From a virus (taxonomy: Duplodnaviria > Heunggongvirae > Uroviricota > Caudoviricetes): a stretch of 64,000 nucleotides of DNA. The position numbers and the translations under genes are program-made. The stretch covers positions 38,070-102,069 of IMG/VR virus record IMGVR_UViG_3300012933_000331; one strand, written 5' to 3'. A model generated the notes under the pieces. That model was not told the origin of the DNA and made no database searches. It worked only from the letters and a program-made list of their open reading frames with translations. Below are positions 1 through 64,000 of the stretch, in pieces. Positions within the stretch are counted from its first letter, which is position 1. Each line of letters starts with the position of its first letter.

Positions 1-240
1 TGAACACTATAACGTCACCAACTTCTGGTGTATTCTGAATAGTCCAGTTTTCTTTTTCGCGAGCCAGTACTTCACTTACTTGTTGATGATCTTTGGCAGT
101 ACTATATTGCTCAGATAAACTAGGTAATTGAATATCGAATTGATCGGCGTAAACTAGTCGCACTAATCCCCAGCAGTCTAGTCCGGAAGCATCACGGCCA
201 CCGTCTTTATACGGTATGTCGATATATTTATTGTACCACA
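1..240 (-). CDS. Possible partial ORF running off the window start; ATG on minus strand at 240..238. Tail-module protein, unknown function.
   Basis: Same strand and tight packing with the downstream tail genes. Not in the ORF track because it has no stop inside the window. Confidence 0.2.
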
Positions 241-798
241 TTAGAATAATCCTGGAAAATAGAGTGGGCTGAACGAGTGCTTTGGGAAAGGCTCGCGATC
301 ATAGTTAACTGCTGTTAAGTCTGCAGTTACCGTATTAGCATTATAAGAAATATTTGTTATCATCAAGCCACTAAAGCTAGCTTCTACATTATTTGGGTCG
401 CTTGCAAGTACTAGTTCTAGCTTAACAGGAGCAGGCCCTGTTAAACTATTACGAACAAAAGGTATTAAGTACTGTGTTACATCATGCATTGTTAATGAGC
501 AACGCGGAGACTGAGATTCATCTTCATTTGGGAGAGTTATCTCAATAGGTAAGAATGTAAACTCAGTACCAGATGTTAGTCTAACACCATAAAATATTTG
601 ATCATCTGTGGTAGTGCTCAAACGTAATGCTTTAGTTGGATCTTCTGGATCTGGCATAAAGTTATCACATATGCGAAACAATACTTCTGAATGATTGCTA
701 GGATTATAAATAGTTACTAGTATTATTAAGTCGTCTTCTGCTTCTGGCGAAAATACTGCACGTAGTGCAGCAGCTGACATAGTACTTAGTCTACTCAT
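241..798 (-). CDS. Hypothetical tail protein, distal to the tape measure.
   Basis: 185-aa ORF whose stop/start overlaps the next gene. It lies downstream of the tape measure gene in the tail module. Confidence 0.45.
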   Translation of the reverse strand: MSRLSTMSAAALRAVFSPEAEDDLIILVTIYNPSNHSEVLFRICDNFMPDPEDPTKALRLSTTTDDQIFYGVRLTSGTEFTFLPIEITLPNEDESQSPRCSLTMHDVTQYLIPFVRNSLTGPAPVKLELVLASDPNNVEASFSGLMITNISYNANTVTADLTAVNYDREPFPKHSFSPLYFPGLF

Positions 799-1157
799 GG
801 CAATACTTCTAGTTGTAGGCTAAGTGTCCAGTATCCTGGAGCTAAATAGCTTAATGAATACATATCTTCGCCTTTTGAAACTATACGAGCTTCAACGGTT
901 TGTTGAGTGCGAGGGTGCGGGAACCCAAAACGTGCAACACCATGTATTGTGGACTGCACAAAGTCCTCAAAAAGAGAGACTTGTGCAGTGGTTAATATAA
1001 AAGATAGGTTTAAGTTTGAAACGCCTAAACCTTTGTATCTTTGTTTTGCTATTCCAGCATCTGTTTGCGTTCTCACAATACGGGGCCCACCGCTTTCAGT
1101 GAACCCCTTTTGTGGTACTTGTGGAAGACCTGCTGGCCATACGTAGGCATAGGCCAT
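795..1157 (-). CDS. Hypothetical tail protein, distal-tail or Dit-like by position.
   Basis: 120-aa ORF immediately 3' of the tape measure gene with a 4-nt overlap. Confidence 0.45.
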   Translation of the reverse strand: MAYAYVWPAGLPQVPQKGFTESGGPRIVRTQTDAGIAKQRYKGLGVSNLNLSFILTTAQVSLFEDFVQSTIHGVARFGFPHPRTQQTVEARIVSKGEDMYSLSYLAPGYWTLSLQLEVLP

Positions 1158-1160
1158 TTT

Positions 1161-4100
1161 TTATCTCCTAATAAGTTTTGGAGCTATTCCGTAAGTATTA
1201 CGCATAGCACCTTGAGTACTTGAGCCTGGACGAGCCATTTCAGTGCTTGCTGCTTCGCCAATTATGATCTCAACACGGCGGTTACCTTTATCGTCTTTGG
1301 TCTCTCGAGTTTCTGCCTGTGCAGTAGAATAGTTGTTAACAACTACTTCTGTGTTTCCGCCACCACTACCAGCTCGAACACCAAGGTTGCCATTGCTGTC
1401 ACGCTTTAGGGGCATAATAGCTTCTGGGCCGGCCTCACCCATTAGTCCTGTGCCTTTGGCAAACTTAAACATTGTTGGCGAATTTACGATTTGGTTGGTA
1501 AATGCACCACCTTTGGCAAATGCTTGGATACCGTAGTCAAAAGCGCCGCCTTTAGCAAACAAAGGGCTACCACTAGTGCCGGCGTTACTATTAGTGTTTG
1601 ACATACCACTATATCCACCACCTCCACCAAATACTGAAGCAACGGCACTAACTATTCCAGGCCTTACAGCATCATACATTTGCATCATTTGAAGTTTTAG
1701 CTCATATCTGGCTAAATCTGCTAAAAGACTATTAAATAGGTCTTTGCCAGATAGTTTACCTGTTTGTGCCCACTGAACAATAGCATCAGCCATACCACTA
1801 AATGCGTTTTCAAATATATCTGCATAAGCTTTTTGTCGTACGCTTAGCTCACCAAGTATACTTATCTGATCTTTTTGTGCAGCACCTTGTTCTTTGATTT
1901 TTTGAGTAGAATCAGTATAAAACTTTAATGCTGTAGCTCTATCGGTTTCTATCTGGGCACTGCGCTCAGGGGTTACATTTCCAGCAGCTATTTCGCGATT
2001 TAACCCATTAAGTTTAGTTGTGTAGTCTACAAGAGCTTGATTTAGCTGTTGTGCAGTATCAAGTTCGACAGCCTTTAAACTATTGATTTTTGTTTGATCT
2101 TCATACTGCTGTTGAGTAATAGTTCTTTGTGCTAGTTTTGTATCTAGTGAGTTCTGCTCTATTTCTACTGCCTGTTTTCTGGCATCAAAATCTAGATTAG
2201 CTGCTGCCGCATTATCTGATAGCACTTGACTTATTCTATCATAGTCTCTAGCAGTAGTTGCGACTAACAACGCTGACTTGGCTTCGGTTGCTGTAGTTGC
2301 TTCTTGTATGCTGAATCGAGCTTCGGCATTTTTGAGTTGTTGCTCATACATCGGTAAATCGATTTGAGCAGCTTTTAGCGCGTCTTGGCCAGCTTGGGCT
2401 GCATTACCACTAATACCATTAACTCCAGGCTTAGTTACTACGTCAATAACACCTCTTGTAGAAACTAGTGCTTGGCGCTCTGCTATTGTAGCCTGGCGCT
2501 GTCTTTCAGCCTGAGTTACTAAGTTAAACTGTTTATTTATAGTATCTGTTTGTTCTAGAGTTAACCCTTCTTGAGCTAACTGACTGTTTCTCTGGGCTTC
2601 TTTTTCTTTTATATAATCAGCGTCGTTTTTATTGTCTTGTTCAAATAAAGCTAGCTTTCTATCAAGTGCTGCTTTTTGTTCGTTGCTTATTTTATTTATA
2701 TCCAGTACCGCTAGTTGGGACTGCATGCCGGTACGTATCTGCTGCTGATCGAAGAAAGTGCCGCGTAATTCTTGCGGAACATCTTTTTGCGCTATTGTAC
2801 CTCTATAAATCTGCTCTTCGGCTTGAGCTAGTCCCAGCTGTTTAGATATTTCTGCTTTTTTATCTTCTGGCAAAGCGGAATTTTCTAATCTTTGTTCTAA
2901 AGATCTAACTTTATCGCTAGCGCTTGTTATTTTTAGCTGATTTGTAAGGGTATAGATTGCCTGAATTTCTTGCTTACGAATATCAATTGACTTGTTTTCC
3001 AAAGTCATCTGTGCTTGAATAGTTGCTTGTGATTTTGGAAGTGCTGACAATAGGCCCTTTTGTTGATCTATGCCTGCCTGTGCTGAAGCTGTTTTTACTT
3101 TTGCTAAAGCTATTTTAAAAGCATACTCCATAGAGTCAGCAGCAGCTTTCTTTAGAGTATTACCAAGTTCTGCTAAACTCTTTTTATCTGCCTCTAACTT
3201 CACAGAAATTGCATCTCGTTGTAGCGAATCGTAGGCCTGGGTATCTATATCATCCCAATAGCTTGCACCGCTCAAAGACTTAAGTTGCACTTCTGCGTCT
3301 TGAACTGACTTTGATAGTGTCTTGTAATCATCAGCAGCTGCTAAAATTTTAGCGGCCTCTTCTGGAGGGAAGGCGCTTAGCTTGCTTGTGTCTGCTAGTA
3401 TATCATTAAAAGTGGCTACTGCAACTTTTGGGTTTTCAAACGCCTTGGTCATAATATCAGACTGTTTTGCAATTGCGCTCGCATAGTTTGATACTACATC
3501 ATTTGGTTTTAGGGTATTTTCTAAGGCTGTAAATGCTGTGCTTACATTCTTGAAACCATCGCGTATTTGTGCAACGGATGCAGCTACGGCTTGGTTTTTT
3601 ACTCTTAGTTCTTCAGCATCTTTTGTTAGTTGTTTGAACTTTTTAGGGTCTATGTTTTCTAGTGCATCATCTATTGCAAAAAAGTTTAAGTCTTCGATTG
3701 AAAGTAGCTTTTTTAGCTTAGTTTCAAAGTCGCTTTTTAAGCCCGGATCATCTATGGTCTCCAACAGTTTGGTTATATTAGATGCCAAGCCTTTGGCTAC
3801 GTCATCTTGCTGTGATAAACCTACCAAGCTTTTCAAGCTTTCCCATACCATGTCCACAGCACCAGAAGCTTTGTCAAACTCCATGAATTTACCAACTAGC
3901 TTATCCATAGAATCCACCAAGCCAACAGTTGCATTTGCCCTGGCCATTAAGGATTCTGAAGTGAGTACGTTATTAAATTTCTCAAACGTACCTGTGGCTG
4001 TTTTAACTGCTTCATCCGACTGCTCAATGGCTGAGCCTAAAGCTTCTGCCTCTTTACGGTTTGTTGACATAGCTGAATACATTGTAGATAGTACACCCAC

Positions 4101-5768
4101 TACTATACCAACTGTACCGAAAAATCCGGTCAATACACTTGCAGCTCTAGAAACAACGGTGGTGGCTATTGCAGCGGCACCGCCTAATCTTGTCAGTCCG
4201 GCAGATACCCCTGTTAGCTTTTCTTCTTTGATGCCTTTGTTTAACTTTTCCCAAGACTGCGACATTGAACCAACAGAAGCATTTTCTGCTGCTTCAGATA
4301 TTAATGCTGATCTAGACTTAGAGATTCTAGATTTATTTAGCTCGTCTCTGGCGAATCCAGCTGCTGACATTTTGCTAGCACTAGAAATGTTTTTATTTGT
4401 TTGGTTACTGATTTTATCCAGTAATTTTTCGTGTTCTTTCTCAGACTTTATCCAACTATCTAAGGCTATTCTAGCTTCTTTATATGCTGCAGCTAGTTGC
4501 TTGTTGCCTGCTGCTGCTGCCTCTGCTTGTTTTGCTTGTAAATAGCCGCGATCTTCTTTACTAAGTGTTGTGCCTTGTAAGATACTCTGTGCACGCTCAT
4601 CAAAAACACCAGTCATGCCTTTGGACTTTTTTAGTCTTCGTTCAGCTTTTTCAAACGAAGCTAATTTGGCATCGGCTTCAGCTTCTGACATATTAATAAT
4701 GTACTGAAACTGATCTTTTTCAATCTTTTTGATAGCGTCGCTTTTTTGCTGCCACTTTTTTTCAGATTCATCTGCTGATGACGCTAATGCTGACTTATAC
4801 TGTCCTATTGCAGGTATTGCTTGTTTTAGTAACAAACTACCTAACCCTGCTACAACTACGCCAAGTGCTGTGGGACTAGAACTTAGCAAGCTTATTAGCG
4901 GGCCCAAGGCTGTGTTAATAAAACCCAGCATCTTATTTGATAAGTTGGTTAGAGAAGCGGCTAGTTGGTCATAAGGATTTGCATCTATTTTAATACCACC
5001 AAACTTAGCGGTACCTTCTGCAAGTACAGCATTAGCAAATGCTTGGCGCTTTTCAAAATCTGTTAGGCTAGCGGCGGATTTACCTATTCTTTTTGCGTAG
5101 TCGTCTGTGGCTGCCCCAACTTTTGTAAAAATACCTAATTCGTCCAAAAGTTCTGGTTCCAGTTTGGTAATACCTCGAGTAAGACGGCTAACAGCGTCGG
5201 CCATGTCAATACCAAGAGCTTTACTAGCGTTATTTGCTACTTTGCCTAGCTGCTCAAACTGCGATTGACTTAATCCACTAGATACTGCTTTAACAGTTGC
5301 GGAAACTGCGTCCTTTAAACTAATCGCCCCATCAGAGGCTTCTACAAATCGTTTAGCCATACTGCCCAAAGCTATACCGCTGGACACGCCAAGTTGATTC
5401 ATACCTTGAATCATGTTAGTTACGTTTGCAGCATTGCTTAGTGCACTAAACGCAGCGCTAACAGCAAATATGTTAGCTGCCCAAGTAGCGTATAGTCGAA
5501 CTAAGCCACCAAGACCTTGTGCTTGGTTTGCAAAGTCACGACCGCTTGCACCGGTAGCTCCCATGCTTCCACGTGCCTGTCCATAAGATACACTTTCGCT
5601 GGCAGCACTGTAGCTGGATTTTACAGCACCGGCACCAGTACGAGTCCCAGTAGCCAGTTGCTGAGACTTTGTTAATTCTTTGTTTAAATTTTGTACTTCG
5701 CCAGTGCGTTTTTTAATACTACCACTACCGTCTTGTACACTTAAATCTATTTTTACTTGATTGGCCAT
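1161..5768 (-). CDS. Tail tape measure protein.
   Basis: 1535-aa protein rich in Ala, Gln, Lys and Leu with long predicted coiled coils and a Gly-rich C-terminus carrying tandem FAKGGAF repeats. It follows two small chaperone-like ORFs, as is typical for tape measure genes. Confidence 0.8.
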   Translation of the reverse strand: MANQVKIDLSVQDGSGSIKKRTGEVQNLNKELTKSQQLATGTRTGAGAVKSSYSAASESVSYGQARGSMGATGASGRDFANQAQGLGGLVRLYATWAANIFAVSAAFSALSNAANVTNMIQGMNQLGVSSGIALGSMAKRFVEASDGAISLKDAVSATVKAVSSGLSQSQFEQLGKVANNASKALGIDMADAVSRLTRGITKLEPELLDELGIFTKVGAATDDYAKRIGKSAASLTDFEKRQAFANAVLAEGTAKFGGIKIDANPYDQLAASLTNLSNKMLGFINTALGPLISLLSSSPTALGVVVAGLGSLLLKQAIPAIGQYKSALASSADESEKKWQQKSDAIKKIEKDQFQYIINMSEAEADAKLASFEKAERRLKKSKGMTGVFDERAQSILQGTTLSKEDRGYLQAKQAEAAAAGNKQLAAAYKEARIALDSWIKSEKEHEKLLDKISNQTNKNISSASKMSAAGFARDELNKSRISKSRSALISEAAENASVGSMSQSWEKLNKGIKEEKLTGVSAGLTRLGGAAAIATTVVSRAASVLTGFFGTVGIVVGVLSTMYSAMSTNRKEAEALGSAIEQSDEAVKTATGTFEKFNNVLTSESLMARANATVGLVDSMDKLVGKFMEFDKASGAVDMVWESLKSLVGLSQQDDVAKGLASNITKLLETIDDPGLKSDFETKLKKLLSIEDLNFFAIDDALENIDPKKFKQLTKDAEELRVKNQAVAASVAQIRDGFKNVSTAFTALENTLKPNDVVSNYASAIAKQSDIMTKAFENPKVAVATFNDILADTSKLSAFPPEEAAKILAAADDYKTLSKSVQDAEVQLKSLSGASYWDDIDTQAYDSLQRDAISVKLEADKKSLAELGNTLKKAAADSMEYAFKIALAKVKTASAQAGIDQQKGLLSALPKSQATIQAQMTLENKSIDIRKQEIQAIYTLTNQLKITSASDKVRSLEQRLENSALPEDKKAEISKQLGLAQAEEQIYRGTIAQKDVPQELRGTFFDQQQIRTGMQSQLAVLDINKISNEQKAALDRKLALFEQDNKNDADYIKEKEAQRNSQLAQEGLTLEQTDTINKQFNLVTQAERQRQATIAERQALVSTRGVIDVVTKPGVNGISGNAAQAGQDALKAAQIDLPMYEQQLKNAEARFSIQEATTATEAKSALLVATTARDYDRISQVLSDNAAAANLDFDARKQAVEIEQNSLDTKLAQRTITQQQYEDQTKINSLKAVELDTAQQLNQALVDYTTKLNGLNREIAAGNVTPERSAQIETDRATALKFYTDSTQKIKEQGAAQKDQISILGELSVRQKAYADIFENAFSGMADAIVQWAQTGKLSGKDLFNSLLADLARYELKLQMMQMYDAVRPGIVSAVASVFGGGGGYSGMSNTNSNAGTSGSPLFAKGGAFDYGIQAFAKGGAFTNQIVNSPTMFKFAKGTGLMGEAGPEAIMPLKRDSNGNLGVRAGSGGGNTEVVVNNYSTAQAETRETKDDKGNRRVEIIIGEAASTEMARPGSSTQGAMRNTYGIAPKLIRR

Positions 5769-5878
5769 CTATACTCCTTGCTGGATTGGTGGCGAAAAAT
5801 TTTTCGAGTATGTTATACTAGCAATCATTATAACACCGAACCACTCAAATGTCAAACCAAAAAATTTTTAACATAAAA

Positions 5879-5907
5879 AAGCCCGCTAATTTTACTTAGC
5901 GGGCTCT
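5879..5907 (-). terminator. Hairpin (agcccgctaa...ttagcgggct) followed by a T-run on the minus strand.
   Basis: Inverted repeat at the 3' end of the chaperone gene; the reverse complement gives a stem followed by tttttta. Confidence 0.4.
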
Positions 5908-6206
5908 TGTGCTTTTAACTTATTTATTTCATTTGACCGAACATCGTCAATCAAACGTACTAACATAGTAATAAATTTTTTCTCTTGCGGCTCGATTTCT
6001 GCTGCTTCTAGCAGGTCTGCTATACCAATCAAACTTTTGCCTAAATAGTTGCCATTCATCGTGTCCCACTCATCGCGTAACATACGATAAACGCCAAATG
6101 CTTGCTGTACTTCTAGTGGGAAGTCATCAAATTCAACGGGTATATCTGCTTCAACTACCGGTGTGTTCAGCATTTCACACATCTCAAAGTATGTGTCTTT
6201 GGTCAT
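5892..6206 (-). CDS. Tail assembly chaperone, gpT-like by position.
   Basis: 104-aa acidic protein directly upstream of the tape measure gene. Confidence 0.45.
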   Translation of the reverse strand: MTKDTYFEMCEMLNTPVVEADIPVEFDDFPLEVQQAFGVYRMLRDEWDTMNGNYLGKSLIGIADLLEAAEIEPQEKKFITMLVRLIDDVRSNEINKLKAQEPAK

Positions 6207-6247
6207 GTGAACATTACCGTTTTGTATGTAGTTGACTAGTAGTGCAT

Positions 6248-6667
6248 TTACTTCTGTGAGCTGCTCTTGGTGAAGTTTCCCAAGTCCCCAACTTGTTCGC
6301 TGATAAACGCATCAAAGTTTGAAGAGTTTTTCATCAAGTAGAGCGCATTTTCAGCACTGTACTCTAGTTCAGCTTCCATGTCTTGTCCAGTTAAATCTAC
6401 TGGCGCTAGTTGCTCAAGATAAGTCAGTTTTAAACCACTCCAGCCTTTGACGGCATTTTCAACGTAAAGTTGCAAGAATAAATCTTCATTGAATTCTTCT
6501 GCTGGTTGACGGTTTTTAAATGTGGTTTTTGTAGACTTCTTGCGAATGTTTAAAAGCGTTTCACGGCTCAAAAAGGCAATATGCACTACAAAACCTGGCA
6601 TACCAGGGTATTCGACCTCAACGGCTTTTGAGGGTACTAAAAGTGATTTTAGGGATAAAGATGACAT
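6248..6667 (-). CDS. Tail assembly chaperone, gpG-like by position.
   Basis: 139-aa ORF between the major tail gene and the tape measure gene. It is in a different frame from 5892..6206, so the usual G-T arrangement and a frameshift are possible but were not verified. Confidence 0.45.
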   Translation of the reverse strand: MSSLSLKSLLVPSKAVEVEYPGMPGFVVHIAFLSRETLLNIRKKSTKTTFKNRQPAEEFNEDLFLQLYVENAVKGWSGLKLTYLEQLAPVDLTGQDMEAELEYSAENALYLMKNSSNFDAFISEQVGDLGNFTKSSSQK

Positions 6668-6688
6668 TTTATATTTATATTAGTGGAA

Positions 6689-6717
6689 AAAAGCGGTACC
6701 GGGGATCAGTCCGGTAC
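6689..6717 (-). terminator. Intrinsic terminator downstream of the major tail gene.
   Basis: cggtaccgg...ccggtacc hairpin followed by ttttttcc on the minus strand. Confidence 0.5.
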
Positions 6718-6735
6718 CTTGAAAAACTAGCCTAC

Positions 6736-7842
6736 TTAAGCGGCGTAGTATTTAACAGTTAGTTCGTTAGCCTGAGCAATGTCATATCCATCGCTTGCAA
6801 GACCACCAACAGAACCCTGTGCTGTGAAGTTAATGGTTGTGGACACAACCTGCTGAACGTCAACAGTTGGGATTGTCAACATTGTTGTTGGCATTGCTAG
6901 TGCTACTTTGATTGCATTTGAGCTACCACCAATAGCAATTTGTAGGTCAAACTTAGGTTCAACGTTGGTTACGTCGGATAACATAGCTGCTAACAGTTGG
7001 CCTGTGTCTGTGGAAGCACCAGTTTTTAGGTAAGCATTTAAACTACCGCTGATAGCACGTGTGCCTGTGAAGTATGTAGCCGGTTGGTTAACGGTACCCA
7101 GGTTAGCTGGAACCAAGTAAGTAATATTGTTGTTGATTGTAATGCTACCACCAGTTAATGCTACTTGATAAGTAACTCCACCTTTTGCAACAGTAGCTGT
7201 GCTCAGCTTGTTGGCAATATAAGGTGCTGTGGTATTTTTCTGTGTATAGCTACCAGTTAATCCACCACCAAAAGTACCTGCAGCTGCAGTACCGTTTGAG
7301 CTCAATCTGCGTAGGGTTTTACCTTGGCCGGACCAAGCGATTGTTGCAATAGCGTCAATGCCAAAGTCAATGGTTGCTTGAGTTAAAACGCAATCATCAA
7401 TAACATAGGTAACATTGTCCAAGATAATAATCAAACCAAACTTTTGTAGTTGGTGTGCATTGGATGCGTCAAAATCAACTGTAGAGAAGCTTGCACCTGC
7501 TGCCCAGCCGTCACCTGTTACGCTACTTAGTGCACCCCATAGTCCAGACTCTTCAGCCTCAACGTTGGTTGTGCCCATGCGAGGACGCATATAAGTACTC
7601 ATTGAAAAGTCAACTGGATCCAAGCTAGTGTTGAAGCTACGCTGACCACGAACAGGAGCGGAACCTGCTTCGTTAATAGTTACTGTTTCTTGACCAGTAT
7701 TTTGTGAGAATGTAAATCCATCAAGAACCTGAATCTCGAAAGTTTTCGCGCTTTCCAGAGCACCAATATCTACTACGCCTGTTGTTGCGGCAACATCAGT
7801 AGTAAAAAATACTCTACTATTACGGACTAAATTTAATGCCAT
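6736..7842 (-). CDS. Major tail protein (tube).
   Basis: 368 aa, rich in Ser, Thr and Gly and predicted to be beta-rich. It sits between the head-tail joining genes and the chaperones and has its own terminator, consistent with high expression. Confidence 0.5.
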   Translation of the reverse strand: MALNLVRNSRVFFTTDVAATTGVVDIGALESAKTFEIQVLDGFTFSQNTGQETVTINEAGSAPVRGQRSFNTSLDPVDFSMSTYMRPRMGTTNVEAEESGLWGALSSVTGDGWAAGASFSTVDFDASNAHQLQKFGLIIILDNVTYVIDDCVLTQATIDFGIDAIATIAWSGQGKTLRRLSSNGTAAAGTFGGGLTGSYTQKNTTAPYIANKLSTATVAKGGVTYQVALTGGSITINNNITYLVPANLGTVNQPATYFTGTRAISGSLNAYLKTGASTDTGQLLAAMLSDVTNVEPKFDLQIAIGGSSNAIKVALAMPTTMLTIPTVDVQQVVSTTINFTAQGSVGGLASDGYDIAQANELTVKYYAA

Positions 7843-7918
7843 AATCTTTCCTTTTTATATTTTTGCAATCGTGATATCCTACGAGATTTTTATCTGTGTT
7901 GTATCGACTTTTGCGTGG

Positions 7919-8359
7919 TTATATAAGTGCATAACGCACCTGTACGTTTATCTCACCAACACCAAAAGGATTTAGTAGTCCTTCGTCTGTGGTTATTGAC
8001 TGAACCAGAATCTCAGTTGTCTGATGCCCCTGCTCGTCATAAGTTAATACTCTGTTAGCATCTATGCAAGTTTCTAAGTCTGCTAACAGCGCTTCTAACT
8101 GTTCTTGTGCGTTATCTTCTCCACGAACATAAGCTTTTATGGAGATATTTAAAAATCCCCAAGTAAAATCACCAGGAAGATACTCACGCATCTCACTGCC
8201 AGCAGTTGCATAAACACAAGGAAAGTCTTCTACTTCGTCCCAAAATTTTAATTTTGCATAAGAGTTACCAGATAGATTGGTAGCATAAACACCAGTACCG
8301 TCTATGTCTTTGAACTTCTCACACAATGCTTTTACAATCGAGTTTCTTTTACTGCTCAT
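7919..8359 (-). CDS. Tail completion or head-tail joining protein.
   Basis: 146 aa; position in the module. Confidence 0.35.
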   Translation of the reverse strand: MSSKRNSIVKALCEKFKDIDGTGVYATNLSGNSYAKLKFWDEVEDFPCVYATAGSEMREYLPGDFTWGFLNISIKAYVRGEDNAQEQLEALLADLETCIDANRVLTYDEQGHQTTEILVQSITTDEGLLNPFGVGEINVQVRYALI

Positions 8360-9771
8360 AGTGCAACGGCTCTCATTCTGTTAGCAACCTGTTGTTGCGC
8401 GATCTCACGAATTGACTTTGCAATCAACAACTTAGGGTCACGTGAGGCGGGATTGGCTTGCTTGCCGCCCTGTGAGAAAGTTGCGTAAGGGTTTTTCATA
8501 TAACTGTAAAAAGCAGTAATCATGCCCTCTCGCGACTCGCTTAAGCGCTCTACTTTTGCTGAACTAGCTAATCTGCCTGTACGGTAGTTCAGTACATCGC
8601 GACGACCTCCATCACCCATGTTGGCGCTAATCACGTCCTGCAGCTGGCTGTTTATCAGGTTTTGTAAATTTACTACGCTTGGAGCGCTTTGTGCAAGTAA
8701 AGAAGCTGGGTTTAGTTTTAAACTACCAATACTAGAAGCTGGCTTTGGTTTTATATTTAGCGGCTTTTTACCAGTAGTACCTCGCTGTTCCGGGTGCTTT
8801 TTTGGAGGCTTCTTTCTATTTTTATCTGCTGTAAATAAACTAAGTAAAGAATCTCGTATATCCTGGTTAATTGTATTTGACCCAGGAAAATTAGCTGCGT
8901 CACTACATATTAATGCTAGCTCGTACAGTAGCTTATCATATATACGCTTTTCTATTTTTGAAAAGTCGTTATTCTTTTTCTGAGTATGTAGTGTAACTAC
9001 TAAATAACCAGTACCTAAAGCCTTCTGTGCGGCTGTAATCGCCTCTTGAGCAGTATTTTTAAAGTTATAACTAACATCTGCTTGAATAGCGTATAAATCT
9101 TTTAACGCATTATTTGCAATACTAGCTATTTTACCATCACCTATACCCATACTAGTGGCAAACTCAAGTACTCCTTGAATTTTAGATTCTAGTGGGCTTT
9201 GTAGGTTTTCGGTACCTTCTGTAGCTATGTGCCCAATATCAACTTTACTTCGAGTAACCGTTGACTCAGTATAAATGGTTCTTCCGGCCGCAGTTTTCTC
9301 GGCTTTAACCAATGTCTGCGTATAGGCACCAAATCTAGTAGCTTTTAAACTAGGATTATTGGAGATATATTTTGTAACAAAATTTCTTATAGCATCGAAA
9401 TTTTTACCTACTAAAAATATATTATTTCTATCTCCACTATCCACTAAGATAGCTCCAACACTTTTTGCGGAAGTAAATAGCTTCGTAAACTTTTCACTAT
9501 CTATTGCTGCTACTGTCTTTGCTTTAGTAGCACCACGCACTACTTCAATTAACTTATCATAGATAATATTATATGCGGCGAGTTCTTTTGCAGATAGTTT
9601 TGAGCCTCTATATACGTTTACCTTTAGTGCCTCATAGCTTAAATCTAAGATAGTTACTCGATCATCTAAAGACTTTCTATAATCTGTCTCTATAATATCT
9701 AATAGTTTTGGTAGTTTTGAAGATATACGTTCTTTTAAATACTGTAGTCGTTTATCATCAATTTCTGCCAT
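8356..9771 (-). CDS. Structural protein of unknown function with a basic Lys/Pro-rich segment.
   Basis: 471-aa ORF with overlapping start and stop codons, lying within the head-tail gene block. Confidence 0.4.
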   Translation of the reverse strand: MAEIDDKRLQYLKERISSKLPKLLDIIETDYRKSLDDRVTILDLSYEALKVNVYRGSKLSAKELAAYNIIYDKLIEVVRGATKAKTVAAIDSEKFTKLFTSAKSVGAILVDSGDRNNIFLVGKNFDAIRNFVTKYISNNPSLKATRFGAYTQTLVKAEKTAAGRTIYTESTVTRSKVDIGHIATEGTENLQSPLESKIQGVLEFATSMGIGDGKIASIANNALKDLYAIQADVSYNFKNTAQEAITAAQKALGTGYLVVTLHTQKKNNDFSKIEKRIYDKLLYELALICSDAANFPGSNTINQDIRDSLLSLFTADKNRKKPPKKHPEQRGTTGKKPLNIKPKPASSIGSLKLNPASLLAQSAPSVVNLQNLINSQLQDVISANMGDGGRRDVLNYRTGRLASSAKVERLSESREGMITAFYSYMKNPYATFSQGGKQANPASRDPKLLIAKSIREIAQQQVANRMRAVAL

Positions 9772-10346
9772 TATGTATAATCCGCCACGTATTGATCAAG
9801 TACTCGCTTGATGTGTGCTGGAAAATTAGTGTTCATGATATACTCTAGTTGAACACTGCCACCGCCGCCAGGTGTACGATTATTGTGTACCGCACCATCG
9901 TTTTTGCGATAGTAAGTAATTAAGTCCAATACAGCTAGTTTTAAATCTTCTGGTACTGCTTCGTAGCCAGCATAATAAGTTACCTGATATCCATTAATCA
10001 ATTTTGCAAAACCGCCAACGGCTAGTGAGGCTATCGTGTTGTCTTCAGTATCTAGTACCCAATCGGTATATTCTGTTAAATCGGTATAAGTCTTGCCATA
10101 GTCTGTGCTGGTGGCTACACCTAATACTTGTACTACAGGGCATTCTGCTAAAATAATCTTATCAAATCCGCCATTGCTTTTTTGTGTTAGGCTTTCGTCC
10201 GTGTAGTCAACGAATGTGCGACGGCAGTATGTTTTTACCAATTCCGAAACTTTAGGGATCAGCAAGTCAATTTCTGCATCTTGATTGGTGCTAGAGATAC
10301 CTGCATAGGTTTTATACTCTGTTTTTGTTACGAGATTTTTACCCAT
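9771..10346 (-). CDS. Head-tail connector or adaptor protein.
   Basis: 191 aa, immediately downstream of the capsid gene. Confidence 0.4.
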   Translation of the reverse strand: MGKNLVTKTEYKTYAGISSTNQDAEIDLLIPKVSELVKTYCRRTFVDYTDESLTQKSNGGFDKIILAECPVVQVLGVATSTDYGKTYTDLTEYTDWVLDTEDNTIASLAVGGFAKLINGYQVTYYAGYEAVPEDLKLAVLDLITYYRKNDGAVHNNRTPGGGGSVQLEYIMNTNFPAHIKRVLDQYVADYT

Positions 10347-10390
10347 AGTATCCTTTCATGTCTTTTATAAACGCACATAATGCGCTTATA

Positions 10391-10419
10391 AAAGACAAGG
10401 AACCGAAGTTCCTTGTCTT
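10391..10419 (-). terminator. Intrinsic terminator after the capsid gene.
   Basis: aagacaaggaac...gttccttgtctt hairpin followed by ttttataag on the minus strand. Confidence 0.5.
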
Positions 10420-10426
10420 ACTTAGA

Positions 10427-12343
10427 TTAAGCTACGTAACGTAGAGCGGAAACTGCACCGCCTAGGTTTGTTGTAACTTGAGTCATGCCGGTACGTAGGC
10501 TAGCTACCATAACACGGCGTTGTGTTTCTACCAAGTCTTGTGTGTCAACACGCAGACCACGCTGGTTACCAACCAGGAAGTTACCTGGGTTGAAACAGAT
10601 AGCGCCCACAGCGTCAGCTGCTTTGTCTGCAAATTCAGCGCTTACGATAACTGGAGTGTTACCAACTGCACCGATTTGACCTGTTAACAGAGTGGCTTGT
10701 TGACCAACTTTGTCGACTGTTAGGAAGTTTGTATCTTCTAGCAGGTCGTAGTAACCTTCTGTGGAAACGATATAAACCAATTCTGAAGGATCCAGACCCC
10801 AGGCACCTAGGTCACGACGCATAGCTTGCAGTTTTGCAACTGTCATTTTAGCGGCATCAGAGATGTCTAGAGTAACTGCGCTTACTGCGTCGTAAGTTGC
10901 CAGACCTTTAACTGGATCGCTACCGGAACCAGCACCACGTAACATAGCACGGTCAACAGCGCGAGCAACACGGCGAACCATAGCGTCACGGATAACAGGC
11001 ATAATTGCCAGTAAGCTGTCTTCTTCTTCTTCGTATGCAACGTATTCGTTTGTAGCAACTTTATACGCGTTCAAAGTGATTTCTTTTAGCGCGTGTGTTG
11101 CTTCTGTACCAGCAGAAGCTGTTGAACCGAACGCTGTGTTAGCCATCCATGTAGCAACACCAGCTTCTGGGTTCACAGGAATAGTCATTACGTTGGTCTG
11201 CATAGTGATACCACGCAGGTTAGGGGCAACCACTAAACGACGGCGAACTTCGTTTTCCATGTTTGTGGATACTTCTAATTCCCAAGTTGCGCTTGGAACG
11301 TGAGCACCGTACTTTTGAACCATTTGCTGGCCAAACTTAGTACCTTCTAGAGCCTTACCAGCCATTTTAGCTAGGATAACGGCCTTTTCTTTGTCAGCAT
11401 AAGACATTTCACCGGCTTTGCCGTCTGTGAATTGCATACGTGACTTTTGGATAGCTTCTAGTTCAGCAGCTTTCTCTTTTAGGCTGGCTTCTAGACCTGC
11501 AACAACAGATTTAGTTTCATCAGCTTGAGCAGCAAAACGCTTCTCAACTTCAGCCAATAGTGCTTCAGCACCAGTTGTGGTTGGTGTTGCTAGAGCAACA
11601 GCAGCCTTGATTTTTGCGTCTAAGTCAGCAGCTTCTTTGTCAGCAAGTGCTTTTTCAGCAGCTGCTTTTTCTTGTGCAGCTAGCAGGGACTTAGTGGCTT
11701 GCTCAGCGGCAGCGGCCAACATTTTTTGTAGTTCTTCTGGAGTCATTTCCAATTCCTTTGTGATATCGCTTTTTGCATCGCCGGAGGCTTCTAGCCCTTT
11801 AGCTGAGTCGCTTGGGGTAGCAAATTGCATTTTGAAACTCTTAAATTCTTCGGCCGTTGAAAACGCCTTAGAAAGACTAAATAGTGTATTTTGATTAGCT
11901 GGCACAGACACAACTGATATTTCGTGTAGTTCCAGTTCTTTTACAACAAACAGCTCTAAGGCTGAATTATATTCCGCATCTACGATACGGAAACCAATGC
12001 TAAAGGCGGTTAGCACGCCGTCTTTTACAAGATTAAAAACATCCTCAGCTGCTGCAGAAATTCTTGCTTTTACATACAAGCCTTTCTCATCAACGCGGTG
12101 ATCAGTCATTCGTCCAACCGGTTCTGAGTGGTCGTGGTACGCAAGAATTACTGGATTTTTCAAATAATTCTTAATACCCGCTTCCCACACACTGGCTGGA
12201 ACAATGTCACCGTGTCTGTCAACGTCGTTGGTTGAAGCGTAACCTTCGATGGTCACACTATCAATCTTGCCGTCAGCAGTTGGTAGAGGTTCACTCTTTG
12301 TAAAAGAACTGCTAAAAAACAGTACTTTATTTTTATCTACCAT
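10427..12343 (-). CDS. Fused prohead protease, scaffold (delta) domain and HK97-fold major capsid protein.
   Basis: The N-terminal ~170 aa resemble HK97-family (U35) prohead proteases (…HGDIVPASVWEAG…ILAYHDHSEPVG…). The middle is an Ala/Glu/Lys-rich coiled coil. The C-terminal ~300 aa have a capsid-like composition. Confidence 0.65.
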   Translation of the reverse strand: MVDKNKVLFFSSSFTKSEPLPTADGKIDSVTIEGYASTNDVDRHGDIVPASVWEAGIKNYLKNPVILAYHDHSEPVGRMTDHRVDEKGLYVKARISAAAEDVFNLVKDGVLTAFSIGFRIVDAEYNSALELFVVKELELHEISVVSVPANQNTLFSLSKAFSTAEEFKSFKMQFATPSDSAKGLEASGDAKSDITKELEMTPEELQKMLAAAAEQATKSLLAAQEKAAAEKALADKEAADLDAKIKAAVALATPTTTGAEALLAEVEKRFAAQADETKSVVAGLEASLKEKAAELEAIQKSRMQFTDGKAGEMSYADKEKAVILAKMAGKALEGTKFGQQMVQKYGAHVPSATWELEVSTNMENEVRRRLVVAPNLRGITMQTNVMTIPVNPEAGVATWMANTAFGSTASAGTEATHALKEITLNAYKVATNEYVAYEEEEDSLLAIMPVIRDAMVRRVARAVDRAMLRGAGSGSDPVKGLATYDAVSAVTLDISDAAKMTVAKLQAMRRDLGAWGLDPSELVYIVSTEGYYDLLEDTNFLTVDKVGQQATLLTGQIGAVGNTPVIVSAEFADKAADAVGAICFNPGNFLVGNQRGLRVDTQDLVETQRRVMVASLRTGMTQVTTNLGGAVSALRYVA

Positions 12344-12357
12344 AATACCCCTTTGTG

Positions 12358-13542
12358 TTATTCCTTAGCGGAGGCGGGTCGTCCTCCAGTACTAGGATTT
12401 GCGGCTGAACCTGCAATATTTGCAGGGATTCGTAAATCATCATTGCCAGTTTTAGACTCGTAACGAAGTTCTACGCGAGCTTCGTTGGGAGTAATAATAC
12501 CGGCATTTACCAGCGTTGAATGATACGCGGCAATGTCTTTTAGTTCGGGCTGTAGGGCACTAACGGAGCTGGTAATAGCTTCTACGTCGTAACCAAAGTA
12601 ACGCTCAACTGCACTGATAAACTTACGATTAATTGGTAATACTGTTTCTAAGTAGAATAAGCGTAAGTTAGGGGAGATGTTAGCGTTGTTACCGCCTTGC
12701 AACAGAATCGGTGGGACACCAACTGCTTGCATGATTTTTTCTGCATGAGTTTTAATCGACTGATCAAAATCCATGTCTTTGAAGTTTGTTTCGGCTAGCT
12801 GATGTGGCTTTAGGCCCGAATCCAAGATAACTGGACGCTTGCCGCCGTTTTTTACATTGTACTTTTGTAACCAGTAAGCAATTGTTTTTTCCTTGGCAAC
12901 TTGCGACAGTGTGTTGTCAGTTGTTAGTACTAGGCCAAACACAGCACCGTTGTCAAAGAAGCTTTCTTGAAACTGCTGCATTGAGTACAGTAATTTAACG
13001 CTGCGATCTGCACTTTGCAATCTGCTTGATCCACGATAGATTGAATCGCTGGCCAGGTCACGAAAGTAAAAAACTTCGGACTCTTTGAAGTCTACTGCAC
13101 CATTGTAGCGAAAGCCTTTGATAAAGGTCTTTTCGTCTGTTAAGATTTCTACCTTGTCGGCTGGCAAGTGATACATAAACACACCATCAAAGTGTACAAA
13201 TGCATTGCCTTCTAGTACAAAGTCTGTGAATAATGCTGTGCGAAAATCTTGTGCACTCTGATAAGGATTAGGACGGAAGTTAAGTAGTGTATTAAGCGTC
13301 TTTTGACGAATACCAGTTACTACGCCGTCATGTACTTTGTCTTTGATATCGTAGTCTAGCGAGCTAGCTGCCGATACCAGCATGCTTACACTTCGGTTAA
13401 CTGCTTCTAGTTTCTGAAAGCTTTGAAAGTATGTGACCTTAACGTCACTGCCAATTTGCGTTCCAGCGTCTTGCGCTATTCGTGTTTGTGCTGGGTTCAG
13501 CTTTTCGCGAATCCAGTCTTGTGATTTTGTTATCCAACTCAT
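12358..13542 (-). CDS. Portal protein.
   Basis: 394 aa, located between the terminase/HNH genes and the protease-capsid gene; portal-sized. Confidence 0.65.
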   Translation of the reverse strand: MSWITKSQDWIREKLNPAQTRIAQDAGTQIGSDVKVTYFQSFQKLEAVNRSVSMLVSAASSLDYDIKDKVHDGVVTGIRQKTLNTLLNFRPNPYQSAQDFRTALFTDFVLEGNAFVHFDGVFMYHLPADKVEILTDEKTFIKGFRYNGAVDFKESEVFYFRDLASDSIYRGSSRLQSADRSVKLLYSMQQFQESFFDNGAVFGLVLTTDNTLSQVAKEKTIAYWLQKYNVKNGGKRPVILDSGLKPHQLAETNFKDMDFDQSIKTHAEKIMQAVGVPPILLQGGNNANISPNLRLFYLETVLPINRKFISAVERYFGYDVEAITSSVSALQPELKDIAAYHSTLVNAGIITPNEARVELRYESKTGNDDLRIPANIAGSAANPSTGGRPASAKE

Positions 13543-13551
13543 GTTTTACCC

Positions 13552-13983
13552 TTATATGAACCTAGAGAAAAATGAGTTGTGTGTAGAAGTTGGTACGCTT
13601 TTATCACCATGTACGTGCTTTTGGCGCTGTAATTCAATCCATCGCTGCTGCTTAGGTTCTGAACCTACAGAAGGGGCTTTTCCATAAATGGAGTGTAACG
13701 CTACATGATGTGGATTACAAAGGGTGTAAACCTTGTCATATAACTCTACTTTGTGCTCTTCAATAAATTCATCACGAACAGCTAAAATGCCTTCGTCAGT
13801 TGATATGTCGTAACCTTTTCTATCAGCCCACGTTTCTAAAAGTATTGTGATTGAATGTAAATGATGTAGCTCTAAGTCTTTATCAGTATCGCAGATAAAG
13901 CACTGAGATTTTTTATCGTATGCTGCCTTCGCTCGGTCGCGAACCCACTTAACTGGGATACGTTTATTTGTGTTCTTGGCCAT
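13552..13983 (-). CDS. HNH endonuclease, packaging-associated.
   Basis: CxxC…HHLH…N…CNPHH motifs, and the usual position next to terminase and portal. Confidence 0.7.
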   Translation of the reverse strand: MAKNTNKRIPVKWVRDRAKAAYDKKSQCFICDTDKDLELHHLHSITILLETWADRKGYDISTDEGILAVRDEFIEEHKVELYDKVYTLCNPHHVALHSIYGKAPSVGSEPKQQRWIELQRQKHVHGDKSVPTSTHNSFFSRFI

Positions 13984-14124
13984 GTTTTAATTGGACCTCT
14001 TGAGATTACTAGTATTATACATGGTTAGATCAAAAATGTCAATACCATATTTTTTGTTGCAGGTCGTATATTTTAACTTGCCTTCAGAATCCAAAACGAG
14101 TATAATTGAATTTTTAGGAGAAAT

Positions 14125-14706
14125 ATGGCTAGCGGAATCTATAGGCTTACCTTCTCAAGTGGGAAGTTTTATATCGGCAAATCACTTGACCTTGAAACCC
14201 GCTGGAAACAGCATTTTAATAAGTTTGCAACTGGCAAAGCTGCCAGACCAATGCAGGTAGAGTACGACCGATGTGGACTACCCCAAACAGAGGCAATTTT
14301 TCTTTGTCACCAAGATCATATCGATATCATGGAAGAGTGGTTGATCGACCAATTTAAATGTGGTGATATGCTTAACACCACATATCCAAAATTAGAACGC
14401 ACAGATGAAATTGCCGACCTTATCAATTCAAATCGCGAACTGCTTGAGTTGTGTACCTGGGACCACTTAAAGATTATTAGCAGTGCACAATCAAAAATCA
14501 ACCAAGCAGACGAAGCCAGAGAACTAGCAGAAGAAGCACTGTCTGAGTACAAAGATAGTGGTTATATTATTGACCAAGACTACAAGGATTTGCTGGCACT
14601 CACCAATGAGTTCAAGAACAGGTACTTTGACCATAAAACTGAACTACAGCGACTGCAAAAGCTTGGCTGGTGGGACAGGTTATTTAGTTACAAAGTATAC
14701 GTGTAA
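14125..14706 (+). CDS. GIY-YIG homing endonuclease.
   Basis: N-terminal GIYRLTF…GKFYIGKS…ETRWKQH motifs. It is a lone plus-strand gene inserted between the minus-strand HNH and terminase genes and overlaps the terminase 3' end. Confidence 0.8.
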   Translation: MASGIYRLTFSSGKFYIGKSLDLETRWKQHFNKFATGKAARPMQVEYDRCGLPQTEAIFLCHQDHIDIMEEWLIDQFKCGDMLNTTYPKLERTDEIADLINSNRELLELCTWDHLKIISSAQSKINQADEARELAEEALSEYKDSGYIIDQDYKDLLALTNEFKNRYFDHKTELQRLQKLGWWDRLFSYKVYV

Positions 14707-15974
14707 AGTGCGTAACGAATAGCATCAGCCATGTGAGAGTAGTCGTCGTGCTTTGGGCGTTCTTTTTGCAAACCTTCTTTGGTGTCCCAGCGATACTGGT
14801 CAAACACTGCCAAGCAATGTGTACAGTGTGGTGCGACTTTGAGTCGACCTTGTGAGATTAAAGTCTGCACATACGCAATGCCTGGTAGTACATCTTTTTT
14901 GGCTTTTGTTGAGGCCAGGTCGTAGATGTAGGCAAGGTCACTGGCAAACTGTGCTGCAGCCGAATCAATAAATATTGTTTCTACGCCCCACTTGGCCGAC
15001 AGTTCTCGGAACGATTCGGCGTGTTGTGCTGTGGTAGCTTCATTTTTCAAGTACTCGTCTACTATCCAGAATGTATCTGCGATCTGGTCGTAAACAATTA
15101 CCACAAACGCTGTAAAATCACGATAACCAGGGTCACAGCCAGCAATGGCTTCGCCCAACAACCCTGGGGGACTTTCGCAAACATCGGTAACATCCAAACT
15201 ATAAATTTGACCCTCAAACACTGTGAACGAGGCCAAGTATTCTTGTTCAAATTCCGCACGCGACATAGCACGACGAGCTTCGGCAACATCCGACTCAGCC
15301 ATGCGAGTGTTTTCTGTGTAGTCCGCCTGCAAGCTAACCCATTCCGGAAAGTTAGGGTCAAATCCACGATTCCAAAATTGACTAAACCAGTTGTTGCGAC
15401 CACGAGGTGTTGAGATAAAAATCGCCTTGGCATTGGGCTTGTCTAGAGTAGGACGTAGTGCAACGTTAAACGCAGCCTCACCATCTTCACCTAGTGCGGC
15501 CTCATCAAAAATAATCAAATCATAGCTACGGCCAACACACGAATCCACAGTAGACAACGATCCCATACGAATGGTTGAACCATTTGACAATTCAATGATC
15601 TTGTCTTTTAAGTTATCACGCACAATCTCTAAGTCAAAGTGTTTGATCAACTTGCGTTGCAGCTCAAACGAAATTCCCGACAAGTTATAGTTTGGCGACA
15701 TGATTAAGACATTGCAGCCTGGTACTAAGGAGACCAGCTGTCCAACCACATTGGCAATATAAGTTTTGCCTAAACGACGTGCTAGTGCAGCACAAACAAA
15801 ACGATACTTGGGGTCGTTGACGGCATTGATCAGGGCCATTTGTGGACGATTGATGGTGTCCCAGATGCCCAATAGTTTAAGATAGTTGGTGATTGGCAGT
15901 TTGATAAAGCGACGATCAGCAGGAAATTCTACAATGTGATCTGACTCAACGTCGGCTCGAGAAATAGTTAACAT
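14688..15974 (-). CDS. terL: Terminase large subunit.
   Basis: 428 aa with an ATPase Walker-B-like segment (LIIFDEAA) followed by a nuclease-like C-terminus, adjacent to the portal gene. Confidence 0.85.
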   Translation of the reverse strand: MLTISRADVESDHIVEFPADRRFIKLPITNYLKLLGIWDTINRPQMALINAVNDPKYRFVCAALARRLGKTYIANVVGQLVSLVPGCNVLIMSPNYNLSGISFELQRKLIKHFDLEIVRDNLKDKIIELSNGSTIRMGSLSTVDSCVGRSYDLIIFDEAALGEDGEAAFNVALRPTLDKPNAKAIFISTPRGRNNWFSQFWNRGFDPNFPEWVSLQADYTENTRMAESDVAEARRAMSRAEFEQEYLASFTVFEGQIYSLDVTDVCESPPGLLGEAIAGCDPGYRDFTAFVVIVYDQIADTFWIVDEYLKNEATTAQHAESFRELSAKWGVETIFIDSAAAQFASDLAYIYDLASTKAKKDVLPGIAYVQTLISQGRLKVAPHCTHCLAVFDQYRWDTKEGLQKERPKHDDYSHMADAIRYALYTYTL

Positions 15975-16450
15975 TAAACACCATCTCCTGAAATCAAACG
16001 TGAAATTAAACTAGAATACTTTGATCCATCAAGTCCTTCATTGATTTGCACGTTTACTTGCTTTTGCGGGCCTCCAGGTGCAGCACGCAATTTTTCCAGT
16101 TGAATCTCGCGGTCTAGCAAGTCCATTGACATTTTATGTGAAAGCGCTAAGAGCTCGGATATGTCTTTGGTGGAGCCCGTGCCAGCTTCGTGCAGTTCCT
16201 GGAACTTTTGCTTGAGCAGTGCGTCCATGGCAGCACGCATTTGAAACTTGTTGTTAAAGCCTGTATCCATGAACACATGGTCAATATAACTCTTGACTTC
16301 ACGGCGCTTTAATATTTCGGTGACCAAGTCCGGTGATAAGTCCAGTTCATTGGCGACCTTTTTGGCATCTTGTAGTTGCAGGTAACAGTTTGCCACTTCC
16401 AGGGCTTCTGGGGCAATTTGTATGGTTTCAGCAGGTAAATTTTGCGTCAT
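15974..16450 (-). CDS. Terminase small subunit (putative).
   Basis: 158 aa, immediately upstream of terL with an overlapping stop/start; predicted helical and DNA-binding-like. Confidence 0.5.
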   Translation of the reverse strand: MTQNLPAETIQIAPEALEVANCYLQLQDAKKVANELDLSPDLVTEILKRREVKSYIDHVFMDTGFNNKFQMRAAMDALLKQKFQELHEAGTGSTKDISELLALSHKMSMDLLDREIQLEKLRAAPGGPQKQVNVQINEGLDGSKYSSLISRLISGDGV

Positions 16451-16700
16451 AATAATCCTCTTTGGGGCGATTATAACATGGGGGCGGGTCGGGTGGCAAG
16501 TGTGGAATTTTGGTGGAGGTTGGGGTCAGTTGGGACGTTTGGGCGGGTGTGGCGACTTAGGGTCGATTGGGACGCTTGTTGTTGGTTATGGCACCCAAAT
16601 GTGTTGTGGGATTTTTTTGAGTAGGCCGCGTGTGGGTGGGTCCCATAGCGTATGTGAAAACAAAGGTCTACAAACCGCCCCTGGTCTGTGAACGAAAGGT
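16451..16700. repeat. G/T-rich repeat region (TTGGGACG(T/C)TTG direct repeats and GGTTGGGG tracts) upstream of the small terminase gene. Candidate cos/pac site.
   Basis: Strong strand compositional skew and short direct repeats. It sits in the divergent intergenic region where terminase recognition sites usually lie. Confidence 0.35.
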
Positions 16701-16747
16701 TACATAGGGTAAATACCTAGAAAATAATTGTGTAAATGCTTGCACGA

Positions 16748-16777
16748 CTCCAATTCTTTGATATAATACATACATGA
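16748..16777 (+). promoter_or_regulatory. sigma70-like promoter: CTTGCA, 17-nt spacer, TATAAT.
   Basis: Read directly from the sequence. Confidence 0.5.
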
Positions 16778-16962
16778 CAACGAAAGACACTATGACTCTC
16801 TCACCTCGCACTGTTGACCTGGCTTTGGAATTCATGTATAGCAATTTGGACTGCTACAAAAGCAATGCACGCAAAGGTTATTACAATGAGGAACAAATGG
16901 TTTATGTTTCGCAAATGATAGAAGATTTGGAAACAGCTATTGAAGAATTGAAACCACTGTGA
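16774..16962 (+). CDS. Hypothetical early protein (62 aa).
   Basis: ORF directly downstream of the promoter. Confidence 0.4.
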   Translation: MTTKDTMTLSPRTVDLALEFMYSNLDCYKSNARKGYYNEEQMVYVSQMIEDLETAIEELKPL

Positions 16963-16994
16963 TATACTAGACTCATCGCAACAAGGAAACAAAC

Positions 16995-17090
16995 ATGACT
17001 AAGATTAAAGAATTTTTGGATTTGGCATTGTGCATGGCTTGCATTGCCCTGCCTTTTGTGTTATACTTTGCTTTTGTAATGAAGCCTTGA
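16995..17090 (+). CDS. Small hydrophobic peptide (31 aa).
   Basis: RBS aaggaaac precedes the ATG; the peptide is predicted transmembrane. Confidence 0.3.
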   Translation: MTKIKEFLDLALCMACIALPFVLYFAFVMKP

Positions 17091-17129
17091 TTTTCTCTTT
17101 CCCTTCCCTTAACTTTTTAGGATTTTAAA

Positions 17130-17453
17130 ATGACTGCAAAAACTGTAAACTATACCCCAGAACAAACTGCAAAAATGGTAGCCGATTATGCGGCTGGCGT
17201 TACTGTAGAACAAATGGCCTCAGAATTGGGCAAAACTGTTCGTTCTATTGTTGCCAAGCTCTCACGCGAAAAGGTTTACAAGGCTAAGACTTATGTATCC
17301 AAGACTGGTGAGGCTGTAATCAAAAAGGATACAGTTGCCGACTACATTGGCGAGGCTTTGGGCTTGACCGAAGCTGATACAGAATCGCTAACAAAAGCTA
17401 ACAAAAACGCTTTGAAGGCTATTGCTGATTTCATCAAGGCTGAAAAGACTTGA
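17130..17453 (+). CDS. Member of the multicopy HTH-domain family (107 aa).
   Basis: Contains …GKTVRSIVAKLSREKVYKAKTYVSK…. Paralogs are at 21645, 23198, 25068(-), 53196 and 58024. Confidence 0.6.
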   Translation: MTAKTVNYTPEQTAKMVADYAAGVTVEQMASELGKTVRSIVAKLSREKVYKAKTYVSKTGEAVIKKDTVADYIGEALGLTEADTESLTKANKNALKAIADFIKAEKT

Positions 17454-17454
17454 A

Positions 17455-17645
17455 TACAAAGGGCTTAACGCCCTTTGCTCACAGAAATGAATACTTTTGT
17501 TTCTGTGGGCGCCGATTATACCACAGTATAATCGCCCGTGTCAAGGGTTTGGTGATTGATTTTTTCAATAGGGGCGATTGATAAATACAATGACCAAACA
17601 CTTGCCAACACTCTAACCCGTGATATAATTCACTCATGAACAAAC
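17455..17645. repeat. Promoter/hairpin cassette copy 1 (core GCGCC…CGTGTCAAG at 17508..17544).
   Basis: Same architecture as the cassettes at 18114, 19141, 20636, 21384 and 22519. The minus strand reads TTGACA-18-TATAAT; the plus strand has an extended -10 (CCGTGNTATAAT). Confidence 0.6.
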
Positions 17646-17783
17646 AAGATAGAATTTATGCGGTATGGGCTATGAATGGCGCATACTATGATGCCATTAT
17701 GAATTCGTGCCCTGCATGGGTTTTGAATTCAGATTTGGATTTTGATTTTGACGATTGGTTTTATTCTCAGATTGGATTGTAAT

Positions 17784-18113
17784 ATGTTTAACCTTTATGA
17801 ATATATTAAGTTTCTCAAATTAAAAAGGCCCGTTAATTTGCGGATTATAACCCGCAAGAATAAATGGGCAGATGCCGAATATGAGGCAGAATATTCAGAT
17901 AATGGCCGATTGCTTGAACATTGCATTACGGTATATTATAAGAATAATACCCGTGATTTGGATGTATTAATTGCTCATGAATTAATCCATGCTTGGCAAG
18001 AAGAAAATAAAGCGTGTGAAACACATGGGCCAGCGTTTATTAAATATGCACGCAAAATGGAAAAACATTTTGGCTTAAAAGAAATTTATATTCCAGATGT
18101 TGACTTAGAATGA
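17784..18113 (+). CDS. SprT-like zinc metalloprotease.
   Basis: HELIHAW…GHGPAF motif. Confidence 0.55.
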   Translation: MFNLYEYIKFLKLKRPVNLRIITRKNKWADAEYEAEYSDNGRLLEHCITVYYKNNTRDLDVLIAHELIHAWQEENKACETHGPAFIKYARKMEKHFGLKEIYIPDVDLE

Positions 18114-18323
18114 ATACCTTTGGTTGCAAACAAAAATGAATACTTTTGTTTGCAATCGGGGGCGCCAATTATATCACATATAATTGGGCCGTGTCAAGGG
18201 TTTTGCGATTGATTTTTTCAATGGGCACGATTGATAAATACAATCGAAATATTTGTGTGAGTTGGGGACAGTTGGGGAAAAGCCGTGTATAATTGACACA
18301 TCAACACAGAACAGAGGTTCAAA
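18114..18323. repeat. Promoter/hairpin cassette copy 2.
   Basis: ttgcaaacaaaaatgaatacttttgtttgcaa hairpin followed by gcgccaattatatcacatataattgggccgtgtcaag. Confidence 0.6.
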
Positions 18324-18800
18324 ATGGCAAAGATTACTAAAGTTAGCATTTACGACATGGATGGTACTATTGTTTGCAGTTTGCACAGATACCGCACAAT
18401 TGTTGACGATAATGGTGAACGCATTGATTTGAATTATTGGAGAGAAAACGAATATCGCGCAATGGATGATTCTCTTTTGCCATTGGCCTCACAATATCGC
18501 AAAGATTTAAAAGATGAAAATACTTTTGTGATTATTGCAACTGCCCGTGTTTTGCGTGAAGCTGATAATACATTTATTCGTGATATTCTCGGTGAACCTG
18601 ATTATATTATTTCTCGCATGGATGGTGATTCTACATCAGGCGGTAAATTGAAAATCGCTGGTTTGGCTAAATTCTTTAATCTCAAGAATTTCAAAGATGC
18701 TGAATTTACATTTTATGAAGATAATACCACTTATTTGAAAGCGGTTTGTGATCGTTTCAATATCCGTGGTGTTTATGTTCCTTCAAAACAAGGTCACTAA
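18324..18800 (+). CDS. HAD-superfamily hydrolase or phosphatase.
   Basis: N-terminal SIYDMDGTIV, matching HAD motif I (DxDGT). Confidence 0.55.
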   Translation: MAKITKVSIYDMDGTIVCSLHRYRTIVDDNGERIDLNYWRENEYRAMDDSLLPLASQYRKDLKDENTFVIIATARVLREADNTFIRDILGEPDYIISRMDGDSTSGGKLKIAGLAKFFNLKNFKDAEFTFYEDNTTYLKAVCDRFNIRGVYVPSKQGH

Positions 18801-18849
18801 AATATAATCCCTTCGGGGATTATATCCTCAAATTAATCTGGAGAATAAA

Positions 18850-19140
18850 ATGGTTGAATTAATTGTTTATATGGCTGGCGTGATTATTATGATGATTGCA
18901 TTTGCAATTAGAACAGAAAATGCCGATATTGCACCCGCACTCATTATTTCTGCATTTTGGCCAATATCAATTGTGGTAATGATCGTTATTAAATGTCTAT
19001 GGATTATTAATTGGGATATGGATATTGTAGGAACAGATAAATGGTTTCATTATAGAAAACCAACTAATCCAGAAGTTAGGGGTTTTGCCATTAACTTATT
19101 CAAACTAGAATTTCAATTTTGGCAGAAACGTAAAAATTAA
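18850..19140 (+). CDS. Small membrane protein (96 aa).
   Basis: Two predicted hydrophobic helices. Confidence 0.4.
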   Translation: MVELIVYMAGVIIMMIAFAIRTENADIAPALIISAFWPISIVVMIVIKCLWIINWDMDIVGTDKWFHYRKPTNPEVRGFAINLFKLEFQFWQKRKN

Positions 19141-19382
19141 CACTTTTGTTTGCAAACCAAAAATGAATACTTTGGTTTGCAAGTTTGCGCCAATATTATA
19201 CTATATAATATTTGGCCGTGTCAATAGGGTAAACCCCTAATTTGCGCAAATACAACAAAAAATATTTTTAAAAAATTTTTGCGTGTGGCGTGACTTTTGG
19301 GCAAAACCCGTGTATAATACATTCATTGGAGCAAAACGCTACAATCTGCGAATTCCGGCAGTATCCGGTAATTGGAAACTAA
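19141..19382. repeat. Promoter/hairpin cassette copy 3.
   Basis: Same core motif as the other copies, at 19187..19224. Confidence 0.55.
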
Positions 19383-20081
19383 ATGGCTAAAAAACAATTC
19401 TTTGCGATTCTCGACACTGAAACCACAATTGAAAATACCGTGGCCGATTTTGCCATTATTATCGTTGACCGTCAAGGCAAAATCCATAATCAATGCGCTG
19501 TTTTGATTAATGGCCATTATAATAATTTTGAATTGTTTCACGACAAAAAAGCCAACGATATTTGGGGCTATGCCGGTTTGGAAAAACGCAAAGCCAATTA
19601 TGTCAAAATGCTGGATAATGGTACACGTATGCTGGCCTCAGTTAATGCGGTTAATAAATGGATTAATCAAGCCATTGGCAAATATGACCCTATTTTGACG
19701 GCCTATAATCTGGCTTTTGATTTGGATAAATGCCAAAATACTGATATTGATTTGTCGGGTTTCTCGAATAAGTTTTGTTTGTGGCAAGCGGCTATTGGTA
19801 ATATCTGCAATTCTCGCAAATATAAACAATTTGTTTTGGATAATCATTTGTTCAATAAACCTACAGTTAATCACAATATGACATTTTCCACAACTGCTGA
19901 ATCAGTTTGCGGGTTTATTGATGGTGAATTTAAAATCGAGCCTCATACTGCCTTAGAAGATGCCCGAGATTTTGAATTGCCGATTTTGCAAGCCATTGTA
20001 AATAAGCGTGACTGGCGCGAGAAAATGACCCCATATAATTGGAAACAGTTTCAGGTTAAAAATCACTTTAAAGCGGCTTGA
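19383..20081 (+). CDS. DEDDh 3'-5' exonuclease (DnaQ/RNase T-like).
   Basis: AILDTETT (Exo I) and HTALEDA (Exo III) motifs. Confidence 0.6.
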   Translation: MAKKQFFAILDTETTIENTVADFAIIIVDRQGKIHNQCAVLINGHYNNFELFHDKKANDIWGYAGLEKRKANYVKMLDNGTRMLASVNAVNKWINQAIGKYDPILTAYNLAFDLDKCQNTDIDLSGFSNKFCLWQAAIGNICNSRKYKQFVLDNHLFNKPTVNHNMTFSTTAESVCGFIDGEFKIEPHTALEDARDFELPILQAIVNKRDWREKMTPYNWKQFQVKNHFKAA

Positions 20082-20208
20082 TATAGGGGGCGATTATGAA
20101 AACACTTTGGATAATCGCCCTCTGTTTGCATTTATTGGAGGATAAACGGCTTGATTCTGAAATAGATAAAAAGCCTTTTAATATTCAAACTCAAACGGAG
20201 ATTATATA

Positions 20209-20358
20209 ATGGATAATACAAACAAATTATGTGAGAATTGCGAAATTGGCCATTATGAGGAAACTAGCGTAATGGATGATATTAATGGGGTATTACATTG
20301 CAATGAATGTAATAATCAAATTGACAGATATTCGCCAGATAATGGGGAGAATGAATAA
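20209..20358 (+). CDS. Small zinc-ribbon protein (49 aa).
   Basis: CENC…CNEC motif pairs. Its stop overlaps the next gene's ATG. Confidence 0.4.
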   Translation: MDNTNKLCENCEIGHYEETSVMDDINGVLHCNECNNQIDRYSPDNGENE

Positions 20359-20606
20359 TGGAATATATCGGCTGGATTGGTGGAATATTATTGGCATTTT
20401 GCGGATTACCTCAGGCCGTAGAGTCTTATCGAACCAAAAACTCTGACGGATTAACTTGGGGATTTTTGATTATGTGGGGCGTGGGCGAATTATTTACAAT
20501 TGTTTATATTATCCCAAAATGGCATTGGCCGTTGATATTCAATTACACTGCCAACATTATATTTATTTCAATAATCGCGTATTATAAAATAAAACCCAAA
20601 AGATAA
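20358..20606 (+). CDS. Small membrane protein (82 aa).
   Basis: Predicted hydrophobic helices. Confidence 0.4.
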   Translation: MEYIGWIGGILLAFCGLPQAVESYRTKNSDGLTWGFLIMWGVGELFTIVYIIPKWHWPLIFNYTANIIFISIIAYYKIKPKR

Positions 20607-20607
20607 T

Positions 20608-20633
20608 AAAGCCCCATTAGGGGCTTTTTTGCG
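20608..20633 (+). terminator. Intrinsic terminator.
   Basis: aaagcccc atta ggggcttttttg. Confidence 0.7.
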
Positions 20634-20635
20634 TC

Positions 20636-20788
20636 TGTAAACAAAAGTACTCACGGCCAAAAATGAATACTTTTGTTTCCGGGCGCGCCAATTATACTAT
20701 TATAATTGTGGGCGTGTCAAGCTTTTTTTAATAACTTATTTTTTGTGTGTGTTTAAAAAACAACACAATTTCATGGTACAATGTCAGC
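20636..20788. repeat. Promoter/hairpin cassette copy 4.
   Basis: Core motif at 20685..20721. Confidence 0.55.
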
Positions 20789-21172
20789 ATGGACAAAAAA
20801 GCACTTTTAAAGCACTTGAGACTCGAAACTGTAATGATTTGGGACTCACTTTGCGAAATGTACACACCTTTGGTTCACTACAATGAACCAAAAATAGAAC
20901 TTAATCCTTACTTTTGGCGCTGTGCTGGTGCGTGCTTTCAAAAAGAAAACCGCATACAAATGGCTTACAAATTTTTTAAATCTAACCCAAAATACTTCAA
21001 TTACATGATGGATGTAATACTTCCGCATGAAATAATCCACCAAGCCGATTATAATCTTTTCGGAGAATCTGAAAAAATTTGTGGTCACGGTGAAAATTGG
21101 CAAAAAATGATGTTACAATATGGGCTAGACGCTAATCCACACCACACAATGGAGATTTCAAAAAATGCTTAA
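20789..21172 (+). CDS. SprT-like zinc metalloprotease, paralog 2.
   Basis: HEIIHQ…GHGENW motif. Confidence 0.55.
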   Translation: MDKKALLKHLRLETVMIWDSLCEMYTPLVHYNEPKIELNPYFWRCAGACFQKENRIQMAYKFFKSNPKYFNYMMDVILPHEIIHQADYNLFGESEKICGHGENWQKMMLQYGLDANPHHTMEISKNA

Positions 21173-21380
21173 TATCTTGTCTTGGTTCGGTACTTTTGTT
21201 TCAATTTTGGGTTCGTTTGCAGTTGCAAGCGCAATGTTTAAAATTGGTTATGTTTTGTTTACTTTTGGTTCACTGTCTTGGCTGATTGTGGCATGGGTCA
21301 AGCGTGACAAAGCCCTAGGGGTTTTGAACGGTACATTTTTTGCCGCAAACCTTTTGGGTATTTACAACAACTTTTTTTAA
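21165..21380 (+). CDS. Small membrane protein (71 aa).
   Basis: Predicted hydrophobic helices. Confidence 0.4.
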   Translation: MLNILSWFGTFVSILGSFAVASAMFKIGYVLFTFGSLSWLIVAWVKRDKALGVLNGTFFAANLLGIYNNFF

Positions 21381-21383
21381 TAC

Positions 21384-21644
21384 TCTGGTTCACAAAAAGA
21401 ATTGAATACTCAGGTATTCAATTTTGCGCCAAAATTATATCACATAATTTTGCCCCGTGTCAAGCTTTTTTTGATAACTTATTTTTTGTGTGTGTTTAAA
21501 AAACAACACAAAGCCGTGGTATAATTGTGGCATAGCAGGAAATTAGGAAAACAAGCAAAGACCCCACAAAAAATAAGTCTTTACAAGTTGCCAAAACCTG
21601 CTATAATAGAGGCTTCAACACACAACACACAAAGGAAATTTAAA
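21384..21644. repeat. Promoter/hairpin cassette copy 5.
   Basis: Core motif at 21426..21464. Confidence 0.55.
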
Positions 21645-21971
21645 ATGACTGCAAAAACTGTAAACTACACTGCCGAGCAAACTGCCCAAATCGTGGCCGA
21701 TTATCAGGCTGGTGTGACCACCGAAGCAATCGCTGAAAAATTGGGCAAAACTGTCCGGTCGATTGTGGCAAAATTGAGCCGCGAAGGGGTTTATAAAGCT
21801 AAAACCTACGTTTCAAAAACTGGCGCTCCAGTAGTCAAAAAGGATGCACACGCTGACGCTATCGGCGCGATTCTCAAAATGACTGAATCGGAAATCGAAT
21901 CTCTGACCAAAGCCAATAAAACGGCATTGGAAAAGATTTTCCAAGCGTTGGCAAATTCTAAGCCAATTTGA
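21645..21971 (+). CDS. HTH-domain family paralog (108 aa).
   Basis: MTAKTVNYTAEQ…GKTVRSIVAKLSREGVY. Start trimmed to the ATG at 21645. Confidence 0.6.
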   Translation: MTAKTVNYTAEQTAQIVADYQAGVTTEAIAEKLGKTVRSIVAKLSREGVYKAKTYVSKTGAPVVKKDAHADAIGAILKMTESEIESLTKANKTALEKIFQALANSKPI

Positions 21972-22041
21972 TATATAATAGGGTGAAAGCCCTATTATAT
22001 GGGAAACCCCATATAATAGGATTTTTTCAAAAGGAAATGAA

Positions 22042-22239
22042 ATGGCAAATAAAACTGCATATTATTTGGGCGCGATTTTCGGAACGTATTTTCTGGTTTA
22101 TCCGGTTTTGTATTTTGCTTATAACTGGTTTATTACTGAAATTGGGTATGCACAATATCAAATCCCCGGATTTTGGGTTGGCATGGTTGGGTATTTACTT
22201 TTTAACTTTGCTAAAAATACTATTTTCAAAAGGAAATAA
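22042..22239 (+). CDS. Small membrane protein (65 aa).
   Basis: RBS aaaggaaat; hydrophobic. Confidence 0.4.
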   Translation: MANKTAYYLGAIFGTYFLVYPVLYFAYNWFITEIGYAQYQIPGFWVGMVGYLLFNFAKNTIFKRK

Positions 22240-22240
22240 A

Positions 22241-22486
22241 ATGCTTTATAATTTGCCATCATTTGCTGATAAACCCGTGATTTTGACATTTGCTCAAATT
22301 GGAATTAATCCCCAAGAATATAATGGCTGGACGTTTGAACAAATCAGGCCAGATTATATTAATCGTGCGGTTGATTATCTCTGCGATTTTACTGGAGATT
22401 ATGATTATGAGATTTTCCAGCATTATGAATGGGAAATTGATTATCTTAATCAATTGATTAAAATCCCCAGATCCGCATTAATTTAA
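22241..22486 (+). CDS. Hypothetical protein (81 aa).
   Basis: RBS aaaggaaat precedes the ATG. This resolves the long overlapping ORF 21968..22486. Confidence 0.4.
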   Translation: MLYNLPSFADKPVILTFAQIGINPQEYNGWTFEQIRPDYINRAVDYLCDFTGDYDYEIFQHYEWEIDYLNQLIKIPRSALI

Positions 22487-22489
22487 TAA

Positions 22490-22518
22490 CCAACCCCGAT
22501 TAATCGGGGTTTTATTTT
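22490..22518 (+). terminator. Intrinsic terminator.
   Basis: accccgattaatcggggt hairpin followed by tttatttt. Confidence 0.7.
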
Positions 22519-22640
22519 GCCCCAAAATGTGTACTTTTGTTTGCTAAACTGAATTAGAAACAAAAGTATTACTTTTGGCTGCGCCAAAATTATACCATAA
22601 TTTTGCGGCCCGTGTCAAGGGTTTTTGCAAATATATTTTT
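22519..22640. repeat. Promoter/hairpin cassette copy 6.
   Basis: Core motif at 22581..22619. Confidence 0.55.
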
Positions 22641-22930
22641 TGTGTTGTTTTCTTGCACCTGGCACGATTCTTGCGCCTGCGGCCAAATGCGAATCATTAT
22701 CATTTGCGTTCGCAATTGCGTGTATGCTTATATAAGAATACACTTATATAAGTCAACGCTTATATGTGTACTTTAGTACGCATGCAAGCATGCTGCGCCA
22801 GTGGAAAAACTTGGCAAGTGCAAAATCTTGGGCTACCTGCGCCAGTGCAAAAACAAGTGTAAAAATTCGCATGTCAGCTTGCGCCAAATTATACCAGTGG
22901 TAAACCTTATGCGTCAAGTGTATTTTCGGC
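22640..22930. repeat. ORF-free region of direct repeats and palindromes: two copies of CTTATATAAG plus CTTATATGTG, the palindrome GCATGCAAGCATGC, and GCGCCAGTG(G/C)AAAAAC direct repeats. Also holds a degenerate cassette copy at 22881..22920. Candidate origin or regulatory region.
   Basis: Read directly from the sequence. No plausible ORF on the plus strand. Confidence 0.4.
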
Positions 22931-23016
22931 CGAGCCTGCATGACCCGGAAAAATTTTGTGTTGAATGATTTTGTTAAGTTTTGTATAATTATTATATCAA
23001 CAGGAGGGAACGGCTC

Positions 23017-23151
23017 ATGACAGACAACGAATTTTTTGCACAAATTCAGGACGACTGGTTCCACGAATTTGTGGGAGCACAACGTCATGAAATTTTCGTG
23101 TGTACCAATCCACAAGTCGAAAATTTTGAATTTGACGACATTCCCTTTTAA
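23017..23151 (+). CDS. Small acidic protein (44 aa).
   Basis: Promoter ttgtataat and RBS caggaggg precede the ATG. Confidence 0.35.
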   Translation: MTDNEFFAQIQDDWFHEFVGAQRHEIFVCTNPQVENFEFDDIPF

Positions 23152-23197
23152 CAGTATAATATATACTTAAACAGCGCAGAAACCAACTAAAGGACAT

Positions 23198-23509
23198 ATG
23201 ATGACTAAAGCAACTCAAACCAACTACACCACAGAACAAACCCTGGAATTGGTCGCAGCCTACCAAGCCGGTACTGCTGTGGAAACTATCGCAGCTACCA
23301 TGGGCAAAACTGTGCGCTCGGTGGTTGCCAAATTGTCACGCGAAGGCGTGTACGTGGCCAAGACTCGTGCAACCGGCCAAGCCCGTGTGAAAAAGTCTGA
23401 GCTGGTAGACCGTTTGGCTGTGGCCTGCGGCGTGGCTCCAGAAGTGTTTGAATCGCTGGAAAAAGCCAACCACGATGTCTTGGAAGCACTTGTGGCACGC
23501 ATGGCCTGA
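23198..23509 (+). CDS. HTH-domain family paralog (103 aa).
   Basis: …GKTVRSVVAKLSREGVYVAKT…. A promoter TGTATAATATATACTTAAACAG lies upstream. Confidence 0.6.
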   Translation: MMTKATQTNYTTEQTLELVAAYQAGTAVETIAATMGKTVRSVVAKLSREGVYVAKTRATGQARVKKSELVDRLAVACGVAPEVFESLEKANHDVLEALVARMA

Positions 23510-23721
23510 TAGCCTTGCTTGAGGGTCAAGAAATATTGGCTTGATCTTCACAACAAATTCAAGTATAATATATACTTAGACAGTCGGGAAGGGCTTAATG
23601 AATACCACTTCAGTAATGAATTTGGTGCCCGTTCAGCGACAGCGGCCCACCCACCTAACCAGCAATTGAATTGCAATCATCTGTGTGGCCAGCCTGTTCG
23701 CAACGAGTGTCTAATTTTTTA

Positions 23722-23751
23722 CTTGAATATACAGTACAATTACTGTATAAT
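23722..23751 (+). promoter_or_regulatory. sigma70-like promoter (CTTGAA, 18-nt spacer, TATAAT) driving the long non-coding transcript.
   Basis: Read directly from the sequence. Confidence 0.45.
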
Positions 23752-23759
23752 AGATATAT

Positions 23760-24870
23760 AGATTGGGTGACAGCGGTTTAACAATACCATTTGATTTGTT
23801 AAATACGTCTTAATTGTGGGAAATACCGAGCCACAGCCCTTAGTGCCTATAATAAATTGTTTAGACAGTGCTAGCCTGGTGTGCTAGGAGTGTCGTGTAG
23901 ATAATCCGATTAGTAGGATTCGGCCGAATCGTCGAACATCGTAATGCTACAACCACGGCCTAGGCTTTGCTAAGCAATTTATTATGGGCGTTATGAGGTC
24001 TGCATTTATTGCAGTATAACAACTTGATGGTGACCGAATTCTCTAGTCACCGCCCACCAACCCTCTGATGAGCCAGTGCAAGTCTGGCGAAACTCTAAGG
24101 CTCGGGGCAATTTGCAGTGTAGCTCCCACTACGCTCGTTGCCACACCTTAGGGTCAGGAACCCAATGAAAACTGGAAGGGCGAACCTTCGCGGACTTAGT
24201 AGCAAGCACAGAATACGTGCGGGTGAAATCTCTGCTTAGCAAGTCCCTGAAACTTAGTAATTGGTATTGTGCGAAACCCCAGATCTGAATCCTTGATGGT
24301 ATTCTGGCAAGGAGTAGTCCTAGTGAGCAGTTACTATATAAACTGTCGCCTTATCTGGTACCGGCGTAAAATGGTCTTGGCTCTAGAGTGGCCTACTTAC
24401 AGGCCCGAGCTTGATCCTCGTTACTGTGATCCGACCCTAAGCTGTTAGAAGTCGTTAACCCTCAACCAGCCGACCCCAAGTCGTTAAAAGCTGTGACTGC
24501 AGGCGGGCTTAATACCCGAAGCATAACCACCGACCCTAAACTGCTGAGGGGTCACTAAAAATTGTCAGCAGGTGCCGAGCGTTGGAAGCGTGGGCCGTGC
24601 AGGTCGTCACGTAAAACATCCAGGGCTGTGGAGCCGAACCCGTACCACGAGTGATGGTCGAACCCCATCAAAAGTCTCACCTACCAAAACTACAACTGCC
24701 ATAACCTAACAGCAGTCAAAGGTGTTCTGGTTTAGGGTCAGGTAGTAAGTTTATACTCCGGGTGGTGCCCGGCTATAAATCCTGAAGCGAGCAACTAAAA
24801 AAGACATGGCAGTGACGATTGCCTCTTTCAAAAGCCCTACAACGGTCGCTCCGTGTAGGGCTTTTGTTTT
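23760..24870 (+). ncRNA. About 1.1-kb ORF-free transcript unit: promoter, then ~1.07 kb with no ORF of 60 aa or more in any frame, then a strong terminator. Candidate large structured ncRNA.
   Basis: The six-frame track shows no ORF between 23762 and 25067 on either strand. The region contains three (C)CGACCC(T/C)AA repeats at 24431, 24468 and 24531 and inverted GACCCTAA copies, and ends in the 24831..24870 terminator. Confidence 0.45.
24831..24870 (+). terminator. Strong intrinsic terminator.
   Basis: aaagccctacaacggtcgctccgtgtagggcttt followed by tgttttg. Confidence 0.7.
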
Positions 24871-24884
24871 GCCACAACACTTGT

Positions 24885-24957
24885 GCGCCAAAATTCAAGT
24901 GCAAAACTTTCGAGGTCCTGCGCCATTATACAAGTGCTGAACCTTGTGCGTCAAGTG
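24885..24957. repeat. Degenerate cassette copy: gcgccaaaattcaagtgcaaaac…gcgccattatacaagtg…gtgcgtcaagtg.
   Basis: Shares the GCGCCAA…TATA…GTGCGTCAAGTG motif with the copy at 22881..22920. Together they flank the non-coding region. Confidence 0.4.
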
Positions 24958-25067
24958 TGTTTTCTTAATCATACTGACCCTAAGGCAGTGCAAATTGTGG
25001 ACGCAAAAAAGCCTCTAATCGTCACTGATTAGAGGCTTTTTGTTTAATTAACGCAAATTATGTCAGA

Positions 25068-25379
25068 TTACGGCGATTTAGGGTCAGATAACCGCGATTC
25101 AATCAATTTAAGTACTACTTTGTTGACTTTTTCTAGGGATTCCAGCAATTCCAGGTCGCAATCCAATAATGTGGCAATCCGCTCGATGTGTTCGGATTTT
25201 TTCACTGGAATTTCACCGCGCTTGTTGACATAAGACTTTTTTTGGTAGACTCCAAGGCTTGATAGCTTGGCAATTATTGAGCGCTCGGGCAGGTCGAGCT
25301 GCTGTGCGAGCTGGTGAACCGGCACCCCCGCTTGGTAGTCGGCTACTAGACGGTCACAAATTTCTTTGGTGTATTTCAT
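25068..25379 (-). CDS. HTH-domain family paralog (103 aa), the only minus-strand member.
   Basis: …LPERSIIAKLSSLGVYQKKSYVNKRGE… aligns with the paralog at 17130. Confidence 0.55.
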   Translation of the reverse strand: MKYTKEICDRLVADYQAGVPVHQLAQQLDLPERSIIAKLSSLGVYQKKSYVNKRGEIPVKKSEHIERIATLLDCDLELLESLEKVNKVVLKLIESRLSDPKSP

Positions 25380-25391
25380 GTTTGTGACTCC

Positions 25392-26390
25392 TTATAACCA
25401 CGGAAAGTCTGGGTTTTCACCATTAGACTTAAACTGAGGCTTAGAAACGGATTCCTGCTTGAAAATATCTGTGGAAATAAGTGGAGCAGGAATTGAATCC
25501 CACGCTTGAGGGTCCAAAATCATATACTTGGTACGATTGCTTGGATGTGCACACCAGATTTGAGCAATCATTGTTTGTGCAAGTTCTGGCACTTTGTGCA
25601 ATTTAGTGCCAGTAGTATCATATAGTTTAAAAGTACTCAAGGGGTTGCGCTGTGTACCCGCCTTAGTGCCAGTTTTATAAGTCAAACCCTGCTCTCGGGC
25701 CTGCAAAATTTCTTCGCGAGCCATGTCTGGAACTTCACACAACATGGCTTTACACAAACTATCGTTGACCACGTACTTGATAGTATCGCGATCCCACTCC
25801 GAATACTTGATATTCTGATTTAATTTAAAGGCAAAAGGAATAAGGGGAACTAAGCTGCAGTATGTGCGGCCCTCGCCTTTGTATTGGCTGCTAATCCAGC
25901 TGCTGCGAGAGTCAAGCAGCAAGAACTGATACAGCCCTAAATCCCACTCGCTGCTGAAGTCAAAGATTTGAGCCGCCATTTTGCGACCATTGATTTTACC
26001 CTCAGGCGTCATAACTTCAGCAAGCCTGATAGGTTTATGGGTCAGCCAGCTGACGATCTGTGGCATAACCCAAGTCTGCATGATAGTTTCCAGTTTGTAT
26101 CTGGGAATAAAATCTGTGATAATAGCCGAGCTACCTGCTTTATTGCGTACTCGTGCAGACTCTGGATGTTTTTTGTAGGGGTACTGATCTGAAAAATTAC
26201 CCTCAAATGGGGCTTCATGAGTGTCAGACCAATTTCGTTCAAGTTGGGCAATAAATTCGTCGTATCGTTCACTATTCTCAGCTTCTAGTGTTTGTTCTGC
26301 CATATCTGCGGCATCCATAAACATTTTATAAGCTATGTCAAAAGGAATCGAACGTAGTTCTCGGGTGGTTGTTCGTGTTAAAAAACTCAT
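25392..26390 (-). CDS. Hypothetical protein (332 aa).
   Basis: Long ORF with a tightly spaced neighbour. Confidence 0.5.
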   Translation of the reverse strand: MSFLTRTTTRELRSIPFDIAYKMFMDAADMAEQTLEAENSERYDEFIAQLERNWSDTHEAPFEGNFSDQYPYKKHPESARVRNKAGSSAIITDFIPRYKLETIMQTWVMPQIVSWLTHKPIRLAEVMTPEGKINGRKMAAQIFDFSSEWDLGLYQFLLLDSRSSWISSQYKGEGRTYCSLVPLIPFAFKLNQNIKYSEWDRDTIKYVVNDSLCKAMLCEVPDMAREEILQAREQGLTYKTGTKAGTQRNPLSTFKLYDTTGTKLHKVPELAQTMIAQIWCAHPSNRTKYMILDPQAWDSIPAPLISTDIFKQESVSKPQFKSNGENPDFPWL

Positions 26391-26776
26391 TTGGTAAATA
26401 CCTTGACCCTAAAGTAAAACACGCACACTAGCTAGGGCTCAAGGCTAGAGTGGGCGATATCCCAAAGTTGGGACAATTATCGTGATTGGTTTATAGTTGA
26501 GATTAGTTCAAAATACAAAGCTTAAAAACAAGCAGACTTATACTATTTGAACATTTAAACAAATTGTTTGTGATTGCACACTTTTCATTAGACCCTAAAT
26601 CGTCGTAACCTGCAGGGGGCCAGCAGGTAACTTCTCATAGGAAGAAAAGTGTTATCACACAATTTGCTATCTTTGATGATTTACTTTATATATTATAACA
26701 CAAAAAAATTAAAATACAAGATGTATTTTTAGTTGTGCATCTTGTACTAGTAGTAAAATCTCTGATTTAGACGGCA

Positions 26777-27037
26777 TTAGCCCTTTAGCAACTGCATAGC
26801 CTTGTTTGCAATGTTGTTGCGACTTGGGGTCAGATCAAGCCAGCCCATTTGCTCAAGAACTCCGAGAATTGCAAGAAAATCTTCTAGTTCACCGACAAGT
26901 TCTTGTTTGTTAGTGGTTGTGCGATCTGGGTGGCGGTTCTGTTCACCAAAACGGTTGATTTTTGAAACCGCTTGAATTACCTCAGCTGCTTCTTCTTGCA
27001 GCTTGCAGATCAAGTATTGAGTTTTGTTTGTGTTCAT
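26777..27037 (-). CDS. MazG-like nucleoside triphosphate pyrophosphohydrolase.
   Basis: LQEEAAEV…ELVGELEDFL (EExxE…ELGDxL-type) motifs. Start trimmed to the second Met. Confidence 0.5.
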   Translation of the reverse strand: MNTNKTQYLICKLQEEAAEVIQAVSKINRFGEQNRHPDRTTTNKQELVGELEDFLAILGVLEQMGWLDLTPSRNNIANKAMQLLKG

Positions 27038-27039
27038 GT

Positions 27040-27267
27040 TTATTCGTATGCGTGGATTAGAAAATATCCGCCACCTGCGTGGACTTGGTGTGAGCAAGTG
27101 TACTGGTAACCGTCTGGAATTTCTTCACCAGTTAGTGCCAAATACACTTCGTGTTCAAAAGGATTTGTGTTGGTGGTTTCTAGTACTTCAAACCAACCCA
27201 TAATTTTGCCATCCTGATCGTTTAAGTAACGCAACTTCCAGTCTTGGTTGGTGAGCTTGATGGTGTT
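27040..27267 (-). CDS. Hypothetical protein; start trimmed to avoid a 134-nt overlap.
   Basis: ORF 27040..27423 in the track. Confidence 0.3.
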   Translation of the reverse strand, partial: NTIKLTNQDWKLRYLNDQDGKIMGWFEVLETTNTNPFEHEVYLALTGEEIPDGYQYTCSHQVHAGGGYFLIHAYE

Positions 27268-27289
27268 CATGCCTGGGTAAAGCTGTAGT

Positions 27290-27517
27290 TTAAGCATTCT
27301 CACTTTTTTGCTCCCATAATTTACCTTTGATACCACAGTTTGTGAACCACCCACGCTGCTTTCGCTCTTCATTACAGCTACTGCCATAGGCTTCCGCAGT
27401 ATTAGCAAGTGCCCAGCTATCATTGGCGTTTACAATGGGATGTACGCATCTGAGTGCTCCGTAGTCTTTTTCACGTGATCGCGAGTGTTGGCAATCTTTG
27501 CAGAATTTAACTTTCAT
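27290..27517 (-). CDS. Small Cys-rich protein (CKDC…C…C).
   Basis: ORF 27290..27616 with start trimmed. Confidence 0.3.
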   Translation of the reverse strand: MKVKFCKDCQHSRSREKDYGALRCVHPIVNANDSWALANTAEAYGSSCNEERKQRGWFTNCGIKGKLWEQKSENA

Positions 27518-27824
27518 CAACAATCTCCAGGAATTTGTACAGTGTGATAGTTGTGGGGTCGTATTCCTTACCGTCAATAATAAAGCCCATGTTTTGTGTG
27601 CCATGTTCGGTTTCATACATCCACCACATCAGCCAGTCAAATAGCTCTGGGCCAAGTAGTTCGGCTACCAGTTCAGTGTAAGGACCCTCAACCGCATCAG
27701 CTAAGCCAAAGATTTGATTGTCGCTGTTAATGCAAGCTAGTGCCTTACCCACAGCATCTTCACGAGCACGTTGGGTCAGCATGGCCTGACAATAGTTGTA
27801 AGCAATTTGGTGAGTTTGTTTCAT
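27507..27824 (-). CDS. Hypothetical protein (105 aa).
   Basis: Track ORF. Confidence 0.35.
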   Translation of the reverse strand: MKQTHQIAYNYCQAMLTQRAREDAVGKALACINSDNQIFGLADAVEGPYTELVAELLGPELFDWLMWWMYETEHGTQNMGFIIDGKEYDPTTITLYKFLEIVDES

Positions 27825-28162
27825 TGGTTGTGCTTTCTGTAGTCTTCGGCGGCTTGTTTGTAGCTAAAGCTGTGGGTGACTGGAACATTGCCAAAAAGGT
27901 AGTAGTCTGTGACAGCTTCAGTTTTGCGAACTGTGGTTGCGGTGGGTTTACCAGTGCTAGAGAAGACCCAAACTTGGTCACCGGGTTCTACAAAGTACCC
28001 GTCACAGGTCACGCCCACAGCTCTGGAGTCGAGTAGTGCTTGTGCGAACTGTTCTAGCTCAGCACGCTGCACAGGGCCAATCGCTGCCCATGCACGAAGT
28101 CGGGGTGTTTGATCTAGTAATTCTAGAATGTTCATGATTTTACCTGTAATTTGCACCGGCAA
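27821..28162 (-). CDS. Hypothetical protein (113 aa).
   Basis: Track ORF; overlapping stop/start. Confidence 0.4.
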   Translation of the reverse strand: MPVQITGKIMNILELLDQTPRLRAWAAIGPVQRAELEQFAQALLDSRAVGVTCDGYFVEPGDQVWVFSSTGKPTATTVRKTEAVTDYYLFGNVPVTHSFSYKQAAEDYRKHNQ

Positions 28163-28356
28163 AGCCTAATGCTAGAAATGTGGTTATGCAAGCTGCAACA
28201 AGCCTGCTGATAAACTCCCAGTTGCCTGGGTTCCAGTCCCATAGCACAAAGCTGCTTAGTATGTACCCTAGGATCATTGCTGCTGCAAAAACGATTATTG
28301 ATTGTTTCATTTGAGTAGTTCCAGTGCACGACGCTCAACGTCACGTAGGTGAGCAT
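28132..28356 (-). CDS. Small membrane protein.
   Basis: Track ORF. Confidence 0.3.
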   Translation of the reverse strand: MLTYVTLSVVHWNYSNETINNRFCSSNDPRVHTKQLCAMGLEPRQLGVYQQACCSLHNHISSIRLCRCKLQVKS

Positions 28357-28400
28357 CCAGCTTTTTCAGCAGTTGTTCACGGTCTTTGCCCACCAGCTTA

Positions 28401-28610
28401 TTAGCCGCACTCAGCATCAAAGCGGCGTCGGAGTTCTTGGCAAGTAGGTGCTGTTTGTATTTTACATAGTTCTGCATAGTAATCCTTTAAGTCTTCTGTT
28501 GTGGCATCTCGCCAGTAAAAGTCCGGGTCGCCATATCGGTTACGGTATTTGATTAATCGTTGTAGTATAAGCAGGCCGCCCCAGTTGGTGCGAAATCGGT
28601 AGTGGTTCAT
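28401..28610 (-). CDS. Hypothetical protein (69 aa).
   Basis: Track ORF. Confidence 0.35.
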   Translation of the reverse strand: MNHYRFRTNWGGLLILQRLIKYRNRYGDPDFYWRDATTEDLKDYYAELCKIQTAPTCQELRRRFDAECG

Positions 28611-28759
28611 CGCGACTCCAAGTAATCATGCAGTTGGTGCAAGAAAACGCTTGCACACCAGATTAGTCCTTGCCATGCTGGGATTAGTTGGCCCAAGTAC
28701 CATTGGTAAGCAAATACCGCACAGCACAGTGCTGTTAAAATTGGAAAAAAGATCTTCAT
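28607..28759 (-). CDS. Small membrane protein; start trimmed to the internal Met.
   Basis: Track ORF 28607..28834. Confidence 0.3.
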   Translation of the reverse strand: MKIFFPILTALCCAVFAYQWYLGQLIPAWQGLIWCASVFLHQLHDYLESR

Positions 28760-28760
28760 A

Positions 28761-29051
28761 TTAACTCCAAGTTCGGTGAGCTTCAGCAACCCACTCGGTT
28801 CCATCATATTCACAAATTGTCCACTCCACATCATCTGGAATGGTCACGATCTTTACTCTGGAATACGCACTATTAGCACGTTCGCCTAAGACCTTGACTA
28901 CACTTACCAACTGATCAGAGTCTCGTGAGATTTCACAATCATACTCACATGGCTCAATATTTGCATCGCGGCAAAATGCCTGATATAGTTCCATGGCTTC
29001 TTCTGAGAGGCCAAAACCACTGTGTCTGGTATTAATTACAATTTGTGTCAT
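28761..29051 (-). CDS. Hypothetical protein (96 aa).
   Basis: Track ORF. Confidence 0.4.
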   Translation of the reverse strand: MTQIVINTRHSGFGLSEEAMELYQAFCRDANIEPCEYDCEISRDSDQLVSVVKVLGERANSAYSRVKIVTIPDDVEWTICEYDGTEWVAEAHRTWS

Positions 29052-29329
29052 ACAGCCTCCAGGGTTTTGTTGTTCAAGCCCAGTGTGTCTGGGTCACTAA
29101 ACGGAAATAGCCACTGCTCGCGGCATCCAGTAAAACGGCGACCTTCGCTGTCAAACATCACAGGCTCAATCCAGTAAAGTATAGAACCATCCTGGTGAGT
29201 ATCTTTAAAACCAGTGACTGTAACAACACGGCCATTGAATTCGCTGCCCAAACGCTCATGTGGCACGCCACGAATCATGCAAAGTGTATTTGGTTTAATC
29301 ATTTTAAATCTCCACGTAATGGTTGCCAA
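29048..29329 (-). CDS. Hypothetical protein (93 aa).
   Basis: Track ORF. Confidence 0.4.
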   Translation of the reverse strand: MATITWRFKMIKPNTLCMIRGVPHERLGSEFNGRVVTVTGFKDTHQDGSILYWIEPVMFDSEGRRFTGCREQWLFPFSDPDTLGLNNKTLEAV

Positions 29330-29510
29330 GGCCTAGGTCAAAACAATCGTACAAGTCCAAATTGTCGTCTGGCAGTACTTCGGTTAAGAAGGGGTTGATT
29401 TCATCGTACAACATACCGGCTCCAGGGTCGCGAAACAGCACTTGCAAGTTACCTGTGCCAGCGTCACGTCGAATGTTATCGAGTCTAAAAATAAGTTGAT
29501 CTAGTGTCAT
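29304..29510 (-). CDS. Hypothetical protein; start trimmed to MTLDQLIF…
   Basis: Track ORF 29304..29789 overlaps 29611..29820. Confidence 0.3.
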   Translation of the reverse strand: MTLDQLIFRLDNIRRDAGTGNLQVLFRDPGAGMLYDEINPFLTEVLPDDNLDLYDCFDLGLGNHYVEI

Positions 29511-29610
29511 GGTTTCTCTCTGTTCAATAAGAATATTATACCCCAAACGACAAAAAGCCACAAGTGCATTTCTGCAAATGTGGCTATAATTTGTTGCTGA
29601 AAAACAACAC

Positions 29611-29820
29611 TTATGGTTTAGATCTTGGAAACGGCCACTGCTCATTGTCTTCTGGCATATCTCCACAGCAAGTACAGCAACGACCTTGGTTACAGTCACC
29701 AGTACAGTCTGACTCAACTGGGTGGTTTTGAGAGTAGTAGTCCGCAACCTTCCAGGCCCACCAAACAATGCCAGCAACCGCCAGCACAATAATAAACAAA
29801 TTAATCATATTTAATCCCAC
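29611..29820 (-). CDS. Small membrane protein with a Cys-rich tail (CTGDCNQGRCCTCCGD).
   Basis: Track ORF. Confidence 0.4.
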   Translation of the reverse strand: MGLNMINLFIIVLAVAGIVWWAWKVADYYSQNHPVESDCTGDCNQGRCCTCCGDMPEDNEQWPFPRSKP

Positions 29821-30440
29821 AAAGTTTCGTAGTATTTGCCAAACATTTGAAAAGCGTGCTGCTTGCGAGCATTGTGTGCCTCTAGCCCAGGATAGTCAAC
29901 TTTAATACGGCCAATAGACTGCATCAGGTCTTCGCCCGGAACTTTTTCACCATGGTCATAAAACTTGTCGGTTTCGTCATCAGACTTGTGCTGTGTAAAA
30001 GCCCAGATTAGTTCATCCAAGAACCACTCGTAACGCTTGTGCAAGTTGGCATCTGTATCCCAGGTATTCTCACAACCATCACGAGCACCTGGAGCAGTTG
30101 AACGCAAGTGTTCTGGCACATCACAATCATGAATATAACCACTGCCTTGCTTGTGCTTTTTCAATTCAATTAACAGCGGTGCAATGATTAAGCTAAGAGT
30201 GTGATCTACATTCCAGTGGTCGTAACGATCAATTTTGACGTACTCTTGGCGACGCTTGTGTTTGTGTACCCAGTTACACGCTTTGGTCAGCCAGCTATCG
30301 GTTCCGTCACGGTTTTCACTAAGCCAAGTGCCAAGTTTGTGCACACGATCGTCGGAATACTTGTCTGCCCAAAACATTAGCTTTTCAGCAATCTGATAAG
30401 GGCCAATCCAATTGGTATAAGGGCCTAGTTTTACTTTCAT
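29811..30440 (-). CDS. Hypothetical protein (209 aa).
   Basis: Track ORF. Confidence 0.5.
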   Translation of the reverse strand: MKVKLGPYTNWIGPYQIAEKLMFWADKYSDDRVHKLGTWLSENRDGTDSWLTKACNWVHKHKRRQEYVKIDRYDHWNVDHTLSLIIAPLLIELKKHKQGSGYIHDCDVPEHLRSTAPGARDGCENTWDTDANLHKRYEWFLDELIWAFTQHKSDDETDKFYDHGEKVPGEDLMQSIGRIKVDYPGLEAHNARKQHAFQMFGKYYETLWD

Positions 30441-30754
30441 GGAAATAACCTTAATTGTTCGTGGATATAAGAGTGCAGGTTTTGTCTAGCACGATCGTAA
30501 ACTTCACTTGGCTCAATCAGCTCAGGGTCTAGACCCTCAACCGCACAAGCCCAGTCAAGTAAGAGATTATCAATCTCCAAAAACATAGCTTGGGCACCTT
30601 GGCGAAACGCTTGTTTCATCCAGTAGTCACGATTGCTGGAATTTTGTGGATTGCCGTACATATAAACTTGTGCACGATTTGATCCCATTTCGGGATATTG
30701 TTCGTCAAAAAACCACTGATTAAATTGTCTGTCTAAGTTAAATTTTTGTTTCAT
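30437..30754 (-). CDS. Hypothetical protein (105 aa).
   Basis: Track ORF. Confidence 0.45.
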   Translation of the reverse strand: MKQKFNLDRQFNQWFFDEQYPEMGSNRAQVYMYGNPQNSSNRDYWMKQAFRQGAQAMFLEIDNLLLDWACAVEGLDPELIEPSEVYDRARQNLHSYIHEQLRLFP

Positions 30755-30960
30755 TAGTAGGCTCCACTAGAGTTGTCGATTGCTTCGCGTAACTCGTTCA
30801 TGTAAGAGTCCACTTGTTTTAGTACATCCACATCATTACCATGCTTGCGAGCACTACGCAATGCGTTGTAAAAGTCATCAATTAGGTTAAGGTACTGAGG
30901 CCCATTAAGATACACACGAGCCTCGTCAATGGTTTCACATTTGATATTAAGTTCTAGCAT
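30754..30960 (-). CDS. Hypothetical protein (68 aa).
   Basis: Track ORF. Confidence 0.4.
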   Translation of the reverse strand: MLELNIKCETIDEARVYLNGPQYLNLIDDFYNALRSARKHGNDVDVLKQVDSYMNELREAIDNSSGAY

Positions 30961-31159
30961 ATTTATTTAGTTGTTTGAGTGTTGAAAGATCAGTAACTGG
31001 TTGATAATTGCTTTTGGCCATTGGCACAATACAGTGTTTGAACTCGCGGGCTACACGCTCGCCACACGGCAAGCACGTATGTTTACCCAATGCCCAGCGC
31101 TTGGGGTTTACGTCATCTGAACATTTTACGCAAAAATACATAGTTGATCTCCTATCCAA
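30947..31159 (-). CDS. Zinc-ribbon protein (70 aa).
   Basis: CVKC…CLPCGE motif. Confidence 0.45.
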   Translation of the reverse strand: MDRRSTMYFCVKCSDDVNPKRWALGKHTCLPCGERVAREFKHCIVPMAKSNYQPVTDLSTLKQLNKYART

Positions 31160-31198
31160 TAAATTATTATATAATGTCTTGGATACGAGATCAAGAGT

Positions 31199-31555
31199 TT
31201 ATTTTCGCATTGCTTTGACAAGTTGGTCTGTTAAACCACGAATAACTGCTTTATAGCTTTGAATACTGGCATTTTGGCCCGGCAACCATGCTGGTCGTAA
31301 TGCAAGTGCGAGTTCGTCATCATTGGTAATCAGCACAGGTTTAACTGTGCCATCCTTCCAGCGAAGTCGCTCACAGTAAATAGTAACTATTGGCGGCGGT
31401 TCAAAATCAATTGGACCCTCAGGTGCGGTAACCTTAAGTGGTTGTTGTACTGCCACACGCACAGCACCTTGGCGTTCCATTTGTTCTAGTAACCATAGCG
31501 GTAAATCCAATACCGTTATTGGTTCAAAGTCTTGGGTGTAGAGTACTACGTTCAT
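31199..31555 (-). CDS. Hypothetical protein (118 aa).
   Basis: Track ORF. Confidence 0.45.
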   Translation of the reverse strand: MNVVLYTQDFEPITVLDLPLWLLEQMERQGAVRVAVQQPLKVTAPEGPIDFEPPPIVTIYCERLRWKDGTVKPVLITNDDELALALRPAWLPGQNASIQSYKAVIRGLTDQLVKAMRK

Positions 31556-31556
31556 A

Positions 31557-32483
31557 TTACCACTTGGCCTCGTTGGCGATTAGTTTACGGTGCTGAATCC
31601 AGCCGCGAAGATTGCCTGACCACAAGTCCGAGTTAGTACTCACATGAGTAATGCCTTCTTCCCAAGTTTCTGGCTCAAAGCGGCACATTGTAGCCATATC
31701 CATGGGAGTAGCTTGATGCTCAACAGGACTTGCGTGTGCAGGTTCTGACTCGATTAGTTGTTGATAGATTTTCTTGGCTTTTTCAAAACTGTCGTCATTC
31801 TTGCGATATGACACCTGAGCACAGCAGCTGGCCGATACAACGCGCGCTTCTTCTGCTGTAAGATCATCACCCTTGTTATCACTATAAAGCAGCTCATTAT
31901 TAATAATACTGCGATAGGTGTTAACATAAGGCACGTGCCACTCACCAGGATTTAACAATTGTGGTGTGCTTACATCGTATGCCTCACGCATTTTGCGTGC
32001 TAACACAGCAATCTCAGGCTGTGCGTCTTGGTGGTCGCGCAACCAAAAGAAGTTTGCCCATTCAGTGCCTGAAATAACAGTTTTCATGGTCATCCAAGGT
32101 TCTGTGATACGGTTGGCAATTTGTTTGTGTAGGCCAGCACGATCACTCATTGCCCATGCCCAGTGCAGTGCGTCTTGCATAGCACGCGTCCACATAAACT
32201 TAACGTCGGCCAAGTCGTTGGTAACCAGTTCTTCTTTAGCCTGCATACCTGGCTGATTTTTGCCCCAAAACACAGGGCCTGCAGGTGCTGCTTTGATCTG
32301 CTCGTGCATGGCTTTTACAGGAATAGCACGTGAACTTGCCGAGTTCTTTGAAAGCATACGGTGAGTATTGAGTTCTGCTAAGATAAAACGTGGATACTCA
32401 ATTTCCATTGTGGTCATACGTACACCTTCAGGTGAAGTGCTGTCCGCAACGATCCTGGCAGTAATGTTGTCTTTAAAGTTCAT
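31557..32483 (-). CDS. thyX: Flavin-dependent thymidylate synthase ThyX.
   Basis: ThyX signature …AELNTHRMLSKNSASSRAIP… (RHRxxSxxxxSxR-like). Confidence 0.7.
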   Translation of the reverse strand: MNFKDNITARIVADSTSPEGVRMTTMEIEYPRFILAELNTHRMLSKNSASSRAIPVKAMHEQIKAAPAGPVFWGKNQPGMQAKEELVTNDLADVKFMWTRAMQDALHWAWAMSDRAGLHKQIANRITEPWMTMKTVISGTEWANFFWLRDHQDAQPEIAVLARKMREAYDVSTPQLLNPGEWHVPYVNTYRSIINNELLYSDNKGDDLTAEEARVVSASCCAQVSYRKNDDSFEKAKKIYQQLIESEPAHASPVEHQATPMDMATMCRFEPETWEEGITHVSTNSDLWSGNLRGWIQHRKLIANEAKW

Positions 32484-32658
32484 TTGTTGTAATAGTTAGT
32501 GGTAAATAAGAGTTTGGTGTGTTTGAGAATAGGGCAAAGTACTCGCGGTGTTCGTCTACATAGTGTTCAACGAAAAGGCGAGCATTGCCCGCCAGTTTGT
32601 ATTCACAGCCTACTAGTAGTGCAGTTTCACGAATTTCGTTATAACCTTTATTAGCCAA
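32473..32658 (-). CDS. Hypothetical protein (61 aa).
   Basis: Track ORF. Confidence 0.3.
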   Translation of the reverse strand: MANKGYNEIRETALLVGCEYKLAGNARLFVEHYVDEHREYFALFSNTPNSYLPLTITTNEL

Positions 32659-32833
32659 AGCAGTGTCCTAGCAAATAGTTATATACAATATCTGGTGAAT
32701 CACAAAAAGTGTCAAAGGGTGTTTTATTATCAAACGCCTTATTGGAACTGTGCCACCATTTATCTGATAAGTTACTTCCTACTAAAGCACATACCATACG
32801 ATCACATTTGTAAAATACACTGGCGTCAATCAT
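32651..32833 (-). CDS. Hypothetical protein (60 aa).
   Basis: Track ORF. Confidence 0.3.
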   Translation of the reverse strand: MIDASVFYKCDRMVCALVGSNLSDKWWHSSNKAFDNKTPFDTFCDSPDIVYNYLLGHCFG

Positions 32834-33585
32834 ACTTCAATCACCTTAAAGGGATCAAAACCAATACCATCGTTCATAGCAGTGTAGTAACCGTGAGGAT
32901 TAGCAACAACACGAGTATCACCAAGCACGATATCAGTAGCGTCATGGGTGTGGCCAAAAAGCCAAGTAGTATCAGACATATTACTGATATACTCACCAAG
33001 ATTGTTAGCAAAGTAGTCATTGATTAGGGTTGCTGCACGGAAGCGTGGTGCAATGCACTCACGAGCTGGTAAAAAGTGTGTGACAACCACAACTTTGTTG
33101 TTGCCACGCTGTTCGTACTGATCTTTGATATAGTCAAAGTGCTCGTAGTAAGTTTTAGCGCAACGGTTAACATCAAAGTCACGAATCATGCGAAAATCGT
33201 TGATACCGCGCTTGGCTGCACTTTGACTAAAGGGATTCTCATCAAAGTTAGTCCACAGTGTGCCGCCAACAAATTGGACACCATCAATGGTCACACTTCC
33301 TGGATTTAAAAAGTGCACGTTGTCAAACTCCAAGCACTTGTTTTCCATTTTGGCATTGAACTCGTCAAAGCCGGTGCCGTAGTACTCATGGTTGCCAGGC
33401 ACATACACAATTTGTGGAAAGCCTTGGTCACGAAAGAATTTGATAACGTCCATGGTGTTGGTGCTTCCGCTAGCAATGTCGCCAGCAAGCACAAGCACGT
33501 CTTCACCACGATACTCGGCAAAGCTCTGAGTTTTGTATGGCAGACGAAATTCTGTGTGTAGGTCTGATAGTAGTCTGATCTTCAT
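32830..33585 (-). CDS. Calcineurin-like metallophosphoesterase.
   Basis: DLHTEF…GDIASGS…GNHEYY…GHTH metal-binding motifs. Confidence 0.6.
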   Translation of the reverse strand: MKIRLLSDLHTEFRLPYKTQSFAEYRGEDVLVLAGDIASGSTNTMDVIKFFRDQGFPQIVYVPGNHEYYGTGFDEFNAKMENKCLEFDNVHFLNPGSVTIDGVQFVGGTLWTNFDENPFSQSAAKRGINDFRMIRDFDVNRCAKTYYEHFDYIKDQYEQRGNNKVVVVTHFLPARECIAPRFRAATLINDYFANNLGEYISNMSDTTWLFGHTHDATDIVLGDTRVVANPHGYYTAMNDGIGFDPFKVIEV

Positions 33586-33630
33586 AATTTTTTCCTTAAG
33601 CCTTTATTATAACAGATTGAGTTAAGGAAT

Positions 33631-34116
33631 TCAACTGTAAAAAATATGGTTTCCAATTACGGCTACCACTCGCTTTTTGCGATTCCAGCGTGGGTTTACT
33701 TGTTTTGTGTGGAAGTAAAGGGCTTTAAAGTCCGGCAACAATACTGCTCCAGTTAATACTGCGGCTGCAATATCAACTGCTGATTCCCAGGCTTTAACGT
33801 CCGTTACTCGTCTGCGAGATTCCAGCGTCCAAGAAAATTGACTGTGTGCATAAACAACACCACAAACAGTTTTGTTGAAAGTACCAGCAGCAACACGGTT
33901 TAATGTAACCTGTGCAACTGCAATCTGACCCTCAAACGGCTCACCTCTGGCTTCGTGGTATATGTTCTTGGCCAGGCAAAATATCTCTGCTTTGGGCGCC
34001 TGCGTAATTGGCGTCCGTTTGACAGGTGATATTCCAAGGCGGTTTAGGTGTAGGTTGCTGAGTCCCAGGCTGGTAAACAGTGCTAGGGCTGCTATTCCGA
34101 TTTTTAATGTCTTCAT
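33631..34116 (-). CDS. Secreted cell-wall hydrolase, SleB/CwlJ (Hydrolase_2) family.
   Basis: N-terminal signal peptide plus …NIYHEARGEPFEGQIAVAQVTLNRV… motif. Confidence 0.6.
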   Translation of the reverse strand: MKTLKIGIAALALFTSLGLSNLHLNRLGISPVKRTPITQAPKAEIFCLAKNIYHEARGEPFEGQIAVAQVTLNRVAAGTFNKTVCGVVYAHSQFSWTLESRRRVTDVKAWESAVDIAAAVLTGAVLLPDFKALYFHTKQVNPRWNRKKRVVAVIGNHIFYS

Positions 34117-34184
34117 TTAAGATCTCCATTATTGTATCGAAACTCTGTTGTTCTAGGGCAGTGCCTTTGCCTGTGTCAAGCTTT

Positions 34185-34481
34185 TCAGCTAGATGTTGTA
34201 GTAGAACTAGAATTTCGAAGCGTTTCATATTGTTGGCTAAGTTCATTTAATTGACGTTGTAAGTTATTGCCAACTTCATTAGCTTGTTGAACCGCATGCG
34301 ATAGTTGCAGGATAACATCAGCGGCTTTTAGCATCAAACTATTAGGGGGTCGGTTGACTTGGTATGGGTCGTTGTCCCCATCCTGCACAGTATAACTATC
34401 TCCGTGCCGTAAACGTTGTATAAGCAGATTAATGTCCATAATTTCTTTTAAATTTATAGTCGAAGTTACATTATAACTCAA
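34185..34481 (-). CDS. Hypothetical protein (98 aa).
   Basis: Track ORF. Confidence 0.4.
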   Translation of the reverse strand: MSYNVTSTINLKEIMDINLLIQRLRHGDSYTVQDGDNDPYQVNRPPNSLMLKAADVILQLSHAVQQANEVGNNLQRQLNELSQQYETLRNSSSTTTSS

Positions 34482-34727
34482 ACGGCTTTGTATGGCAAGT
34501 CAAAATTTATATGATCTGCGCCAAAGCACGAAAAATTTTAGCGTTGACGATGTGTTACTTGAGTGATATAATAAATCATCGAATATTATAGGTGTTTTTA
34601 TGACATTTAGCGAATACATTGCGCGTCACGCTTATTACTCTTATTTGGAGTATTGCAGACAAAACTATTTAAAACCTGAAGTAGACATTGATGTTAATAA
34701 ACCAAAGCTATGTGCATTGGTAAAATC

Positions 34728-34762
34728 TCCTGTTGACAAAACCGGTTAAATTGTTTATAATG
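34728..34762 (+). promoter_or_regulatory. sigma70 promoter: TTGACA, 17-nt spacer, TTATAAT.
   Basis: Read directly from the sequence. Confidence 0.5.
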
Positions 34763-34822
34763 AATGTTCGCCGACCTTATAAACCAGGGCCAAGTCAAAT
34801 TGCCCGATACAAAGCTAACACA

Positions 34823-35269
34823 ATGCCTAAACACGAAGAATTAACACAAACACTAGAACACATTACTGTATTTGGTTCAGCAACCCCGATTCCAGATAAT
34901 GTACAAATTACGCCAGAAACTCTAGCAGCAATCCAAAAACAATTTGGTACAGCACTGAAATTTGATGGCGACAAACTCCCACTTAACTTGCTTAGTACTG
35001 AAGCAATGAATCAAACAGCGGCAGTGCTAAAGTTTGGTGCACAAAAGTACGCAGAACACAACTGGCGCAAGGGCTTTGCCTGGAGCCGACCCTTAGCCGC
35101 AGCAATGCGACACATTACAGCTTTCAATGATGGTGAAAATACTGACCCTGAGTCGGGGCTATCGCACCTGGCTCACGCAGCCTGCTGTATTATGTTCCTT
35201 TTAGAATTTGAGAAAACCCACCCCGAACTAGATGACCGATACAAACCAAATGTACAAACGCCTAACTAA
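34823..35269 (+). CDS. dATP/dGTP pyrophosphohydrolase-like protein.
   Basis: …KYAEHNWRKGFAWSRPLAAAMRHITAFNDGENTDPESGLSHLAHAACCIMFLLEF… matches the phage dNTP-PPase N-domain pattern. Start trimmed downstream of the promoter. Confidence 0.45.
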   Translation: MPKHEELTQTLEHITVFGSATPIPDNVQITPETLAAIQKQFGTALKFDGDKLPLNLLSTEAMNQTAAVLKFGAQKYAEHNWRKGFAWSRPLAAAMRHITAFNDGENTDPESGLSHLAHAACCIMFLLEFEKTHPELDDRYKPNVQTPN

Positions 35270-35465
35270 AAGGCTCAGCGGCACACGCAAAACTTTAACA
35301 GAGGCCTGCCAAGATGCAGGCATTGATATTGAAGACATAGACGATTACCTACTAGAGGAGTACTGTAAAGAGTGCTCGCACTGTGGTATTTGGGGTAGTG
35401 ACCACAGAACTGATAGTGATGAGTTTCCTGTGTGCCGAATCTGCTTCGGCTTAGTAGGCCGATAA
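35232..35465 (+). CDS. Zinc-finger protein (77 aa).
   Basis: CKECSHC…CRIC motifs. Confidence 0.4.
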   Translation: MTDTNQMYKRLTKRLSGTRKTLTEACQDAGIDIEDIDDYLLEEYCKECSHCGIWGSDHRTDSDEFPVCRICFGLVGR

Positions 35466-35503
35466 ATTTATATTTGATTTTGTGAATTAGTTTTGTTATA
35501 ATT

Positions 35504-36532
35504 GTGGCTATGACATATTTTAATCAAACTATCAATCGCGTTGGCTTTGCCTGCAAAATTCAATCTGATCATGATACAGCTAATAGTGACCTGAATACCA
35601 AGTCTACAACTATCAGCTATCTTGCTCGTCAGACTCCGGACGCTGCTCGTGCCAAGCTGTGGGGTTTGCTTGACCACAATCTTAATGCGTTCTATCGTCA
35701 ATTGAAGTGGGTTGCGCAACAACCGGCTAATCAGCGTATGTTTCGCATTACAAGTGACTTGTTGCCAGCATATACTCATGACGACTATATGCCATTCTAC
35801 TTCCAAAGCGACGTTGTTGCCAAGATTTCAGCACATCTCAGTATGTGCGGCGAGTTTGCTCGCGAGCATGACATTCGTCTCAGCTTCCACCCAGGTCAGT
35901 TTTGCGTGCTTGCCAGCGAAAATCCTGGCGTTGTTGAAAACTCAATTACCGAGTTCGAGTATCACGCTGACTTGATTCGTTATATGGGTTACGGTCGCAA
36001 ATTTCAAGACTTCAAGTGCAATGTGCACGTTGGCGGTAAGCTAGGCCCAGCAGGTATCAAAGCTGCTATGCGTAGACTCAGCCCCGAAGCACGCAACACC
36101 CTAACAATCGAAAATGCCGAGTTTACCTGGGGTCTTGATGCTAGCTTAGAGTTGGTAGATACCTGTGCACTTGTTCTTGACATTCATCATCACTGGATTA
36201 ATAGTGGCGAATACATTGAACCCAACGATCCACGATTTATGCGTGTGGTTGATAGCTGGCGAGGCGTTCGTCCCGTGGTACACTATAGTGTCAGCCGTGA
36301 AGACGTACTTGTTGCGCACGACCCAACAATGCGACCAAATCTCCAAGAACTGAAGTTCATGGGCTTTACAGCTGCTAAATTGCGTGCTCATAGTGACTAC
36401 TACTGGAATTCAGCAGTAAATACTTGGGCCTTGACATTTAGTCCATATGCTGATATAATGTGTGAATCAAAACAAAAAAACTTAGCAAGCACTAAACTTG
36501 TAAAGCGATGCCTTATTCAAACAGCTACTTAA
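35504..36532 (+). CDS. uvsE: UV-damage endonuclease (UvdE/Uve1 family).
   Basis: FHPGQF…VHVGG…TIENAE…LDIHHH motifs match UvdE catalytic segments. Confidence 0.6.
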   Translation: MAMTYFNQTINRVGFACKIQSDHDTANSDLNTKSTTISYLARQTPDAARAKLWGLLDHNLNAFYRQLKWVAQQPANQRMFRITSDLLPAYTHDDYMPFYFQSDVVAKISAHLSMCGEFAREHDIRLSFHPGQFCVLASENPGVVENSITEFEYHADLIRYMGYGRKFQDFKCNVHVGGKLGPAGIKAAMRRLSPEARNTLTIENAEFTWGLDASLELVDTCALVLDIHHHWINSGEYIEPNDPRFMRVVDSWRGVRPVVHYSVSREDVLVAHDPTMRPNLQELKFMGFTAAKLRAHSDYYWNSAVNTWALTFSPYADIMCESKQKNLASTKLVKRCLIQTAT

Positions 36533-36543
36533 ATTCAAACAAA

Positions 36544-36984
36544 ATGACTAATAACACACCATTTGCAGCTGGCACTAAAAATGACAGTATCTTTAAAACT
36601 AGCGCACCTTATGCCAACCAATATCAAGGCCAAGCTCCTCGCTGGTTATTTGTTTGCAGTGCTGGACTACTTCGCAGTCCTACTGGTGCTGCTTTGGCCG
36701 TTCAGCGTGGTATTAATGCTCGCAGTTGCGGATCAAACTTTAACTATGCGCTAGTACCTTGCTCAGCCAACTTGATTAACTGGGCTGAAAAGATTGTGTT
36801 TGTTAATCGTGAAAATCTGTGGCAATTGGAAGATAACTTCCTGGGCCACCGTGAGTTGCTGGAACAAATTGAACAAAAACAAATTGTCCTGGATATTCCA
36901 GACAATTACGAGTACATGGAGCGTGGTTTGGTTGAACACTTTCAAACCGAACTGTTTGATGTGTACGGGCCAGTAACAAAATAA
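36544..36984 (+). CDS. Low-molecular-weight phosphotyrosine phosphatase-like protein.
   Basis: P-loop VCSAGLLRS (C-X5-R-S) near the N-terminus. Confidence 0.45.
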   Translation: MTNNTPFAAGTKNDSIFKTSAPYANQYQGQAPRWLFVCSAGLLRSPTGAALAVQRGINARSCGSNFNYALVPCSANLINWAEKIVFVNRENLWQLEDNFLGHRELLEQIEQKQIVLDIPDNYEYMERGLVEHFQTELFDVYGPVTK

Positions 36985-36990
36985 TAACAG

Positions 36991-37066
36991 CCGTCTGTGG
37001 TCTAACGGATAAGACAAGGGTCTTCTACACCCTGAGATGTGGGTTCGATTCCTGCCAGACGGGCCA
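36991..37066 (+). tRNA. tRNA-Arg (anticodon TCT).
   Basis: Hand fold. Acceptor ccgtctg/cagacgg; D stem gtct/agac; anticodon loop cttctac; T loop ttcgatt; CCA encoded. Confidence 0.7.
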
Positions 37067-37128
37067 AATTTCAAACTTGAACATTTGTTTAAATCAGATT
37101 ATAATATAGTCTGATTTGGAGAAATAAT

Positions 37129-37296
37129 ATGAACAAAACAGTCGTTGTAGTAACTTCAACTGAACTTGGTTGGGACTGCATTGTAGGAGTATACCAAGGA
37201 GTTGCTTTAGAAGACTTGGAAGCCTCATACAAGGGCGATTGCTACGTTTTTACAGAACGCGATATAGAAACTACTGCACCTGATTTGGACGACTAA
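37129..37296 (+). CDS. Hypothetical protein (55 aa).
   Basis: Promoter TGATATAAT is upstream; the ATG follows a purine-rich stretch. Confidence 0.35.
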   Translation: MNKTVVVVTSTELGWDCIVGVYQGVALEDLEASYKGDCYVFTERDIETTAPDLDD

Positions 37297-37297
37297 T

Positions 37298-37528
37298 ATG
37301 AACAACATAGCAAACGAACTTCTGGGCAAAGCACTAGACAAACAGGTGCCATATACCTGGCATAGCCTAAACCGCGTTCAGCTAGATGATGTTATGAAAG
37401 AGTTTGCTGAGTTGCTTATCAAGGAATGTACAGAACGGGTTTGGTATACTCGTGAAGATAGTGTCAATGGCAACATTTCTGAAGTTATCAAACAGCGGAT
37501 AAAACAACATTTCGGAGTTCAACAATGA
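37298..37528 (+). CDS. Hypothetical protein (76 aa).
   Basis: Track ORF. Confidence 0.4.
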   Translation: MNNIANELLGKALDKQVPYTWHSLNRVQLDDVMKEFAELLIKECTERVWYTREDSVNGNISEVIKQRIKQHFGVQQ

Positions 37529-37613
37529 GTACATTTGAAATCAAACTGCTAATTTTGGGCACTACTATGCTTGGTGCTGGAATGATGTGGCCTGGTAGTA
37601 TCCTGGGAAGGGT

Positions 37614-37949
37614 ATGCCAATGAGTACATACACACCAGATACATGGGTTGTTTTAGAATTTATGACACCCAGTATGACTACACCACTACGCAAAGTTTTT
37701 GCGGGTTGGTACGGCGGATTTGCTGGAGCTAATAGCTGGCAACTTAATTCCGGCATTACTAATACACGATTAGTAGATGGTTGGTGGGAGTTTGATGGTT
37801 ACTCAGGCAGTGTATATCGCTGTCATCCTGACAGTTATCACATGAGTTCACTAATGCAAGACGTACTATCAAAATGGCTAAAACAAGCTGACGAGCGTGG
37901 TGATACTCAGATCAGAATTTTGACATTTGACGAAGCCGCTATTTGTTGA
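37614..37949 (+). CDS. Hypothetical protein (111 aa).
   Basis: Track ORF. Confidence 0.4.
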   Translation: MPMSTYTPDTWVVLEFMTPSMTTPLRKVFAGWYGGFAGANSWQLNSGITNTRLVDGWWEFDGYSGSVYRCHPDSYHMSSLMQDVLSKWLKQADERGDTQIRILTFDEAAIC

Positions 37950-37976
37950 TATAATATAGGCTGATTTGGAGATATT

Positions 37977-38177
37977 ATGGCAGGCTATTCACGCGACTTT
38001 TTAATTGATGCCTTCATGAGCCGTTACATCAAATGTACCTTGATTTCAATCGAGAGTCTTGTACGGCTAGAACAAATGGCAAATGATCTTTATGATCGAG
38101 TAGGTCGCGATAGCTTTCGTACTTATGCTAGCTTAGATGCTACAGCACTTCGAGTCTATAAAAACAGTCTTGAATGA
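37977..38177 (+). CDS. Hypothetical protein (66 aa).
   Basis: Track ORF; promoter TGATATAAT upstream. Confidence 0.35.
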   Translation: MAGYSRDFLIDAFMSRYIKCTLISIESLVRLEQMANDLYDRVGRDSFRTYASLDATALRVYKNSLE

Positions 38178-38490
38178 TCGTGTTCTTTACTGTATAATTA
38201 GTTCTTTAAATAATATAATGGCCCGTTTGCATCACTGACTTGCTCCCTAATGAGTTATATGCTTCGTAAAATGCGATTACCAAGGTAGTTGGTGGTAATT
38301 GTGGTTGTCTAACTTGAGGACTGTCGTCCAAGAGTCATAAGACTATATGAGCCACTTAGGGGTGGCCCTCATATATTAGCGTAATTGACGGTTCGGTTAA
38401 CTGGGCGGAAATCCAGTTGCCGTTTCGGTAGGTTTGACGGCCTGCGAAAAGCCATGCGTCAACATGGTAATATTGATTATGCTAATATAT

Positions 38491-38672
38491 GGGTCGGTAG
38501 CTTAACGTGGTTAAAGCGCAAATCCGGACTGTTCCTCCCTTCAGACAACGATCACCCTGCCAACCCTGCGCAACAGGTGTTCACGGTGACTAGCTCTGGG
38601 CTGATTTGCAATATACGCTTGTGGGAAACAGAAATTTTAGAGAAGTTGGTTCGAGGCCAACCTGACCCACCA
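38491..38672 (+). ncRNA. tRNA-like RNA of 182 nt. It has a perfect 7-bp acceptor stem, a D-arm, a T-arm and a CCA end, but the anticodon region is replaced or interrupted by a ~110-nt insertion. Either an intron-containing tRNA or a YrlA-type tRNA-mimic.
   Basis: Acceptor gggtcgg/ctgaccc; D stem gctt/aagc; T arm gttgg-ttcgagg-ccaac then a-cca. A candidate anticodon stem caaat/atttg (519-523 with 604-608) encloses an 80-nt insert, followed by a 36-nt 'variable' segment. The locus 38190..38800 has a promoter and no credible ORF. Confidence 0.45.
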
Positions 38673-38837
38673 TATTTAAACAGCCTGGCGTGGCCAGCGG
38701 TAACGAGACTGTGGCTCCGGTGAATGTCCACCTTGTTATGTCGCAGTAACAGACTGTTTAAATATGGGTTTAAAAATTTACACTTGTGGTAGTTGTGCTT
38801 TTCGAGTATAATTACTACTCTTTGAAAGAAACACAAC

Positions 38838-38978
38838 ATGAGAGTATTTACCAAAGTAAACGGCAATTTGTTGGTGTGGGAAGTTCAAGATATGACTCCT
38901 GAACAAGCAATCAGTGCTGTTCGTGATGAACTTGGTGTAGGTCACAAATCAGTTATCTTGGCCCTTGTAAAATATTGA
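38838..38978 (+). CDS. Small protein (46 aa).
   Basis: Promoter GAGTATAAT and RBS gaaagaaac are upstream. Confidence 0.35.
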   Translation: MRVFTKVNGNLLVWEVQDMTPEQAISAVRDELGVGHKSVILALVKY

Positions 38979-39256
38979 CTTGATTGTGCAGCTTAAACAC
39001 TGTATAATAGATACTTATTCAGCGATAGTTCCGACACTAACATAGGACTTCGCAGATAGATCAGAACAATGTGGGCGGGAGTATGCCAATTAGTGAAACA
39101 CTGTTAATTCAGTGGGTGTATGGTGAAACAGATGCACTGGTCGAGACCCTCAGATTACCAGCTCTGAGCTAACAAAAAGGTTACAGATTTCTGATCTTGC
39201 TGCCACCGACAGATCTTCATATCGGGGAGATTTCGCACTATTCTAAAAAGTGTTAT

Positions 39257-39330
39257 CTCGGTGTAGTGAAATGGCATCACCCGTGCTTTGGGAGCATGAA
39301 GCGCAAGTTCGATTCTTGCCATCGAGACCA
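39257..39330 (+). tRNA. tRNA-Pro (TGG).
   Basis: Acceptor ctcggtg/catcgag; anticodon loop tttggga; T loop ttcgatt; CCA. Confidence 0.7.
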
Positions 39331-39701
39331 TATTGTTGTGGCCTTTGCTAGATTCCGGTTCAGTCTCGGAGCTTTACAAGAAGAAGTGGCCTTGCTTTCT
39401 AGATAAGCATTGTCTATACCTTGAGCTTAATATATATCAAGAAGTAATTGATCTATGTAAAATTAAGCCGATGCCTTAGCGGGTGTGGTAGTAAACAAAG
39501 GCTACAACAATATGGTAATTAAGTCTATCTCAATAGTTCAAAGTCTATATGCAGACCACATGAAGAAAACATCTTATATAACATATAAAGATGCTAAAGG
39601 TCATGAAATAGTCAGACAAGTTGTTGAGCAGTCTGTTACCTACAGTAAGTTCCCTGTGGCTGGAAACGGCAAGGGCTTATATGTAGATTTAGTAGTATAA
39701 T

Positions 39702-39785
39702 GCGTTGGTGGTGGAATGGTATACACGCTGGTCTTAGAAGCCAGTGCCGAAAGGATTGAGAGTTCGAGTCTCTCTCGACGCACCA
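39702..39785 (+). tRNA. tRNA-Leu (TAG), type II.
   Basis: Anticodon loop cttagaa; long variable arm; T arm gagag-ttcgagt-ctctc; CCA. Confidence 0.65.
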
Positions 39786-39791
39786 CAATTT

Positions 39792-39866
39792 GGGCTGTTA
39801 GTGATAATGGTAGCACAGGGCCTTTGCAAGGCTTAGGCGGGAGTTCGATTCTCCCACGGTCCACCA
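39792..39866 (+). tRNA. tRNA-Ala (TGC).
   Basis: Acceptor gggctgt/acggtcc with a G3:U70 pair; anticodon loop tttgcaa; T arm gggag-ttcgatt-ctccc; CCA. Confidence 0.65.
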
Positions 39867-40128
39867 AAGGAATAATATGAAATCACCAGTATACGGAGCC
39901 AGAGCTGGCAATGTTAAGTGCCGTGGCAAAAAGACAAAACTAATGTCTTGCCTTTGCTGTATGATGATTGATTTTAGATGGGACTATAAGTTCCGCAAAG
40001 CCAAAGAAGAATTTTATGAAAACACGAAAACCTAGGAACCACGTTGCACTTGCGCTGATGAAGCGTGGCGGCAGTGGTTCACATCAAAAAAGCCACAAGC
40101 AGCTTCGTGGCAAATGGAAGCGCAACCT

Positions 40129-40203
40129 GGACGTATAACTTAACGGCTAAAGTAGTGGGCTTTTAACCTACAAATCAGAGTTCGATTCTCTGTGCGTCTA
40201 CCA
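40129..40203 (+). tRNA. tRNA-Lys (TTT).
   Basis: Anticodon stem gtggg/cctac with loop cttttaa; T arm cagag-ttcgatt-ctctg; CCA. Confidence 0.7.
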
Positions 40204-40318
40204 TATTTGAGCATATTAGCAGATGGCGTTCAACCACTTGTTTAATCCTTGCAAGGCAACACGTTTACGGGAGCAAAGTACAAGTTCCAAAAGTGGATGC
40301 TAGTGTGCTCAAATATGG
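40201..40318 (+). repeat. Conserved inverted-repeat element, copy A. CCATATTTGAGCATAT, ~85-nt loop, then TAGTGTGCTCAAATATGG.
   Basis: Homologous to the elements at 46631..46740 and 47075..47137. The G/C to T/A change between copies is compensatory. Confidence 0.5.
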
Positions 40319-40325
40319 TATTTAC

Positions 40326-40417
40326 GGCTCTATAGTTTAATGGTAAAACGGCGGATTTATATCCCGTAAGCAACAGATAATTGGTTCATCTGGGTTCGAG
40401 TCCCGGTGGAGCTACCA
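40326..40417 (+). tRNA. Type-II tRNA (92 nt) with an ambiguous anticodon. It reads TAT by standard numbering, but the anticodon stem has a mismatch.
   Basis: Acceptor ggctcta/tggagct; T arm ctggg-ttcgagt-cccgg; CCA; ~22-nt variable arm. The loop tttatat does not match any canonical type-II isoacceptor. Confidence 0.45.
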
Positions 40418-40422
40418 AATAC

Positions 40423-40510
40423 GGAACACTGGCCGACCGGTTAAGGCATCAGATTGCTAATCTGACATTCAGTAATGGGTGAGTAGGTTCGATTCCTACG
40501 TGTTCCGCCA
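40423..40510 (+). tRNA. tRNA-Ser (GCT), type II.
   Basis: Acceptor ggaacac/gtgttcc; anticodon stem tcaga/tctga with loop ttgctaa; CCA. Confidence 0.7.
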
Positions 40511-40517
40511 AATTCAT

Positions 40518-40591
40518 GGTGTTTCTAGTGTAGTGGCAGCACTGCTGTCTGTGAAACAGTAAGCCAGGGTTCGATTCCCGGATTCACCCCA
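40518..40591 (+). tRNA. tRNA-His (GTG), probable. The acceptor stem has two U·U mismatches as I parsed it.
   Basis: Anticodon stem gctgt/acagt with loop ctgtgaa; T loop ttcgatt; discriminator C; a possible G-1. Confidence 0.45.
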
Positions 40592-40601
40592 AAAGGTTTT
40601 T

Positions 40602-40820
40602 ATGTCAGAAATTCAAGTATTACTAGATAAAGAAGCCAACCTAGCCAATCGTCGTAGCTTAGTGCACAAACAAATTGTGGTACTACGTGGGGAAACTCCT
40701 CCAGCGTGCTGGGGTAACGATGATTGCTCAACCAATATTATGTCACAATGCCCTTGGCGCATTGACTGTGACGGTCATGAAGCCGAACAGTGGCAGTCAA
40801 TTAATAGCTGGCAATTCTAA
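40602..40820 (+). CDS. Cys-rich hypothetical protein (72 aa).
   Basis: Track ORF lying between tRNAs. Confidence 0.35.
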   Translation: MSEIQVLLDKEANLANRRSLVHKQIVVLRGETPPACWGNDDCSTNIMSQCPWRIDCDGHEAEQWQSINSWQF

Positions 40821-40895
40821 GCCGATGTAGCTCAGTTGGTAGAGCAGCGGATTGAAAATCCGTGTGTCACTGGTTCGACCCCAGTCTTCGGCACC
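40821..40895 (+). tRNA. tRNA-Phe (GAA).
   Basis: D arm gctcagttggtagagc; anticodon loop ttgaaaa; T loop ttcgacc; CCA. Confidence 0.7.
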
Positions 40896-41076
40896 AAGTA
40901 TTTATAAGTTTGACCCTAAGCTGGAGTAGTTCTCTAGTCCTTTACCAACGGCCTAACTAGCCTAGTAGTTCTATAGGCCAACGCCTCGGCTCATACTCGA
41001 CCGTAGTTGGGGTTAAACTTATAAATATAGACTTGATTGTACAGCCTATTTGTTGTATAATTATCTTTTACGCAAT

Positions 41077-41151
41077 ACTGCTATCGTCTATCGGTTAGGA
41101 CACCGGGTTTTCAACCCGATAAGAGGGGTTCGACTCCCCTTAGCAGTACCA
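41077..41151 (+). tRNA. tRNA-Glu (TTC).
   Basis: Acceptor actgcta/tagcagt; anticodon loop ttttcaa; T arm agggg-ttcgact-cccct; CCA. Confidence 0.6.
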
Positions 41152-41156
41152 CACAC

Positions 41157-41231
41157 ACTGGGGTAGCTCAGCGGCAGAGCACTCGCTTGATAAGCGATAG
41201 GTCGAGGTCTCGGAATCCTCCCTCAGTACCA
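41157..41231 (+). tRNA. tRNA-Ile (GAT).
   Basis: Acceptor actgggg/cctcagt; D arm gctcagcggcagagc; anticodon loop ttgataa; CCA. Confidence 0.6.
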
Positions 41232-41333
41232 GATAACTTCTCCCGAAGTTACAGTCCAGGACACGCGGACTCAAAAACGATGTGGAAGTGGGTGGAAGCC
41301 CCACACTTTTACACACAACACACAGGAGATACT

Positions 41334-41564
41334 ATGAGTAAATCACCTTTTGAAATTCGTCTTGAAATCCTCAAGATGACCGCAGAGCTTATGCAAGCTG
41401 AGTATGAATCCAACATGGAGTTCATTACCGAAATGCAAGAAAACCTGGCTGACAAGGGAATGAACACCCAGGCTATGATTGAAAAATTCATGCCCAAGCC
41501 TTTTGACTTCCAAGAAATGCTGGAAAAGTCCAAGAAGTTTTACGAGTTTGTAAATGCTAAGTGA
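41334..41564 (+). CDS. Hypothetical protein (76 aa).
   Basis: RBS caggagat precedes the ATG. Confidence 0.45.
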   Translation: MSKSPFEIRLEILKMTAELMQAEYESNMEFITEMQENLADKGMNTQAMIEKFMPKPFDFQEMLEKSKKFYEFVNAK

Positions 41565-41568
41565 TTTA

Positions 41569-41709
41569 ATGAAGAAACTTCAGGATGTGTTTAGACCATA
41601 CACATTTGAAGATTTCGTCAAAGATCAAAACCCACAAACTTGGTCAGAATTAAAAGAACTAGAGCGTACTTGGTATCGTGCCAAGGACGACTTTAAGAAA
41701 ATGTATTAA
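41569..41709 (+). CDS. Small protein (46 aa).
   Basis: Tight spacing with the preceding gene. Confidence 0.35.
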   Translation: MKKLQDVFRPYTFEDFVKDQNPQTWSELKELERTWYRAKDDFKKMY

Positions 41710-41779
41710 CGCGGGGAGTCAGGGTAGAGGCAAGCCTCATAAGCTCCGCCTGGAAGGTTCGAGTCCTTCCCCCGCAACC
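41709..41779 (+). tRNA. Degenerate tRNA-like element. Good T arm, acceptor and CCA with a CTCATAA (Met-like) anticodon loop, but a truncated D region. Possible tRNA-Met pseudogene or an unusual tRNA.
   Basis: T arm gaagg-ttcgagt-ccttc; 3' ccccgca-a-cca; only 71 nt; anticodon stem has 3 bp. Confidence 0.3.
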
Positions 41780-42200
41780 AATACGGCCTTCCAGCACTCT
41801 AGCGAGCTGCTTAGTGAACTGGTAAAATCGGCACTTGGCCTGCCACCATATTTTGACAATAGATACGATTGCTTATCTGAGGAAACTCGCCGGTGTATCC
41901 CGTCTATGTGTGGATATAAGCACCACGCTACATTGTCATTGCAGGCTTGTAAACAAATCAGTGCTAATACCACTGTCCTGCGTCCGTTGAAGCGAAAACA
42001 AGATGGGCTGCTCTCACGGGGTTTGATGTTTCCTGACACAAAAATAACACACACTTAAAGCTACTGTTTGCTTATGGCTACAGACTATGCCCCCTTAGTG
42101 GATCTTAAACAGCGTCAATGTCTTCAGTGTCAACGAAATGTCACGCCGGAGAATGTAACCGGCACTAATACCAGTGCAGCTGCGATGATTAAGATCGCAC

Positions 42201-42275
42201 GGACACGTAGCACAGCGGTAGTGCAGCAGGTTCATATTCTGTTGGTCGCTGGTTCAAATCCAGCCGTGTCCACCA
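42201..42275 (+). tRNA. tRNA-Met (CAT).
   Basis: Acceptor ggacacg/cgtgtcc; anticodon loop ttcatat; T loop ttcaaat; CCA. Confidence 0.7.
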
Positions 42276-42369
42276 CAAAAAATTCAGACTTGTTGTTGAA
42301 ATCAAAAGTCTGTATAATTAATGTTTTAGCGGCGAGAACAATAGTTCGCTGAACAGATTCTGAAAAATG

Positions 42370-42401
42370 AACTTGTTCTCGCAGTTATTATTTGATATAA
42401 T
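42370..42401 (+). promoter_or_regulatory. sigma70 promoter (TTGTTC, 17-nt spacer, TGATATAAT) for the Y-RNA-like element.
   Basis: Read directly from the sequence. Confidence 0.45.
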
Positions 42402-42407
42402 AGATAC

Positions 42408-42725
42408 TTAAATTAAAGAACTTAGTGTAGTGATTAGATTTCAGGTACTTCATACTATGAAACTACCGTTAAATTCGCAACATTCAGCAGGTCTTCGTTG
42501 CTCCTGCCTAAGTTTAAGGTAAGCGTTCTTTGATAGGTAAACGCTTCCAGCCCTGAACTAGAGTGTTCTCTCTGAGTTCTTTAATTTAGGTATAGTGAAA
42601 GAAACAGTTACTTCACTTCTAATGACGATGTCGGTGGTTCGAGTCCACCTAAGCTGGTCTCTAGCTTATAGCTCAGTTGGTAGAGCGCGCAAATCTCTGT
42701 TTCGCCTAGTTCTTACTTATTTACA
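42408..42725 (+). ncRNA. Candidate Y-RNA-like (YrlA-type) ncRNA immediately upstream of rsr. It has a long terminal helix and a tRNA-like module.
   Basis: An 18-bp helix forms between 42409-42426 (taaattaaagaacttagtg) and 42573-42590 (ctgagttctttaattta). A T-arm/acceptor-3' module ggtgg-ttcgagt-ccacc-taagctg lies at 42627..42656. It is followed by a tRNA 5'-half-like segment (tagctta-ta-gctcagttggtagagc…) at 42668..42700. No credible ORF; rsr starts at 42735. Confidence 0.4.
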
Positions 42726-42734
42726 AGGAATCAA

Positions 42735-44045
42735 ATGTCTTCGATCAATCGTGTTGTGCGTCAGCCTGCTACAAATTCAGTGGGTACGCAAGTATCCCAA
42801 ATTAATGCAGAACGTCAGCTAAAGCGTGTAACCATGGCAGCAATGTTGTGGGAAAACCAGTTCTATATGGACGGTAAAACTCATGCCGAATTGGTCAAAG
42901 ACCTTGTAGCCAAAGTCGCTCCTGAAAAGGTTTCGGCTCTGGCTGAGGAAGCCCGTACAAAGTTTAAACTTCGTCACATTCCTCTGTTGCTTGTACGCGA
43001 ACTTGCTCGAAACGGAAAAATGCAAGCACAAGCCCTAACCAATGTTATTCAACGTCCAGACGAAATGTCTGAATTTTTGAGTATCTATTGGAAGGAAGGC
43101 AAAACTGCTGTATCGAACCAAGTTAAAAAAGGCCTTGCAGCTTGCTTTAACAAGTTTTCGGAATACCAGCTTGCCAAATGGAATAAGAATTCATCCGCAA
43201 TCAAATTGCGCGATGTAATGTTTATCTCCCACCCTAAACCGCAAAATGCCGAGCAAACAGCGCTGTTCCAGCGCATTGCGGCTGATACACTTGAAACTCC
43301 CGACACATGGGAAACTCAATTATCTAGCGGCGCAGATAAGTGTGGTACGTTTACTCGTCTTATGACTGAGAAGAAGCTAGGTGCTCTAGCTTTCTTGCGT
43401 AATCTGCGTAATATGCGCGACAGTGGTGTAGCGGATTCCCTTATCCGCAGTTATGCACAAACTGTTGACGTTAGCAAAGTCCTGCCTTTCCGCTATATTG
43501 CGGCGGCACGTATTGTTCCACAATACGAGGATATGCTAGAACAAATGATGTTTCGCAGCCTAGCGACACATCAAAAAATTCCTGGAAAGACTGTTCTGTT
43601 GATCGACGTAAGTGGCTCAATGTTCGGTACCAGAATTTCCTCAAAATCAGATCTAGATCGCTTCGATGCGGCAGCAGCACTCGCTATGCTGTGCCGTGAA
43701 GTTTGTGAGGAAGTCGAGATTTATAGCTTTAGTAATAATGCTGTGCGCGTTGCACCTCGTCGTGGATTTGCTCTCCGCGAAGCTATTTCAAGCTCTCAAA
43801 GTCACGGTGGAACTGCTCTTGGCAATTCCATGAAGACTGTAAACAGCGCGAGTTCATATGACCGTTGCATTGTGTTTACTGATGAGCAAAGCTATGATCG
43901 CCCAGGTGCTCCTCGTGGTAAAGGTTACGTTATCAACGTAGCTGCCTACGAAAACGGAGTCAACCACCAAGCATGGACTGAGATCAATGGTTTCTCAGAA
44001 GCTGTAATTGATTACATCCAGGCATTGGAGCAGGAAGCTGCTTAA
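42735..44045 (+). CDS. rsr: Ro60 ortholog Rsr (TROVE plus vWA domains).
   Basis: C-terminal vWA domain with MIDAS motif VLLIDVSGSM…GGTALGN…CIVFTDEQSY, closely matching the Ro60 pattern (DVSxSM…GGTD…IVFTDNE). The N-terminus is TROVE-like. Confidence 0.7.
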   Translation: MSSINRVVRQPATNSVGTQVSQINAERQLKRVTMAAMLWENQFYMDGKTHAELVKDLVAKVAPEKVSALAEEARTKFKLRHIPLLLVRELARNGKMQAQALTNVIQRPDEMSEFLSIYWKEGKTAVSNQVKKGLAACFNKFSEYQLAKWNKNSSAIKLRDVMFISHPKPQNAEQTALFQRIAADTLETPDTWETQLSSGADKCGTFTRLMTEKKLGALAFLRNLRNMRDSGVADSLIRSYAQTVDVSKVLPFRYIAAARIVPQYEDMLEQMMFRSLATHQKIPGKTVLLIDVSGSMFGTRISSKSDLDRFDAAAALAMLCREVCEEVEIYSFSNNAVRVAPRRGFALREAISSSQSHGGTALGNSMKTVNSASSYDRCIVFTDEQSYDRPGAPRGKGYVINVAAYENGVNHQAWTEINGFSEAVIDYIQALEQEAA

Positions 44046-44428
44046 CCTACTTACCCACGACCCAAGCCTGTAGCCAGTCAGGTGTTATAAAGGTGGGGCT
44101 CTAAGCTAAGGGCTTAGAATAGCATATGGTGCACTAGTACAGTTACTTCTATTTGGTTTGAAAACACACTGTACTTAATTATTCCTATGTTATTCTAAGC
44201 CCTTTGCGCTTTTATCGGCTACTTCTAGACTCTTAATCTAACCAAAACACCGATAATACTTATTCAAGGGCTATTTTATTATTGCTTTGGCGATAGTTAC
44301 AGTTTCATCAAAAGTTCGATTCTTTTATTACGAGCCTATTCGTTATTCGCCAAGTGGTATGGCACCGGAAGCATATTCCGGGAAAACTCTGTAGCGATTT
44401 ATTCCAAGCACCTTACAAGGAAATTACA

Positions 44429-44677
44429 ATGAGTGATGGTGGCAAAGGCTCAAAGCCTAGACCCTTAAGCGTAGCAAACGAAGAATACGCAGCACGCTGG
44501 GACGCAATCTTTGGTCGCGATAGGCTAGAAGATTCGGAAACAGACAAAACAACTCGTAATAATAGCGAAACACAAGAAGCCTTGGCACAAGGCAAGTCGG
44601 TTCCACTTTCAAGTCTGCCTGAACTACAAGAAATTGTATGCAAAGGCTTAGCTGATGGTACACTCTTCTTAAGTTAA
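44429..44677 (+). CDS. Hypothetical acidic protein (82 aa).
   Basis: RBS aaggaaat precedes the ATG; start trimmed. Confidence 0.4.
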   Translation: MSDGGKGSKPRPLSVANEEYAARWDAIFGRDRLEDSETDKTTRNNSETQEALAQGKSVPLSSLPELQEIVCKGLADGTLFLS

Positions 44678-44681
44678 ATAT

Positions 44682-44755
44682 ATGTCCCTGGTGTAATGGC
44701 AGCACGTTGGTCTCCAAAACCATTGGTCAGAGTTCGAGTCTCTGGGGGCGTGCCA
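44682..44755 (+). tRNA. tRNA-Trp (CCA).
   Basis: Anticodon loop ctccaaa; T arm cagag-ttcgagt-ctctg; CCA. Confidence 0.65.
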
Positions 44756-44806
44756 AAATTTAGACTTGTTGTTGATTTCAAAACTTGATATAATTATTCT
44801 TTAAAC

Positions 44807-44892
44807 GGAGAAGATGTTCTAATGGTAGGACAGCGGATTGTAAATCCGTGGCCTCTAGAGGCAAGTGGGTTCGATCCCCTCATTCTCCACCA
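44807..44892 (+). tRNA. tRNA-Tyr (GTA), type II.
   Basis: Acceptor ggagaag/attctcc; anticodon stem gcgga/tccgt with loop ttgtaaa; 15-nt variable arm; CCA. Confidence 0.7.
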
Positions 44893-44899
44893 GATTTAT

Positions 44900-44983
44900 G
44901 CGACTGTGGTGGAATGGTATACACAGCAGACTTAAAATCTGCCGCTTAATTGATTAAGGGTTCAAGTCCCTTCAGTCGTACCA
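44900..44983 (+). tRNA. tRNA-Leu (TAA), type II.
   Basis: Acceptor gcgactg/cagtcgt; anticodon stem gcaga/tctgc with loop cttaaaa; CCA. Confidence 0.7.
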
Positions 44984-45432
44984 GTTTAGTCTAGTAAGGA
45001 AAGTAAACGGAGAATGGGAAGCGATAGAGAGCTGAATCGAATCGCGGATACCTCACCGGCTAGACATTTCATATGGTCTTAAAGTGTTCATGGACGCACA
45101 CAGCACTGTCACTGCTGTAGATGGGGATCGTTACCCCATAAGACCGCCAAATTTATCAGTACCTATCATAGATAAGTAAGTTACGTCAAGCTGTATATGC
45201 TTATAAGCGTCTAATAAGATTTACTATACTGATTATAGAACCTGCCTTAGGTCCGTGCCGTTACGGTTAGAGCGTCCGTAACTCATCCGTTGGATACGAT
45301 AAGTCCAAGCTGGAACCGTAACCAGCACTATTATTTTAGCGTATTACCATCCATTATAAACAAGCAGGAGAGATACCTGTTGTCCAGCGATCACATCAAC
45401 GGGGTAAGGGGTAGTGTGCTAAACTAATATAT

Positions 45433-45507
45433 TCCACAGTAGCACAGCGGTAGTGCAAACGACTGTTAATCGTTTGGTCATTGGTTCGATCCCAGTCTGT
45501 GGAGCCA
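45433..45507 (+). tRNA. tRNA-Asn (GTT).
   Basis: Acceptor tccacag/ctgtgga; anticodon stem aacga/tcgtt with loop ctgttaa; CCA. Confidence 0.7.
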
Positions 45508-45636
45508 AATATAGTCTTAGTGAATAAATCAGTTACTTCTTTTAATGCTTATAAAAACGATGCCCGTTCGATTCGTGGCAAGGCCGCTGGTGCATGGGCC
45601 AATATCTGATTTTACTGTTCTAGACTTTTCTTTTGT

Positions 45637-45710
45637 TGGGGGTTAGTGAAATGGTATCACACGGGATTTTGATTCCCTTGTCACAGGTTCGATTCCTGTA
45701 CCCTCTGCCA
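45637..45710 (+). tRNA. tRNA-Gln (TTG).
   Basis: Anticodon loop ttttgat; T arm acagg-ttcgatt-cctgt; CCA. One mismatch at acceptor positions 1-72. Confidence 0.55.
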
Positions 45711-45718
45711 CACTTAAT

Positions 45719-45795
45719 GCGTTCGTAGCATAACTGGATAATGCCCTAGCCTACGAAGTTAGAAATTGGGAGTTCGAATCTCTCCGGACGCTCCA
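45719..45795 (+). tRNA. tRNA-Arg (ACG).
   Basis: Acceptor gcgttcg/cggacgc; anticodon loop ctacgaa; T arm gggag-ttcgaat-ctctc; CCA. Confidence 0.7.
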
Positions 45796-45803
45796 CATAT
45801 ATC

Positions 45804-46274
45804 ATGCACAAATTTAACTTACAAGAAGTCAAAGACTTCATTAATGCTCAGTCAGCTGAAACCAAGGTTTACCTTGGCGCTGATAGCGAACGTGTTAAAG
45901 TTAATGGTGTATGGCACGCTGACTATACTCTAGCAGTTGTTGTTCACATTGACGGTAATCACGGTTGCAAAATCTTTGGTTCAGTAACTCGTGAACGCGA
46001 CTTTGACCAAAAGGTGTCGAAACCAGCACTTCGCTTAATGCAAGAAGTATATAAGGTTTCAGACCTATTTCATGAACTTTCAGATGTACTACAAGATCGT
46101 CACGTTGAAGTTCACCTAGATATTAACCCCAACCTAATGTACGGTTCTAGCTGTGTTGTTCAACAAGCTATTGGCTATATCAAAGGTACTTGTAATGTTG
46201 ATGCTCAAGTAAAGCCCAACGCTTTTGCAGCAAGCTATGCTGCTGACCGATTAAAATTTGTATTGGCTAACTAA
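45804..46274 (+). CDS. Hypothetical protein (156 aa).
   Basis: Track ORF. Confidence 0.5.
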   Translation: MHKFNLQEVKDFINAQSAETKVYLGADSERVKVNGVWHADYTLAVVVHIDGNHGCKIFGSVTRERDFDQKVSKPALRLMQEVYKVSDLFHELSDVLQDRHVEVHLDINPNLMYGSSCVVQQAIGYIKGTCNVDAQVKPNAFAASYAADRLKFVLAN

Positions 46275-46479
46275 AATGTCCGACCGCTTCGACCTAGAAC
46301 AAAATATCATGCAATGCTGGAATGTTTGTGATGACATTCAGCTGATGCTTGATATGTATGATAAGCTGGACGAAGATGCCAAGCAAAACTATTTGATCGG
46401 ACTCAAACAAATGTATCAAATGAAGTTTGAGCGATTATGGGACAACTTTGAAGGTTGTATTCGTCGTAAACAAATTTAA
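46258..46479 (+). CDS. Hypothetical protein (73 aa).
   Basis: Track ORF overlapping the previous stop. Confidence 0.4.
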   Translation: MYWLTKMSDRFDLEQNIMQCWNVCDDIQLMLDMYDKLDEDAKQNYLIGLKQMYQMKFERLWDNFEGCIRRKQI

Positions 46480-46480
46480 T

Positions 46481-46555
46481 GTAGGTGTGGCGGAACGGCT
46501 ACGCGTCGGATTGCAAATCCGTTCTATGCAGGTTCGAGTCCTGTCACCTACTCCA
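46481..46555 (+). tRNA. tRNA-Cys (GCA).
   Basis: Acceptor gtaggtg/cacctac; anticodon loop ttgcaaa; T loop ttcgagt; CCA. Confidence 0.65.
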
Positions 46556-46557
46556 AT

Positions 46558-46633
46558 GCCGGTTTAGCTCAGTTGGTAGAGCAACTCCCTTGTAACGAGA
46601 AGGTCGCGTGTTCGATTCATGCAACCGGCACCA
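46558..46633 (+). tRNA. tRNA-Thr (TGT).
   Basis: Acceptor gccggtt/aaccggc; D arm gctcagttggtagagc; anticodon loop cttgtaa; T loop ttcgatt; CCA. Confidence 0.6.
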
Positions 46634-46740
46634 TATTTTAGCATATTACTTGCCACTTAATGCATATATGTGGAGTAACGCGCGCACACCTTCCACGGGT
46701 AATCAGGAGCACCTGACATGGGTAGTATGCTAAAATATGG
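46631..46740 (+). repeat. Conserved inverted-repeat element, copy B. CCATATTTTAGCATAT, ~75-nt loop, then TAGTATGCTAAAATATGG. Its right arm is the 5' end of the tmRNA acceptor piece.
   Basis: Covaries with copy A (40201..40318). Identical 12- and 14-mers recur at 47077..47088 and 47122..47135. Confidence 0.5.
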
Positions 46741-47090
46741 TTGTATGAAGCAGACAGAAACAGGTTCTGGACGCGGGTTCGAGTCCCGCCAGCTCCACCA
46801 TAAGCGTATTTAAGGGGGTTCGAGTCCTCTCTATAAAACTGGTAGTTGTAAGTAATACGCTTTTGATGGGGCTGCATTTGGTTTCGACAGGGCAAAGAGT
46901 AAACAAGTAGACAACTCGGCAATGTAGAAGCCGTAGGGTTAGGGATTCCTGGCCGCAGAAGCAAAACAAAAATAAACGCAAACGATACACAGTTCGCATT
47001 GGTAGCCTAACAGCCGCCTAGGGTTTTGTCAGGTTTTCCTCGTAACAGAATAAACCTGACCCTAAACCAACATAAATTTTAGCATATTGA
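46721..47090 (+). ncRNA. ssrA: Circularly permuted (two-piece) tmRNA gene. The acceptor piece (…T arm, CCAGCUCCACCA) is at ~46721..46800, an intervening segment at 46801..46867, and the coding piece (GGGGCUG…tag ORF…) at 46868..~47090.
   Basis: The 3' hallmark ctggacgcgggttcgagtcccgccagctccacca ends at 46800, upstream of the 5' hallmark ggggctgcatttggtttcgacaggg beginning at 46868. Acceptor pairing ggggctg/cagctcc keeps G3:U70. The resume codon and tag GCA AAC GAT ACA CAG TTC GCA TTG GTA GCC TAA (46978..47010) encode (A)ANDTQFALVA, preceded by …gcaaaacaaaaataaac as in E. coli tmRNA. No T arm or acceptor follows the tag. A putative P2 pairing joins 46722-46735 with 47077-47088. Confidence 0.7.
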
Positions 47091-47149
47091 ACCACATATG
47101 GCAATCAGAGCCGGACTGTCGTAGTATGCTAAAATTTATGAAGGAAACC

Positions 47150-47737
47150 ATGAAATACACAAACATTCTCGACCCTAAATTGTTTCAGTCGGACAAATAC
47201 TCAAACAATTTCACCAAGCCAGTCGCACACATTCATGAGTTTTATCTTAGCGGGCCAATTTGTGACGCTGAAGAATACATTGAGTGGTTTGACGTTATTC
47301 GTAACGCATCAGCAACTGACACAATTCGCATTTACATCAATAGCCCTGGTGGTGACCTATTTACTACACTACAGTTCTTGCGAGTAATGTCGGACACAGA
47401 TGCTACTGTTGTTTGTAGTGTAGAAGGCGCTTGTATGAGTGCAGCTACCATGATCTTCCTACACGGTCATAGTCAAGAAGTTACTCCACATAGCTTGTTT
47501 ATGTTTCACAACTATAGTGCCGGAACATTTGGCAAAGGCGGCGAAATGTACGATCAGCTGCAGTTTGAACGTACTTGGTCAGAAAACTTTATGACTGAAG
47601 TGTATCAAGGCTTTTTGACACCTGAAGAAATCTCCTCAATGATGCACAACAAAGACATTTGGATGGGTTCTGAAGAAGTTGTCCGTCGTCTAACAGCCAT
47701 GCAAGCACAGCGTGAAGCTGAAGCAGCACAAGAATAA
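47150..47737 (+). CDS. clpP: ClpP-like serine protease (S14 family).
   Basis: …IYINSPGGDLFTTLQFL…VEGACMSAATMIFLHGH… matches ClpP signatures (INSPGG, GxAxSxAxxI). RBS aaggaaa precedes the ATG at 47150. The gene lies immediately downstream of the tmRNA. Confidence 0.65.
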   Translation: MKYTNILDPKLFQSDKYSNNFTKPVAHIHEFYLSGPICDAEEYIEWFDVIRNASATDTIRIYINSPGGDLFTTLQFLRVMSDTDATVVCSVEGACMSAATMIFLHGHSQEVTPHSLFMFHNYSAGTFGKGGEMYDQLQFERTWSENFMTEVYQGFLTPEEISSMMHNKDIWMGSEEVVRRLTAMQAQREAEAAQE

Positions 47738-47778
47738 AACATGGCTAAACCCTCTGCGCAAGTACGGTTTAGTTCTCT

Positions 47779-47870
47779 GGAAAGTAATGCAGCGGGGTTG
47801 GTCCTGCGACTGGCCTTGAAAACCAGGTTCTCAGAAATGGGATGGGGTTCGACTCCTCTGCTTTCCGCCA
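47779..47870 (+). tRNA. tRNA-Ser (TGA), type II.
   Basis: Acceptor ggaaagt/gctttcc; D stem gcag/ctgc; anticodon loop cttgaaa; long variable arm; CCA. Confidence 0.6.
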
Positions 47871-47876
47871 TAAGAC

Positions 47877-47945
47877 AGCACACTGGGTGTGGCACATCCA
47901 TTAAATCAAGCTGGTTTGAGTCCGGCAGCCACAGTGTGCTTTCTT
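47877..47945 (+). ncRNA. Long irregular hairpin (9 bp, bulge, 4 bp) capped by a T-arm-like stem-loop gctgg-tttgagt-ccggc, followed by ttcttat. Either a tRNA-like minihelix or the operon terminator.
   Basis: agcacactg (877-885) pairs with cagtgtgct (932-940), and tggc (890-893) with gcca (928-931). A T-run follows. Confidence 0.3.
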
Positions 47946-48269
47946 ATGGCTATTTCATTTAAAAACATCAAAGACCCTAAACTGGGGATAACTGATACAA
48001 TCACATTTGGTAAACTAAAAGGTTGCCGTGTATGCGATGTAGCCCAAGATCATTACGAATACTTGATTTGGGCTGAAAAGTCCGGTTACGTTAAGTTTCA
48101 AACCGAGGCTATTGAGCTGATTCAAGAGCAGGCTAGTTTTGCCCGTTGGCAGATACATGAAGCCGAAGAAGTTGCCCCATACATGGATGGCAACAAATAC
48201 GAATACTTGGCAGAAATTGCCAGTCGTCAAGACTATGACACAAGTTTTGAAGATGATGTTCCATTTTAA
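47946..48269 (+). CDS. Hypothetical protein (107 aa).
   Basis: Track ORF 47889..48269 trimmed to the first ATG after the hairpin. Confidence 0.45.
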   Translation: MAISFKNIKDPKLGITDTITFGKLKGCRVCDVAQDHYEYLIWAEKSGYVKFQTEAIELIQEQASFARWQIHEAEEVAPYMDGNKYEYLAEIASRQDYDTSFEDDVPF

Positions 48270-48270
48270 T

Positions 48271-48346
48271 GCGTGCTTAGCTCAGCTGGTAGAGCAGTTC
48301 GTTGCCAACGAACAGGTCGCAGGTTCGAACCCTGTAGCCCGCACCA
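48271..48346 (+). tRNA. tRNA-Gly (GCC).
   Basis: D arm gctcagctggtagagc; anticodon stem gttcg/cgaac with loop ttgccaa; T loop ttcgaac; CCA. Confidence 0.7.
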
Positions 48347-48370
48347 CAATTACCCTTGCGCCAAACTGGC

Positions 48371-48586
48371 CAAAATACAATGTACAAAGTCTACTGGACA
48401 AATGAAACTGGTAATGCCTGTAGTGCGGAAATACCTCAATTACAGAACACCTTAATTTACGTAGACTTATTACGCAAACAAGGTATGTTATTTGTAACAA
48501 TGGTTTCAGATTATGCTGACATGGTAGGCAAACCAGGCGCACAAGGCGCTGGTGCAGAATATACACCACAAATGTTAAACCCATGA
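48371..48586 (+). CDS. Hypothetical protein (71 aa).
   Basis: Track ORF trimmed to the ATG. Confidence 0.4.
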   Translation, partial: QNTMYKVYWTNETGNACSAEIPQLQNTLIYVDLLRKQGMLFVTMVSDYADMVGKPGAQGAGAEYTPQMLNP

Positions 48587-48756
48587 GTGTGGAATCTCCT
48601 TGTGTAAAACTATGCAAGATAGAGGCAGGAGTTTGTATGGGATGTAAACGAACTTCGGCAGAATTAACAGACTGGTACAAGCTATCAGACGAACAAAAAC
48701 TAGAAATACTAGAAAAAATCAAACAGCGCGGGGTTGGTATAGTGGCTGTGCTCTAG
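48583..48756 (+). CDS. DUF1289-like small Cys protein (57 aa).
   Basis: SPCVKLCKIEAGVCMGCKRTSAEL…LSDEQKLEIL matches the DUF1289/YdhL-like pattern. Its 3' end overlaps tRNA-Gly(TCC) by ~29 nt. Confidence 0.45.
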   Translation: MSVESPCVKLCKIEAGVCMGCKRTSAELTDWYKLSDEQKLEILEKIKQRGVGIVAVL

Positions 48757-48801
48757 CCTTCCAAGCTAGTGAGACGAGTTCGATCCTCGTACCCCGCTCC
48801 A
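48728..48801 (+). tRNA. tRNA-Gly (TCC).
   Basis: Acceptor gcggggt/accccgc; anticodon stem ctagc/gctag with loop cttccaa; T arm acgag-ttcgatc-ctcgt; CCA. Confidence 0.7.
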
Positions 48802-48805
48802 ATTT

Positions 48806-48880
48806 GCATCCTTAGCTCAGTGGTAGAGCGTCGGATTTACATTCCGAGGGTCGGCAGTTCGAAACTGTCAGGATGTACCA
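48806..48880 (+). tRNA. tRNA-Val (TAC).
   Basis: Acceptor gcatcct/aggatgt; D arm gctcagtggtagagc; anticodon loop tttacat; T loop ttcgaaa; CCA. Confidence 0.7.
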
Positions 48881-48981
48881 ATTAAAACCGCTAAGGAACC
48901 GCTCGATGTACTGGAGCCTCCAGGGGATGCGGCAATTAGGGTTACCCTTGACCCTAAACTATATAAACTTGAACACAATTT

Positions 48982-49173
48982 ATGCAACCACACCAACAAC
49001 GAGTAGTAGACGAACACAGTGCTTTAACCGATAAAGCCAAAGCACTATACAACTTTTTTGTAAATAAAACCTTTGAAACACTAGATAGTGACGAGCAAGA
49101 GCTACTTAAAATGCAATACTATTCAATGATGGTATATGCAGGTATCTTGCAAAAACGAATTGCAAAATTTTAA
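48982..49173 (+). CDS. Hypothetical protein (63 aa).
   Basis: Track ORF. Confidence 0.4.
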   Translation: MQPHQQRVVDEHSALTDKAKALYNFFVNKTFETLDSDEQELLKMQYYSMMVYAGILQKRIAKF

Positions 49174-49232
49174 ACTTGAACAAATCCCCTAAAGCCAGTA
49201 TAATATATACTTCTTTAGGGGATTTCTGCATT

Positions 49233-49583
49233 ATGAATCCAGATAAACTATTAACAATGGCAGAATTTGTGGCAGACTTAACAAAATACCACAACATCGA
49301 CATTAACTCAATACACGAATTACATCAAATCATGAACACAACAAAAATTATAAATCAAGCCACAATGCACGATACAGTGCGTAACAAACAGTTTATTGTT
49401 GGTAGCTTTCAGCCAGCAACTGGACTTAGCTTTGCTGCTATTCCAACTGTGCAATATTCAGCAACACAGGCTCGTAGTGAGTGCAAACGCTTGGCTAAAA
49501 TGTACCCAGGCAAGACATTTGTTTATGTGCAGCTGCAGGGTGCTGAAATGACTGTGCCACAGCCAACAACTGTTAGTATCTAA
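49233..49583 (+). CDS. Hypothetical protein (116 aa).
   Basis: Promoter AGTATAATATATACTTC is upstream; start trimmed. Confidence 0.45.
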   Translation: MNPDKLLTMAEFVADLTKYHNIDINSIHELHQIMNTTKIINQATMHDTVRNKQFIVGSFQPATGLSFAAIPTVQYSATQARSECKRLAKMYPGKTFVYVQLQGAEMTVPQPTTVSI

Positions 49584-49591
49584 GGAATCTT

Positions 49592-49888
49592 ATGCGTAAA
49601 ATTGTTATTGGCATGGACGCTGGCCAAGCTGGCACTGATTCGTGGAGTTTTTGGTTAGTTCCAAAATCCATGACCGATACACAGTTATCAGAACTAGCCT
49701 GGGAATGTGCTAAAGACCATGCAGAAATGTATGGTATCTATCCGCGTGATGAATACGTGGATACCGAAGACTTCGATGAAGATGACGAGCATTATTCAGA
49801 GGGGATTGAGGGTTGGTATGAAGACTACGACTCTGAAAAACACGATGGCCACCGCGTTGGCAGCGACACTAGCTGGAGCTCATACTAA
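49592..49888 (+). CDS. Acidic hypothetical protein (98 aa).
   Basis: Track ORF. Confidence 0.45.
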   Translation: MRKIVIGMDAGQAGTDSWSFWLVPKSMTDTQLSELAWECAKDHAEMYGIYPRDEYVDTEDFDEDDEHYSEGIEGWYEDYDSEKHDGHRVGSDTSWSSY

Positions 49889-50412
49889 TGGCTAATATAT
49901 TTTTTGCAAGCGACCATCACCTTGACCACGCTAACATCTTAACATTCAAACGCGACGATGGTACTGCCTTACGCGAGTTTGAGTCAGTTAGTCACATGAA
50001 TGAACATATTGTTAATTGTCACAACTCAGTGGTACGTCCCGGTGATAAAGTGTACTTCTTAGGTGACGTAACCATGAGTTCCAAGACCAGTGCACTAGAT
50101 ATTCTGTATCGCATGAATGGTGAGAAAATTTTAATCAAAGGCAACCACGACTTGTGCAAATTATCTGCGTACGCAGCACATTTCAAAGACGTTCGTGGTA
50201 GTCATCAGTTTGAGGGTCTAATCATGACCCATATACCCATTCACTCAGAGAGCTTAGCTCGCTGGGGATTAAATGTGCATGGGCACCTACACCACAATGT
50301 GGTAAAGATGCCACTATCACAAATTCCAGACCGTCGTTATTTTAACGTTTCGATGGAACGTATTAACTATACCCCTATTTCTCTAGAAGAGGTTAAAAAA
50401 CAATGTCGGTAA
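49888..50412 (+). CDS. Metallophosphoesterase (calcineurin-like).
   Basis: ASDHHLDHAN…GDV…GNHD…H motifs. Confidence 0.6.
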   Translation: MANIFFASDHHLDHANILTFKRDDGTALREFESVSHMNEHIVNCHNSVVRPGDKVYFLGDVTMSSKTSALDILYRMNGEKILIKGNHDLCKLSAYAAHFKDVRGSHQFEGLIMTHIPIHSESLARWGLNVHGHLHHNVVKMPLSQIPDRRYFNVSMERINYTPISLEEVKKQCR

Positions 50413-50855
50413 CATTACAAAACCTGGAGAGTGCCTTAGCCGGTGAATCCATGGCCTATACAAAGTATATGTATTTTGCCAAAATTGCTCGTGAAGAAGG
50501 TTATTCAGAAGTAGCTGACCACTTTGAGCATACTGCAAGCCAAGAACTAAAACACGCTTGGGGTCACTTAGAACTATTAATTGGCAAGCCTAGTACAAAA
50601 GTTTGTTTGGAAAAAGCCATTGAAGGCGAAACATACGAATACACAGAGATGTATCCATTGTTTGAAGCTAAGGCAATTCGTGAAGGTAATTACGAAGTTG
50701 CACAAGAAGCTCGTAACCAAACACAGGAATCTCGTGAGCACGCAGAAGCCTTTATCAAGGTTCTACAAAAAGCAGAAAAGCGCTTTGCAGCACTTAAGCG
50801 TGTGGAGCAGCGTCATGCAGAAGCATATCAACAAGTTTGGGAAACAGTAAAATGA
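50403..50855 (+). CDS. Rubrerythrin/ferritin-like diiron protein.
   Basis: ESALAGESMAYTKYMYFAKIAREEGY…HTASQELKHAW…EGETYEYTEMYP carries ExxH diiron ligand patterns. Confidence 0.6.
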   Translation: MSVTLQNLESALAGESMAYTKYMYFAKIAREEGYSEVADHFEHTASQELKHAWGHLELLIGKPSTKVCLEKAIEGETYEYTEMYPLFEAKAIREGNYEVAQEARNQTQESREHAEAFIKVLQKAEKRFAALKRVEQRHAEAYQQVWETVK

Positions 50856-50986
50856 CATATATTTGTGTAGTATGTGACCACGTTCACGATGAAGCCACTG
50901 AAGGCGCTTGGGATACCCTTCCGGACGATTTTGAGTGCCCTGAGTGTGGTGTAGGCAAAGAAGATTACGTTATTTTCGAGGACTAA
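50852..50986 (+). CDS. Rubredoxin (44 aa).
   Basis: CVVCDHV…CPECGVGKEDY is the classic rubredoxin CxxCG…CPxCG motif. An ATGA overlap joins it to rubrerythrin. Confidence 0.7.
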   Translation: MTYICVVCDHVHDEATEGAWDTLPDDFECPECGVGKEDYVIFED

Positions 50987-51406
50987 ATGCTAGAGTGCCT
51001 GATCTTAGGAGATTCGATTGCTGTTGGTGTTAGTGCCAAGCGTCCAGAATGTGCTTCGTACTCAAAAGGCGGAATTAACACTTGGCAGTGGAATAACAAA
51101 TACCTAACTAAGAATTTATCTGCAAAAACAGTAATTATTAGTTTGGGTAGTAATGATCACAAGTATGTTAAAACTCGTCGTGAGTTGGAAAATATGCGCG
51201 AACTAGTTCAAGCTGACAGAGTTTACTGGATTCTTCCACACGGTAACTTAAAAGGCAGTGAAGTACCTATTGAACGTATTCAGCAATATGTAAACGAAGT
51301 TGCTGAAATGTACCAAGATGTAGTACTGCCAATTAAATACCCAACTAAGGATAATATCCATCCCAGTGATCGGGGATACAAAGACTTAGTAGAAAAAACG
51401 CGCTGA
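50987..51406 (+). CDS. SGNH/GDSL-like hydrolase.
   Basis: N-terminal ILGDSIAVG (GDS motif). Confidence 0.5.
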   Translation: MLECLILGDSIAVGVSAKRPECASYSKGGINTWQWNNKYLTKNLSAKTVIISLGSNDHKYVKTRRELENMRELVQADRVYWILPHGNLKGSEVPIERIQQYVNEVAEMYQDVVLPIKYPTKDNIHPSDRGYKDLVEKTR

Positions 51407-51476
51407 TAGCTCAGTTGGTTAGAGCAGCCGACTCATAATCGGTTGGTCGCGGGTTCAAGTCCTGCTCGGCGCACCA
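51400..51476 (+). tRNA. tRNA-Met (CAT), second CAT tRNA.
   Basis: Acceptor gcgctga/tcggcgc; anticodon loop ctcataa; T arm gcggg-ttcaagt-cctgc; CCA. Overlaps the preceding stop codon. Confidence 0.7.
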
Positions 51477-51482
51477 CTTTTA

Positions 51483-51513
51483 CAAGCCCCTCGTCATGGA
51501 GGGGCTTTTTTGT
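51483..51513 (+). terminator. Intrinsic terminator ending the tRNA array.
   Basis: aagcccctc gtcatgga ggggctt followed by ttttgtttg. Confidence 0.7.
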
Positions 51514-51594
51514 TTGTGGAAATATTCACTTGAAATCTTTATTACTTTTTGATATAATTATTCTTTAACAACACAACCCAACCTTTAAAAACAA

Positions 51595-51960
51595 ATGAAA
51601 ATTAATTTTGCCCAAGTTACAGCTGCTGACGTCGATATGTTTGGTGAAGAAGGCCTTTTTGGCCCAGATGTTCGTGGTAACTTCTACTATAATCAACTAG
51701 AGTACGGCACTAATTTTGGTGGTACTGATGAAGTAGCTATTACGGACGGCTGCGAACGATATATGCCTATTGCCGTTGAGAGTATTCCAGAACTTATTGT
51801 GGCTCTTGAAGAAGTCTTGCGCATCGCAGGCGAAATCAAATTTGCCAAAGAAATCACAACCTATGTAGAAAGCGACGCAGAAGCCGATGTGGATAATTAC
51901 CAAGTCAAACACCGCCCAGAATCCGTTCAAGAAGCTGTTAAACGAGCTGCTTACTACTGA
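51595..51960 (+). CDS. Acidic hypothetical protein (121 aa).
   Basis: Promoter TGATATAAT upstream. Confidence 0.5.
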   Translation: MKINFAQVTAADVDMFGEEGLFGPDVRGNFYYNQLEYGTNFGGTDEVAITDGCERYMPIAVESIPELIVALEEVLRIAGEIKFAKEITTYVESDAEADVDNYQVKHRPESVQEAVKRAAYY

Positions 51961-52143
51961 GTACCAAGACGTGACACTACAACTACTAAAGCAAGTTAGC
52001 AACATAGTAAACGAGCCTTCGGTAGTTGTACAAACGTATGGCGAGGCCTTTCAAGTACTAGAGTTCTTAGCAACGGCCAGAGCCGTAGAGCTAATTGAAA
52101 CAGCTACCAACTCAAAACAATATAGAATCAGAAAGTTAACATA

Positions 52144-52530
52144 ATGGCAACAAAATCCAAAGCACCAGCAACACCTGCAGCAGTTCCACAAGGTGTTGCG
52201 CGTACTCAAGCGAATCGCAAGCGTCGTTTGACCAAACTGTTTAAACAACAGCCAAATAACAAGCAAATCGAAAATGCATTGCTAGAAGTTGGTTCAAAGC
52301 GTAAAGCTCCTGTTACAGCACAGTGGTCACATACAGCAATTCGCTTGGCCAAGTTGTTTAAAGAATTTACAGGACGTGCTCCCAAAGAGCTGTTTAGTTC
52401 TAACCCTAAGGTGCAGCAATCTGCGCTTCAAACTCCAAGTACCAAAACCTTTGATAACTTGCCCCAAGGCAAAGTTGACTTCAGCATCGGTGCTCGGGCA
52501 TTTATGCGCGAAGGCAAAACATGGAATTGA
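52144..52530 (+). CDS. Basic protein (128 aa), possibly nucleic-acid binding.
   Basis: Lys/Arg-rich N-terminus. Confidence 0.45.
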   Translation: MATKSKAPATPAAVPQGVARTQANRKRRLTKLFKQQPNNKQIENALLEVGSKRKAPVTAQWSHTAIRLAKLFKEFTGRAPKELFSSNPKVQQSALQTPSTKTFDNLPQGKVDFSIGARAFMREGKTWN

Positions 52531-52796
52531 TTGGCTACTACATTCTTTTTGCCTGTAGCTTATCACTTACTGCTTGCTATTTTTGGTTTTGGCCTATCTT
52601 ATGTGAAGCGAGAGATGCTGGTATACAGAACTCTTTTACCGAGTATCCCAAACTCAGCTTGGTAATTTACTTTCTTATCACAACAGTGGTTGCTCCACTA
52701 ATGCTGTTTCCTATGCTTAACTCAGCTATGGCACTGAGATTTGAAATTGGTCTGAGAACAGAAATGCTGAAAACAGATCAAGAAATTTCCAGTTGA
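52521..52796 (+). CDS. Membrane protein (91 aa).
   Basis: Hydrophobic helices. Confidence 0.4.
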   Translation: MELIGYYILFACSLSLTACYFWFWPILCEARDAGIQNSFTEYPKLSLVIYFLITTVVAPLMLFPMLNSAMALRFEIGLRTEMLKTDQEISS

Positions 52797-52852
52797 ACGC
52801 ATTAGCTGATCGCTGTATAATATATACTTAGACAGACAACAAAGGCTTACAA

Positions 52853-53125
52853 ATGAAAATCAAAGAATTCACATACACAAAACCCAACGGCGATTTTTCA
52901 CATCGTACGCTTGTTGAGTTGGTTACTCCCACTGAGCACATCGAAGGTATCGACGTATCTGAGCTGGACATGGACGCATACGCTGAGTTTGTTCAAAAAC
53001 TCAAAGCCTTGGAAGATACCATGTACAATCAACGTATGGCGCTGTATGCAGACTTTGATCTCACTAACAACTATCGACGATTCGTTCCAGGCCGCATGAC
53101 CAATGTAACTACCGAATTCGTTTAA
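52853..53125 (+). CDS. Hypothetical protein (90 aa).
   Basis: Promoter TGTATAATATATACTTAGACAG upstream. Confidence 0.45.
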   Translation: MKIKEFTYTKPNGDFSHRTLVELVTPTEHIEGIDVSELDMDAYAEFVQKLKALEDTMYNQRMALYADFDLTNNYRRFVPGRMTNVTTEFV

Positions 53126-53195
53126 AAATACAAACTTGAATCCTACAGCTTTACACTGTATAATACTATTTTAAATCACAGAAAGAACATATATC

Positions 53196-53561
53196 ATGGC
53201 AGCAACTTGGACAGACGAACTCAAGCAAGAAGTTATCGCAAAATACGAAGCCGCAGGCCCAACACCTGAGAACTCCACAGAAATCATCAAAGACATTGCC
53301 GAAGAAATCGAAATGTCTCCGAACGGCGTTCGCATGGTACTGGTGCAAGCTGGCGTTTATGTCAAAAAAGACCCTAGCGCAGCATCTACATCTAAAACCA
53401 AAACAGCCGCCGCTGGTGACAAGCCAGCTCGCGTAAGCAAAGAGTCAGCTATTGCTGATCTCAAAGCAGCTATTGAAGATGCAGGCAAGCCTGTTGACGA
53501 AGACATTTTGTCTAAACTGACTGGCAAAGCCGCAGTTTACTTCCTGTCAGTGCTCAAGTAA
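53196..53561 (+). CDS. HTH-domain family member (121 aa) with an Ala/Lys-rich tail.
   Basis: WTDELKQEVIAKYEAAGPTPENSTEIIKDIAEEIEMSPNGVRMVLVQAGVYVKKD aligns with the family domain. Confidence 0.5.
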   Translation: MAATWTDELKQEVIAKYEAAGPTPENSTEIIKDIAEEIEMSPNGVRMVLVQAGVYVKKDPSAASTSKTKTAAAGDKPARVSKESAIADLKAAIEDAGKPVDEDILSKLTGKAAVYFLSVLK

Positions 53562-53603
53562 TACAAGGCGGCTCTATGCCGCCTTATCTATTTAAGGAAT
53601 CGT

Positions 53604-54230
53604 ATGGCAACACGCAAGAAATCAGCAAGTGAAGAAGAATTGATGACAGACGCTAACATTAGCCGAGTCATCCGCCTACTTGAGCCTCAGGAAGAAGGTG
53701 TCAAGCCTATTACCAAGAAGGACGCTTGTCAGATTCTTGGTATGTCATACAACACAACTCGTCTTGGTGCAATTATTGAGGAGTTCAAGCAAAAGCAGGC
53801 GCGTACCGCGCAACGCAAAGCTGAACTGCGAGGTAAGCCCGCTACCAAAGACGACATTGTTTTTATTATCTCAGAATACCTTGGTGGCGAAACTGTGGAC
53901 GCTATCTCCAAGATGACATATCGCAGTCCCACATTTATCAAACGTATTCTAGAAGAAAACTCAGTGCCAATTCGTGTGCCTGGGTCAAGCTACTTTAACC
54001 CTGAGATGGTTCCAGATGGTGCCCAGCGTGATCGTTTTAAAGTTGGCGAAGTAGTGTACTCTACCAAGTACGACTCTACTGCGCTGATTGAGTCTGAAAA
54101 GCTCACTGAAAAGTATGGATATATCTACCGCATCTTCTTGTTGAGCGACAAGTGGTTGCAGTCAGCTTGGCAAGAACATTATGAGCTTGCCAGCCTACAA
54201 CATCTTCGTGATCTAGGAGTACGGATTTGA
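53604..54230 (+). CDS. Hypothetical protein (208 aa).
   Basis: Track ORF. Confidence 0.5.
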   Translation: MATRKKSASEEELMTDANISRVIRLLEPQEEGVKPITKKDACQILGMSYNTTRLGAIIEEFKQKQARTAQRKAELRGKPATKDDIVFIISEYLGGETVDAISKMTYRSPTFIKRILEENSVPIRVPGSSYFNPEMVPDGAQRDRFKVGEVVYSTKYDSTALIESEKLTEKYGYIYRIFLLSDKWLQSAWQEHYELASLQHLRDLGVRI

Positions 54231-54391
54231 TTAAAATAATCCTTGTTTTTGCGCTAGTTGCACTACTAGTGGCTTTTGTTTACCATTCAGTTAGCAAGTT
54301 TAGTCTCAATGAGTACAAACTTGCTTTTAAAGTTGGGGCAGCAGCCACAGCTTCCATTTTAATTCTTTTTGCTATCACACAACTGTTCTAA

Positions 54392-55204
54392 ATGAAAAAT
54401 ATCTTTAAAATTTCCGCTGTTATCGCCGCTGTTGCACTGACCAGTGCTTGCACTCGTATTGAAACTGGCGAGGTTGGTGTTCGCGTTGACGCATACAAAC
54501 AAGTACAGCCAGGTGAATTGTTGCCAGGTAGCATGAACCAGACTATTATTGGTGATGTGCTGACTTTTCCAACCAAAGATGTCAACGTCACGCTGGAAAA
54601 TATGAGTCCAGTTGCCAAGGATAACTCTACAATGAAGGACTTGGACGCTGTGGTTGTTTACAACATCAATCCACAAGCTGTTGCTGAATTGTATTCCACT
54701 AAGAACAAAAGCTTTCATGCTGAGTTCAGGGGCGATACTTACGTGATGTACAACTACATTGTACAAAATTCTCGTAATGCAATTTACAAAGCAGCACGAA
54801 AGTACGAAGCCCTGGACATGGCAGACAACCGCACTGAAATGGAAAACTACATCAAGGAAGAAATCACTCGTAACCTTGCTGAAGAAAAACTGGATGGCTC
54901 GATTACTATCAATCAGGTTATGATTCGTAATGTGCAACCAAGTGATACAGTTGTTGCTAGTGCTAATGATTTGGTTCGGTCTAAGAATGAACTCAAGCAA
55001 AAAGAAGTTGAGGTCAAAACCGCCGAAGCAGAAGCCCGACGTATTGCTGCTCTAGCACAAAACGCAGGTGCTATCCAGTACATGGATGCTCAGGCTCGTA
55101 TGAAACAAGCTGAGGCAGCTTTTGAAACTGCCAAGGCTATTGCAACATTCAAAGGTAACACTTTGGTGATTGGTGCAGGCACCAACGTCAACGTTGGCAA
55201 GTAA
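54392..55204 (+). CDS. SPFH/band-7 (prohibitin-like) lipoprotein.
   Basis: Lipoprotein signal …ALTSAC, an SPFH-like core, and a C-terminal Ala/Glu/Lys coiled coil. Confidence 0.5.
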   Translation: MKNIFKISAVIAAVALTSACTRIETGEVGVRVDAYKQVQPGELLPGSMNQTIIGDVLTFPTKDVNVTLENMSPVAKDNSTMKDLDAVVVYNINPQAVAELYSTKNKSFHAEFRGDTYVMYNYIVQNSRNAIYKAARKYEALDMADNRTEMENYIKEEITRNLAEEKLDGSITINQVMIRNVQPSDTVVASANDLVRSKNELKQKEVEVKTAEAEARRIAALAQNAGAIQYMDAQARMKQAEAAFETAKAIATFKGNTLVIGAGTNVNVGK

Positions 55205-55212
55205 GGAATACC

Positions 55213-55596
55213 ATGGACTTAGCACTACTAGTATACGCTATCAGTACCATTAGTAGTATTAAAATACTACTAGGGTTGTTGATTGCACTTTCGGCAATTG
55301 CGTCCCTCGGCTTACTTATCTACTTATCCGATCAATACGGTGACAGCAAAAAACCTTGGATATGGAAGCGTATTAAAATATGGTTTGGTATTGGATTATT
55401 CTGCTCGTTTATATCAGTGCTTTTACCTAGCCAGAAAACAGCATATACAATGGTAGGTGCTTATGCCGCCCAGCGAGTTGCCGAGAATGAAAAAGTTCAG
55501 CAACTGTCAAGCAAAGTTCTAACTATTATTGAACAACGTCTTGATGGGTATATTCAAGAAGGCATCGACAATTCCAAAGAGAAAGATGTAAAATGA
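55213..55596 (+). CDS. Membrane protein (127 aa).
   Basis: Two predicted TM helices. Confidence 0.45.
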   Translation: MDLALLVYAISTISSIKILLGLLIALSAIASLGLLIYLSDQYGDSKKPWIWKRIKIWFGIGLFCSFISVLLPSQKTAYTMVGAYAAQRVAENEKVQQLSSKVLTIIEQRLDGYIQEGIDNSKEKDVK

Positions 55597-55853
55597 GACA
55601 CTGGCTATTTGCTGAACCTGTTGGTACAACAAATGAGCCTGTGTGGATGGTATACTCTGAGGATGCTATTATTGCCGAGTATTGGGATACTTGGCATCGT
55701 CAGGGTATTGCTTACAACAAAGCACATGGGCTTGACGTTAACAAAAACATAAGCGCGCACAACTGTATACAGGATTGGGTTGTAGTGCATTGGGCAGTAG
55801 AAGCAACGCCCGAAAACCTGCTTAAAATTATATCTGCGCCAAAACCCCAATAA
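55593..55853 (+). CDS. Hypothetical protein (86 aa).
   Basis: Track ORF; overlapping stop/start. Confidence 0.4.
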   Translation: MRHWLFAEPVGTTNEPVWMVYSEDAIIAEYWDTWHRQGIAYNKAHGLDVNKNISAHNCIQDWVVVHWAVEATPENLLKIISAPKPQ

Positions 55854-55859
55854 TTATAC

Positions 55860-56204
55860 ATGATAAAGATTACGTGGCCAGATCTATACTTTGGGCCTAT
55901 CAACCTATGGAATGTACCAAAACTTATGGACGAGAATATACTCTACTCAAAAACAATCGAAGAAAACATGGACAAGGGTTTTCAGGTTCGACTAGCCGTA
56001 AATGATTTTCGTGATACAACCTATATTCAGCTTCGTAAGTTCTTTTTGAGCTACGAAGGTGACTGGGTTCCTAGTCGTGAAGGTGTTAGTATTCCGGCCA
56101 GCACTGAAAATATTTATGCAATCCTAGACGGACTATTTGAGATTTGCTCTAAAGCTGAAGGTGAAGAGATTATTCGTCACTACAGTGAGCGGCTAAAATC
56201 CTAA
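55860..56204 (+). CDS. Hypothetical protein (114 aa).
   Basis: Track ORF. Confidence 0.45.
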   Translation: MIKITWPDLYFGPINLWNVPKLMDENILYSKTIEENMDKGFQVRLAVNDFRDTTYIQLRKFFLSYEGDWVPSREGVSIPASTENIYAILDGLFEICSKAEGEEIIRHYSERLKS

Positions 56205-56241
56205 CTTGTTTCTGTGACCCTAAACTGTTATAATAATATCT

Positions 56242-57192
56242 ATGAACAAAATTACACAATATTTAGATTCGGCTTCAGCCGCTTATTATGCAGGCTCACC
56301 ATTCATCACAGATGCACAGTTTGACGCGCTTGCTGATAGTGTGGGTTATGGTGCTGTGGGCACTAAACAAAATAGCAAAACCGAGCGTCATTTGTACCAA
56401 ATGTACTCACTACAGAAATACTACGAAGATGAAGGTACCAAACCTCTCCAAGGCATTCGATCTATTGCTACTAGTGTTAAGTTGGATGGGGCAGCTCTTA
56501 GCCTACTTTATGTTGATGGTAATCTTGTTCGAGTTCTTACCCGTGGGGATGGTGTAGAAGGTCAGATTGTTACTGACAAGTTCTTGGGCAACCCTATTGT
56601 TCCACAAACAGTGCCTTTTCAAGGCGTTTACCAGATCACTGGCGAGATTGTGGCTCCACTCAACATCGACAATGCTCGTAACTATGCCGCAGGTGCTCTT
56701 AACCTAAAAGATGTAGCCGAGTTTCAGTCACGGGCATTGAGCTTCTTTGCTTATGGTGTTCAGCCTAGCCTGCACGATACCTTCAACGCAGACATGAACG
56801 CACTGCGTTTGGCTGGCTTTAGTGTAATCAACGAACCAGACTTGGATAAAATCTTTCCTTGCGATGGTATCGTGTTCCGTGTTAATGACAATGCCCAATT
56901 TTATGAAATGGGCTATACAGCCAAGCATCCCCGTGGTGCTTATGCTAAAAAAGAACGAGCAGCCCATGTGGAAACCAAACTACTTTCAGTTGAATGGCAA
57001 GTTGGCAAGTCGGGCAAAGTCAGCCCAGTTGCTATTCTGGAGCCTGTTTATATTGGCGATGCCCTGGTCAGTCGTGCTACTCTTAATAATCCTGGTTTTA
57101 TTGAAATGCTGGATTTACGAATCGGCGACACGGTAGCCGTTATCAGGGCTGGAGAAATCATACCTTGCATTTTACATAAAGTTGATGCTTGA
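56242..57192 (+). CDS. ligA: NAD-dependent DNA ligase, N-terminal fragment (adenylation/NTase and OB-like region).
   Basis: KLDG adenylation motif (…VKLDGAALSLLYVDG…) plus downstream LigA nucleotidyltransferase motifs. Confidence 0.6.
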   Translation: MNKITQYLDSASAAYYAGSPFITDAQFDALADSVGYGAVGTKQNSKTERHLYQMYSLQKYYEDEGTKPLQGIRSIATSVKLDGAALSLLYVDGNLVRVLTRGDGVEGQIVTDKFLGNPIVPQTVPFQGVYQITGEIVAPLNIDNARNYAAGALNLKDVAEFQSRALSFFAYGVQPSLHDTFNADMNALRLAGFSVINEPDLDKIFPCDGIVFRVNDNAQFYEMGYTAKHPRGAYAKKERAAHVETKLLSVEWQVGKSGKVSPVAILEPVYIGDALVSRATLNNPGFIEMLDLRIGDTVAVIRAGEIIPCILHKVDA

Positions 57193-57263
57193 GGAATAAA
57201 AATTTACACTTGTCAAAGCACCCCCAATCAGCTATAATATAGTCTACAAATTGATAAAACAAC

Positions 57264-58031
57264 ATGAAGATCGAAATCCCAACAACCTGCCCCTGCTGTA
57301 GCTACAAACTCGAATTGGTCAACGATCAATTATTTTGTCGCAACACGGCTTGCGGTGCTCAGCTTACCAAAAAAGTTGAACACTTCTGCAAGACCCTAGG
57401 CATCAAAGGTATGGGGCCAAAGTCAGTTGAAAAACTTGACTTGCAAGATTTGACTGAACTGTTTTATCTTGATTTGGAAACAGTCTCGGAAGCCCTAGGT
57501 AGTGAAAAAACTGCCGCAAAACTACTTGATGAAATCGAACGAGCCAAATCGGCTGATCTAGCCACAGTGCTAGCAAGTTTCTCGATTACTCTGGTTGGTC
57601 AAACGGCTTCTAAGAAAATTTGTGATGTAGTTGACAATATCGACGAAATCACATACGAAACGTGCAAAGCCGCTGGTTTAGGTGACAAAGTTACCGAAAA
57701 CCTGATTACTTGGCTAGAAACAGATTTCCCTGATTTGCGAGAGTTTTTGCCGTTCTCTTTCAAATCTACTCGAAATTCCACATCAAACAGTAACAACAAT
57801 TCTAAAACTGTTTGTATCACTGGAAAGTTATCTTCTTACAAAAACAAAGCAGAAGCATACCAAGCTCTGGAAGCTGCTAGATACAAAGCAGTAGAGTCTG
57901 TAACGAAAACCACAGACTATTTGGTTGATGAAGAAGATAAAGCTAGTACAAAACGCAAAAAAGCCGAATCCCTCGGCATCCCAATTATAACAAACCTAAA
58001 TACTTTCTTGAAAGAAAACAAAAATGACTGA
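57264..58031 (+). CDS. ligA: NAD-dependent DNA ligase, C-terminal fragment (Zn finger, HhH, BRCT).
   Basis: CPCCSYKLE…CRNTAC Zn finger; GIKGMGPKSVEKL HhH; VCITGKL… BRCT. It is a separate ORF with its own promoter-like sequence (ACTTGTC…GCTATAAT) in the 71-nt gap. Confidence 0.6.
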   Translation: MKIEIPTTCPCCSYKLELVNDQLFCRNTACGAQLTKKVEHFCKTLGIKGMGPKSVEKLDLQDLTELFYLDLETVSEALGSEKTAAKLLDEIERAKSADLATVLASFSITLVGQTASKKICDVVDNIDEITYETCKAAGLGDKVTENLITWLETDFPDLREFLPFSFKSTRNSTSNSNNNSKTVCITGKLSSYKNKAEAYQALEAARYKAVESVTKTTDYLVDEEDKASTKRKKAESLGIPIITNLNTFLKENKND

Positions 58032-58773
58032 AAAAGCTACTAAAAACTGGTCCGATGAAGCTGTTGACCAACTGATGAACATCGTTGGATCACAAAGCCC
58101 TGTTAGCGTTGAGTCTGTTGAGCGTGCCGCTGAACAACTTGGTAAAACTACTCGTAGTATCGCTTCTAAGCTGCGTCAACTAGACCGTGAAGTTGCTAGT
58201 CTTGCCAAGGAAAAAACTTCCGCATTTACTGCTGACGAAGGCGCTGATCTCGCTGATTTCGTGCAAGCAAATGCCGGTAACTTGACTTACAAAGAAATCG
58301 CTGAAAACTTTGCTGGTGGCAAGTTCTCGGCGAAACAAATCCAAGGTAAATTGCTTGCTTTGGAACTGACTGGTTCAGTGAAGCCAGCAGAAAAAGTGGA
58401 AGTTGCTCGCACTTACACTGAAGCCGAAGAAGCCACTTTTGTGAAGATGGCTGAATCTGGTAGCTTTATCGAAGATATTGCCAGCAAGTTGAACAAGACT
58501 GTTGCCTCCGTTCGTGGTAAAGCCCTGAGCTTGACACGTAAGGGTCAGATTGCCAAGATTCCAGCACAAAAAGAATCACACGCTAAGGAATCTGTTGATC
58601 CAGTGACTGCCTTGGGTGCTGCTATCAGCACAATGACTGTTGCAGAAATTGCAGCTGCTGTTGACAAAACTGAGCGTGGTCTGCGTACTTTGCTGACTCG
58701 CCGTGGTATCAAAGTTGCTGACTATGACGGTGCAGCTAAAAAAGCCAAGGCCGAAGCCAAAGCAGCCGCTTAA
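58024..58773 (+). CDS. Protein with four tandem copies of the family HTH domain (249 aa).
   Basis: Repeats …GKTTRSIASKLRQL…, …GKFSAKQIQGKLLAL…, …NKTVASVRGKALSLTRKG… and …TERGLRTLLTRRGIKV…. Confidence 0.55.
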   Translation: MTEKATKNWSDEAVDQLMNIVGSQSPVSVESVERAAEQLGKTTRSIASKLRQLDREVASLAKEKTSAFTADEGADLADFVQANAGNLTYKEIAENFAGGKFSAKQIQGKLLALELTGSVKPAEKVEVARTYTEAEEATFVKMAESGSFIEDIASKLNKTVASVRGKALSLTRKGQIAKIPAQKESHAKESVDPVTALGAAISTMTVAEIAAAVDKTERGLRTLLTRRGIKVADYDGAAKKAKAEAKAAA

Positions 58774-58790
58774 TTTGGTTTAACCAATTA

Positions 58791-58825
58791 GCCCGGGAGT
58801 CCCATAAAGCTCCCGGGCTTTTTCT
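58791..58825 (+). terminator. Intrinsic terminator.
   Basis: gcccgggag tcccataaa gctcccgggc followed by tttttctg. Confidence 0.7.
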
Positions 58826-58843
58826 GTTTAAGGAGTTCATAGT

Positions 58844-59143
58844 ATGAAAGTAACTATTACATACCATGATAACGAGTCTTTCACGATGGAAGAAGTCGTA
58901 AAACAGGCTGTGCATAATTATGGCAAGGCAGCACAGGTAGAGATTACACCAGAATCTACTATGGCCTATGACCACATCTATTTTGGACTACAGCAGCTTA
59001 TTACGCATGAGCAGCTTAGTTTGTTATATGACAGTGGAGCATCTTATCAACAAGATATTAAAAAGCTACGGGACGAAGTTATGTATAAAGTAACCGAAAT
59101 CGTAGATCAAGTTCTAATAGACAACGAATCGAAAGTAGGGTAA
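58844..59143 (+). CDS. Hypothetical protein (99 aa).
   Basis: RBS aaggag precedes the ATG. Confidence 0.5.
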   Translation: MKVTITYHDNESFTMEEVVKQAVHNYGKAAQVEITPESTMAYDHIYFGLQQLITHEQLSLLYDSGASYQQDIKKLRDEVMYKVTEIVDQVLIDNESKVG

Positions 59144-59144
59144 C

Positions 59145-60536
59145 TTGGATACTAGTGCAGTAGTCTTAAACAAATTATTAACTGAGCGTAACCTAGATAT
59201 CTGGGCAAAGCTGAAGTTGGTATTCTTAGACCCTGCGTACTCTTCCTTGTATAGCGTCGTTAATAAGTACTACGAGAAGTACAGCGCTATACCGTCATTT
59301 GACGATCTTGAGCTAACCTTAAGGGAGGGTCCGGCGTCTAAAACTCTGGCGACTCTCCGGTTAACCGAGGTACCAGACGTTTCTGCTGAAGTAGCATTGG
59401 ATGCGTTAATCGACCAATACACTCAGAATGAAACGGTAAAATTACTAGATAAATTCGTAGATAAACTCCCACTCTACGATACAAACGAAATAAAAGAAAG
59501 TCTAGCGACAATTGCGCTGACTATTGAGGAAAAGACCCACACAAGTGAAAAAGTCTTTACCATGGCTGATATGATGATGTTTCAGCATCCAGAAGACTTG
59601 GAGAAAGAACGTGTATATCTTGGACTTAACAATAGCTTTGACAGTGTTCTTGGCGGTGTTGCTCGCCAGGAACTTATTCTCATTGGAGGTAAGCGGGGCT
59701 CTGGTAAATCTATTGCTAGTAGCAACTTGTTTATTAATCAGTACGAATCTGGCAATTCAAGCATTTATTTCAGCATTGAGATGACTGCTAAAGAAACGAT
59801 GGAGCGTAATCTGAGTATCTTAGCTAATGTTAATTTACAGAACCTAAAGCAACACAAACTAACTGATGATGAACTATTACGAGTTGTAAAAGCTCGTGCA
59901 GAAATGTTTGTTGGTGGCGAAGACTTAGTTTCAGAGTTCATGCGTCATCGTGATCGATTTAAGTTTGAAGAAATGCTGGTACGTAGTTGCAGTCTAAAAC
60001 CCGATAATCAAATGATTATTGTTGACGACCGTGACTTGACCCTAAGCAGTATCGACTTGCACATTGGCAAAGCCAAAGCAAAGTTCGGCGATAAACTCAA
60101 ACTAGTAGTGGTGGATTACTTGAACCAAATTGTCCTAGAAGGTAACGATCAGTATGATTGGAAACCACAAATTGAAGTATCCAAGAAACTCAAAAACCTT
60201 GCACGTAAGTATGAAATCGTCATGGTCAGCCCGTATCAGATTGATAAGGACGGGGAAGCCCGCTTTGCGAAAGGTATCTTGGACGCAGCGGATATTGCCC
60301 TTACTATGGAAGCGCATGACAAAGAAACTAATGCGATCAGTTTTGAGACGACAAAAATTCGTGGGGGCAAGGAAATGGCATTTACGTGCCCAATTGACTG
60401 GGATAGTCTACGCATCAGCCCACAGAGCGTGGATCGCCCACAAGCTAAAGAGACGATAAAGAAAGCTGGTAAGAAATCACAGGACGATGCTCCGCCAGTA
60501 TCGGATGCTGGTGCAGACTTACCTTGGAACGCATAA
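59145..60536 (+). CDS. DnaB-like replicative helicase (RecA-fold ATPase).
   Basis: Walker A LIGGKRGSGKS and Walker B …LVVVDYLNQ…. The track start is TTG, so the true start is uncertain. Confidence 0.6.
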   Translation: MDTSAVVLNKLLTERNLDIWAKLKLVFLDPAYSSLYSVVNKYYEKYSAIPSFDDLELTLREGPASKTLATLRLTEVPDVSAEVALDALIDQYTQNETVKLLDKFVDKLPLYDTNEIKESLATIALTIEEKTHTSEKVFTMADMMMFQHPEDLEKERVYLGLNNSFDSVLGGVARQELILIGGKRGSGKSIASSNLFINQYESGNSSIYFSIEMTAKETMERNLSILANVNLQNLKQHKLTDDELLRVVKARAEMFVGGEDLVSEFMRHRDRFKFEEMLVRSCSLKPDNQMIIVDDRDLTLSSIDLHIGKAKAKFGDKLKLVVVDYLNQIVLEGNDQYDWKPQIEVSKKLKNLARKYEIVMVSPYQIDKDGEARFAKGILDAADIALTMEAHDKETNAISFETTKIRGGKEMAFTCPIDWDSLRISPQSVDRPQAKETIKKAGKKSQDDAPPVSDAGADLPWNA

Positions 60537-60736
60537 TGTACAACACAAACGAATTACTAGAAGTCCTAGAAGATGCTGAAATGGCGTATATTAGTGCTGA
60601 TTTCTGGTTTAGCCGAGATAATCCCGAATTTCCTGTAAATATTCACGATCATCCCGAACATCCAGTATGGAAAGAGCTAAACGCTTTCCAAAACGGATGG
60701 TTAGCTTGCAAGAACTTCTACAAAATAAACACATAA
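60524..60736 (+). CDS. Hypothetical protein (70 aa).
   Basis: Track ORF. Confidence 0.4.
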   Translation: MERIMYNTNELLEVLEDAEMAYISADFWFSRDNPEFPVNIHDHPEHPVWKELNAFQNGWLACKNFYKINT

Positions 60737-60737
60737 T

Positions 60738-60941
60738 ATGTCAGACCCAGAATACGACGTAGTACTAGACACACTACGAAAACAGTATGATAAGCTAATG
60801 GAAATAACTATGCGTAATATGCGCAGTGAATTTCTAAATATGGGAATTATGGACGATATTCGACTAAATCAGTGTGAGCAGCTACAGCACGCAATGCTTG
60901 TCTGGCAATCACATAAGCATTTACCAAAAGCAGGAGATTAA
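60738..60941 (+). CDS. Hypothetical protein (67 aa).
   Basis: Track ORF. Confidence 0.4.
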   Translation: MSDPEYDVVLDTLRKQYDKLMEITMRNMRSEFLNMGIMDDIRLNQCEQLQHAMLVWQSHKHLPKAGD

Positions 60942-60942
60942 T

Positions 60943-61797
60943 ATGTCAGACCCAGTACTAGAACTCATACAGAAAAACGACCTGAAGTTTAGTGTTTCGG
61001 GTCGTGACTACTTAATCAAATGCTTAAATCCAGACCACCAAGACTCAAACCCTAGTTTTCGTGTAGACAAAGTAACGGGCGTAGCCCATTGCTTTGCCTG
61101 CGGGTTTAAAACAAATCTATTCAAGTACTATGGTGTATTCACCAACCTAGTACCAATGAAGATTTTGGCATTAAAAGAAAAGCTGGATGCACTTAAAAAG
61201 TTTGGTCAAGAACTAGACTTGCCACAAGGCTACACACCTTGGACAAAACAGTTTCGTGGCGTTAGTCCTGCAACTCTTAAGCATTTTGGGGCTTTTTATA
61301 CAAATCAAGTAGAAAAGCTACAAGACCGTATTATCTTTCCAATCAAAGATATTACCAATAAAACGCAAGTGTTTGTTGGCCGACACACAATGTCCAACGG
61401 TAATCCCAGATATATCAACTATCCTCAAGGGGTAAAGATTCCGCTTTACCCAGCGCATTTACCTAGTGGTTACTCATCAATGGTAATTGTTGAGGGCTTG
61501 TTTGATATGTTGAACTTATACGACAACGGTTGTGAGAATGTTGTGTGTGCTTTTGGTACTAACACGCTTCAAAACGACACAAAACAAAAGCTGCTGCCAT
61601 TCAGAGCACAAGGCATCACACACGTTTACCTTTTATTTGATGGTGACGATGCGGGTCGTAGTGCCGCAAAAAACTTAAAGCCCCTGCTGGAGGCAGAGGG
61701 TTTTATCACAGAAATTGTTGACTTACCAGATGGAAGTGATCCCGGCGATTTAGATGCCGAGAACGTTCGATCAATCGCAGAGTATGTTAATAAATAA
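60943..61797 (+). CDS. DNA primase (zinc-binding domain plus TOPRIM).
   Basis: …CLNPDHQDSNPSF…HCFACGF… zinc ribbon and TOPRIM …VIVEGLFD…LFDGDDAGRSAA…. RBS caggagat precedes the ATG at 60943. Confidence 0.65.
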   Translation: MSDPVLELIQKNDLKFSVSGRDYLIKCLNPDHQDSNPSFRVDKVTGVAHCFACGFKTNLFKYYGVFTNLVPMKILALKEKLDALKKFGQELDLPQGYTPWTKQFRGVSPATLKHFGAFYTNQVEKLQDRIIFPIKDITNKTQVFVGRHTMSNGNPRYINYPQGVKIPLYPAHLPSGYSSMVIVEGLFDMLNLYDNGCENVVCAFGTNTLQNDTKQKLLPFRAQGITHVYLLFDGDDAGRSAAKNLKPLLEAEGFITEIVDLPDGSDPGDLDAENVRSIAEYVNK

Positions 61798-61850
61798 ACT
61801 TGAAATCTTAGCTTAGATACGCTATAATAAAGTATCACAAGGAATTATAA

Positions 61851-64000
61851 ATGAAAATTGCAGTTATTGATAAAGCACCGAACCGCACTCGGTATAGTGA
61901 CTACTTTGAGTTTGAGTTTGACCATTTTCACATGAGTTCAGTGCCAATTACTAAGTTGCTGAAAAAAGACGTTGACCTAGAAGTTGACCTGACTGAATAC
62001 GACTTTGTTATCTTGGTTGGTTCAGAAGCTGCCAAAGAGTACGCAAAAATTACGTCGGTTACAAACATGGCTGGACAGCTTGTTAATGACAAGTTCATTG
62101 CTATCTCTAATCCAGCTATGCTGAGCTTTAAGCCAGAAGGTAAGCCCGACTTTCAGCGTGCTGTAGACCGTATTCACAAATATATCAAAGGCCAGCTAAA
62201 ACCCAATATTCAGGGTGATTTTAAAGGCATTGATGATACTGCTGAAGCCAAGCGTTTCTTGCGTGAAGTGCTAGAAAACGCCCAAGGCTATGTTGCATGG
62301 GACACGGAAACAACCTGCCTTTACCCACGCGATGGTTATGTACTAGGCGTTTCCATGAGTTATAAAACTCAGCATGGTCGATATATCTTAACTGATTGTC
62401 TAGACGACGTGTGCCTAGACTTGATGCGTAAGATTGCCCGCGAGTTTTACACAGTATTTCACAACATGAAGTTCGACTTTAAGATGATTAAGTATCACCT
62501 TGATATCGACTTTCCTCGTGATCGTGTACACGACACAATGGTTATGCACTACGTGCTAGACGAAACTGATAGTCATGGTTTGAAACCTCTGGCCCTAAAG
62601 TACACCAACTACGGTGATTACGATTCGGAACTAGATGACTACAAGAAAGCATACTGTGCCGCTAATGGTATGTTGCAAGATGATTTTACTTATGACCTTA
62701 TTCCGTTTGATACCATTAGTCGTTACGCTTCGATTGACACAGCCGTTACATACGACCTTTTCCACAAGTTCTGGCCCATTGTACAAGCTAACGACAAATT
62801 GCGTAAGGTTTATGAAGAAATCTTGATTCCAGGTACACTGTTCTTGATGGACATGGAAGAAGTTGGTATTCCCATGAGCACAGAGCGCATGGCTGCTGCT
62901 TCAAAGTACTTGGACTACGAGATTGAAGAAGCCAAAAAGGTCGTTTATAGTTTTGAAGCTGTCAAGCAATATGAAAAAGATTCTGGAAAAATATTCAACC
63001 CTAACTCAGTTATGCAGCTTCGTGTTGTGCTTTTCGATTACCTGGGGCTCAACCCTACTGGTAAGAAAACTGCTACCGGAGCCGTCTCAACTGACGCAGA
63101 AGTGCTCGGAGAGTTATCTGAAGAACACCCCTTGCCAGCGGCTATTCTAAAGGTTCGTCAGCTTGGAAAAATTCAGAATACCTATATTTCAAAGATTTTA
63201 CCGGAAATTGATCGCGACGGTCGTATTCGTACAAATTTTAACCTTATCTTTACTACTAGTGGTCGTCTTAGTAGTTCTGGGAAGTTCAATGCTCAGCAAA
63301 TACCTCGCGACGACCCTATTATCAAAGGTTGTATTCAGGCTCCAGCTGGCTATAAAATCGTATCGCAGGATTTGACCACAGCCGAAATGTATTATGCGGC
63401 TGTGTTATCGGGTGATAAGAACTTGCAAGAAGTTTTCAGCTCAGGCGGTGACTTTCACTCAACAATTGCTAAAATGGTATTCTCATTGCCTTGTGCGGTT
63501 GAAGATGTTAAAAAGTTGTTTGGAAGTATGCGTCAGAGTGCTAAAGCTATTTCATTCGGTATTTTGTACGGCTCTGGTGCTAACAAAGTGGCGGCCACTG
63601 TTACCAAAGGTCTGCCAGATGGTGAAAGCTATCCAGTTGAACAAGCCCGTGATGATATTAAACAATACTTTACAAAGTTCAGCAAGCTAAAGAAATGGCT
63701 TGATGATCGCAAAAACTTTATTCAAACTAATGGTTACACATACTCATTCTTTGGCCGGAAACGCCGACTACCTAATGTCTTTAGCGCAGATAAAGGCATT
63801 GCAGCTCACGAAGTCCGTAGTGGAATTAACGCCGAAGTACAGAGTCTCGCCAGTGATGTTAACTTACTTGGCGCTATGCGAACAGCAAATGAAGTGGCAG
63901 CAAAAGGGCTAGATGCTAAAATCTTTATGTTGGTTCATGACTCGATTGTTGCGCTAGTAAAAGACGAAGATGTGGTGGAATACTGCGAGATCCTAAAGCG
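61851..64000 (+). CDS. Family-A DNA polymerase (3'-5' exonuclease plus polymerase), truncated at the window end.
   Basis: Open frame from ATG 61851 to the window edge. Exo I …VAWDTETTCLYP…; motif B RQSAKAISFGILYG; motif C …VHDSIV…. Absent from the ORF track because it has no stop in the window. Confidence 0.65.
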   Translation, partial: MKIAVIDKAPNRTRYSDYFEFEFDHFHMSSVPITKLLKKDVDLEVDLTEYDFVILVGSEAAKEYAKITSVTNMAGQLVNDKFIAISNPAMLSFKPEGKPDFQRAVDRIHKYIKGQLKPNIQGDFKGIDDTAEAKRFLREVLENAQGYVAWDTETTCLYPRDGYVLGVSMSYKTQHGRYILTDCLDDVCLDLMRKIAREFYTVFHNMKFDFKMIKYHLDIDFPRDRVHDTMVMHYVLDETDSHGLKPLALKYTNYGDYDSELDDYKKAYCAANGMLQDDFTYDLIPFDTISRYASIDTAVTYDLFHKFWPIVQANDKLRKVYEEILIPGTLFLMDMEEVGIPMSTERMAAASKYLDYEIEEAKKVVYSFEAVKQYEKDSGKIFNPNSVMQLRVVLFDYLGLNPTGKKTATGAVSTDAEVLGELSEEHPLPAAILKVRQLGKIQNTYISKILPEIDRDGRIRTNFNLIFTTSGRLSSSGKFNAQQIPRDDPIIKGCIQAPAGYKIVSQDLTTAEMYYAAVLSGDKNLQEVFSSGGDFHSTIAKMVFSLPCAVEDVKKLFGSMRQSAKAISFGILYGSGANKVAATVTKGLPDGESYPVEQARDDIKQYFTKFSKLKKWLDDRKNFIQTNGYTYSFFGRKRRLPNVFSADKGIAAHEVRSGINAEVQSLASDVNLLGAMRTANEVAAKGLDAKIFMLVHDSIVALVKDEDVVEYCEILK

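What the first reader, a model, noticed from the sequence alone, without database searches (positions are those of the whole stretch)
42367..44045. Rsr (Ro60) ortholog with an upstream Y-RNA-like element containing a tRNA-like module
The ORF at 42735..44045 has a Ro60-type vWA/MIDAS region (VLLIDVSGSM…GGTALGN…CIVFTDEQSY) and a TROVE-like N-terminus. The 330 nt upstream have their own consensus promoter and no ORF. They can form an 18-bp terminal helix (42409-42426 with 42573-42590). They also contain a tRNA T-arm/acceptor-3' module (ggtgg-ttcgagt-ccacc-taagctg) followed 5 nt later by a tRNA 5'-half-like segment (tagctta-ta-gctcagttggtagagc) whose acceptor strand is complementary to the upstream 3' strand. 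The two tRNA halves are therefore in swapped order. Bacterial and phage Y RNAs (YrlA class) are known to carry tRNA-like domains and sit next to rsr. This looks like a divergent, permuted-looking member of that class.
Basis: partly seen in the sequence, partly recalled or inferred. Interest (0 to 1): 0.8.

Follow-up and report, generated by a model that had tools for sequence, protein, structure and literature searches.

The report
Phage Ro60 gene with Y RNAs
A phage gene for the ring-shaped RNA-binding protein Ro60 (Rsr) sits in a tRNA island with a tRNA-mimicking Y RNA just upstream and about four related small RNAs nearby; this pairing is already known from bacteria and other phages, so it is a solid but fairly ordinary new example.

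Summary
ORF 42735-44045 is a Ro60/Rsr ortholog. It passes the Pfam TROVE and Ro60-vWA cut-offs. A family profile matches Thermus phage phiRo60 at E 1.5e-41, and also Rsr and Ro60. All 13 top fold matches of its AlphaFold model are Ro60 structures. Window 42593-42712 is a YrlA-class Y RNA. Rfam YrlA matches it end to end at 35 bits (gathering score 69). In 38 relatives its fold is 92% paired, and 20 of 22 pairs show compensatory changes.

Two corrections. The "swapped tRNA halves" are the normal, published YrlA layout, not a peculiarity. The 18-bp helix does not enclose the tRNA-like module. It closes a separate conserved RNA (42404-42596) that carries its own copy of the Y-RNA 5' block.

Three more paralogous modules lie at 44108-44202, 44212-44256 and 45518-45621. 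The same YrlA variant occurs in Xanthomonas phage MET23-P3 and Caulobacter phage CcrColossus. Phage Ro60 with upstream Y-like RNAs was characterised in 2025.

Verdict: a new member of a known kind, of moderate interest. The most likely function is tethering Rsr to a host partner such as PNPase; this is inferred, not shown.

The parts
42327..42387 (+). Conserved hairpin between two promoter-like sites. The core stem pairs 42331-42341 with 42373-42383, and its 3' arm overlaps the -35 of the next promoter.
   Evidence: RNAalifold on 7 relatives gives 14 pairs, 4 of them with compensatory changes. Its role is unknown.
42373..42401 (+). Promoter-like site: TTGTTC (42373-42378), a 17-nt spacer, then the extended -10 TGATATAAT (42393-42401).
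   Evidence: Read directly from the sequence. The TATAAT is conserved at a fixed distance from the start of RNA-1 in relatives. The consensus scanner did not report it because the -35 matches only 3 of 6.
42404..42596 (+). RNA-1 (Y-a), a conserved structured RNA of about 190 nt. Its terminal helix pairs 42404-42423 with 42574-42593. It contains an internal Y-type 5' block, UAGUGAUUAGAUUUCAGGUACUUC (42428-42451). A long-range helix pairs CAGG (42442-42445) with CCUG (42552-42555).
   Evidence: MFE -58.5 kcal/mol, z -5.4. In 18 distinct homologs, 96.3% of cells are paired, against 83.5% in shuffles and at most 43% in slid controls; 18 of 34 pairs show compensatory changes. No Rfam family matches it. 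Its 5' block aligns with those of the other Y modules.
42593..42712 (+). YrlA-class Y RNA (Y-b). Layout in 5'-to-3' order:
- UAGUGAAAG motif, 42593-42601
- outer stem 5' strand GAAACAG, 42601-42607
- YUAY (UUAC), 42608-42611
- V hairpin, 42613-42625
- 2-bp anticodon-stem-like helix, 42626-42627 with 42688-42689
- variable-loop-like AUGUC, 42628-42632
- T-arm, 42633-42649
- closed acceptor-like hairpin, 42650-42668
- UA, 42669-42670
- D-arm, 42671-42686
- outer stem 3' strand CUGUUUC, 42697-42703
   Evidence: Rfam YrlA RF02553 scores 35.1 bits, E 4.8e-6, covering model positions 1-114. The clade model R1 scores 114.7 bits. Covariation in 38 homologs: 92.4% of cells paired and 20 of 22 pairs compensatory. 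The acceptor-like hairpin closes in nearly all homologs even though their sequences are unrelated.
42735..44045 (+). rsr, a Ro60/Rsr ortholog of 436 aa with TROVE HEAT repeats and a vWA domain. MIDAS residues are D291, S293, S295, T360 and D383.
   Evidence: Pfam TROVE 34.2 bits (cut-off 23), vWA_Ro60 28.4 (27.7) and VWA_2 30.1 (27). Against the PDB, phiRo60 9KOP/9L5Y scores E 1.7e-22 with the single sequence and 1.5e-41 with a profile; Rsr 2NVO scores 1.9e-6 and Ro60 1YVP 5.2e-5. The AlphaFold model has pLDDT 78.8, and its top 13 Foldseek matches are all Ro60 structures, with TM 0.68 to 9KOP.
44108..44202 (+). Y-c, a mini Y-like module. AUGGUGCACU is followed by the stem AGUACAG (44136-44142), UUACUUC, and the closing strand CUGUACU (44169-44175). 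The module is nested in a 17-bp helix pairing 44110-44126 with 44186-44202.
   Evidence: RNAalifold on 13 homologs gives 26 pairs, 12 of them compensatory. It contains an exact CAGTTACTTC at 44140.
44212..44256 (+). Y-d, a second mini module. The stem UUAUCGG pairs with CCGAUAA, enclosing CUACUUC and a hairpin UAGA-CUCUUAA-UCUA.
   Evidence: RNAalifold on 8 homologs gives 11 pairs, 4 of them compensatory. The outer stem is seen as AUCGG/CCGAU, AGCGG/CCGCU, GUGAG/CUCAC and AGCAG/CUGCU.
45518..45621 (+). Y-e, a Y-like paralog between tRNA-Asn and tRNA-Gln. It has UAGUGAAUAAAUCAG|UUACUUC, a V hairpin, a T-arm-like hairpin, and the closing strand CUGAUUU.
   Evidence: Model R1 scores 31.3 bits over the full model length. 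Orthologs lie at the same relative position in L002, L003, L004, L007 and L011, and the outer stem changes by compensatory substitutions. It contains an exact CAGTTACTTC at 45530.

Best explanation
This is a phage-encoded Ro60/Rsr ribonucleoprotein system.

Anatomy:
- The ORF encodes a compact (436 aa) ring-shaped TROVE plus vWA protein.
- A promoter at 42373-42401 most likely drives one transcript that carries RNA-1 (42404-42596), the YrlA-class Y RNA (42593-42712) and then rsr. No terminator-like site separates them.

How the YrlA-like RNA is built:
- One part is a protein-binding module. A purine-G-pyrimidine-GAA(N)G motif, the local variant of the published GNCGAAN0-1G Rsr-binding motif, sits next to a 7-bp closing stem.
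- The other part is a tRNA-like module with T-arm, closed acceptor-like hairpin and D-arm. It keeps U8, A14, G15, G18G19, C48 and the T-loop, so it should fold into the tRNA L-shape.
- Four further RNAs (RNA-1, 44108-44202, 44212-44256, 45518-45621) share the 5' block URGYG...CAG|UUACUUC and a closing stem. They are most likely additional Y RNAs with other effector modules.

Inferred mechanism, by analogy with D. radiodurans and S. Typhimurium Rsr-Y RNA-PNPase and with Thermus phage phiRo60-Yrl-PNPase: the Y RNAs dock on Rsr and tether it to a host partner. That partner could be PNPase or, through the tRNA-like elbow, a tRNA-binding enzyme. The effect would be to redirect the decay or quality control of structured RNA during infection. 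The position inside a 26-tRNA plus tmRNA island suggests the clients are tRNAs or other stable RNAs.

Shown: protein family and fold, RNA structures, conservation, covariation and paralogy.
Inferred: co-transcription, processing, Rsr binding, the partner and the biological role.
For: Protein:
- Pfam TROVE, vWA_Ro60 and VWA_2 are all above their cut-offs.
- A profile of 15 family members hits phiRo60 at 1.5e-41, Rsr at 1.9e-6 and Ro60 at about 1e-5.
- The top 13 Foldseek matches of the AlphaFold model are all Ro60-family structures.

YrlA-like RNA:
- Rfam YrlA gives a full-length match at E 4.8e-6. The same family is hit upstream of rsr on the same strand in 12 of 16 diverse relatives, at 31-54 bits, and in phages MET23-P3 and CcrColossus.
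- With model R1, 38 homologs show 92.4% of cells paired, against 67.8% in shuffles and at most 51.5% in slid controls. 20 of 22 pairs have compensatory changes, and the outer stem covaries at 7 of 7 pairs.
- The acceptor-like hairpin closes in nearly all homologs even though their sequences are unrelated.
- The layout matches the published YrlA description element by element (PMC4201824, bioRxiv 10.1101/312249).

Paralogs:
- The exact CAGKTACTTC occurs 4 times, always on the + strand and within 3.1 kb around rsr. Shuffles give 0.31 on average, and 0 of 100 reach 4.
- The 5' blocks of the five modules align with 11 invariant positions.
- Each paralog has covariation support.

Mechanistic precedent: phiRo60, the best structural match, binds two Y-like RNAs encoded upstream of its gene and forms ternary complexes with host PNPase in vitro (PMC12135203).

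No terminator-like site lies between 42404 and 42735.
Against: - The Rfam YrlA score (35 bits) is well below the curated gathering score (69). None of the relatives reaches it either.
- The published Rsr-binding motif is not matched exactly in the window. AGUGAAAG differs from GNCGAANG by C-to-U and G-to-A. RNA-1 carries UAGUGAUU.
- The tRNA-like module is missing from four close relatives (L002, L003, L006, L031) and is reduced to a bare stem in three (L007, L019, L020). It is therefore dispensable.
- The nearest cultured relative, Ralstonia phage RsoM2USA (55% identity), shows no YrlA-like hit.
- There are no expression, binding or processing data for this phage.
- The covariation alignment for the YrlA-like RNA was fitted to the model structure, which favours that structure.
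- The V hairpin as I modelled it is only 44% paired.
Confidence: 0.85

Rival explanations
1. The tRNA-like segment is a decayed pair of adjacent tRNA genes: the T-arm of one and the D-arm of the next. In a tRNA island such a pair could score by chance against YrlA models and would have no link to Rsr.
For: The element lies in an island of 26 tRNAs, many of them in tandem. Chen et al. 2014 warn that dimeric tRNAs can score as false YrlA hits. My own model does hit the tRNA-Cys/tRNA-Tyr junction at 46504-46592 with 34 bits. The Rfam tRNA model gives a weak partial match to 42591-42651 (19.6 bits, E 0.17).
Against: - ARAGORN finds no tRNA in 42276-42734, and the Rfam tRNA score is below its gathering score of 29.
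- The two 'acceptor strands' pair with each other across a 5-nt loop. The equivalent segment forms a closed hairpin of unrelated sequence in nearly all homologs.
- A 7-bp outer stem encloses the whole element and covaries at 7 of 7 pairs.
- The true element scores 114.7 bits over the full model. The tandem-tRNA junction scores 34 bits over model positions 19-104 only.
- The element keeps a fixed position and strand upstream of rsr down to about 43% protein identity.
Confidence: 0.02
2. The upstream RNAs are mainly cis-acting parts of the rsr mRNA leader. For example, Rsr could bind Y-like decoys in its own leader to autoregulate translation or stability, rather than these being free trans-acting Y RNAs.
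For: The YrlA-like RNA ends only about 20 nt before the rsr ribosome-binding site. No promoter lies between RNA-1, the YrlA-like RNA and rsr, and no terminator-like site was found. The conserved tail UUCUUACUUAUU lies between the outer stem and the ribosome-binding site. GGUAU at 42590-42594 can pair in two alternative ways (from the sequence).
Against: - Three paralogous modules lie downstream of rsr or between tRNAs (44108-44256, 45518-45621), where they cannot act as an rsr leader.
- In close relatives the YrlA-like module is deleted while rsr and its ribosome-binding site stay intact.
- In S. Typhimurium, Y RNAs lie in the same operon as rsr yet act as free RNPs. This comes from the literature (PMC4201824, PMC7790460), not from a test here.
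- The two roles are not mutually exclusive.
Confidence: 0.08
3. RNA-1 and the long-helix element at 44108-44202 are not Rsr ligands. They would be processing or stability elements of the polycistronic tRNA/ncRNA transcript, for example RNase III stems, or an unrelated class of phage ncRNA. The shared UUACUUC block would then reflect common descent or a shared processing signal.
For: Both have long, nearly perfect duplexes (17-24 bp) of the kind RNase III cleaves; that link rests on general knowledge. Their outer helices are unrelated in sequence. RNA-1's interior has no tRNA-like domain and matches no Rfam family. Its copy of the binding motif is the most divergent (UAGUGAUU). A generic scan for 'YTACWTC plus closing stem' finds as many sites in shuffled sequence as in the window.
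Against: - Their 5' blocks align with that of the YrlA-like RNA at 11 invariant positions.
- In each, CAG|UUACUUC sits on a covarying closing helix exactly as in the YrlA-like RNA.
- In Y-c the motif lies in an internal loop between two helices, the stem-bulge-stem shape described for phiRo60's Yrl RNAs.
- RNA-1 is kept next to rsr in every close relative, including those that lost the tRNA-like RNA.
- Having several different Y RNAs per Ro60 is the rule in characterised systems (PMC4201824, PMC12135203).
Confidence: 0.3

Closest known systems
YrlA RNAs (Rfam RF02553; Chen et al. 2014, PMC4201824; crystal structure in Wang et al. 2018, bioRxiv 10.1101/312249)
   Same: - Encoded next to rsr on the same strand.
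- A 5' purine-rich motif related to GNCGAAN0-1G.
- A closing 5'/3' stem and a YUAY (UUAC).
- A V stem-loop, T-arm, closed acceptor-like hairpin, UA and D-arm in the same order.
- tRNA tertiary-interaction nucleotides retained.
- More than one Y RNA per locus.
   Different: - Scores only 35 bits against the curated model (gathering score 69).
- The binding motif has U instead of C in the window.
- An invariant extension, CAG|UUACUUC, is specific to this phage clade.
- The 'anticodon-stem' equivalent is only 2 bp plus a separate V hairpin, rather than a continuous stem.
- The gene sits in a phage tRNA/tmRNA island, not in an rtcBA operon.
phiRo60 with Yrl1 and Yrl2 of Thermus phage phiLo (PDB 9KOP, 9L5Y; PMC12135203)
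   Same: It is the best sequence and fold match of the protein (E 1.5e-41, TM 0.68). It is phage-encoded, and its Y-like RNAs are encoded immediately upstream of the gene. Those RNAs are described as stem-bulge-stem with a CGAA-type motif. It provides in-vitro evidence for RNA binding and for ternary complexes with host PNPase.
   Different: - Only about 24% identity, and the window protein is shorter (436 aa against about 500).
- That paper never uses the term YrlA and describes Yrl1/2 only as stem-bulge-stem RNAs with a CGAA motif; I did not examine their sequences.
- This locus has about five modules, two of them nested in long helices.
YrlA-like copies next to the TROVE genes of Caulobacter phage CcrColossus and Xanthomonas phage MET23-P3
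   Same: They belong to the same Rsr clade (42-47% identity). They carry the same YrlA variant, including GGUG...GUUACUUC, in 2-3 tandem copies upstream of the gene (model R1 at 57-83 bits, Rfam YrlA at 30-52 bits). PMC12135203, citing Chen 2014, names CcrColossus among the phages with reported Ro60 homologs.
   Different: I did not look for the long-helix RNA-1 element there. By motif search it appears only in relatives with at least about 75% protein identity. Their genome contexts differ: a 43-kb phage and a 280-kb phage.
S. Typhimurium YrlB and D. radiodurans Yrn1 (Y RNAs that are not, or only partly, tRNA-like)
   Same: They are a precedent for a second Y RNA at the same locus that shares the Rsr-binding motif but lacks the full tRNA-like domain, as proposed here for RNA-1, Y-c, Y-d and Y-e.
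   Different: No sequence similarity was detected: no Rfam hit at E <= 10 over 42276-42760. RNA-1 is larger (186-258 nt in relatives) and is closed by a 20-24-bp helix.

Membership tests
Ro60/Rsr (TROVE plus vWA ring proteins) | TROVE domain detectable above the curated threshold | tested here: met
   PF05731 scores 34.2 bits against a cut-off of 23, E 2.2e-8, over aa 186-269. Full-length homology to the phiRo60 TROVE protein covers aa 10-432 at E 1.5e-41.
Ro60/Rsr (TROVE plus vWA ring proteins) | C-terminal Ro60-type vWA domain with a MIDAS motif (DxSxS...T...D) | tested here: met
   PF25045 vWA_Ro60 scores 28.4 bits (cut-off 27.7) and VWA_2 scores 30.1 (cut-off 27). D291, S293, S295, T360 and D383 are invariant or nearly invariant across the family alignments.
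Ro60/Rsr (TROVE plus vWA ring proteins) | Overall fold matches solved Ro60 rings | tested here: met
   The AlphaFold model has pLDDT 78.8 and pTM 0.54. Foldseek ranks 1-13 are all Ro60 structures: 9KOP TM 0.68, 2NVO 0.61, 1YVP 0.54. The moderate pTM means ring closure itself is not proven.
Ro60/Rsr (TROVE plus vWA ring proteins) | Binds Y RNA and misfolded RNA | not testable with these tools
   Needs EMSA or RIP-seq.
YrlA (Rfam RF02553) | Reaches Rfam's curated gathering score | tested here: not met
   35.1 bits against 69, with a full-length match at E 4.8e-6 on a 485-nt search. Relatives score 30-54 bits.
YrlA (Rfam RF02553) | Encoded adjacent to a Ro60 ortholog | tested here: met
   It ends 22 nt before the rsr start codon on the same strand. 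The same arrangement holds in 38 strong homologs.
YrlA (Rfam RF02553) | Conserved T-arm and D-arm with tRNA-invariant nucleotides, in the order T then D | tested here: met
   GGUGG-UUCGAGU-CCACC and GCUC-AGUUGGUA-GAGC. The T helix is 99.4% paired and the D helix 99.3% paired, with compensatory changes at 3 of 5 and 4 of 4 pairs. U8, A14, G15, G18G19, C48 and the T-loop UUCGA are read directly from the sequence.
YrlA (Rfam RF02553) | Closed acceptor-like stem-loop (AS) between the T and D arms | tested here: met
   The window has a 7-8-bp hairpin at 42650-42668 (z -5.0). Hairpins of 5-9 bp with unrelated sequences occur in most of the 20 homologs evaluated; two have only a 3-bp GGC/GCC core (L001; L005 is also weak at z -0.1), and L029 has none, with only 8 nt at that position. 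The two basal pairs covary.
YrlA (Rfam RF02553) | 5' motif GNCGAAN0-1G (putative Rsr-binding site) | tested here: inconclusive
   The window has AGUGAAAG (42594-42601), which matches 5 of 7 specified positions and differs by two transitions. Relatives have GGUGAAG, AGCGAAG and GGCGAUG. This is clearly a related motif, but it does not fulfil the published pattern in the window.
YrlA (Rfam RF02553) | Conserved YUAY before the V region, and a 5'/3' closing stem | tested here: met
   UUAC at 42608-42611, with T18, A19 and C20 invariant in the seed alignment. The outer stem 42601-42607 with 42697-42703 covaries at 7 of 7 pairs and is 94% paired.
YrlA (Rfam RF02553) | Bound by Rsr; modified by TruB and DusA | not testable with these tools
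   Experimental.
Canonical tRNA or tandem tRNA pair | A complete cloverleaf with its own acceptor stem, recognised by tRNA finders | tested here: not met
   ARAGORN reports no tRNA between 42276 and 44681. The Rfam tRNA model scores 19.6 bits, below its gathering score of 29, and matches only model positions 6-65.
Y RNA in the broad sense (stem, internal loop with CGAA-type motif, stem), applied to RNA-1, Y-c, Y-d and Y-e | Shares the Rsr-binding module with the locus's bona fide Y RNA | tested here: inconclusive
   The 5' blocks align with 11 invariant positions, and the closing stems covary. However, the motif varies (UGAU, UGCA, GCGC, UGAA), the 3' blocks align poorly at 54%, and binding is untested.

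The most novel reading that the evidence does not exclude
The phage carries not one Y RNA but a family of about five Y-type RNAs around rsr, all built on one shared Rsr-docking module (URGYG...stem|UUACUUC). Their effector parts differ: a full tRNA mimic, a T-arm-only version, two minimal hairpins, and a large multi-hairpin RNA of 190-260 nt. Two of them are nested inside 17-24-bp duplexes that may be RNase III release sites. On this reading the phage uses an interchangeable set of adaptors to point one Ro60 ring at several host targets, and the tRNA-like adaptor is expendable. All of this is wired into its tRNA/tmRNA island.
Probability: 0.4. Interest if true: 0.55.

Novelty: new member of a known kind. 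Interest (0 to 1): 0.35.

Why it matters
Ro60-Y RNA particles are conserved from bacteria to humans, yet their function in bacteria, and even more so in phages, is poorly understood.

- This locus and its roughly 80 metagenomic relatives form a large natural comparison set. The tRNA-like Y RNA is present, truncated or deleted in different members, while other Y-like RNAs persist. That could help separate the role of the Rsr-docking module from the role of the tRNA mimic.
- It shows that Rfam's YrlA model misses a whole phage clade at its gathering score. The clade alignment built here could improve annotation.
- The position inside a tRNA/tmRNA island supports the view that phage Ro60 systems act on stable RNAs or the translation machinery.

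None of this changes the established picture. It extends it.

Tried and rejected
- Megablast of 42276-44700 against 50,697 phage records found no match. The source phage is not in that collection.
- Rfam at gathering thresholds reported only tRNAs and tmRNA, with nothing in 42276-42734. The sensitive mode was needed.
- Rfam on the downstream spacer 44040-44690 gave only spurious microRNA-family hits. Those hits did flag the long hairpin.
- I first read the small hairpin before the T-arm as an anticodon-arm relic with a CUNNNAA loop. A 7-nt-loop hairpin is possible in 32 of 38 homologs, but the strict YUNNNRA pattern holds in only 11 of 38. The 5-bp version also conflicts with a strongly covarying 2-bp helix. 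I kept it as the published 'V' stem-loop.
- A D-stem-like pairing of GUGA with UUAC was considered. It is not supported, because relatives with GCGA would break it (read from the alignment).
- A generic scan for YTACWTC preceded by a 6-nt strand with a downstream complement gave 15 sites, against about 12 in shuffles, so it does not discriminate.
- Of the nine R1 hits I first took as Y-e orthologs, three (L009, L023, L017) proved to be tandem-tRNA junctions and were set aside.
- Ralstonia phage RsoM2USA, the nearest isolate, has only a tRNA upstream of its homolog and no YrlA-like hit.
- The supplementary tables of Chen 2014, which list the phages, are not held as text.
- The 3' blocks of the five paralogs align poorly, at 54% column identity.


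Full report
**Setting.** The window looks like part of a large phage genome. ARAGORN finds 26 tRNA genes between 36991 and 51476, all on the + strand, and a tmRNA. Rfam confirms the tRNAs and identifies a permuted, two-piece tmRNA at 46699-47065. The finding lies in two tRNA-free gaps of this island. No record in the phage collection is similar at the DNA level.

**The observation.**
- ORF 42735-44045 encodes 436 aa.
- The upstream 460 nt hold no credible ORF.
- The helix at 42409-42426 with 42573-42590 exists and is longer than stated. It spans 20 bp in the alignment and 24 bp in the MFE fold. The 191-nt segment folds at -58.5 kcal/mol, z = -5.4.
- The T-arm, the two mutually complementary 'acceptor' strands 5 nt apart, and the D-arm are all present.
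- The promoter has a perfect extended -10 (TGATATAAT, 42393-42401). Its -35 (TTGTTC) is weak, so the consensus scanner did not report the site.

**The protein.**
- Pfam detects TROVE, the Ro60-specific vWA domain and VWA_2, all above their curated cut-offs.
- The single sequence matches one solved protein over nearly its whole length (9KOP/9L5Y, E 1.7e-22). That protein is phiRo60 of Thermus phage phiLo.
- A profile of 15 diverse family members raises this match to 1.5e-41. It also reaches D. radiodurans Rsr (2NVO, 1.9e-6), RO60 (9NEN, 9.4e-6) and Xenopus Ro60 (1YVP, 5.2e-5).
- An AlphaFold model (pLDDT 78.8) has Ro60 structures as its 13 best PDB matches, with TM 0.68 to 9KOP and 0.61 to 2NVO.
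- The MIDAS residues are conserved.
- The protein is therefore a compact Ro60/Rsr ortholog of the phage type.
- Homologs are abundant. There are thousands in metagenomes, with more than 100 at 80-95% identity. They also occur in isolated phages of Ralstonia, Xanthomonas, Caulobacter, Brevundimonas, Microcystis and Bacteroides (crAss-like).

**The tRNA-like RNA.**
- Rfam's YrlA model matches 42601-42706 from end to end at 35.1 bits, E 4.8e-6. This is well below the gathering score of 69.
- Chen et al. 2014 define YrlA by a GNCGAAN0-1G motif, a stem, a conserved YUAY, an optional V stem-loop, the T-arm, a closed acceptor-like stem-loop, the D-arm and the returning stem strand.
- The window element has each of these parts in that order (see parts). 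The 'swapped halves' are therefore the hallmark of the family, not a deviation.

**Ruling out a tandem-tRNA artefact.** Chen et al. warn that tandem tRNAs can mimic YrlA, so I tested this directly.
- I fetched 17 viral and 64 metagenomic loci encoding relatives of the protein.
- T-loop followed by D-loop recurs upstream of rsr on the same strand down to about 43% protein identity, often in two copies. Rfam YrlA hits 12 of 16 diverse loci at 31-54 bits.
- The segment between the T and D arms folds into a closed hairpin in nearly every homolog, and the sequences are unrelated to each other.
- A covariance model built from 18 seeds scores the window element at 114.7 bits. The junction of tandem tRNA-Cys and tRNA-Tyr scores 34 bits and matches only the middle of the model.
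- On 38 strong homologs, 92.4% of cells are paired, against 67.8% in shuffles and at most 51.5% when partners are slid. 20 of 22 pairs show compensatory changes, including all 7 pairs of the outer stem.
- Caveat: that alignment was fitted to the model. The V hairpin as I modelled it is not supported (44% paired).
- The tandem-tRNA explanation is rejected.

**The binding motif.**
- The window has AGUGAAAG where the published pattern is GNCGAANG. Relatives have GGUGAAG, AGCGAAG and GGCGAUG.
- This is evidently the same motif with a pyrimidine transition, but the window does not meet the published pattern exactly.
- The clade also has an invariant extension, CAG|UUACUUC, whose UUAC is the YUAY.

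**The 18-bp helix belongs to another RNA.**
- Alignment of the upstream regions shows that 42404-42596 ('RNA-1') is a separate unit. It is present in all relatives with at least about 75% protein identity. These include four (L002, L003, L006, L031) in which the YrlA-like RNA is deleted and three (L007, L019, L020) in which it is reduced to stem plus V hairpin.
- RNA-1 is 186-258 nt long in relatives.
- Its 20-bp terminal helix has 7 covarying pairs. A long-range CAGK/MCUG helix also covaries.
- Overall, 96.3% of cells are paired, against 83.5% in shuffles and at most 43% in slid controls.
- No Rfam family matches it.
- Inside, it carries UAGUGAUUAGAUUUCAGGUACUUC. This is the same block as UAGUGAAAGAAACAGUUACUUC at the start of the YrlA-like RNA, and in both RNAs CAG pairs with a downstream CUG.

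**More paralogs.**
- The exact 10-mer CAGKTACTTC occurs four times in the 64-kb window: at 42442, 42605, 44140 and 45530. All four are on the + strand and in non-coding spacers. Shuffles give 0.31 on average, and 0 of 100 reach four.
- The site at 44140 lies in a mini module nested in a 17-bp helix at 44108-44202. That element has 26 pairs, 12 of them compensatory. The GG of its motif pairs with CC of a 3' UUCC, leaving the motif in an internal loop between two helices.
- A second mini module follows at 44212-44256, with a covarying outer stem.
- The site at 45530 lies in a roughly 105-nt module between tRNA-Asn and tRNA-Gln. It keeps a T-arm-like hairpin and has orthologs at the same place in five relatives.
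- The five 5' blocks align with 11 invariant positions. The 3' blocks align poorly.

**Comparison with what is known.**
- YrlA-type RNAs next to rsr were reported in 254 bacterial species and 22 phages in 2014.
- Jumbo-phage TROVE proteins 'with a tRNA-like partner' are noted in a 2021 review.
- phiRo60 of Thermus phage phiLo was shown in 2025 to bind two Y-like RNAs encoded just upstream of its gene and to form complexes with host PNPase in vitro.
- The same clade-specific YrlA variant, including GGUG...GUUACUUC, is present in 2-3 copies upstream of the TROVE genes of Xanthomonas phage MET23-P3 and Caulobacter phage CcrColossus.
- The core finding is therefore a new member of a known kind.
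- To my knowledge and within the searches I ran, three things are not described: RNA-1, the nesting of Y-type modules in long duplexes, and the size of the paralog family. Whether these RNAs bind Rsr is untested.

**Mechanism.**
- Shown here: a Ro60-fold protein; a YrlA-class RNA with a covariation-supported fold; four conserved, structured paralogs; and their fixed arrangement around rsr within a tRNA/tmRNA island.
- Inferred: transcription from the promoter at 42373-42401 through RNA-1 and the YrlA-like RNA into rsr, since no terminator-like site intervenes; processing into separate RNAs, possibly by RNase III in the long helices; docking of the shared 5' module on Rsr; and recruitment of a host partner.
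- The partner could be PNPase, by analogy with RYPER and phiRo60, or a factor that recognises the tRNA elbow. The result would be altered decay or quality control of structured RNA during infection.

**Confidence.**
- About 0.85-0.9 that this is a Ro60 ortholog with a YrlA-class Y RNA.
- About 0.6 that at least some of the paralogs are Rsr ligands.
- Low for any specific biological role.

Noticed in passing
window 46699-47065 and 47087-47737: A permuted (two-piece) tmRNA (Rfam tmRNA_permuted 112 bits, beta_tmRNA 105 bits, tag ANDTQFALVA) lies inside the phage tRNA island. A Clp-protease-like ORF (PF00574, E 2.7e-11) follows it directly. A phage that carries both the tagging RNA and a protease of the type that degrades tagged proteins may deserve its own look.
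   Followed up: no
window 36991-51476: There are 26 tRNA genes, all on the + strand, covering most amino acids. The ARAGORN 'tRNA-Ile (tat)' at 40326-40417 is unusually long at 92 nt.
   Followed up: no
window 42327-42387: A conserved hairpin (GCGGCGAGAACAA...UUGUUCUCGC) lies between an upstream promoter-like site (TATAAT at 42313-42318) and the promoter that drives RNA-1. Its 3' arm overlaps that promoter's -35. Four of 14 pairs are compensatory in 7 relatives. It could be a small RNA, an attenuator or an operator.
   Followed up: partly
window 44100-44118 and 44194-44202: UCUAAGC occurs twice, at 44100-44106 and 44194-44200. Both copies are complementary to GCUUAGA at 44112-44118. The base of the 44110-44202 helix could therefore switch to a short local hairpin. 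The block is nearly invariant in relatives.
   Followed up: no
window 42590-42594, 42404-42408, 42714-42717: GGUAU at the junction of RNA-1 and the YrlA-like RNA can pair with the 5' end of RNA-1 (AUACU), or through GGUA (42590-42593) with UACU just after the YrlA-like RNA. These are two mutually exclusive ways of closing the two RNAs.
   Followed up: no
loci L002, L003, L006, L031 (module absent); L007, L019, L020 (module reduced): Close relatives (84-95% protein identity) have lost the tRNA-like domain of the YrlA-like RNA or the whole RNA. They keep RNA-1 and, wherever the stored downstream sequence allowed a check, the downstream Y-like modules (L031 and Y-e in several were not checked). 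The tRNA mimic is therefore dispensable in this lineage.
   Followed up: partly
L085 673-826 (Caulobacter phage CcrColossus): The annotated tRNA-Gln (L085 673-740) overlaps a YrlA-type hit (model R1 at 675-826, 48 bits; Rfam YrlA at 708-804). Either a tRNA is fused to a Y RNA, or the annotation mistakes part of a Y RNA for a tRNA.
   Followed up: no
L016, L062, L063, L074, L080, L067, L014: Distant relatives (43-61% protein identity) carry two or three tandem YrlA-like copies upstream of rsr. L058 has a standard one-piece tmRNA about 1 kb upstream of rsr. The association of rsr with tRNA/tmRNA clusters therefore recurs.
   Followed up: partly
window 45804-46274 and 35504-36532: An RNase H-like ORF (PF04308, E 1.9e-17) lies inside the tRNA island. 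A UvdE UV-endonuclease ORF (PF03851, E 2.3e-39) lies just before it.
   Followed up: no
window 45644-45652 (tRNA-Gln) compared with 42593-42600: The Y-RNA 5' motif UAGUGAAA is identical to the U8-A9-D-arm start of the phage's own tRNA-Gln. This fits the published idea that YrlA arose from dimeric tRNA transcripts, in which parts of the first tRNA became the Rsr-binding stem.
   Followed up: no

What the first reader, a model, noticed from the sequence alone, without database searches (positions are those of the whole stretch)
46631..47137. Phage-encoded circularly permuted (two-piece) tmRNA with tag (A)ANDTQFALVA
The tmRNA 3' hallmark (T arm plus CCAGCUCCACCA, ending at 46800) lies upstream of its 5' hallmark (GGGGCUGCAUUUGGUUUCGACAGGG, starting at 46868). 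The two acceptor strands pair, with the Ala-identity G3:U70 preserved (ggggctg/cagctcc). The coding piece has an E. coli-like resume context (…GCAAAACAAAAAUAAAC GCA AAC GAU…) and a 10-codon tag ending in UAA, with nothing tRNA-like after it. This is the gene order of permuted ssrA, so far known from alphaproteobacteria, some betaproteobacteria and cyanobacteria. Here it is in a phage and placed within a tRNA array. The acceptor piece and coding piece are each bordered by copies of a conserved inverted repeat: ATTTTAGCATAT pairs with TATGCTAAAAT at 46635/46725 and at 47077/47124. These could form the inter-piece P2-like helix (46722-46735 with 47077-47088) or act as processing hairpins.
Basis: partly seen in the sequence, partly recalled or inferred. 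Interest (0 to 1): 0.9.

Follow-up and report, generated by a model that had tools for sequence, protein, structure and literature searches.

The report
Two-piece tmRNA gene in a phage
This uncultivated T5-like phage carries a genuine, evolutionarily conserved circularly permuted (two-piece) tmRNA gene inside its tRNA array, but phage two-piece tmRNAs are already catalogued, so it is a new member of a known kind rather than a discovery.

Summary
ARAGORN calls a permuted tmRNA at 46708-47101 with tag ANDTQFALVA. Rfam tmRNA_permuted (112 bits, gathering score 47) and beta_tmRNA (105 bits, gathering score 84) both match.

Across 31 distinct homologues, the acceptor stem (G3:U70 in 31/31), the T arm and both P2 segments that join the two pieces are 97-100% paired, with compensatory changes. 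The tag keeps A-L-(A/V)-A through synonymous codon changes. It is therefore a functional gene whose two pieces must assemble.

It is not new in kind. A 2022 survey lists 53 permuted tmRNAs in phage genomes, and related Stenotrophomonas phages carry GenBank tmRNA annotations.

That cross-pairing is intact only in this window, and P2 lies elsewhere. They are two of at least eight structured RNA spacer hairpins in the tRNA array (33 G:U versus 2 A:C in the stems).

One modestly new point emerged. The tmRNA lies directly upstream of a ClpP-like protease gene with Cys at the nucleophile position. It is found there in 51 of 80 related viral loci, some only 16-30 nt from the start codon. This suggests co-transcription, which is untested.

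Host and SmpB source are unknown.

The parts
46630..46741 (+). The arms are 46630-46649 and 46722-46741. The left arm starts with the ACCA end of the upstream tRNA. The right arm ends 3 nt into the tmRNA acceptor piece.
   Evidence: 20-nt arms are 95% complementary and the MFE is -39.8 kcal/mol. Pairing is kept at 18-20 of 20 in L006, L007 and L008, with compensatory changes. The hairpin is present in 17 of about 27 distinct relatives. In 14 distinct orthologues the stems hold 21 G:U and 0 A:C.
46739..46800 (+). Acceptor piece, about 62 nt. It comprises the P2 distal strand (46739-46744), P2 proximal strand (46763-46769), T arm (46773-46789), acceptor 3' strand (46790-46796), discriminator A (46797) and encoded CCA (46798-46800).
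   Evidence: Rfam alignment. The T arm is 155/155 canonical with 2 compensatory pairs. P2 covariation is shown. The 5' end at about 46739 is inferred, not mapped.
46801..46867 (+). Intervening segment of 67 nt, removed from the precursor. Its ends (46801-46810 and 46854-46867) extend the acceptor helix. A T-arm-like stretch, GGGGGTTCGAGTCCTCTC, lies at 46814-46831.
   Evidence: Inverted repeat 46790-46810/46854-46874. The extended stem is kept at 18-19 of 21 pairs in all six aligned relatives, with compensatory changes such as AAGCGTA/TACGCTT versus AAGCACG/CGTGCTT. Otherwise the segment is not conserved, and its length ranges from 31 to 194 nt among homologues.
46868..47065 (+). Coding piece, about 198 nt. 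It comprises the acceptor 5' strand (46868-46874), D-loop-like UGGUUUCGAC, P2 strands (46888-46894 and 46911-46916), PK1 stem P3 (46915-46920/46930-36), an inserted hairpin (46937-46943/46948-46954), an A-rich leader, the tag ORF, P5 and a 3' hairpin (47028-47033/47055-47060) with a nearly invariant loop UUCCUCGUAACAGAAUA.
   Evidence: The acceptor stem is 217/217 canonical. P2 proximal is 97% paired with 7 of 7 pairs compensatory. P2 distal is 100% paired with 4 compensatory pairs. P3 is 98% paired, the inserted hairpin 99%, and the 3' hairpin 85% with 5 compensatory pairs. The 3' end at about 47061-47070 is inferred from relatives in which the ClpP start codon follows within 16-30 nt.
46978..47010 (+). 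Tag reading frame: resume codon GCA, tag ANDTQFALVA, stop codon TAA.
   Evidence: ARAGORN. Homologues encode ANDTQFALAA, ANDQVYALAA, ANDNTYALAA, ANDSVYALAA, ANDSQFALAA and others. The last four codons vary synonymously (GCA/GCU/GCC, UUA/UUG/CUA) while keeping A-L-A-A.
47071..47140 (+). The arms are 47071-47086 and 47125-47140. It is optional among relatives.
   Evidence: 16-nt arms are 100% complementary and the MFE is -25.6 kcal/mol. It is present in the window and L009 and absent in L006 and L008. The tmRNA-to-ClpP spacing falls into a short class (16-30 nt, 13 loci) and a long class (71-129 nt, 10 loci).
47150..47737 (+). ClpP-family protease gene immediately downstream on the same strand (an alternative ATG lies at 47138). 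Cys occupies the nucleophile position.
   Evidence: Pfam CLP_protease PF00574, E 2e-11. PDB ClpP chains match at E about 4e-5. The motif is GACMSAA with Cys in 67 of 67 phage homologues, and the His is invariant. The tmRNA lies within 2.5 kb upstream in 51 of 80 related loci.

Best explanation
This is a functional, circularly permuted ssrA gene of a distant T5-like siphovirus. It is transcribed on the + strand as part of the tRNA array.

The precursor folds so that the 3' acceptor strand (46790-46796) pairs with the 5' acceptor strand (46868-46874). Two P2 segments clamp the upstream acceptor piece to the downstream coding piece.

Because the CCA end (46800) lies upstream of the coding piece, it must be freed for charging. 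The 67-nt intervening segment therefore has to be excised. By inference, RNase P cuts 5' of G46868 and host 3' processing trims to the CCA. This would give a two-piece tmRNA of about 62 nt plus about 198 nt.

By inference from G3:U70 and A73, host AlaRS charges it with alanine. With SmpB, presumably from the host, it enters stalled ribosomes. Translation resumes at GCA 46978 and appends (A)ANDTQFALVA, a ClpXP-type degron.

The two inverted repeats are not part of the tmRNA. They are structured RNA spacers of a type used throughout this phage's tRNA array, and they probably delimit or protect processing products.

Shown here: the gene anatomy, the inter-piece covariation, tag conservation, and the RNA-level nature of the spacers. 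Inferred: processing, charging, tagging and any benefit to the phage. A plausible benefit is recycling of ribosomes stalled on damaged host or phage mRNAs during infection.
For: - Detection: ARAGORN permuted call with tag. Rfam RF04321 scores 112 bits and RF01850 105.4 bits, both above their gathering scores.
- Structure in 31 distinct homologues: acceptor stem 217/217 canonical, G3:U70 in 31/31, 3 compensatory pairs; T arm 155/155.
- Inter-piece helices: an unbiased scan of all column pairs ranks the two P2 helices top. One has 7 bp with all 7 compensatory, the other 6 bp with 4 compensatory, at 97-100% canonical.
- Other helices: P3, the inserted PK1 hairpin and the 3' hairpin all show compensatory changes.
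- Precursor: the stem extending the acceptor helix is conserved, with covariation.
- Tag: the family is conserved, with synonymous third-position changes.
- Distribution: syntenic in a large clade of uncultivated phages.
- Spacers: RNA-level hairpins, with 33 G:U versus 2 A:C in the stems.
Against: - There are no expression, processing, charging or tagging data for this or any other phage two-piece tmRNA in the searched literature.
- No SmpB gene is in the 64-kb window. That search used an E. coli SmpB sequence recalled from memory, and the rest of the genome was not available.
- The P4 pairing of PK1 could not be established. P5 is only 69% canonical in my alignment.
- The score on the beta model is far below that of genuine Thauera tmRNAs (105 versus 259-277 bits), so the RNA is divergent.
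- The host is unknown.
Confidence: 0.88

Rival explanations
1. The RNA acts mainly as a decoy. Its tRNA-like domain titrates host SmpB, AlaRS or EF-Tu and so inhibits host trans-translation, as proposed for the domain-only tmRNA of mycobacteriophage DS6A. It would not tag proteins.
For: PMC4131195 and PMC11915505 describe the DS6A tRNA-like-domain-only form and report that a similar molecule inhibits tmRNA. No SmpB gene was found in the window.
Against: The tag ORF, its A-rich leader and the resume codon are conserved across the clade. Synonymous codon changes preserve A-L-A-A or A-L-V-A. A pure decoy would not maintain these features. P3, P5 and the 3' hairpin are also maintained.
Confidence: 0.06
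2. One reading: the flanking inverted repeats pair with each other across the gene (46722-46735 with 47077-47088). This would form an inter-piece closing helix of the two-piece tmRNA.
For: In the window the cross-pairing is perfect, 11/11.
Against: - The cross-pairing reaches only 3-8 of 11 in five relatives, whereas the local upstream hairpin is 18-20 of 20 with compensatory changes.
- The downstream hairpin is absent from about half of relatives.
- L009 has both hairpins, but with arms that cannot cross-pair.
- The same hairpin type occurs between ordinary tRNAs elsewhere in the array.
Confidence: 0.03
3. The inverted repeats are DNA-level elements rather than RNA structures. The right arms (TGCTAAAAT, or TGTTATAAT in relatives) would be extended -10 promoters, or the palindromes would be operators or MITE-like terminal repeats.
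For: The right arms resemble TGnTATAAT. The downstream hairpin is present or absent like an insertion. The interior of one spacer is replaced in L005 while its arms are kept.
Against: - The stems show a strand-specific asymmetry, 33 G:U versus 2 A:C, expected only for RNA pairing on the + strand.
- In several relatives the -10-like sequence is lost while pairing is kept, for example GTTTTGATATGGT in L052.
- A transcript started from such a promoter would begin inside P2.
- A separate canonical promoter, TTGATT-17-TATAAT, follows one such hairpin.
- The exact motif is not a general promoter of the window.
Confidence: 0.1
4. The locus is a non-functional, host-derived ssrA remnant, for example captured during excision from an ssrA attachment site.
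For: ssrA is a common integration site, and fragments of it occur in prophages (PMC9004378).
Against: The gene is complete and has been conserved, with covariation, across dozens of divergent lytic-type T5-like contigs at the same position in the tRNA array. The closest bacterial forms, from Thauera, are far more distant than the phage copies are from one another.
Confidence: 0.02

Closest known systems
Permuted (two-piece) tmRNAs of phages: OM43 phage Melnitz, Stenotrophomonas phages Mendera/Moby/Marzo (Menderavirus), DLP_6, Xanthomonas phages JGB6, BUDD and XacN1
   Same: They are phage-encoded, ARAGORN-permuted ssrA genes placed among tRNA genes. The Stenotrophomonas and Xanthomonas phage copies also hit RF04321, and three of the four also hit RF01850 (BUDD hits RF04321 only). 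They share the acceptor piece at 81-86% identity and carry AND...-type tags. They are listed as 'Permuted' in Table S1 of PMC9004378.
   Different: - The genome background differs: a distant T5-like siphovirus known only from metagenomes, with no nucleotide match in GenBank phages beyond tRNA-like stretches.
- Melnitz's tmRNA is of the alpha type and carries a glutamine riboswitch. This one is of the beta type and has none.
- Here the gene lies directly upstream of a ClpP-like gene. That is not so in Marzo, DLP_6, JGB6 or BUDD.
Betaproteobacterial two-piece tmRNA (Rfam RF01850; e.g. Thauera, tag ANDERFALAA)
   Same: It shares the permuted gene order, the P2 architecture, the AND...ALAA tag type and a post-ORF hairpin with a related loop (CCUUGUUACCAAAGAA versus UUCCUCGUAACAGAAUA). 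It passes the model's gathering score.
   Different: - It scores 105 bits against 259-277 for Thauera.
- It lacks the model's terminal hairpin.
- The window-type variant has an extra covariation-supported hairpin inside PK1.
- Its intervening segment is longer and variable, 31-194 nt.
- It is preceded by a spacer hairpin where the model has a promoter-like TATAAT.
One-piece phage tmRNAs (mycobacteriophage Bxz1 group, Bacillus phage G)
   Same: They are phage-encoded ssrA genes accompanying large tRNA sets (PMC4131195; PMC12484599).
   Different: Those have the standard gene order, whereas this one is permuted.

Membership tests
tmRNA (SsrA), permuted / two-piece form (Rfam RF04321) | Score at or above the curated gathering threshold of the covariance model | tested here: met
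   112 bits against a gathering score of 47, E 5e-21, full model 1-213.
tmRNA (SsrA), permuted / two-piece form (Rfam RF04321) | Permuted gene order: T arm plus 3' acceptor strand plus CCA upstream of the 5' acceptor strand and tag ORF | tested here: met
   The CCA ends at 46800, G1 is at 46868 and the ORF occupies 46978-47010.
tmRNA (SsrA), permuted / two-piece form (Rfam RF04321) | tRNA-Ala-like acceptor: 7-bp stem with G3:U70, discriminator A73 and a CCA end | tested here: met
   The stem is 217/217 canonical and G3:U70 is present in 31 of 31 homologues, with covariation at pairs 4:69, 5:68 and 6:67. ACCA is encoded.
tmRNA (SsrA), permuted / two-piece form (Rfam RF04321) | Inter-piece P2 helix holding the acceptor and coding pieces together | tested here: met
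   46739-44/46911-16 is 100% paired with 4 compensatory pairs. 46763-69/46888-94 is 97% paired with 7 compensatory pairs. These are the top signals in an unbiased scan.
tmRNA (SsrA), permuted / two-piece form (Rfam RF04321) | Tag reading frame with an Ala resume codon and a hydrophobic C-terminal degron followed by a stop codon | tested here: met
   The tag is ANDTQFALVA*. Homologues end in ALAA or ALVA, with synonymous codon variation.
tmRNA (SsrA), permuted / two-piece form (Rfam RF04321) | Pseudoknot PK1 upstream of the resume codon | tested here: inconclusive
   The P3 stem is supported (98% paired, 3 compensatory pairs), as is an inserted hairpin. I could not establish the P4 pairing that would close the pseudoknot.
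tmRNA (SsrA), permuted / two-piece form (Rfam RF04321) | Processing into two RNAs, alanylation, SmpB-dependent trans-translation | not testable with these tools
   This needs RNA mapping and biochemistry. No SmpB homologue was found in the window by tblastn (query recalled from memory), so a host SmpB is presumed.
Betaproteobacteria-type two-piece tmRNA (Rfam RF01850) | Gathering score reached, with the clade-specific 5' and 3' extensions modelled | tested here: inconclusive
   The score is 105.4 bits against a gathering score of 84, so the threshold is met. The terminal hairpin of the model is deleted, four P2b pairs are non-canonical, and genuine members score 259-277 bits. It is related but divergent.
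ClpP (peptidase S14), for the linked downstream gene | Ser-His-Asp catalytic triad | tested here: not met
   The nucleophile position is Cys in 67 of 67 phage homologues (GACMSAA versus AASMG). The His is invariant and the Asp aligns in the PDB comparison. The fold family is met (Pfam PF00574, E 2e-11), but it should be called ClpP-like, not ClpP.

The most novel reading that the evidence does not exclude
The tmRNA and the adjacent Cys-nucleophile ClpP-like gene form a co-transcribed, phage-encoded 'tag-and-degrade' module. The phage would supply both the degron-adding RNA and a dedicated proteolytic core, to clear stalled-ribosome products or to redirect host ClpX during infection. The array-wide spacer hairpins would be the processing signals that release each RNA from one long transcript.
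Probability: 0.15. Interest if true: 0.6.

Novelty: new member of a known kind. Interest (0 to 1): 0.3.

Why it matters
The finding extends the catalogue of phage two-piece tmRNAs to a large, uncultivated T5-like clade. It also provides a covariation-supported secondary structure for that clade.

It does not open a new category. Standard tools (ARAGORN, Rfam) find the gene at once, and phage permuted tmRNAs were surveyed in 2022.

Two points could be worth an experiment:
- The recurrent tmRNA-ClpP-like gene pair, in places too close together for a separate promoter.
- The conserved RNA spacer hairpins that join the CCA end of one RNA gene to the 5' end of the next.

No phage two-piece tmRNA has yet been shown to be processed, charged or used.

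Tried and rejected
- Promoter reading of the right arms (TGCTAAAAT as an extended -10). I rejected it as the main explanation. The exact motif is confined to the tmRNA flanks, the arms covary, and G:U far outnumbers A:C in the stems.
- Cross-pairing of the two repeats as an inter-piece helix. It is not conserved.
- SmpB in the window. tblastn with E. coli SmpB, recalled from memory, found nothing. The rest of the genome was not available.
- Source and host of the window. The exact portal protein is not on record. No GenBank phage matches at the nucleotide level, so the host stays unknown.
- Bacterial donor. The single genome-contig scan returned only Thauera-type beta tmRNAs and Paraglaciecola one-piece tmRNAs that share the conserved 3' end. 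No close bacterial source was found.
- Sharkady & Williams 2004 (PMC516066), the paper describing the beta two-piece structure, is not held. The supplements of the tmRNA database paper held nothing on phages.
- PK1. I could not find a consistently supported P4 pairing.
- A possible 3' pseudoknot, AGGG 47020-23 with UCCU 47037-40. It is 93% paired, but the slide controls reach about 70%, so I left it as ambiguous.

Full report
**Observation.**
- GGACGCGGGTTCGAGTCCCGCCAGCTCCACCA ends at 46800.
- GGGGCTGCATTTGGTTTCGACAGGG starts at 46868.
- The frame GCA AAC GAT ACA CAG TTC GCA TTG GTA GCC TAA occupies 46978-47010.

ARAGORN reports a permuted tmRNA (tmRNA*) at 46708-47101 with tag ANDTQFALVA*, embedded among 25 tRNA genes between 36991 and 51476. 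Rfam reports RF04321 tmRNA_permuted at 112 bits (gathering score 47, E 5e-21). It also reports RF01850 beta_tmRNA at 105.4 bits (gathering score 84, E 5e-31).

**The genome.** The window encodes a portal, a large terminase, a DnaB-like helicase and a T5 p143-like tail protein. It also encodes a prohead protease-major head fusion about 37% identical to Aeromonas, Vibrio and Escherichia T5-like phages. No GenBank phage matches at the nucleotide level beyond tRNA-like stretches. So this is an uncultivated, distant T5-like siphovirus. Its host and source remain unknown; an exact-protein look-up found nothing.

**Evidence that it is a functional gene whose pieces assemble.**

*Relatives.* A 25-mer from the coding piece retrieved five IMG/VR contigs. 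All have a syntenic tRNA array and a permuted tmRNA at the same place. Searching with the downstream protein retrieved 165 related viral loci, of which 80 were fetched. From these, four GenBank phages and two Thauera genomes, I assembled 31 distinct 'mature-like' sequences.

*Helices.*
- Acceptor stem: 217/217 canonical, G3:U70 in 31/31, compensatory changes at three pairs.
- T arm: 155/155 canonical.
- Unbiased scan: a scan over all column pairs ranked the two inter-piece P2 helices first. These are 46763-46769/46888-46894 (7 bp, all seven with compensatory changes, 97% canonical) and 46739-46744/46911-46916 (6 bp, four compensatory, 100%).
- Local hairpins: the P3 stem of PK1 (98%), an extra hairpin inserted in PK1 (99%) and the 3' hairpin (85%, five compensatory pairs) are supported. 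P5 is weak at 69%, and the P4 pairing of PK1 could not be established.

*Tag.* The tag family (ANDTQFALVA, ANDTQFALAA, ANDQVYALAA, ANDNTYALAA, ANDSVYALAA, ANDSQFALAA and others) keeps A-L-(A/V)-A through synonymous codon changes. This indicates selection on the encoded peptide.

*Two-piece logic.* Covariation across the two pieces rules out 'two unrelated RNAs'. The CCA end lies upstream of the coding piece, and it must be free for aminoacylation. Cleavage into two pieces is therefore a logical requirement. This rests on established tmRNA biology and was not shown here.

**The precursor.** The acceptor helix continues into the 67-nt intervening segment, pairing 46801-46810 with 46854-46867. 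That extension is conserved at 18-19 of 21 pairs with compensatory changes, while the rest of the segment is not conserved. Its length ranges from 31 to 194 nt. My estimates for the mature pieces are about 62 nt (46739-46800) and about 198 nt (46868 to about 47065).

**The inverted repeats.** They are real. The exact 11-mer occurs four times in the window, and all four copies flank the tmRNA. The arms are 46630-46649/46722-46741 and 47071-47086/47125-47140.

The proposed inter-piece helix fails the comparative test. Cross-pairing is 11/11 in the window but only 3-8 of 11 in five relatives. By contrast, the local upstream hairpin is 18-20 of 20 in L006, L007 and L008, with compensatory changes.

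The upstream hairpin is present in 17 of about 27 distinct relatives. It always starts at the ACCA of the upstream tRNA and ends 3 nt into the acceptor piece. The downstream hairpin is optional. The distance from the tmRNA to the ClpP start codon is either 16-30 nt (13 loci) or 71-129 nt (10 loci).

These hairpins are not specific to the tmRNA. At least eight hairpins of the same style (16-23 bp stems, 38-90 nt interiors, MFE -25 to -50 kcal/mol) separate RNA genes across the array. They are conserved at the same positions in relatives.

Their stems contain 33 G:U but only 2 A:C oppositions. This asymmetry is expected for RNA pairing on the + strand, and not for a DNA palindrome or promoter. 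I therefore read them as structured RNA spacers, most likely processing or end-protecting elements. Which nuclease acts on them is unknown.

**Comparison with what is known.** Phage tmRNAs have been known for years; examples are the Bxz1-type mycobacteriophages and Bacillus phage G (PMC4131195). PMC9004378 (2022) describes the two-piece tmRNA of phage Melnitz. It counts 53 ARAGORN-permuted tmRNAs among 133 unique phage tmRNAs, with Mendera, Moby, XacN1 and Ccr29 listed as permuted.

The acceptor piece here is 81-86% identical to those of Stenotrophomonas phages (Menderavirus, DLP_6) and Xanthomonas phages (JGB6, BUDD). All four fetched loci are permuted by ARAGORN and RF04321. Three also pass RF01850, and some are annotated tmRNA in GenBank.

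Canonical beta-type tmRNAs from Thauera score 259-277 bits on RF01850. The phage RNA is thus a divergent relative. It lacks the model's terminal hairpin and, in this variant, has an extra PK1 hairpin.

**The one modestly new point.** The gene immediately downstream, 47150-47737, is ClpP-family: Pfam PF00574 at E 2e-11, and PDB ClpP chains at E about 4e-5. The nucleophile position is Cys in all 67 distinct phage homologues, and the His is invariant (the E. coli reference sequence was recalled from memory, but the PDB alignment agrees).

A permuted tmRNA lies within 2.5 kb upstream on the same strand in 51 of 80 related loci: 38 by ARAGORN and 13 more by nhmmer. These include all 24 loci L020-L043. 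In the short-spacing class there is no room for a separate promoter. Co-transcription is therefore likely, but this is an inference.

ClpP-like genes are, however, common accessory genes of large phages, and 29 of the 80 loci show no tmRNA in the fetched flank. A functional tag-and-degrade coupling therefore remains speculative. I found no paper describing this linkage.

**Limits.** There are no expression or biochemical data. No SmpB was found in the window. The host is unknown. The related loci are not phylogenetically independent.

**Verdict.** This is a correct and well-supported identification of a two-piece tmRNA gene. It is a new member of a known kind, with a refuted structural side-proposal and two side observations worth modest follow-up.

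Noticed in passing
window 47150-47737 (+); L020-L099: A ClpP-family gene lies directly downstream of the tmRNA. Cys replaces the catalytic Ser (GACMSAA) in all 67 distinct phage homologues, and the His is invariant. A tmRNA lies within 2.5 kb upstream in 51 of 80 related viral loci, in some cases only 16-30 nt from the start codon.
   Followed up: yes
window 38370-38491, 38670-38767, 40199-40320, 40899-41027, 44105-44207, 46630-46741, 47071-47140, 47867-47950: A class of long-stem RNA spacer hairpins (16-23 bp stems) lies between RNA genes of the tRNA array. Most run from the upstream tRNA's ACCA to just before the next gene. They are conserved in relatives, and G:U far outnumbers A:C in their stems. 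Their function is unknown, and they match no Rfam family.
   Followed up: partly
window 42601-42706 (+) and 42735-44045 (+): A Ro60/TROVE-vWA protein gene (Pfam TROVE, vWA_Ro60) is preceded by a weak YrlA (Y RNA-like, RF02553) match of 35 bits, below the gathering score of 69. The tRNA-like module of the model aligns well. This suggests a phage Ro60-Y RNA module inside the tRNA array.
   Followed up: partly
window 46558-46633 (+): ARAGORN calls this tRNA-Tyr(gta), but it is the homologue of tRNA-Thr(tgt) in L006, L007 and L008. In the window its anticodon stem is weakened (ACTCC/CGAGA, 3 bp), giving an effectively 9-nt loop around CUUGUAA. It may be a degenerating or unusual tRNA.
   Followed up: partly
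window 46814-46831 (+): A T-arm-like stretch, GGGGGTTCGAGTCCTCTC, lies inside the tmRNA intervening segment. It is present only in the window and not in the aligned relatives, and may be a remnant of a tRNA or tmRNA duplication.
   Followed up: partly
window 47779-47866 (+): A long-variable-arm tRNA-like sequence gives a weak RF01852 tRNA-Sec match (34.6 bits, below the gathering score). ARAGORN missed it. It overlaps a mechanical ORF and is followed directly by a spacer hairpin.
   Followed up: no
window 38492-38672 (+): Between two spacer hairpins the sequence starts like a tRNA 5' half (GGTCGGTAGCTTAACG...) and ends like a T arm plus acceptor end (...TTCGAGGCCAACCTGACCCACCA), about 180 nt apart. 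It could be an interrupted or intron-containing tRNA. No tool calls it.
   Followed up: no
L009 about 1210-1290 (-), L006 about 8190-8240 (+), L008 (intervening segment): The motif ATGAAAGAAACCTCTGAGGGCT recurs in different contexts. It lies in the loop of the upstream spacer hairpin in L009 and L005, and in the tmRNA intervening segment in L006 and L008.
   Followed up: no
window about 41033-41061 (+): A canonical sigma-70 promoter, TTGATT-17-TATAAT, lies just after the tRNA-Phe spacer hairpin and about 15 nt before tRNA-Glu. The array therefore seems to have internal promoters that are separate from the hairpins.
   Followed up: no
window 45804-46274 (+): An RNaseH_like (PF04308, E 2e-17) protein gene is embedded in the tRNA array about 450 nt upstream of the tmRNA. 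It is a candidate RNA-processing factor but was not examined.
   Followed up: no
window 10427-12343 (-): The prohead protease and major head protein appear fused into one 638-aa ORF. In T5-like relatives the match spans two separate genes.
   Followed up: no
L038 (IMGVR_UViG_3300022747_000019): One relative encodes ACCG instead of ACCA at the tmRNA 3' end, with tag ANESVYALAA. This could be a sequencing variant, or a copy that depends on CCA repair.
   Followed up: no
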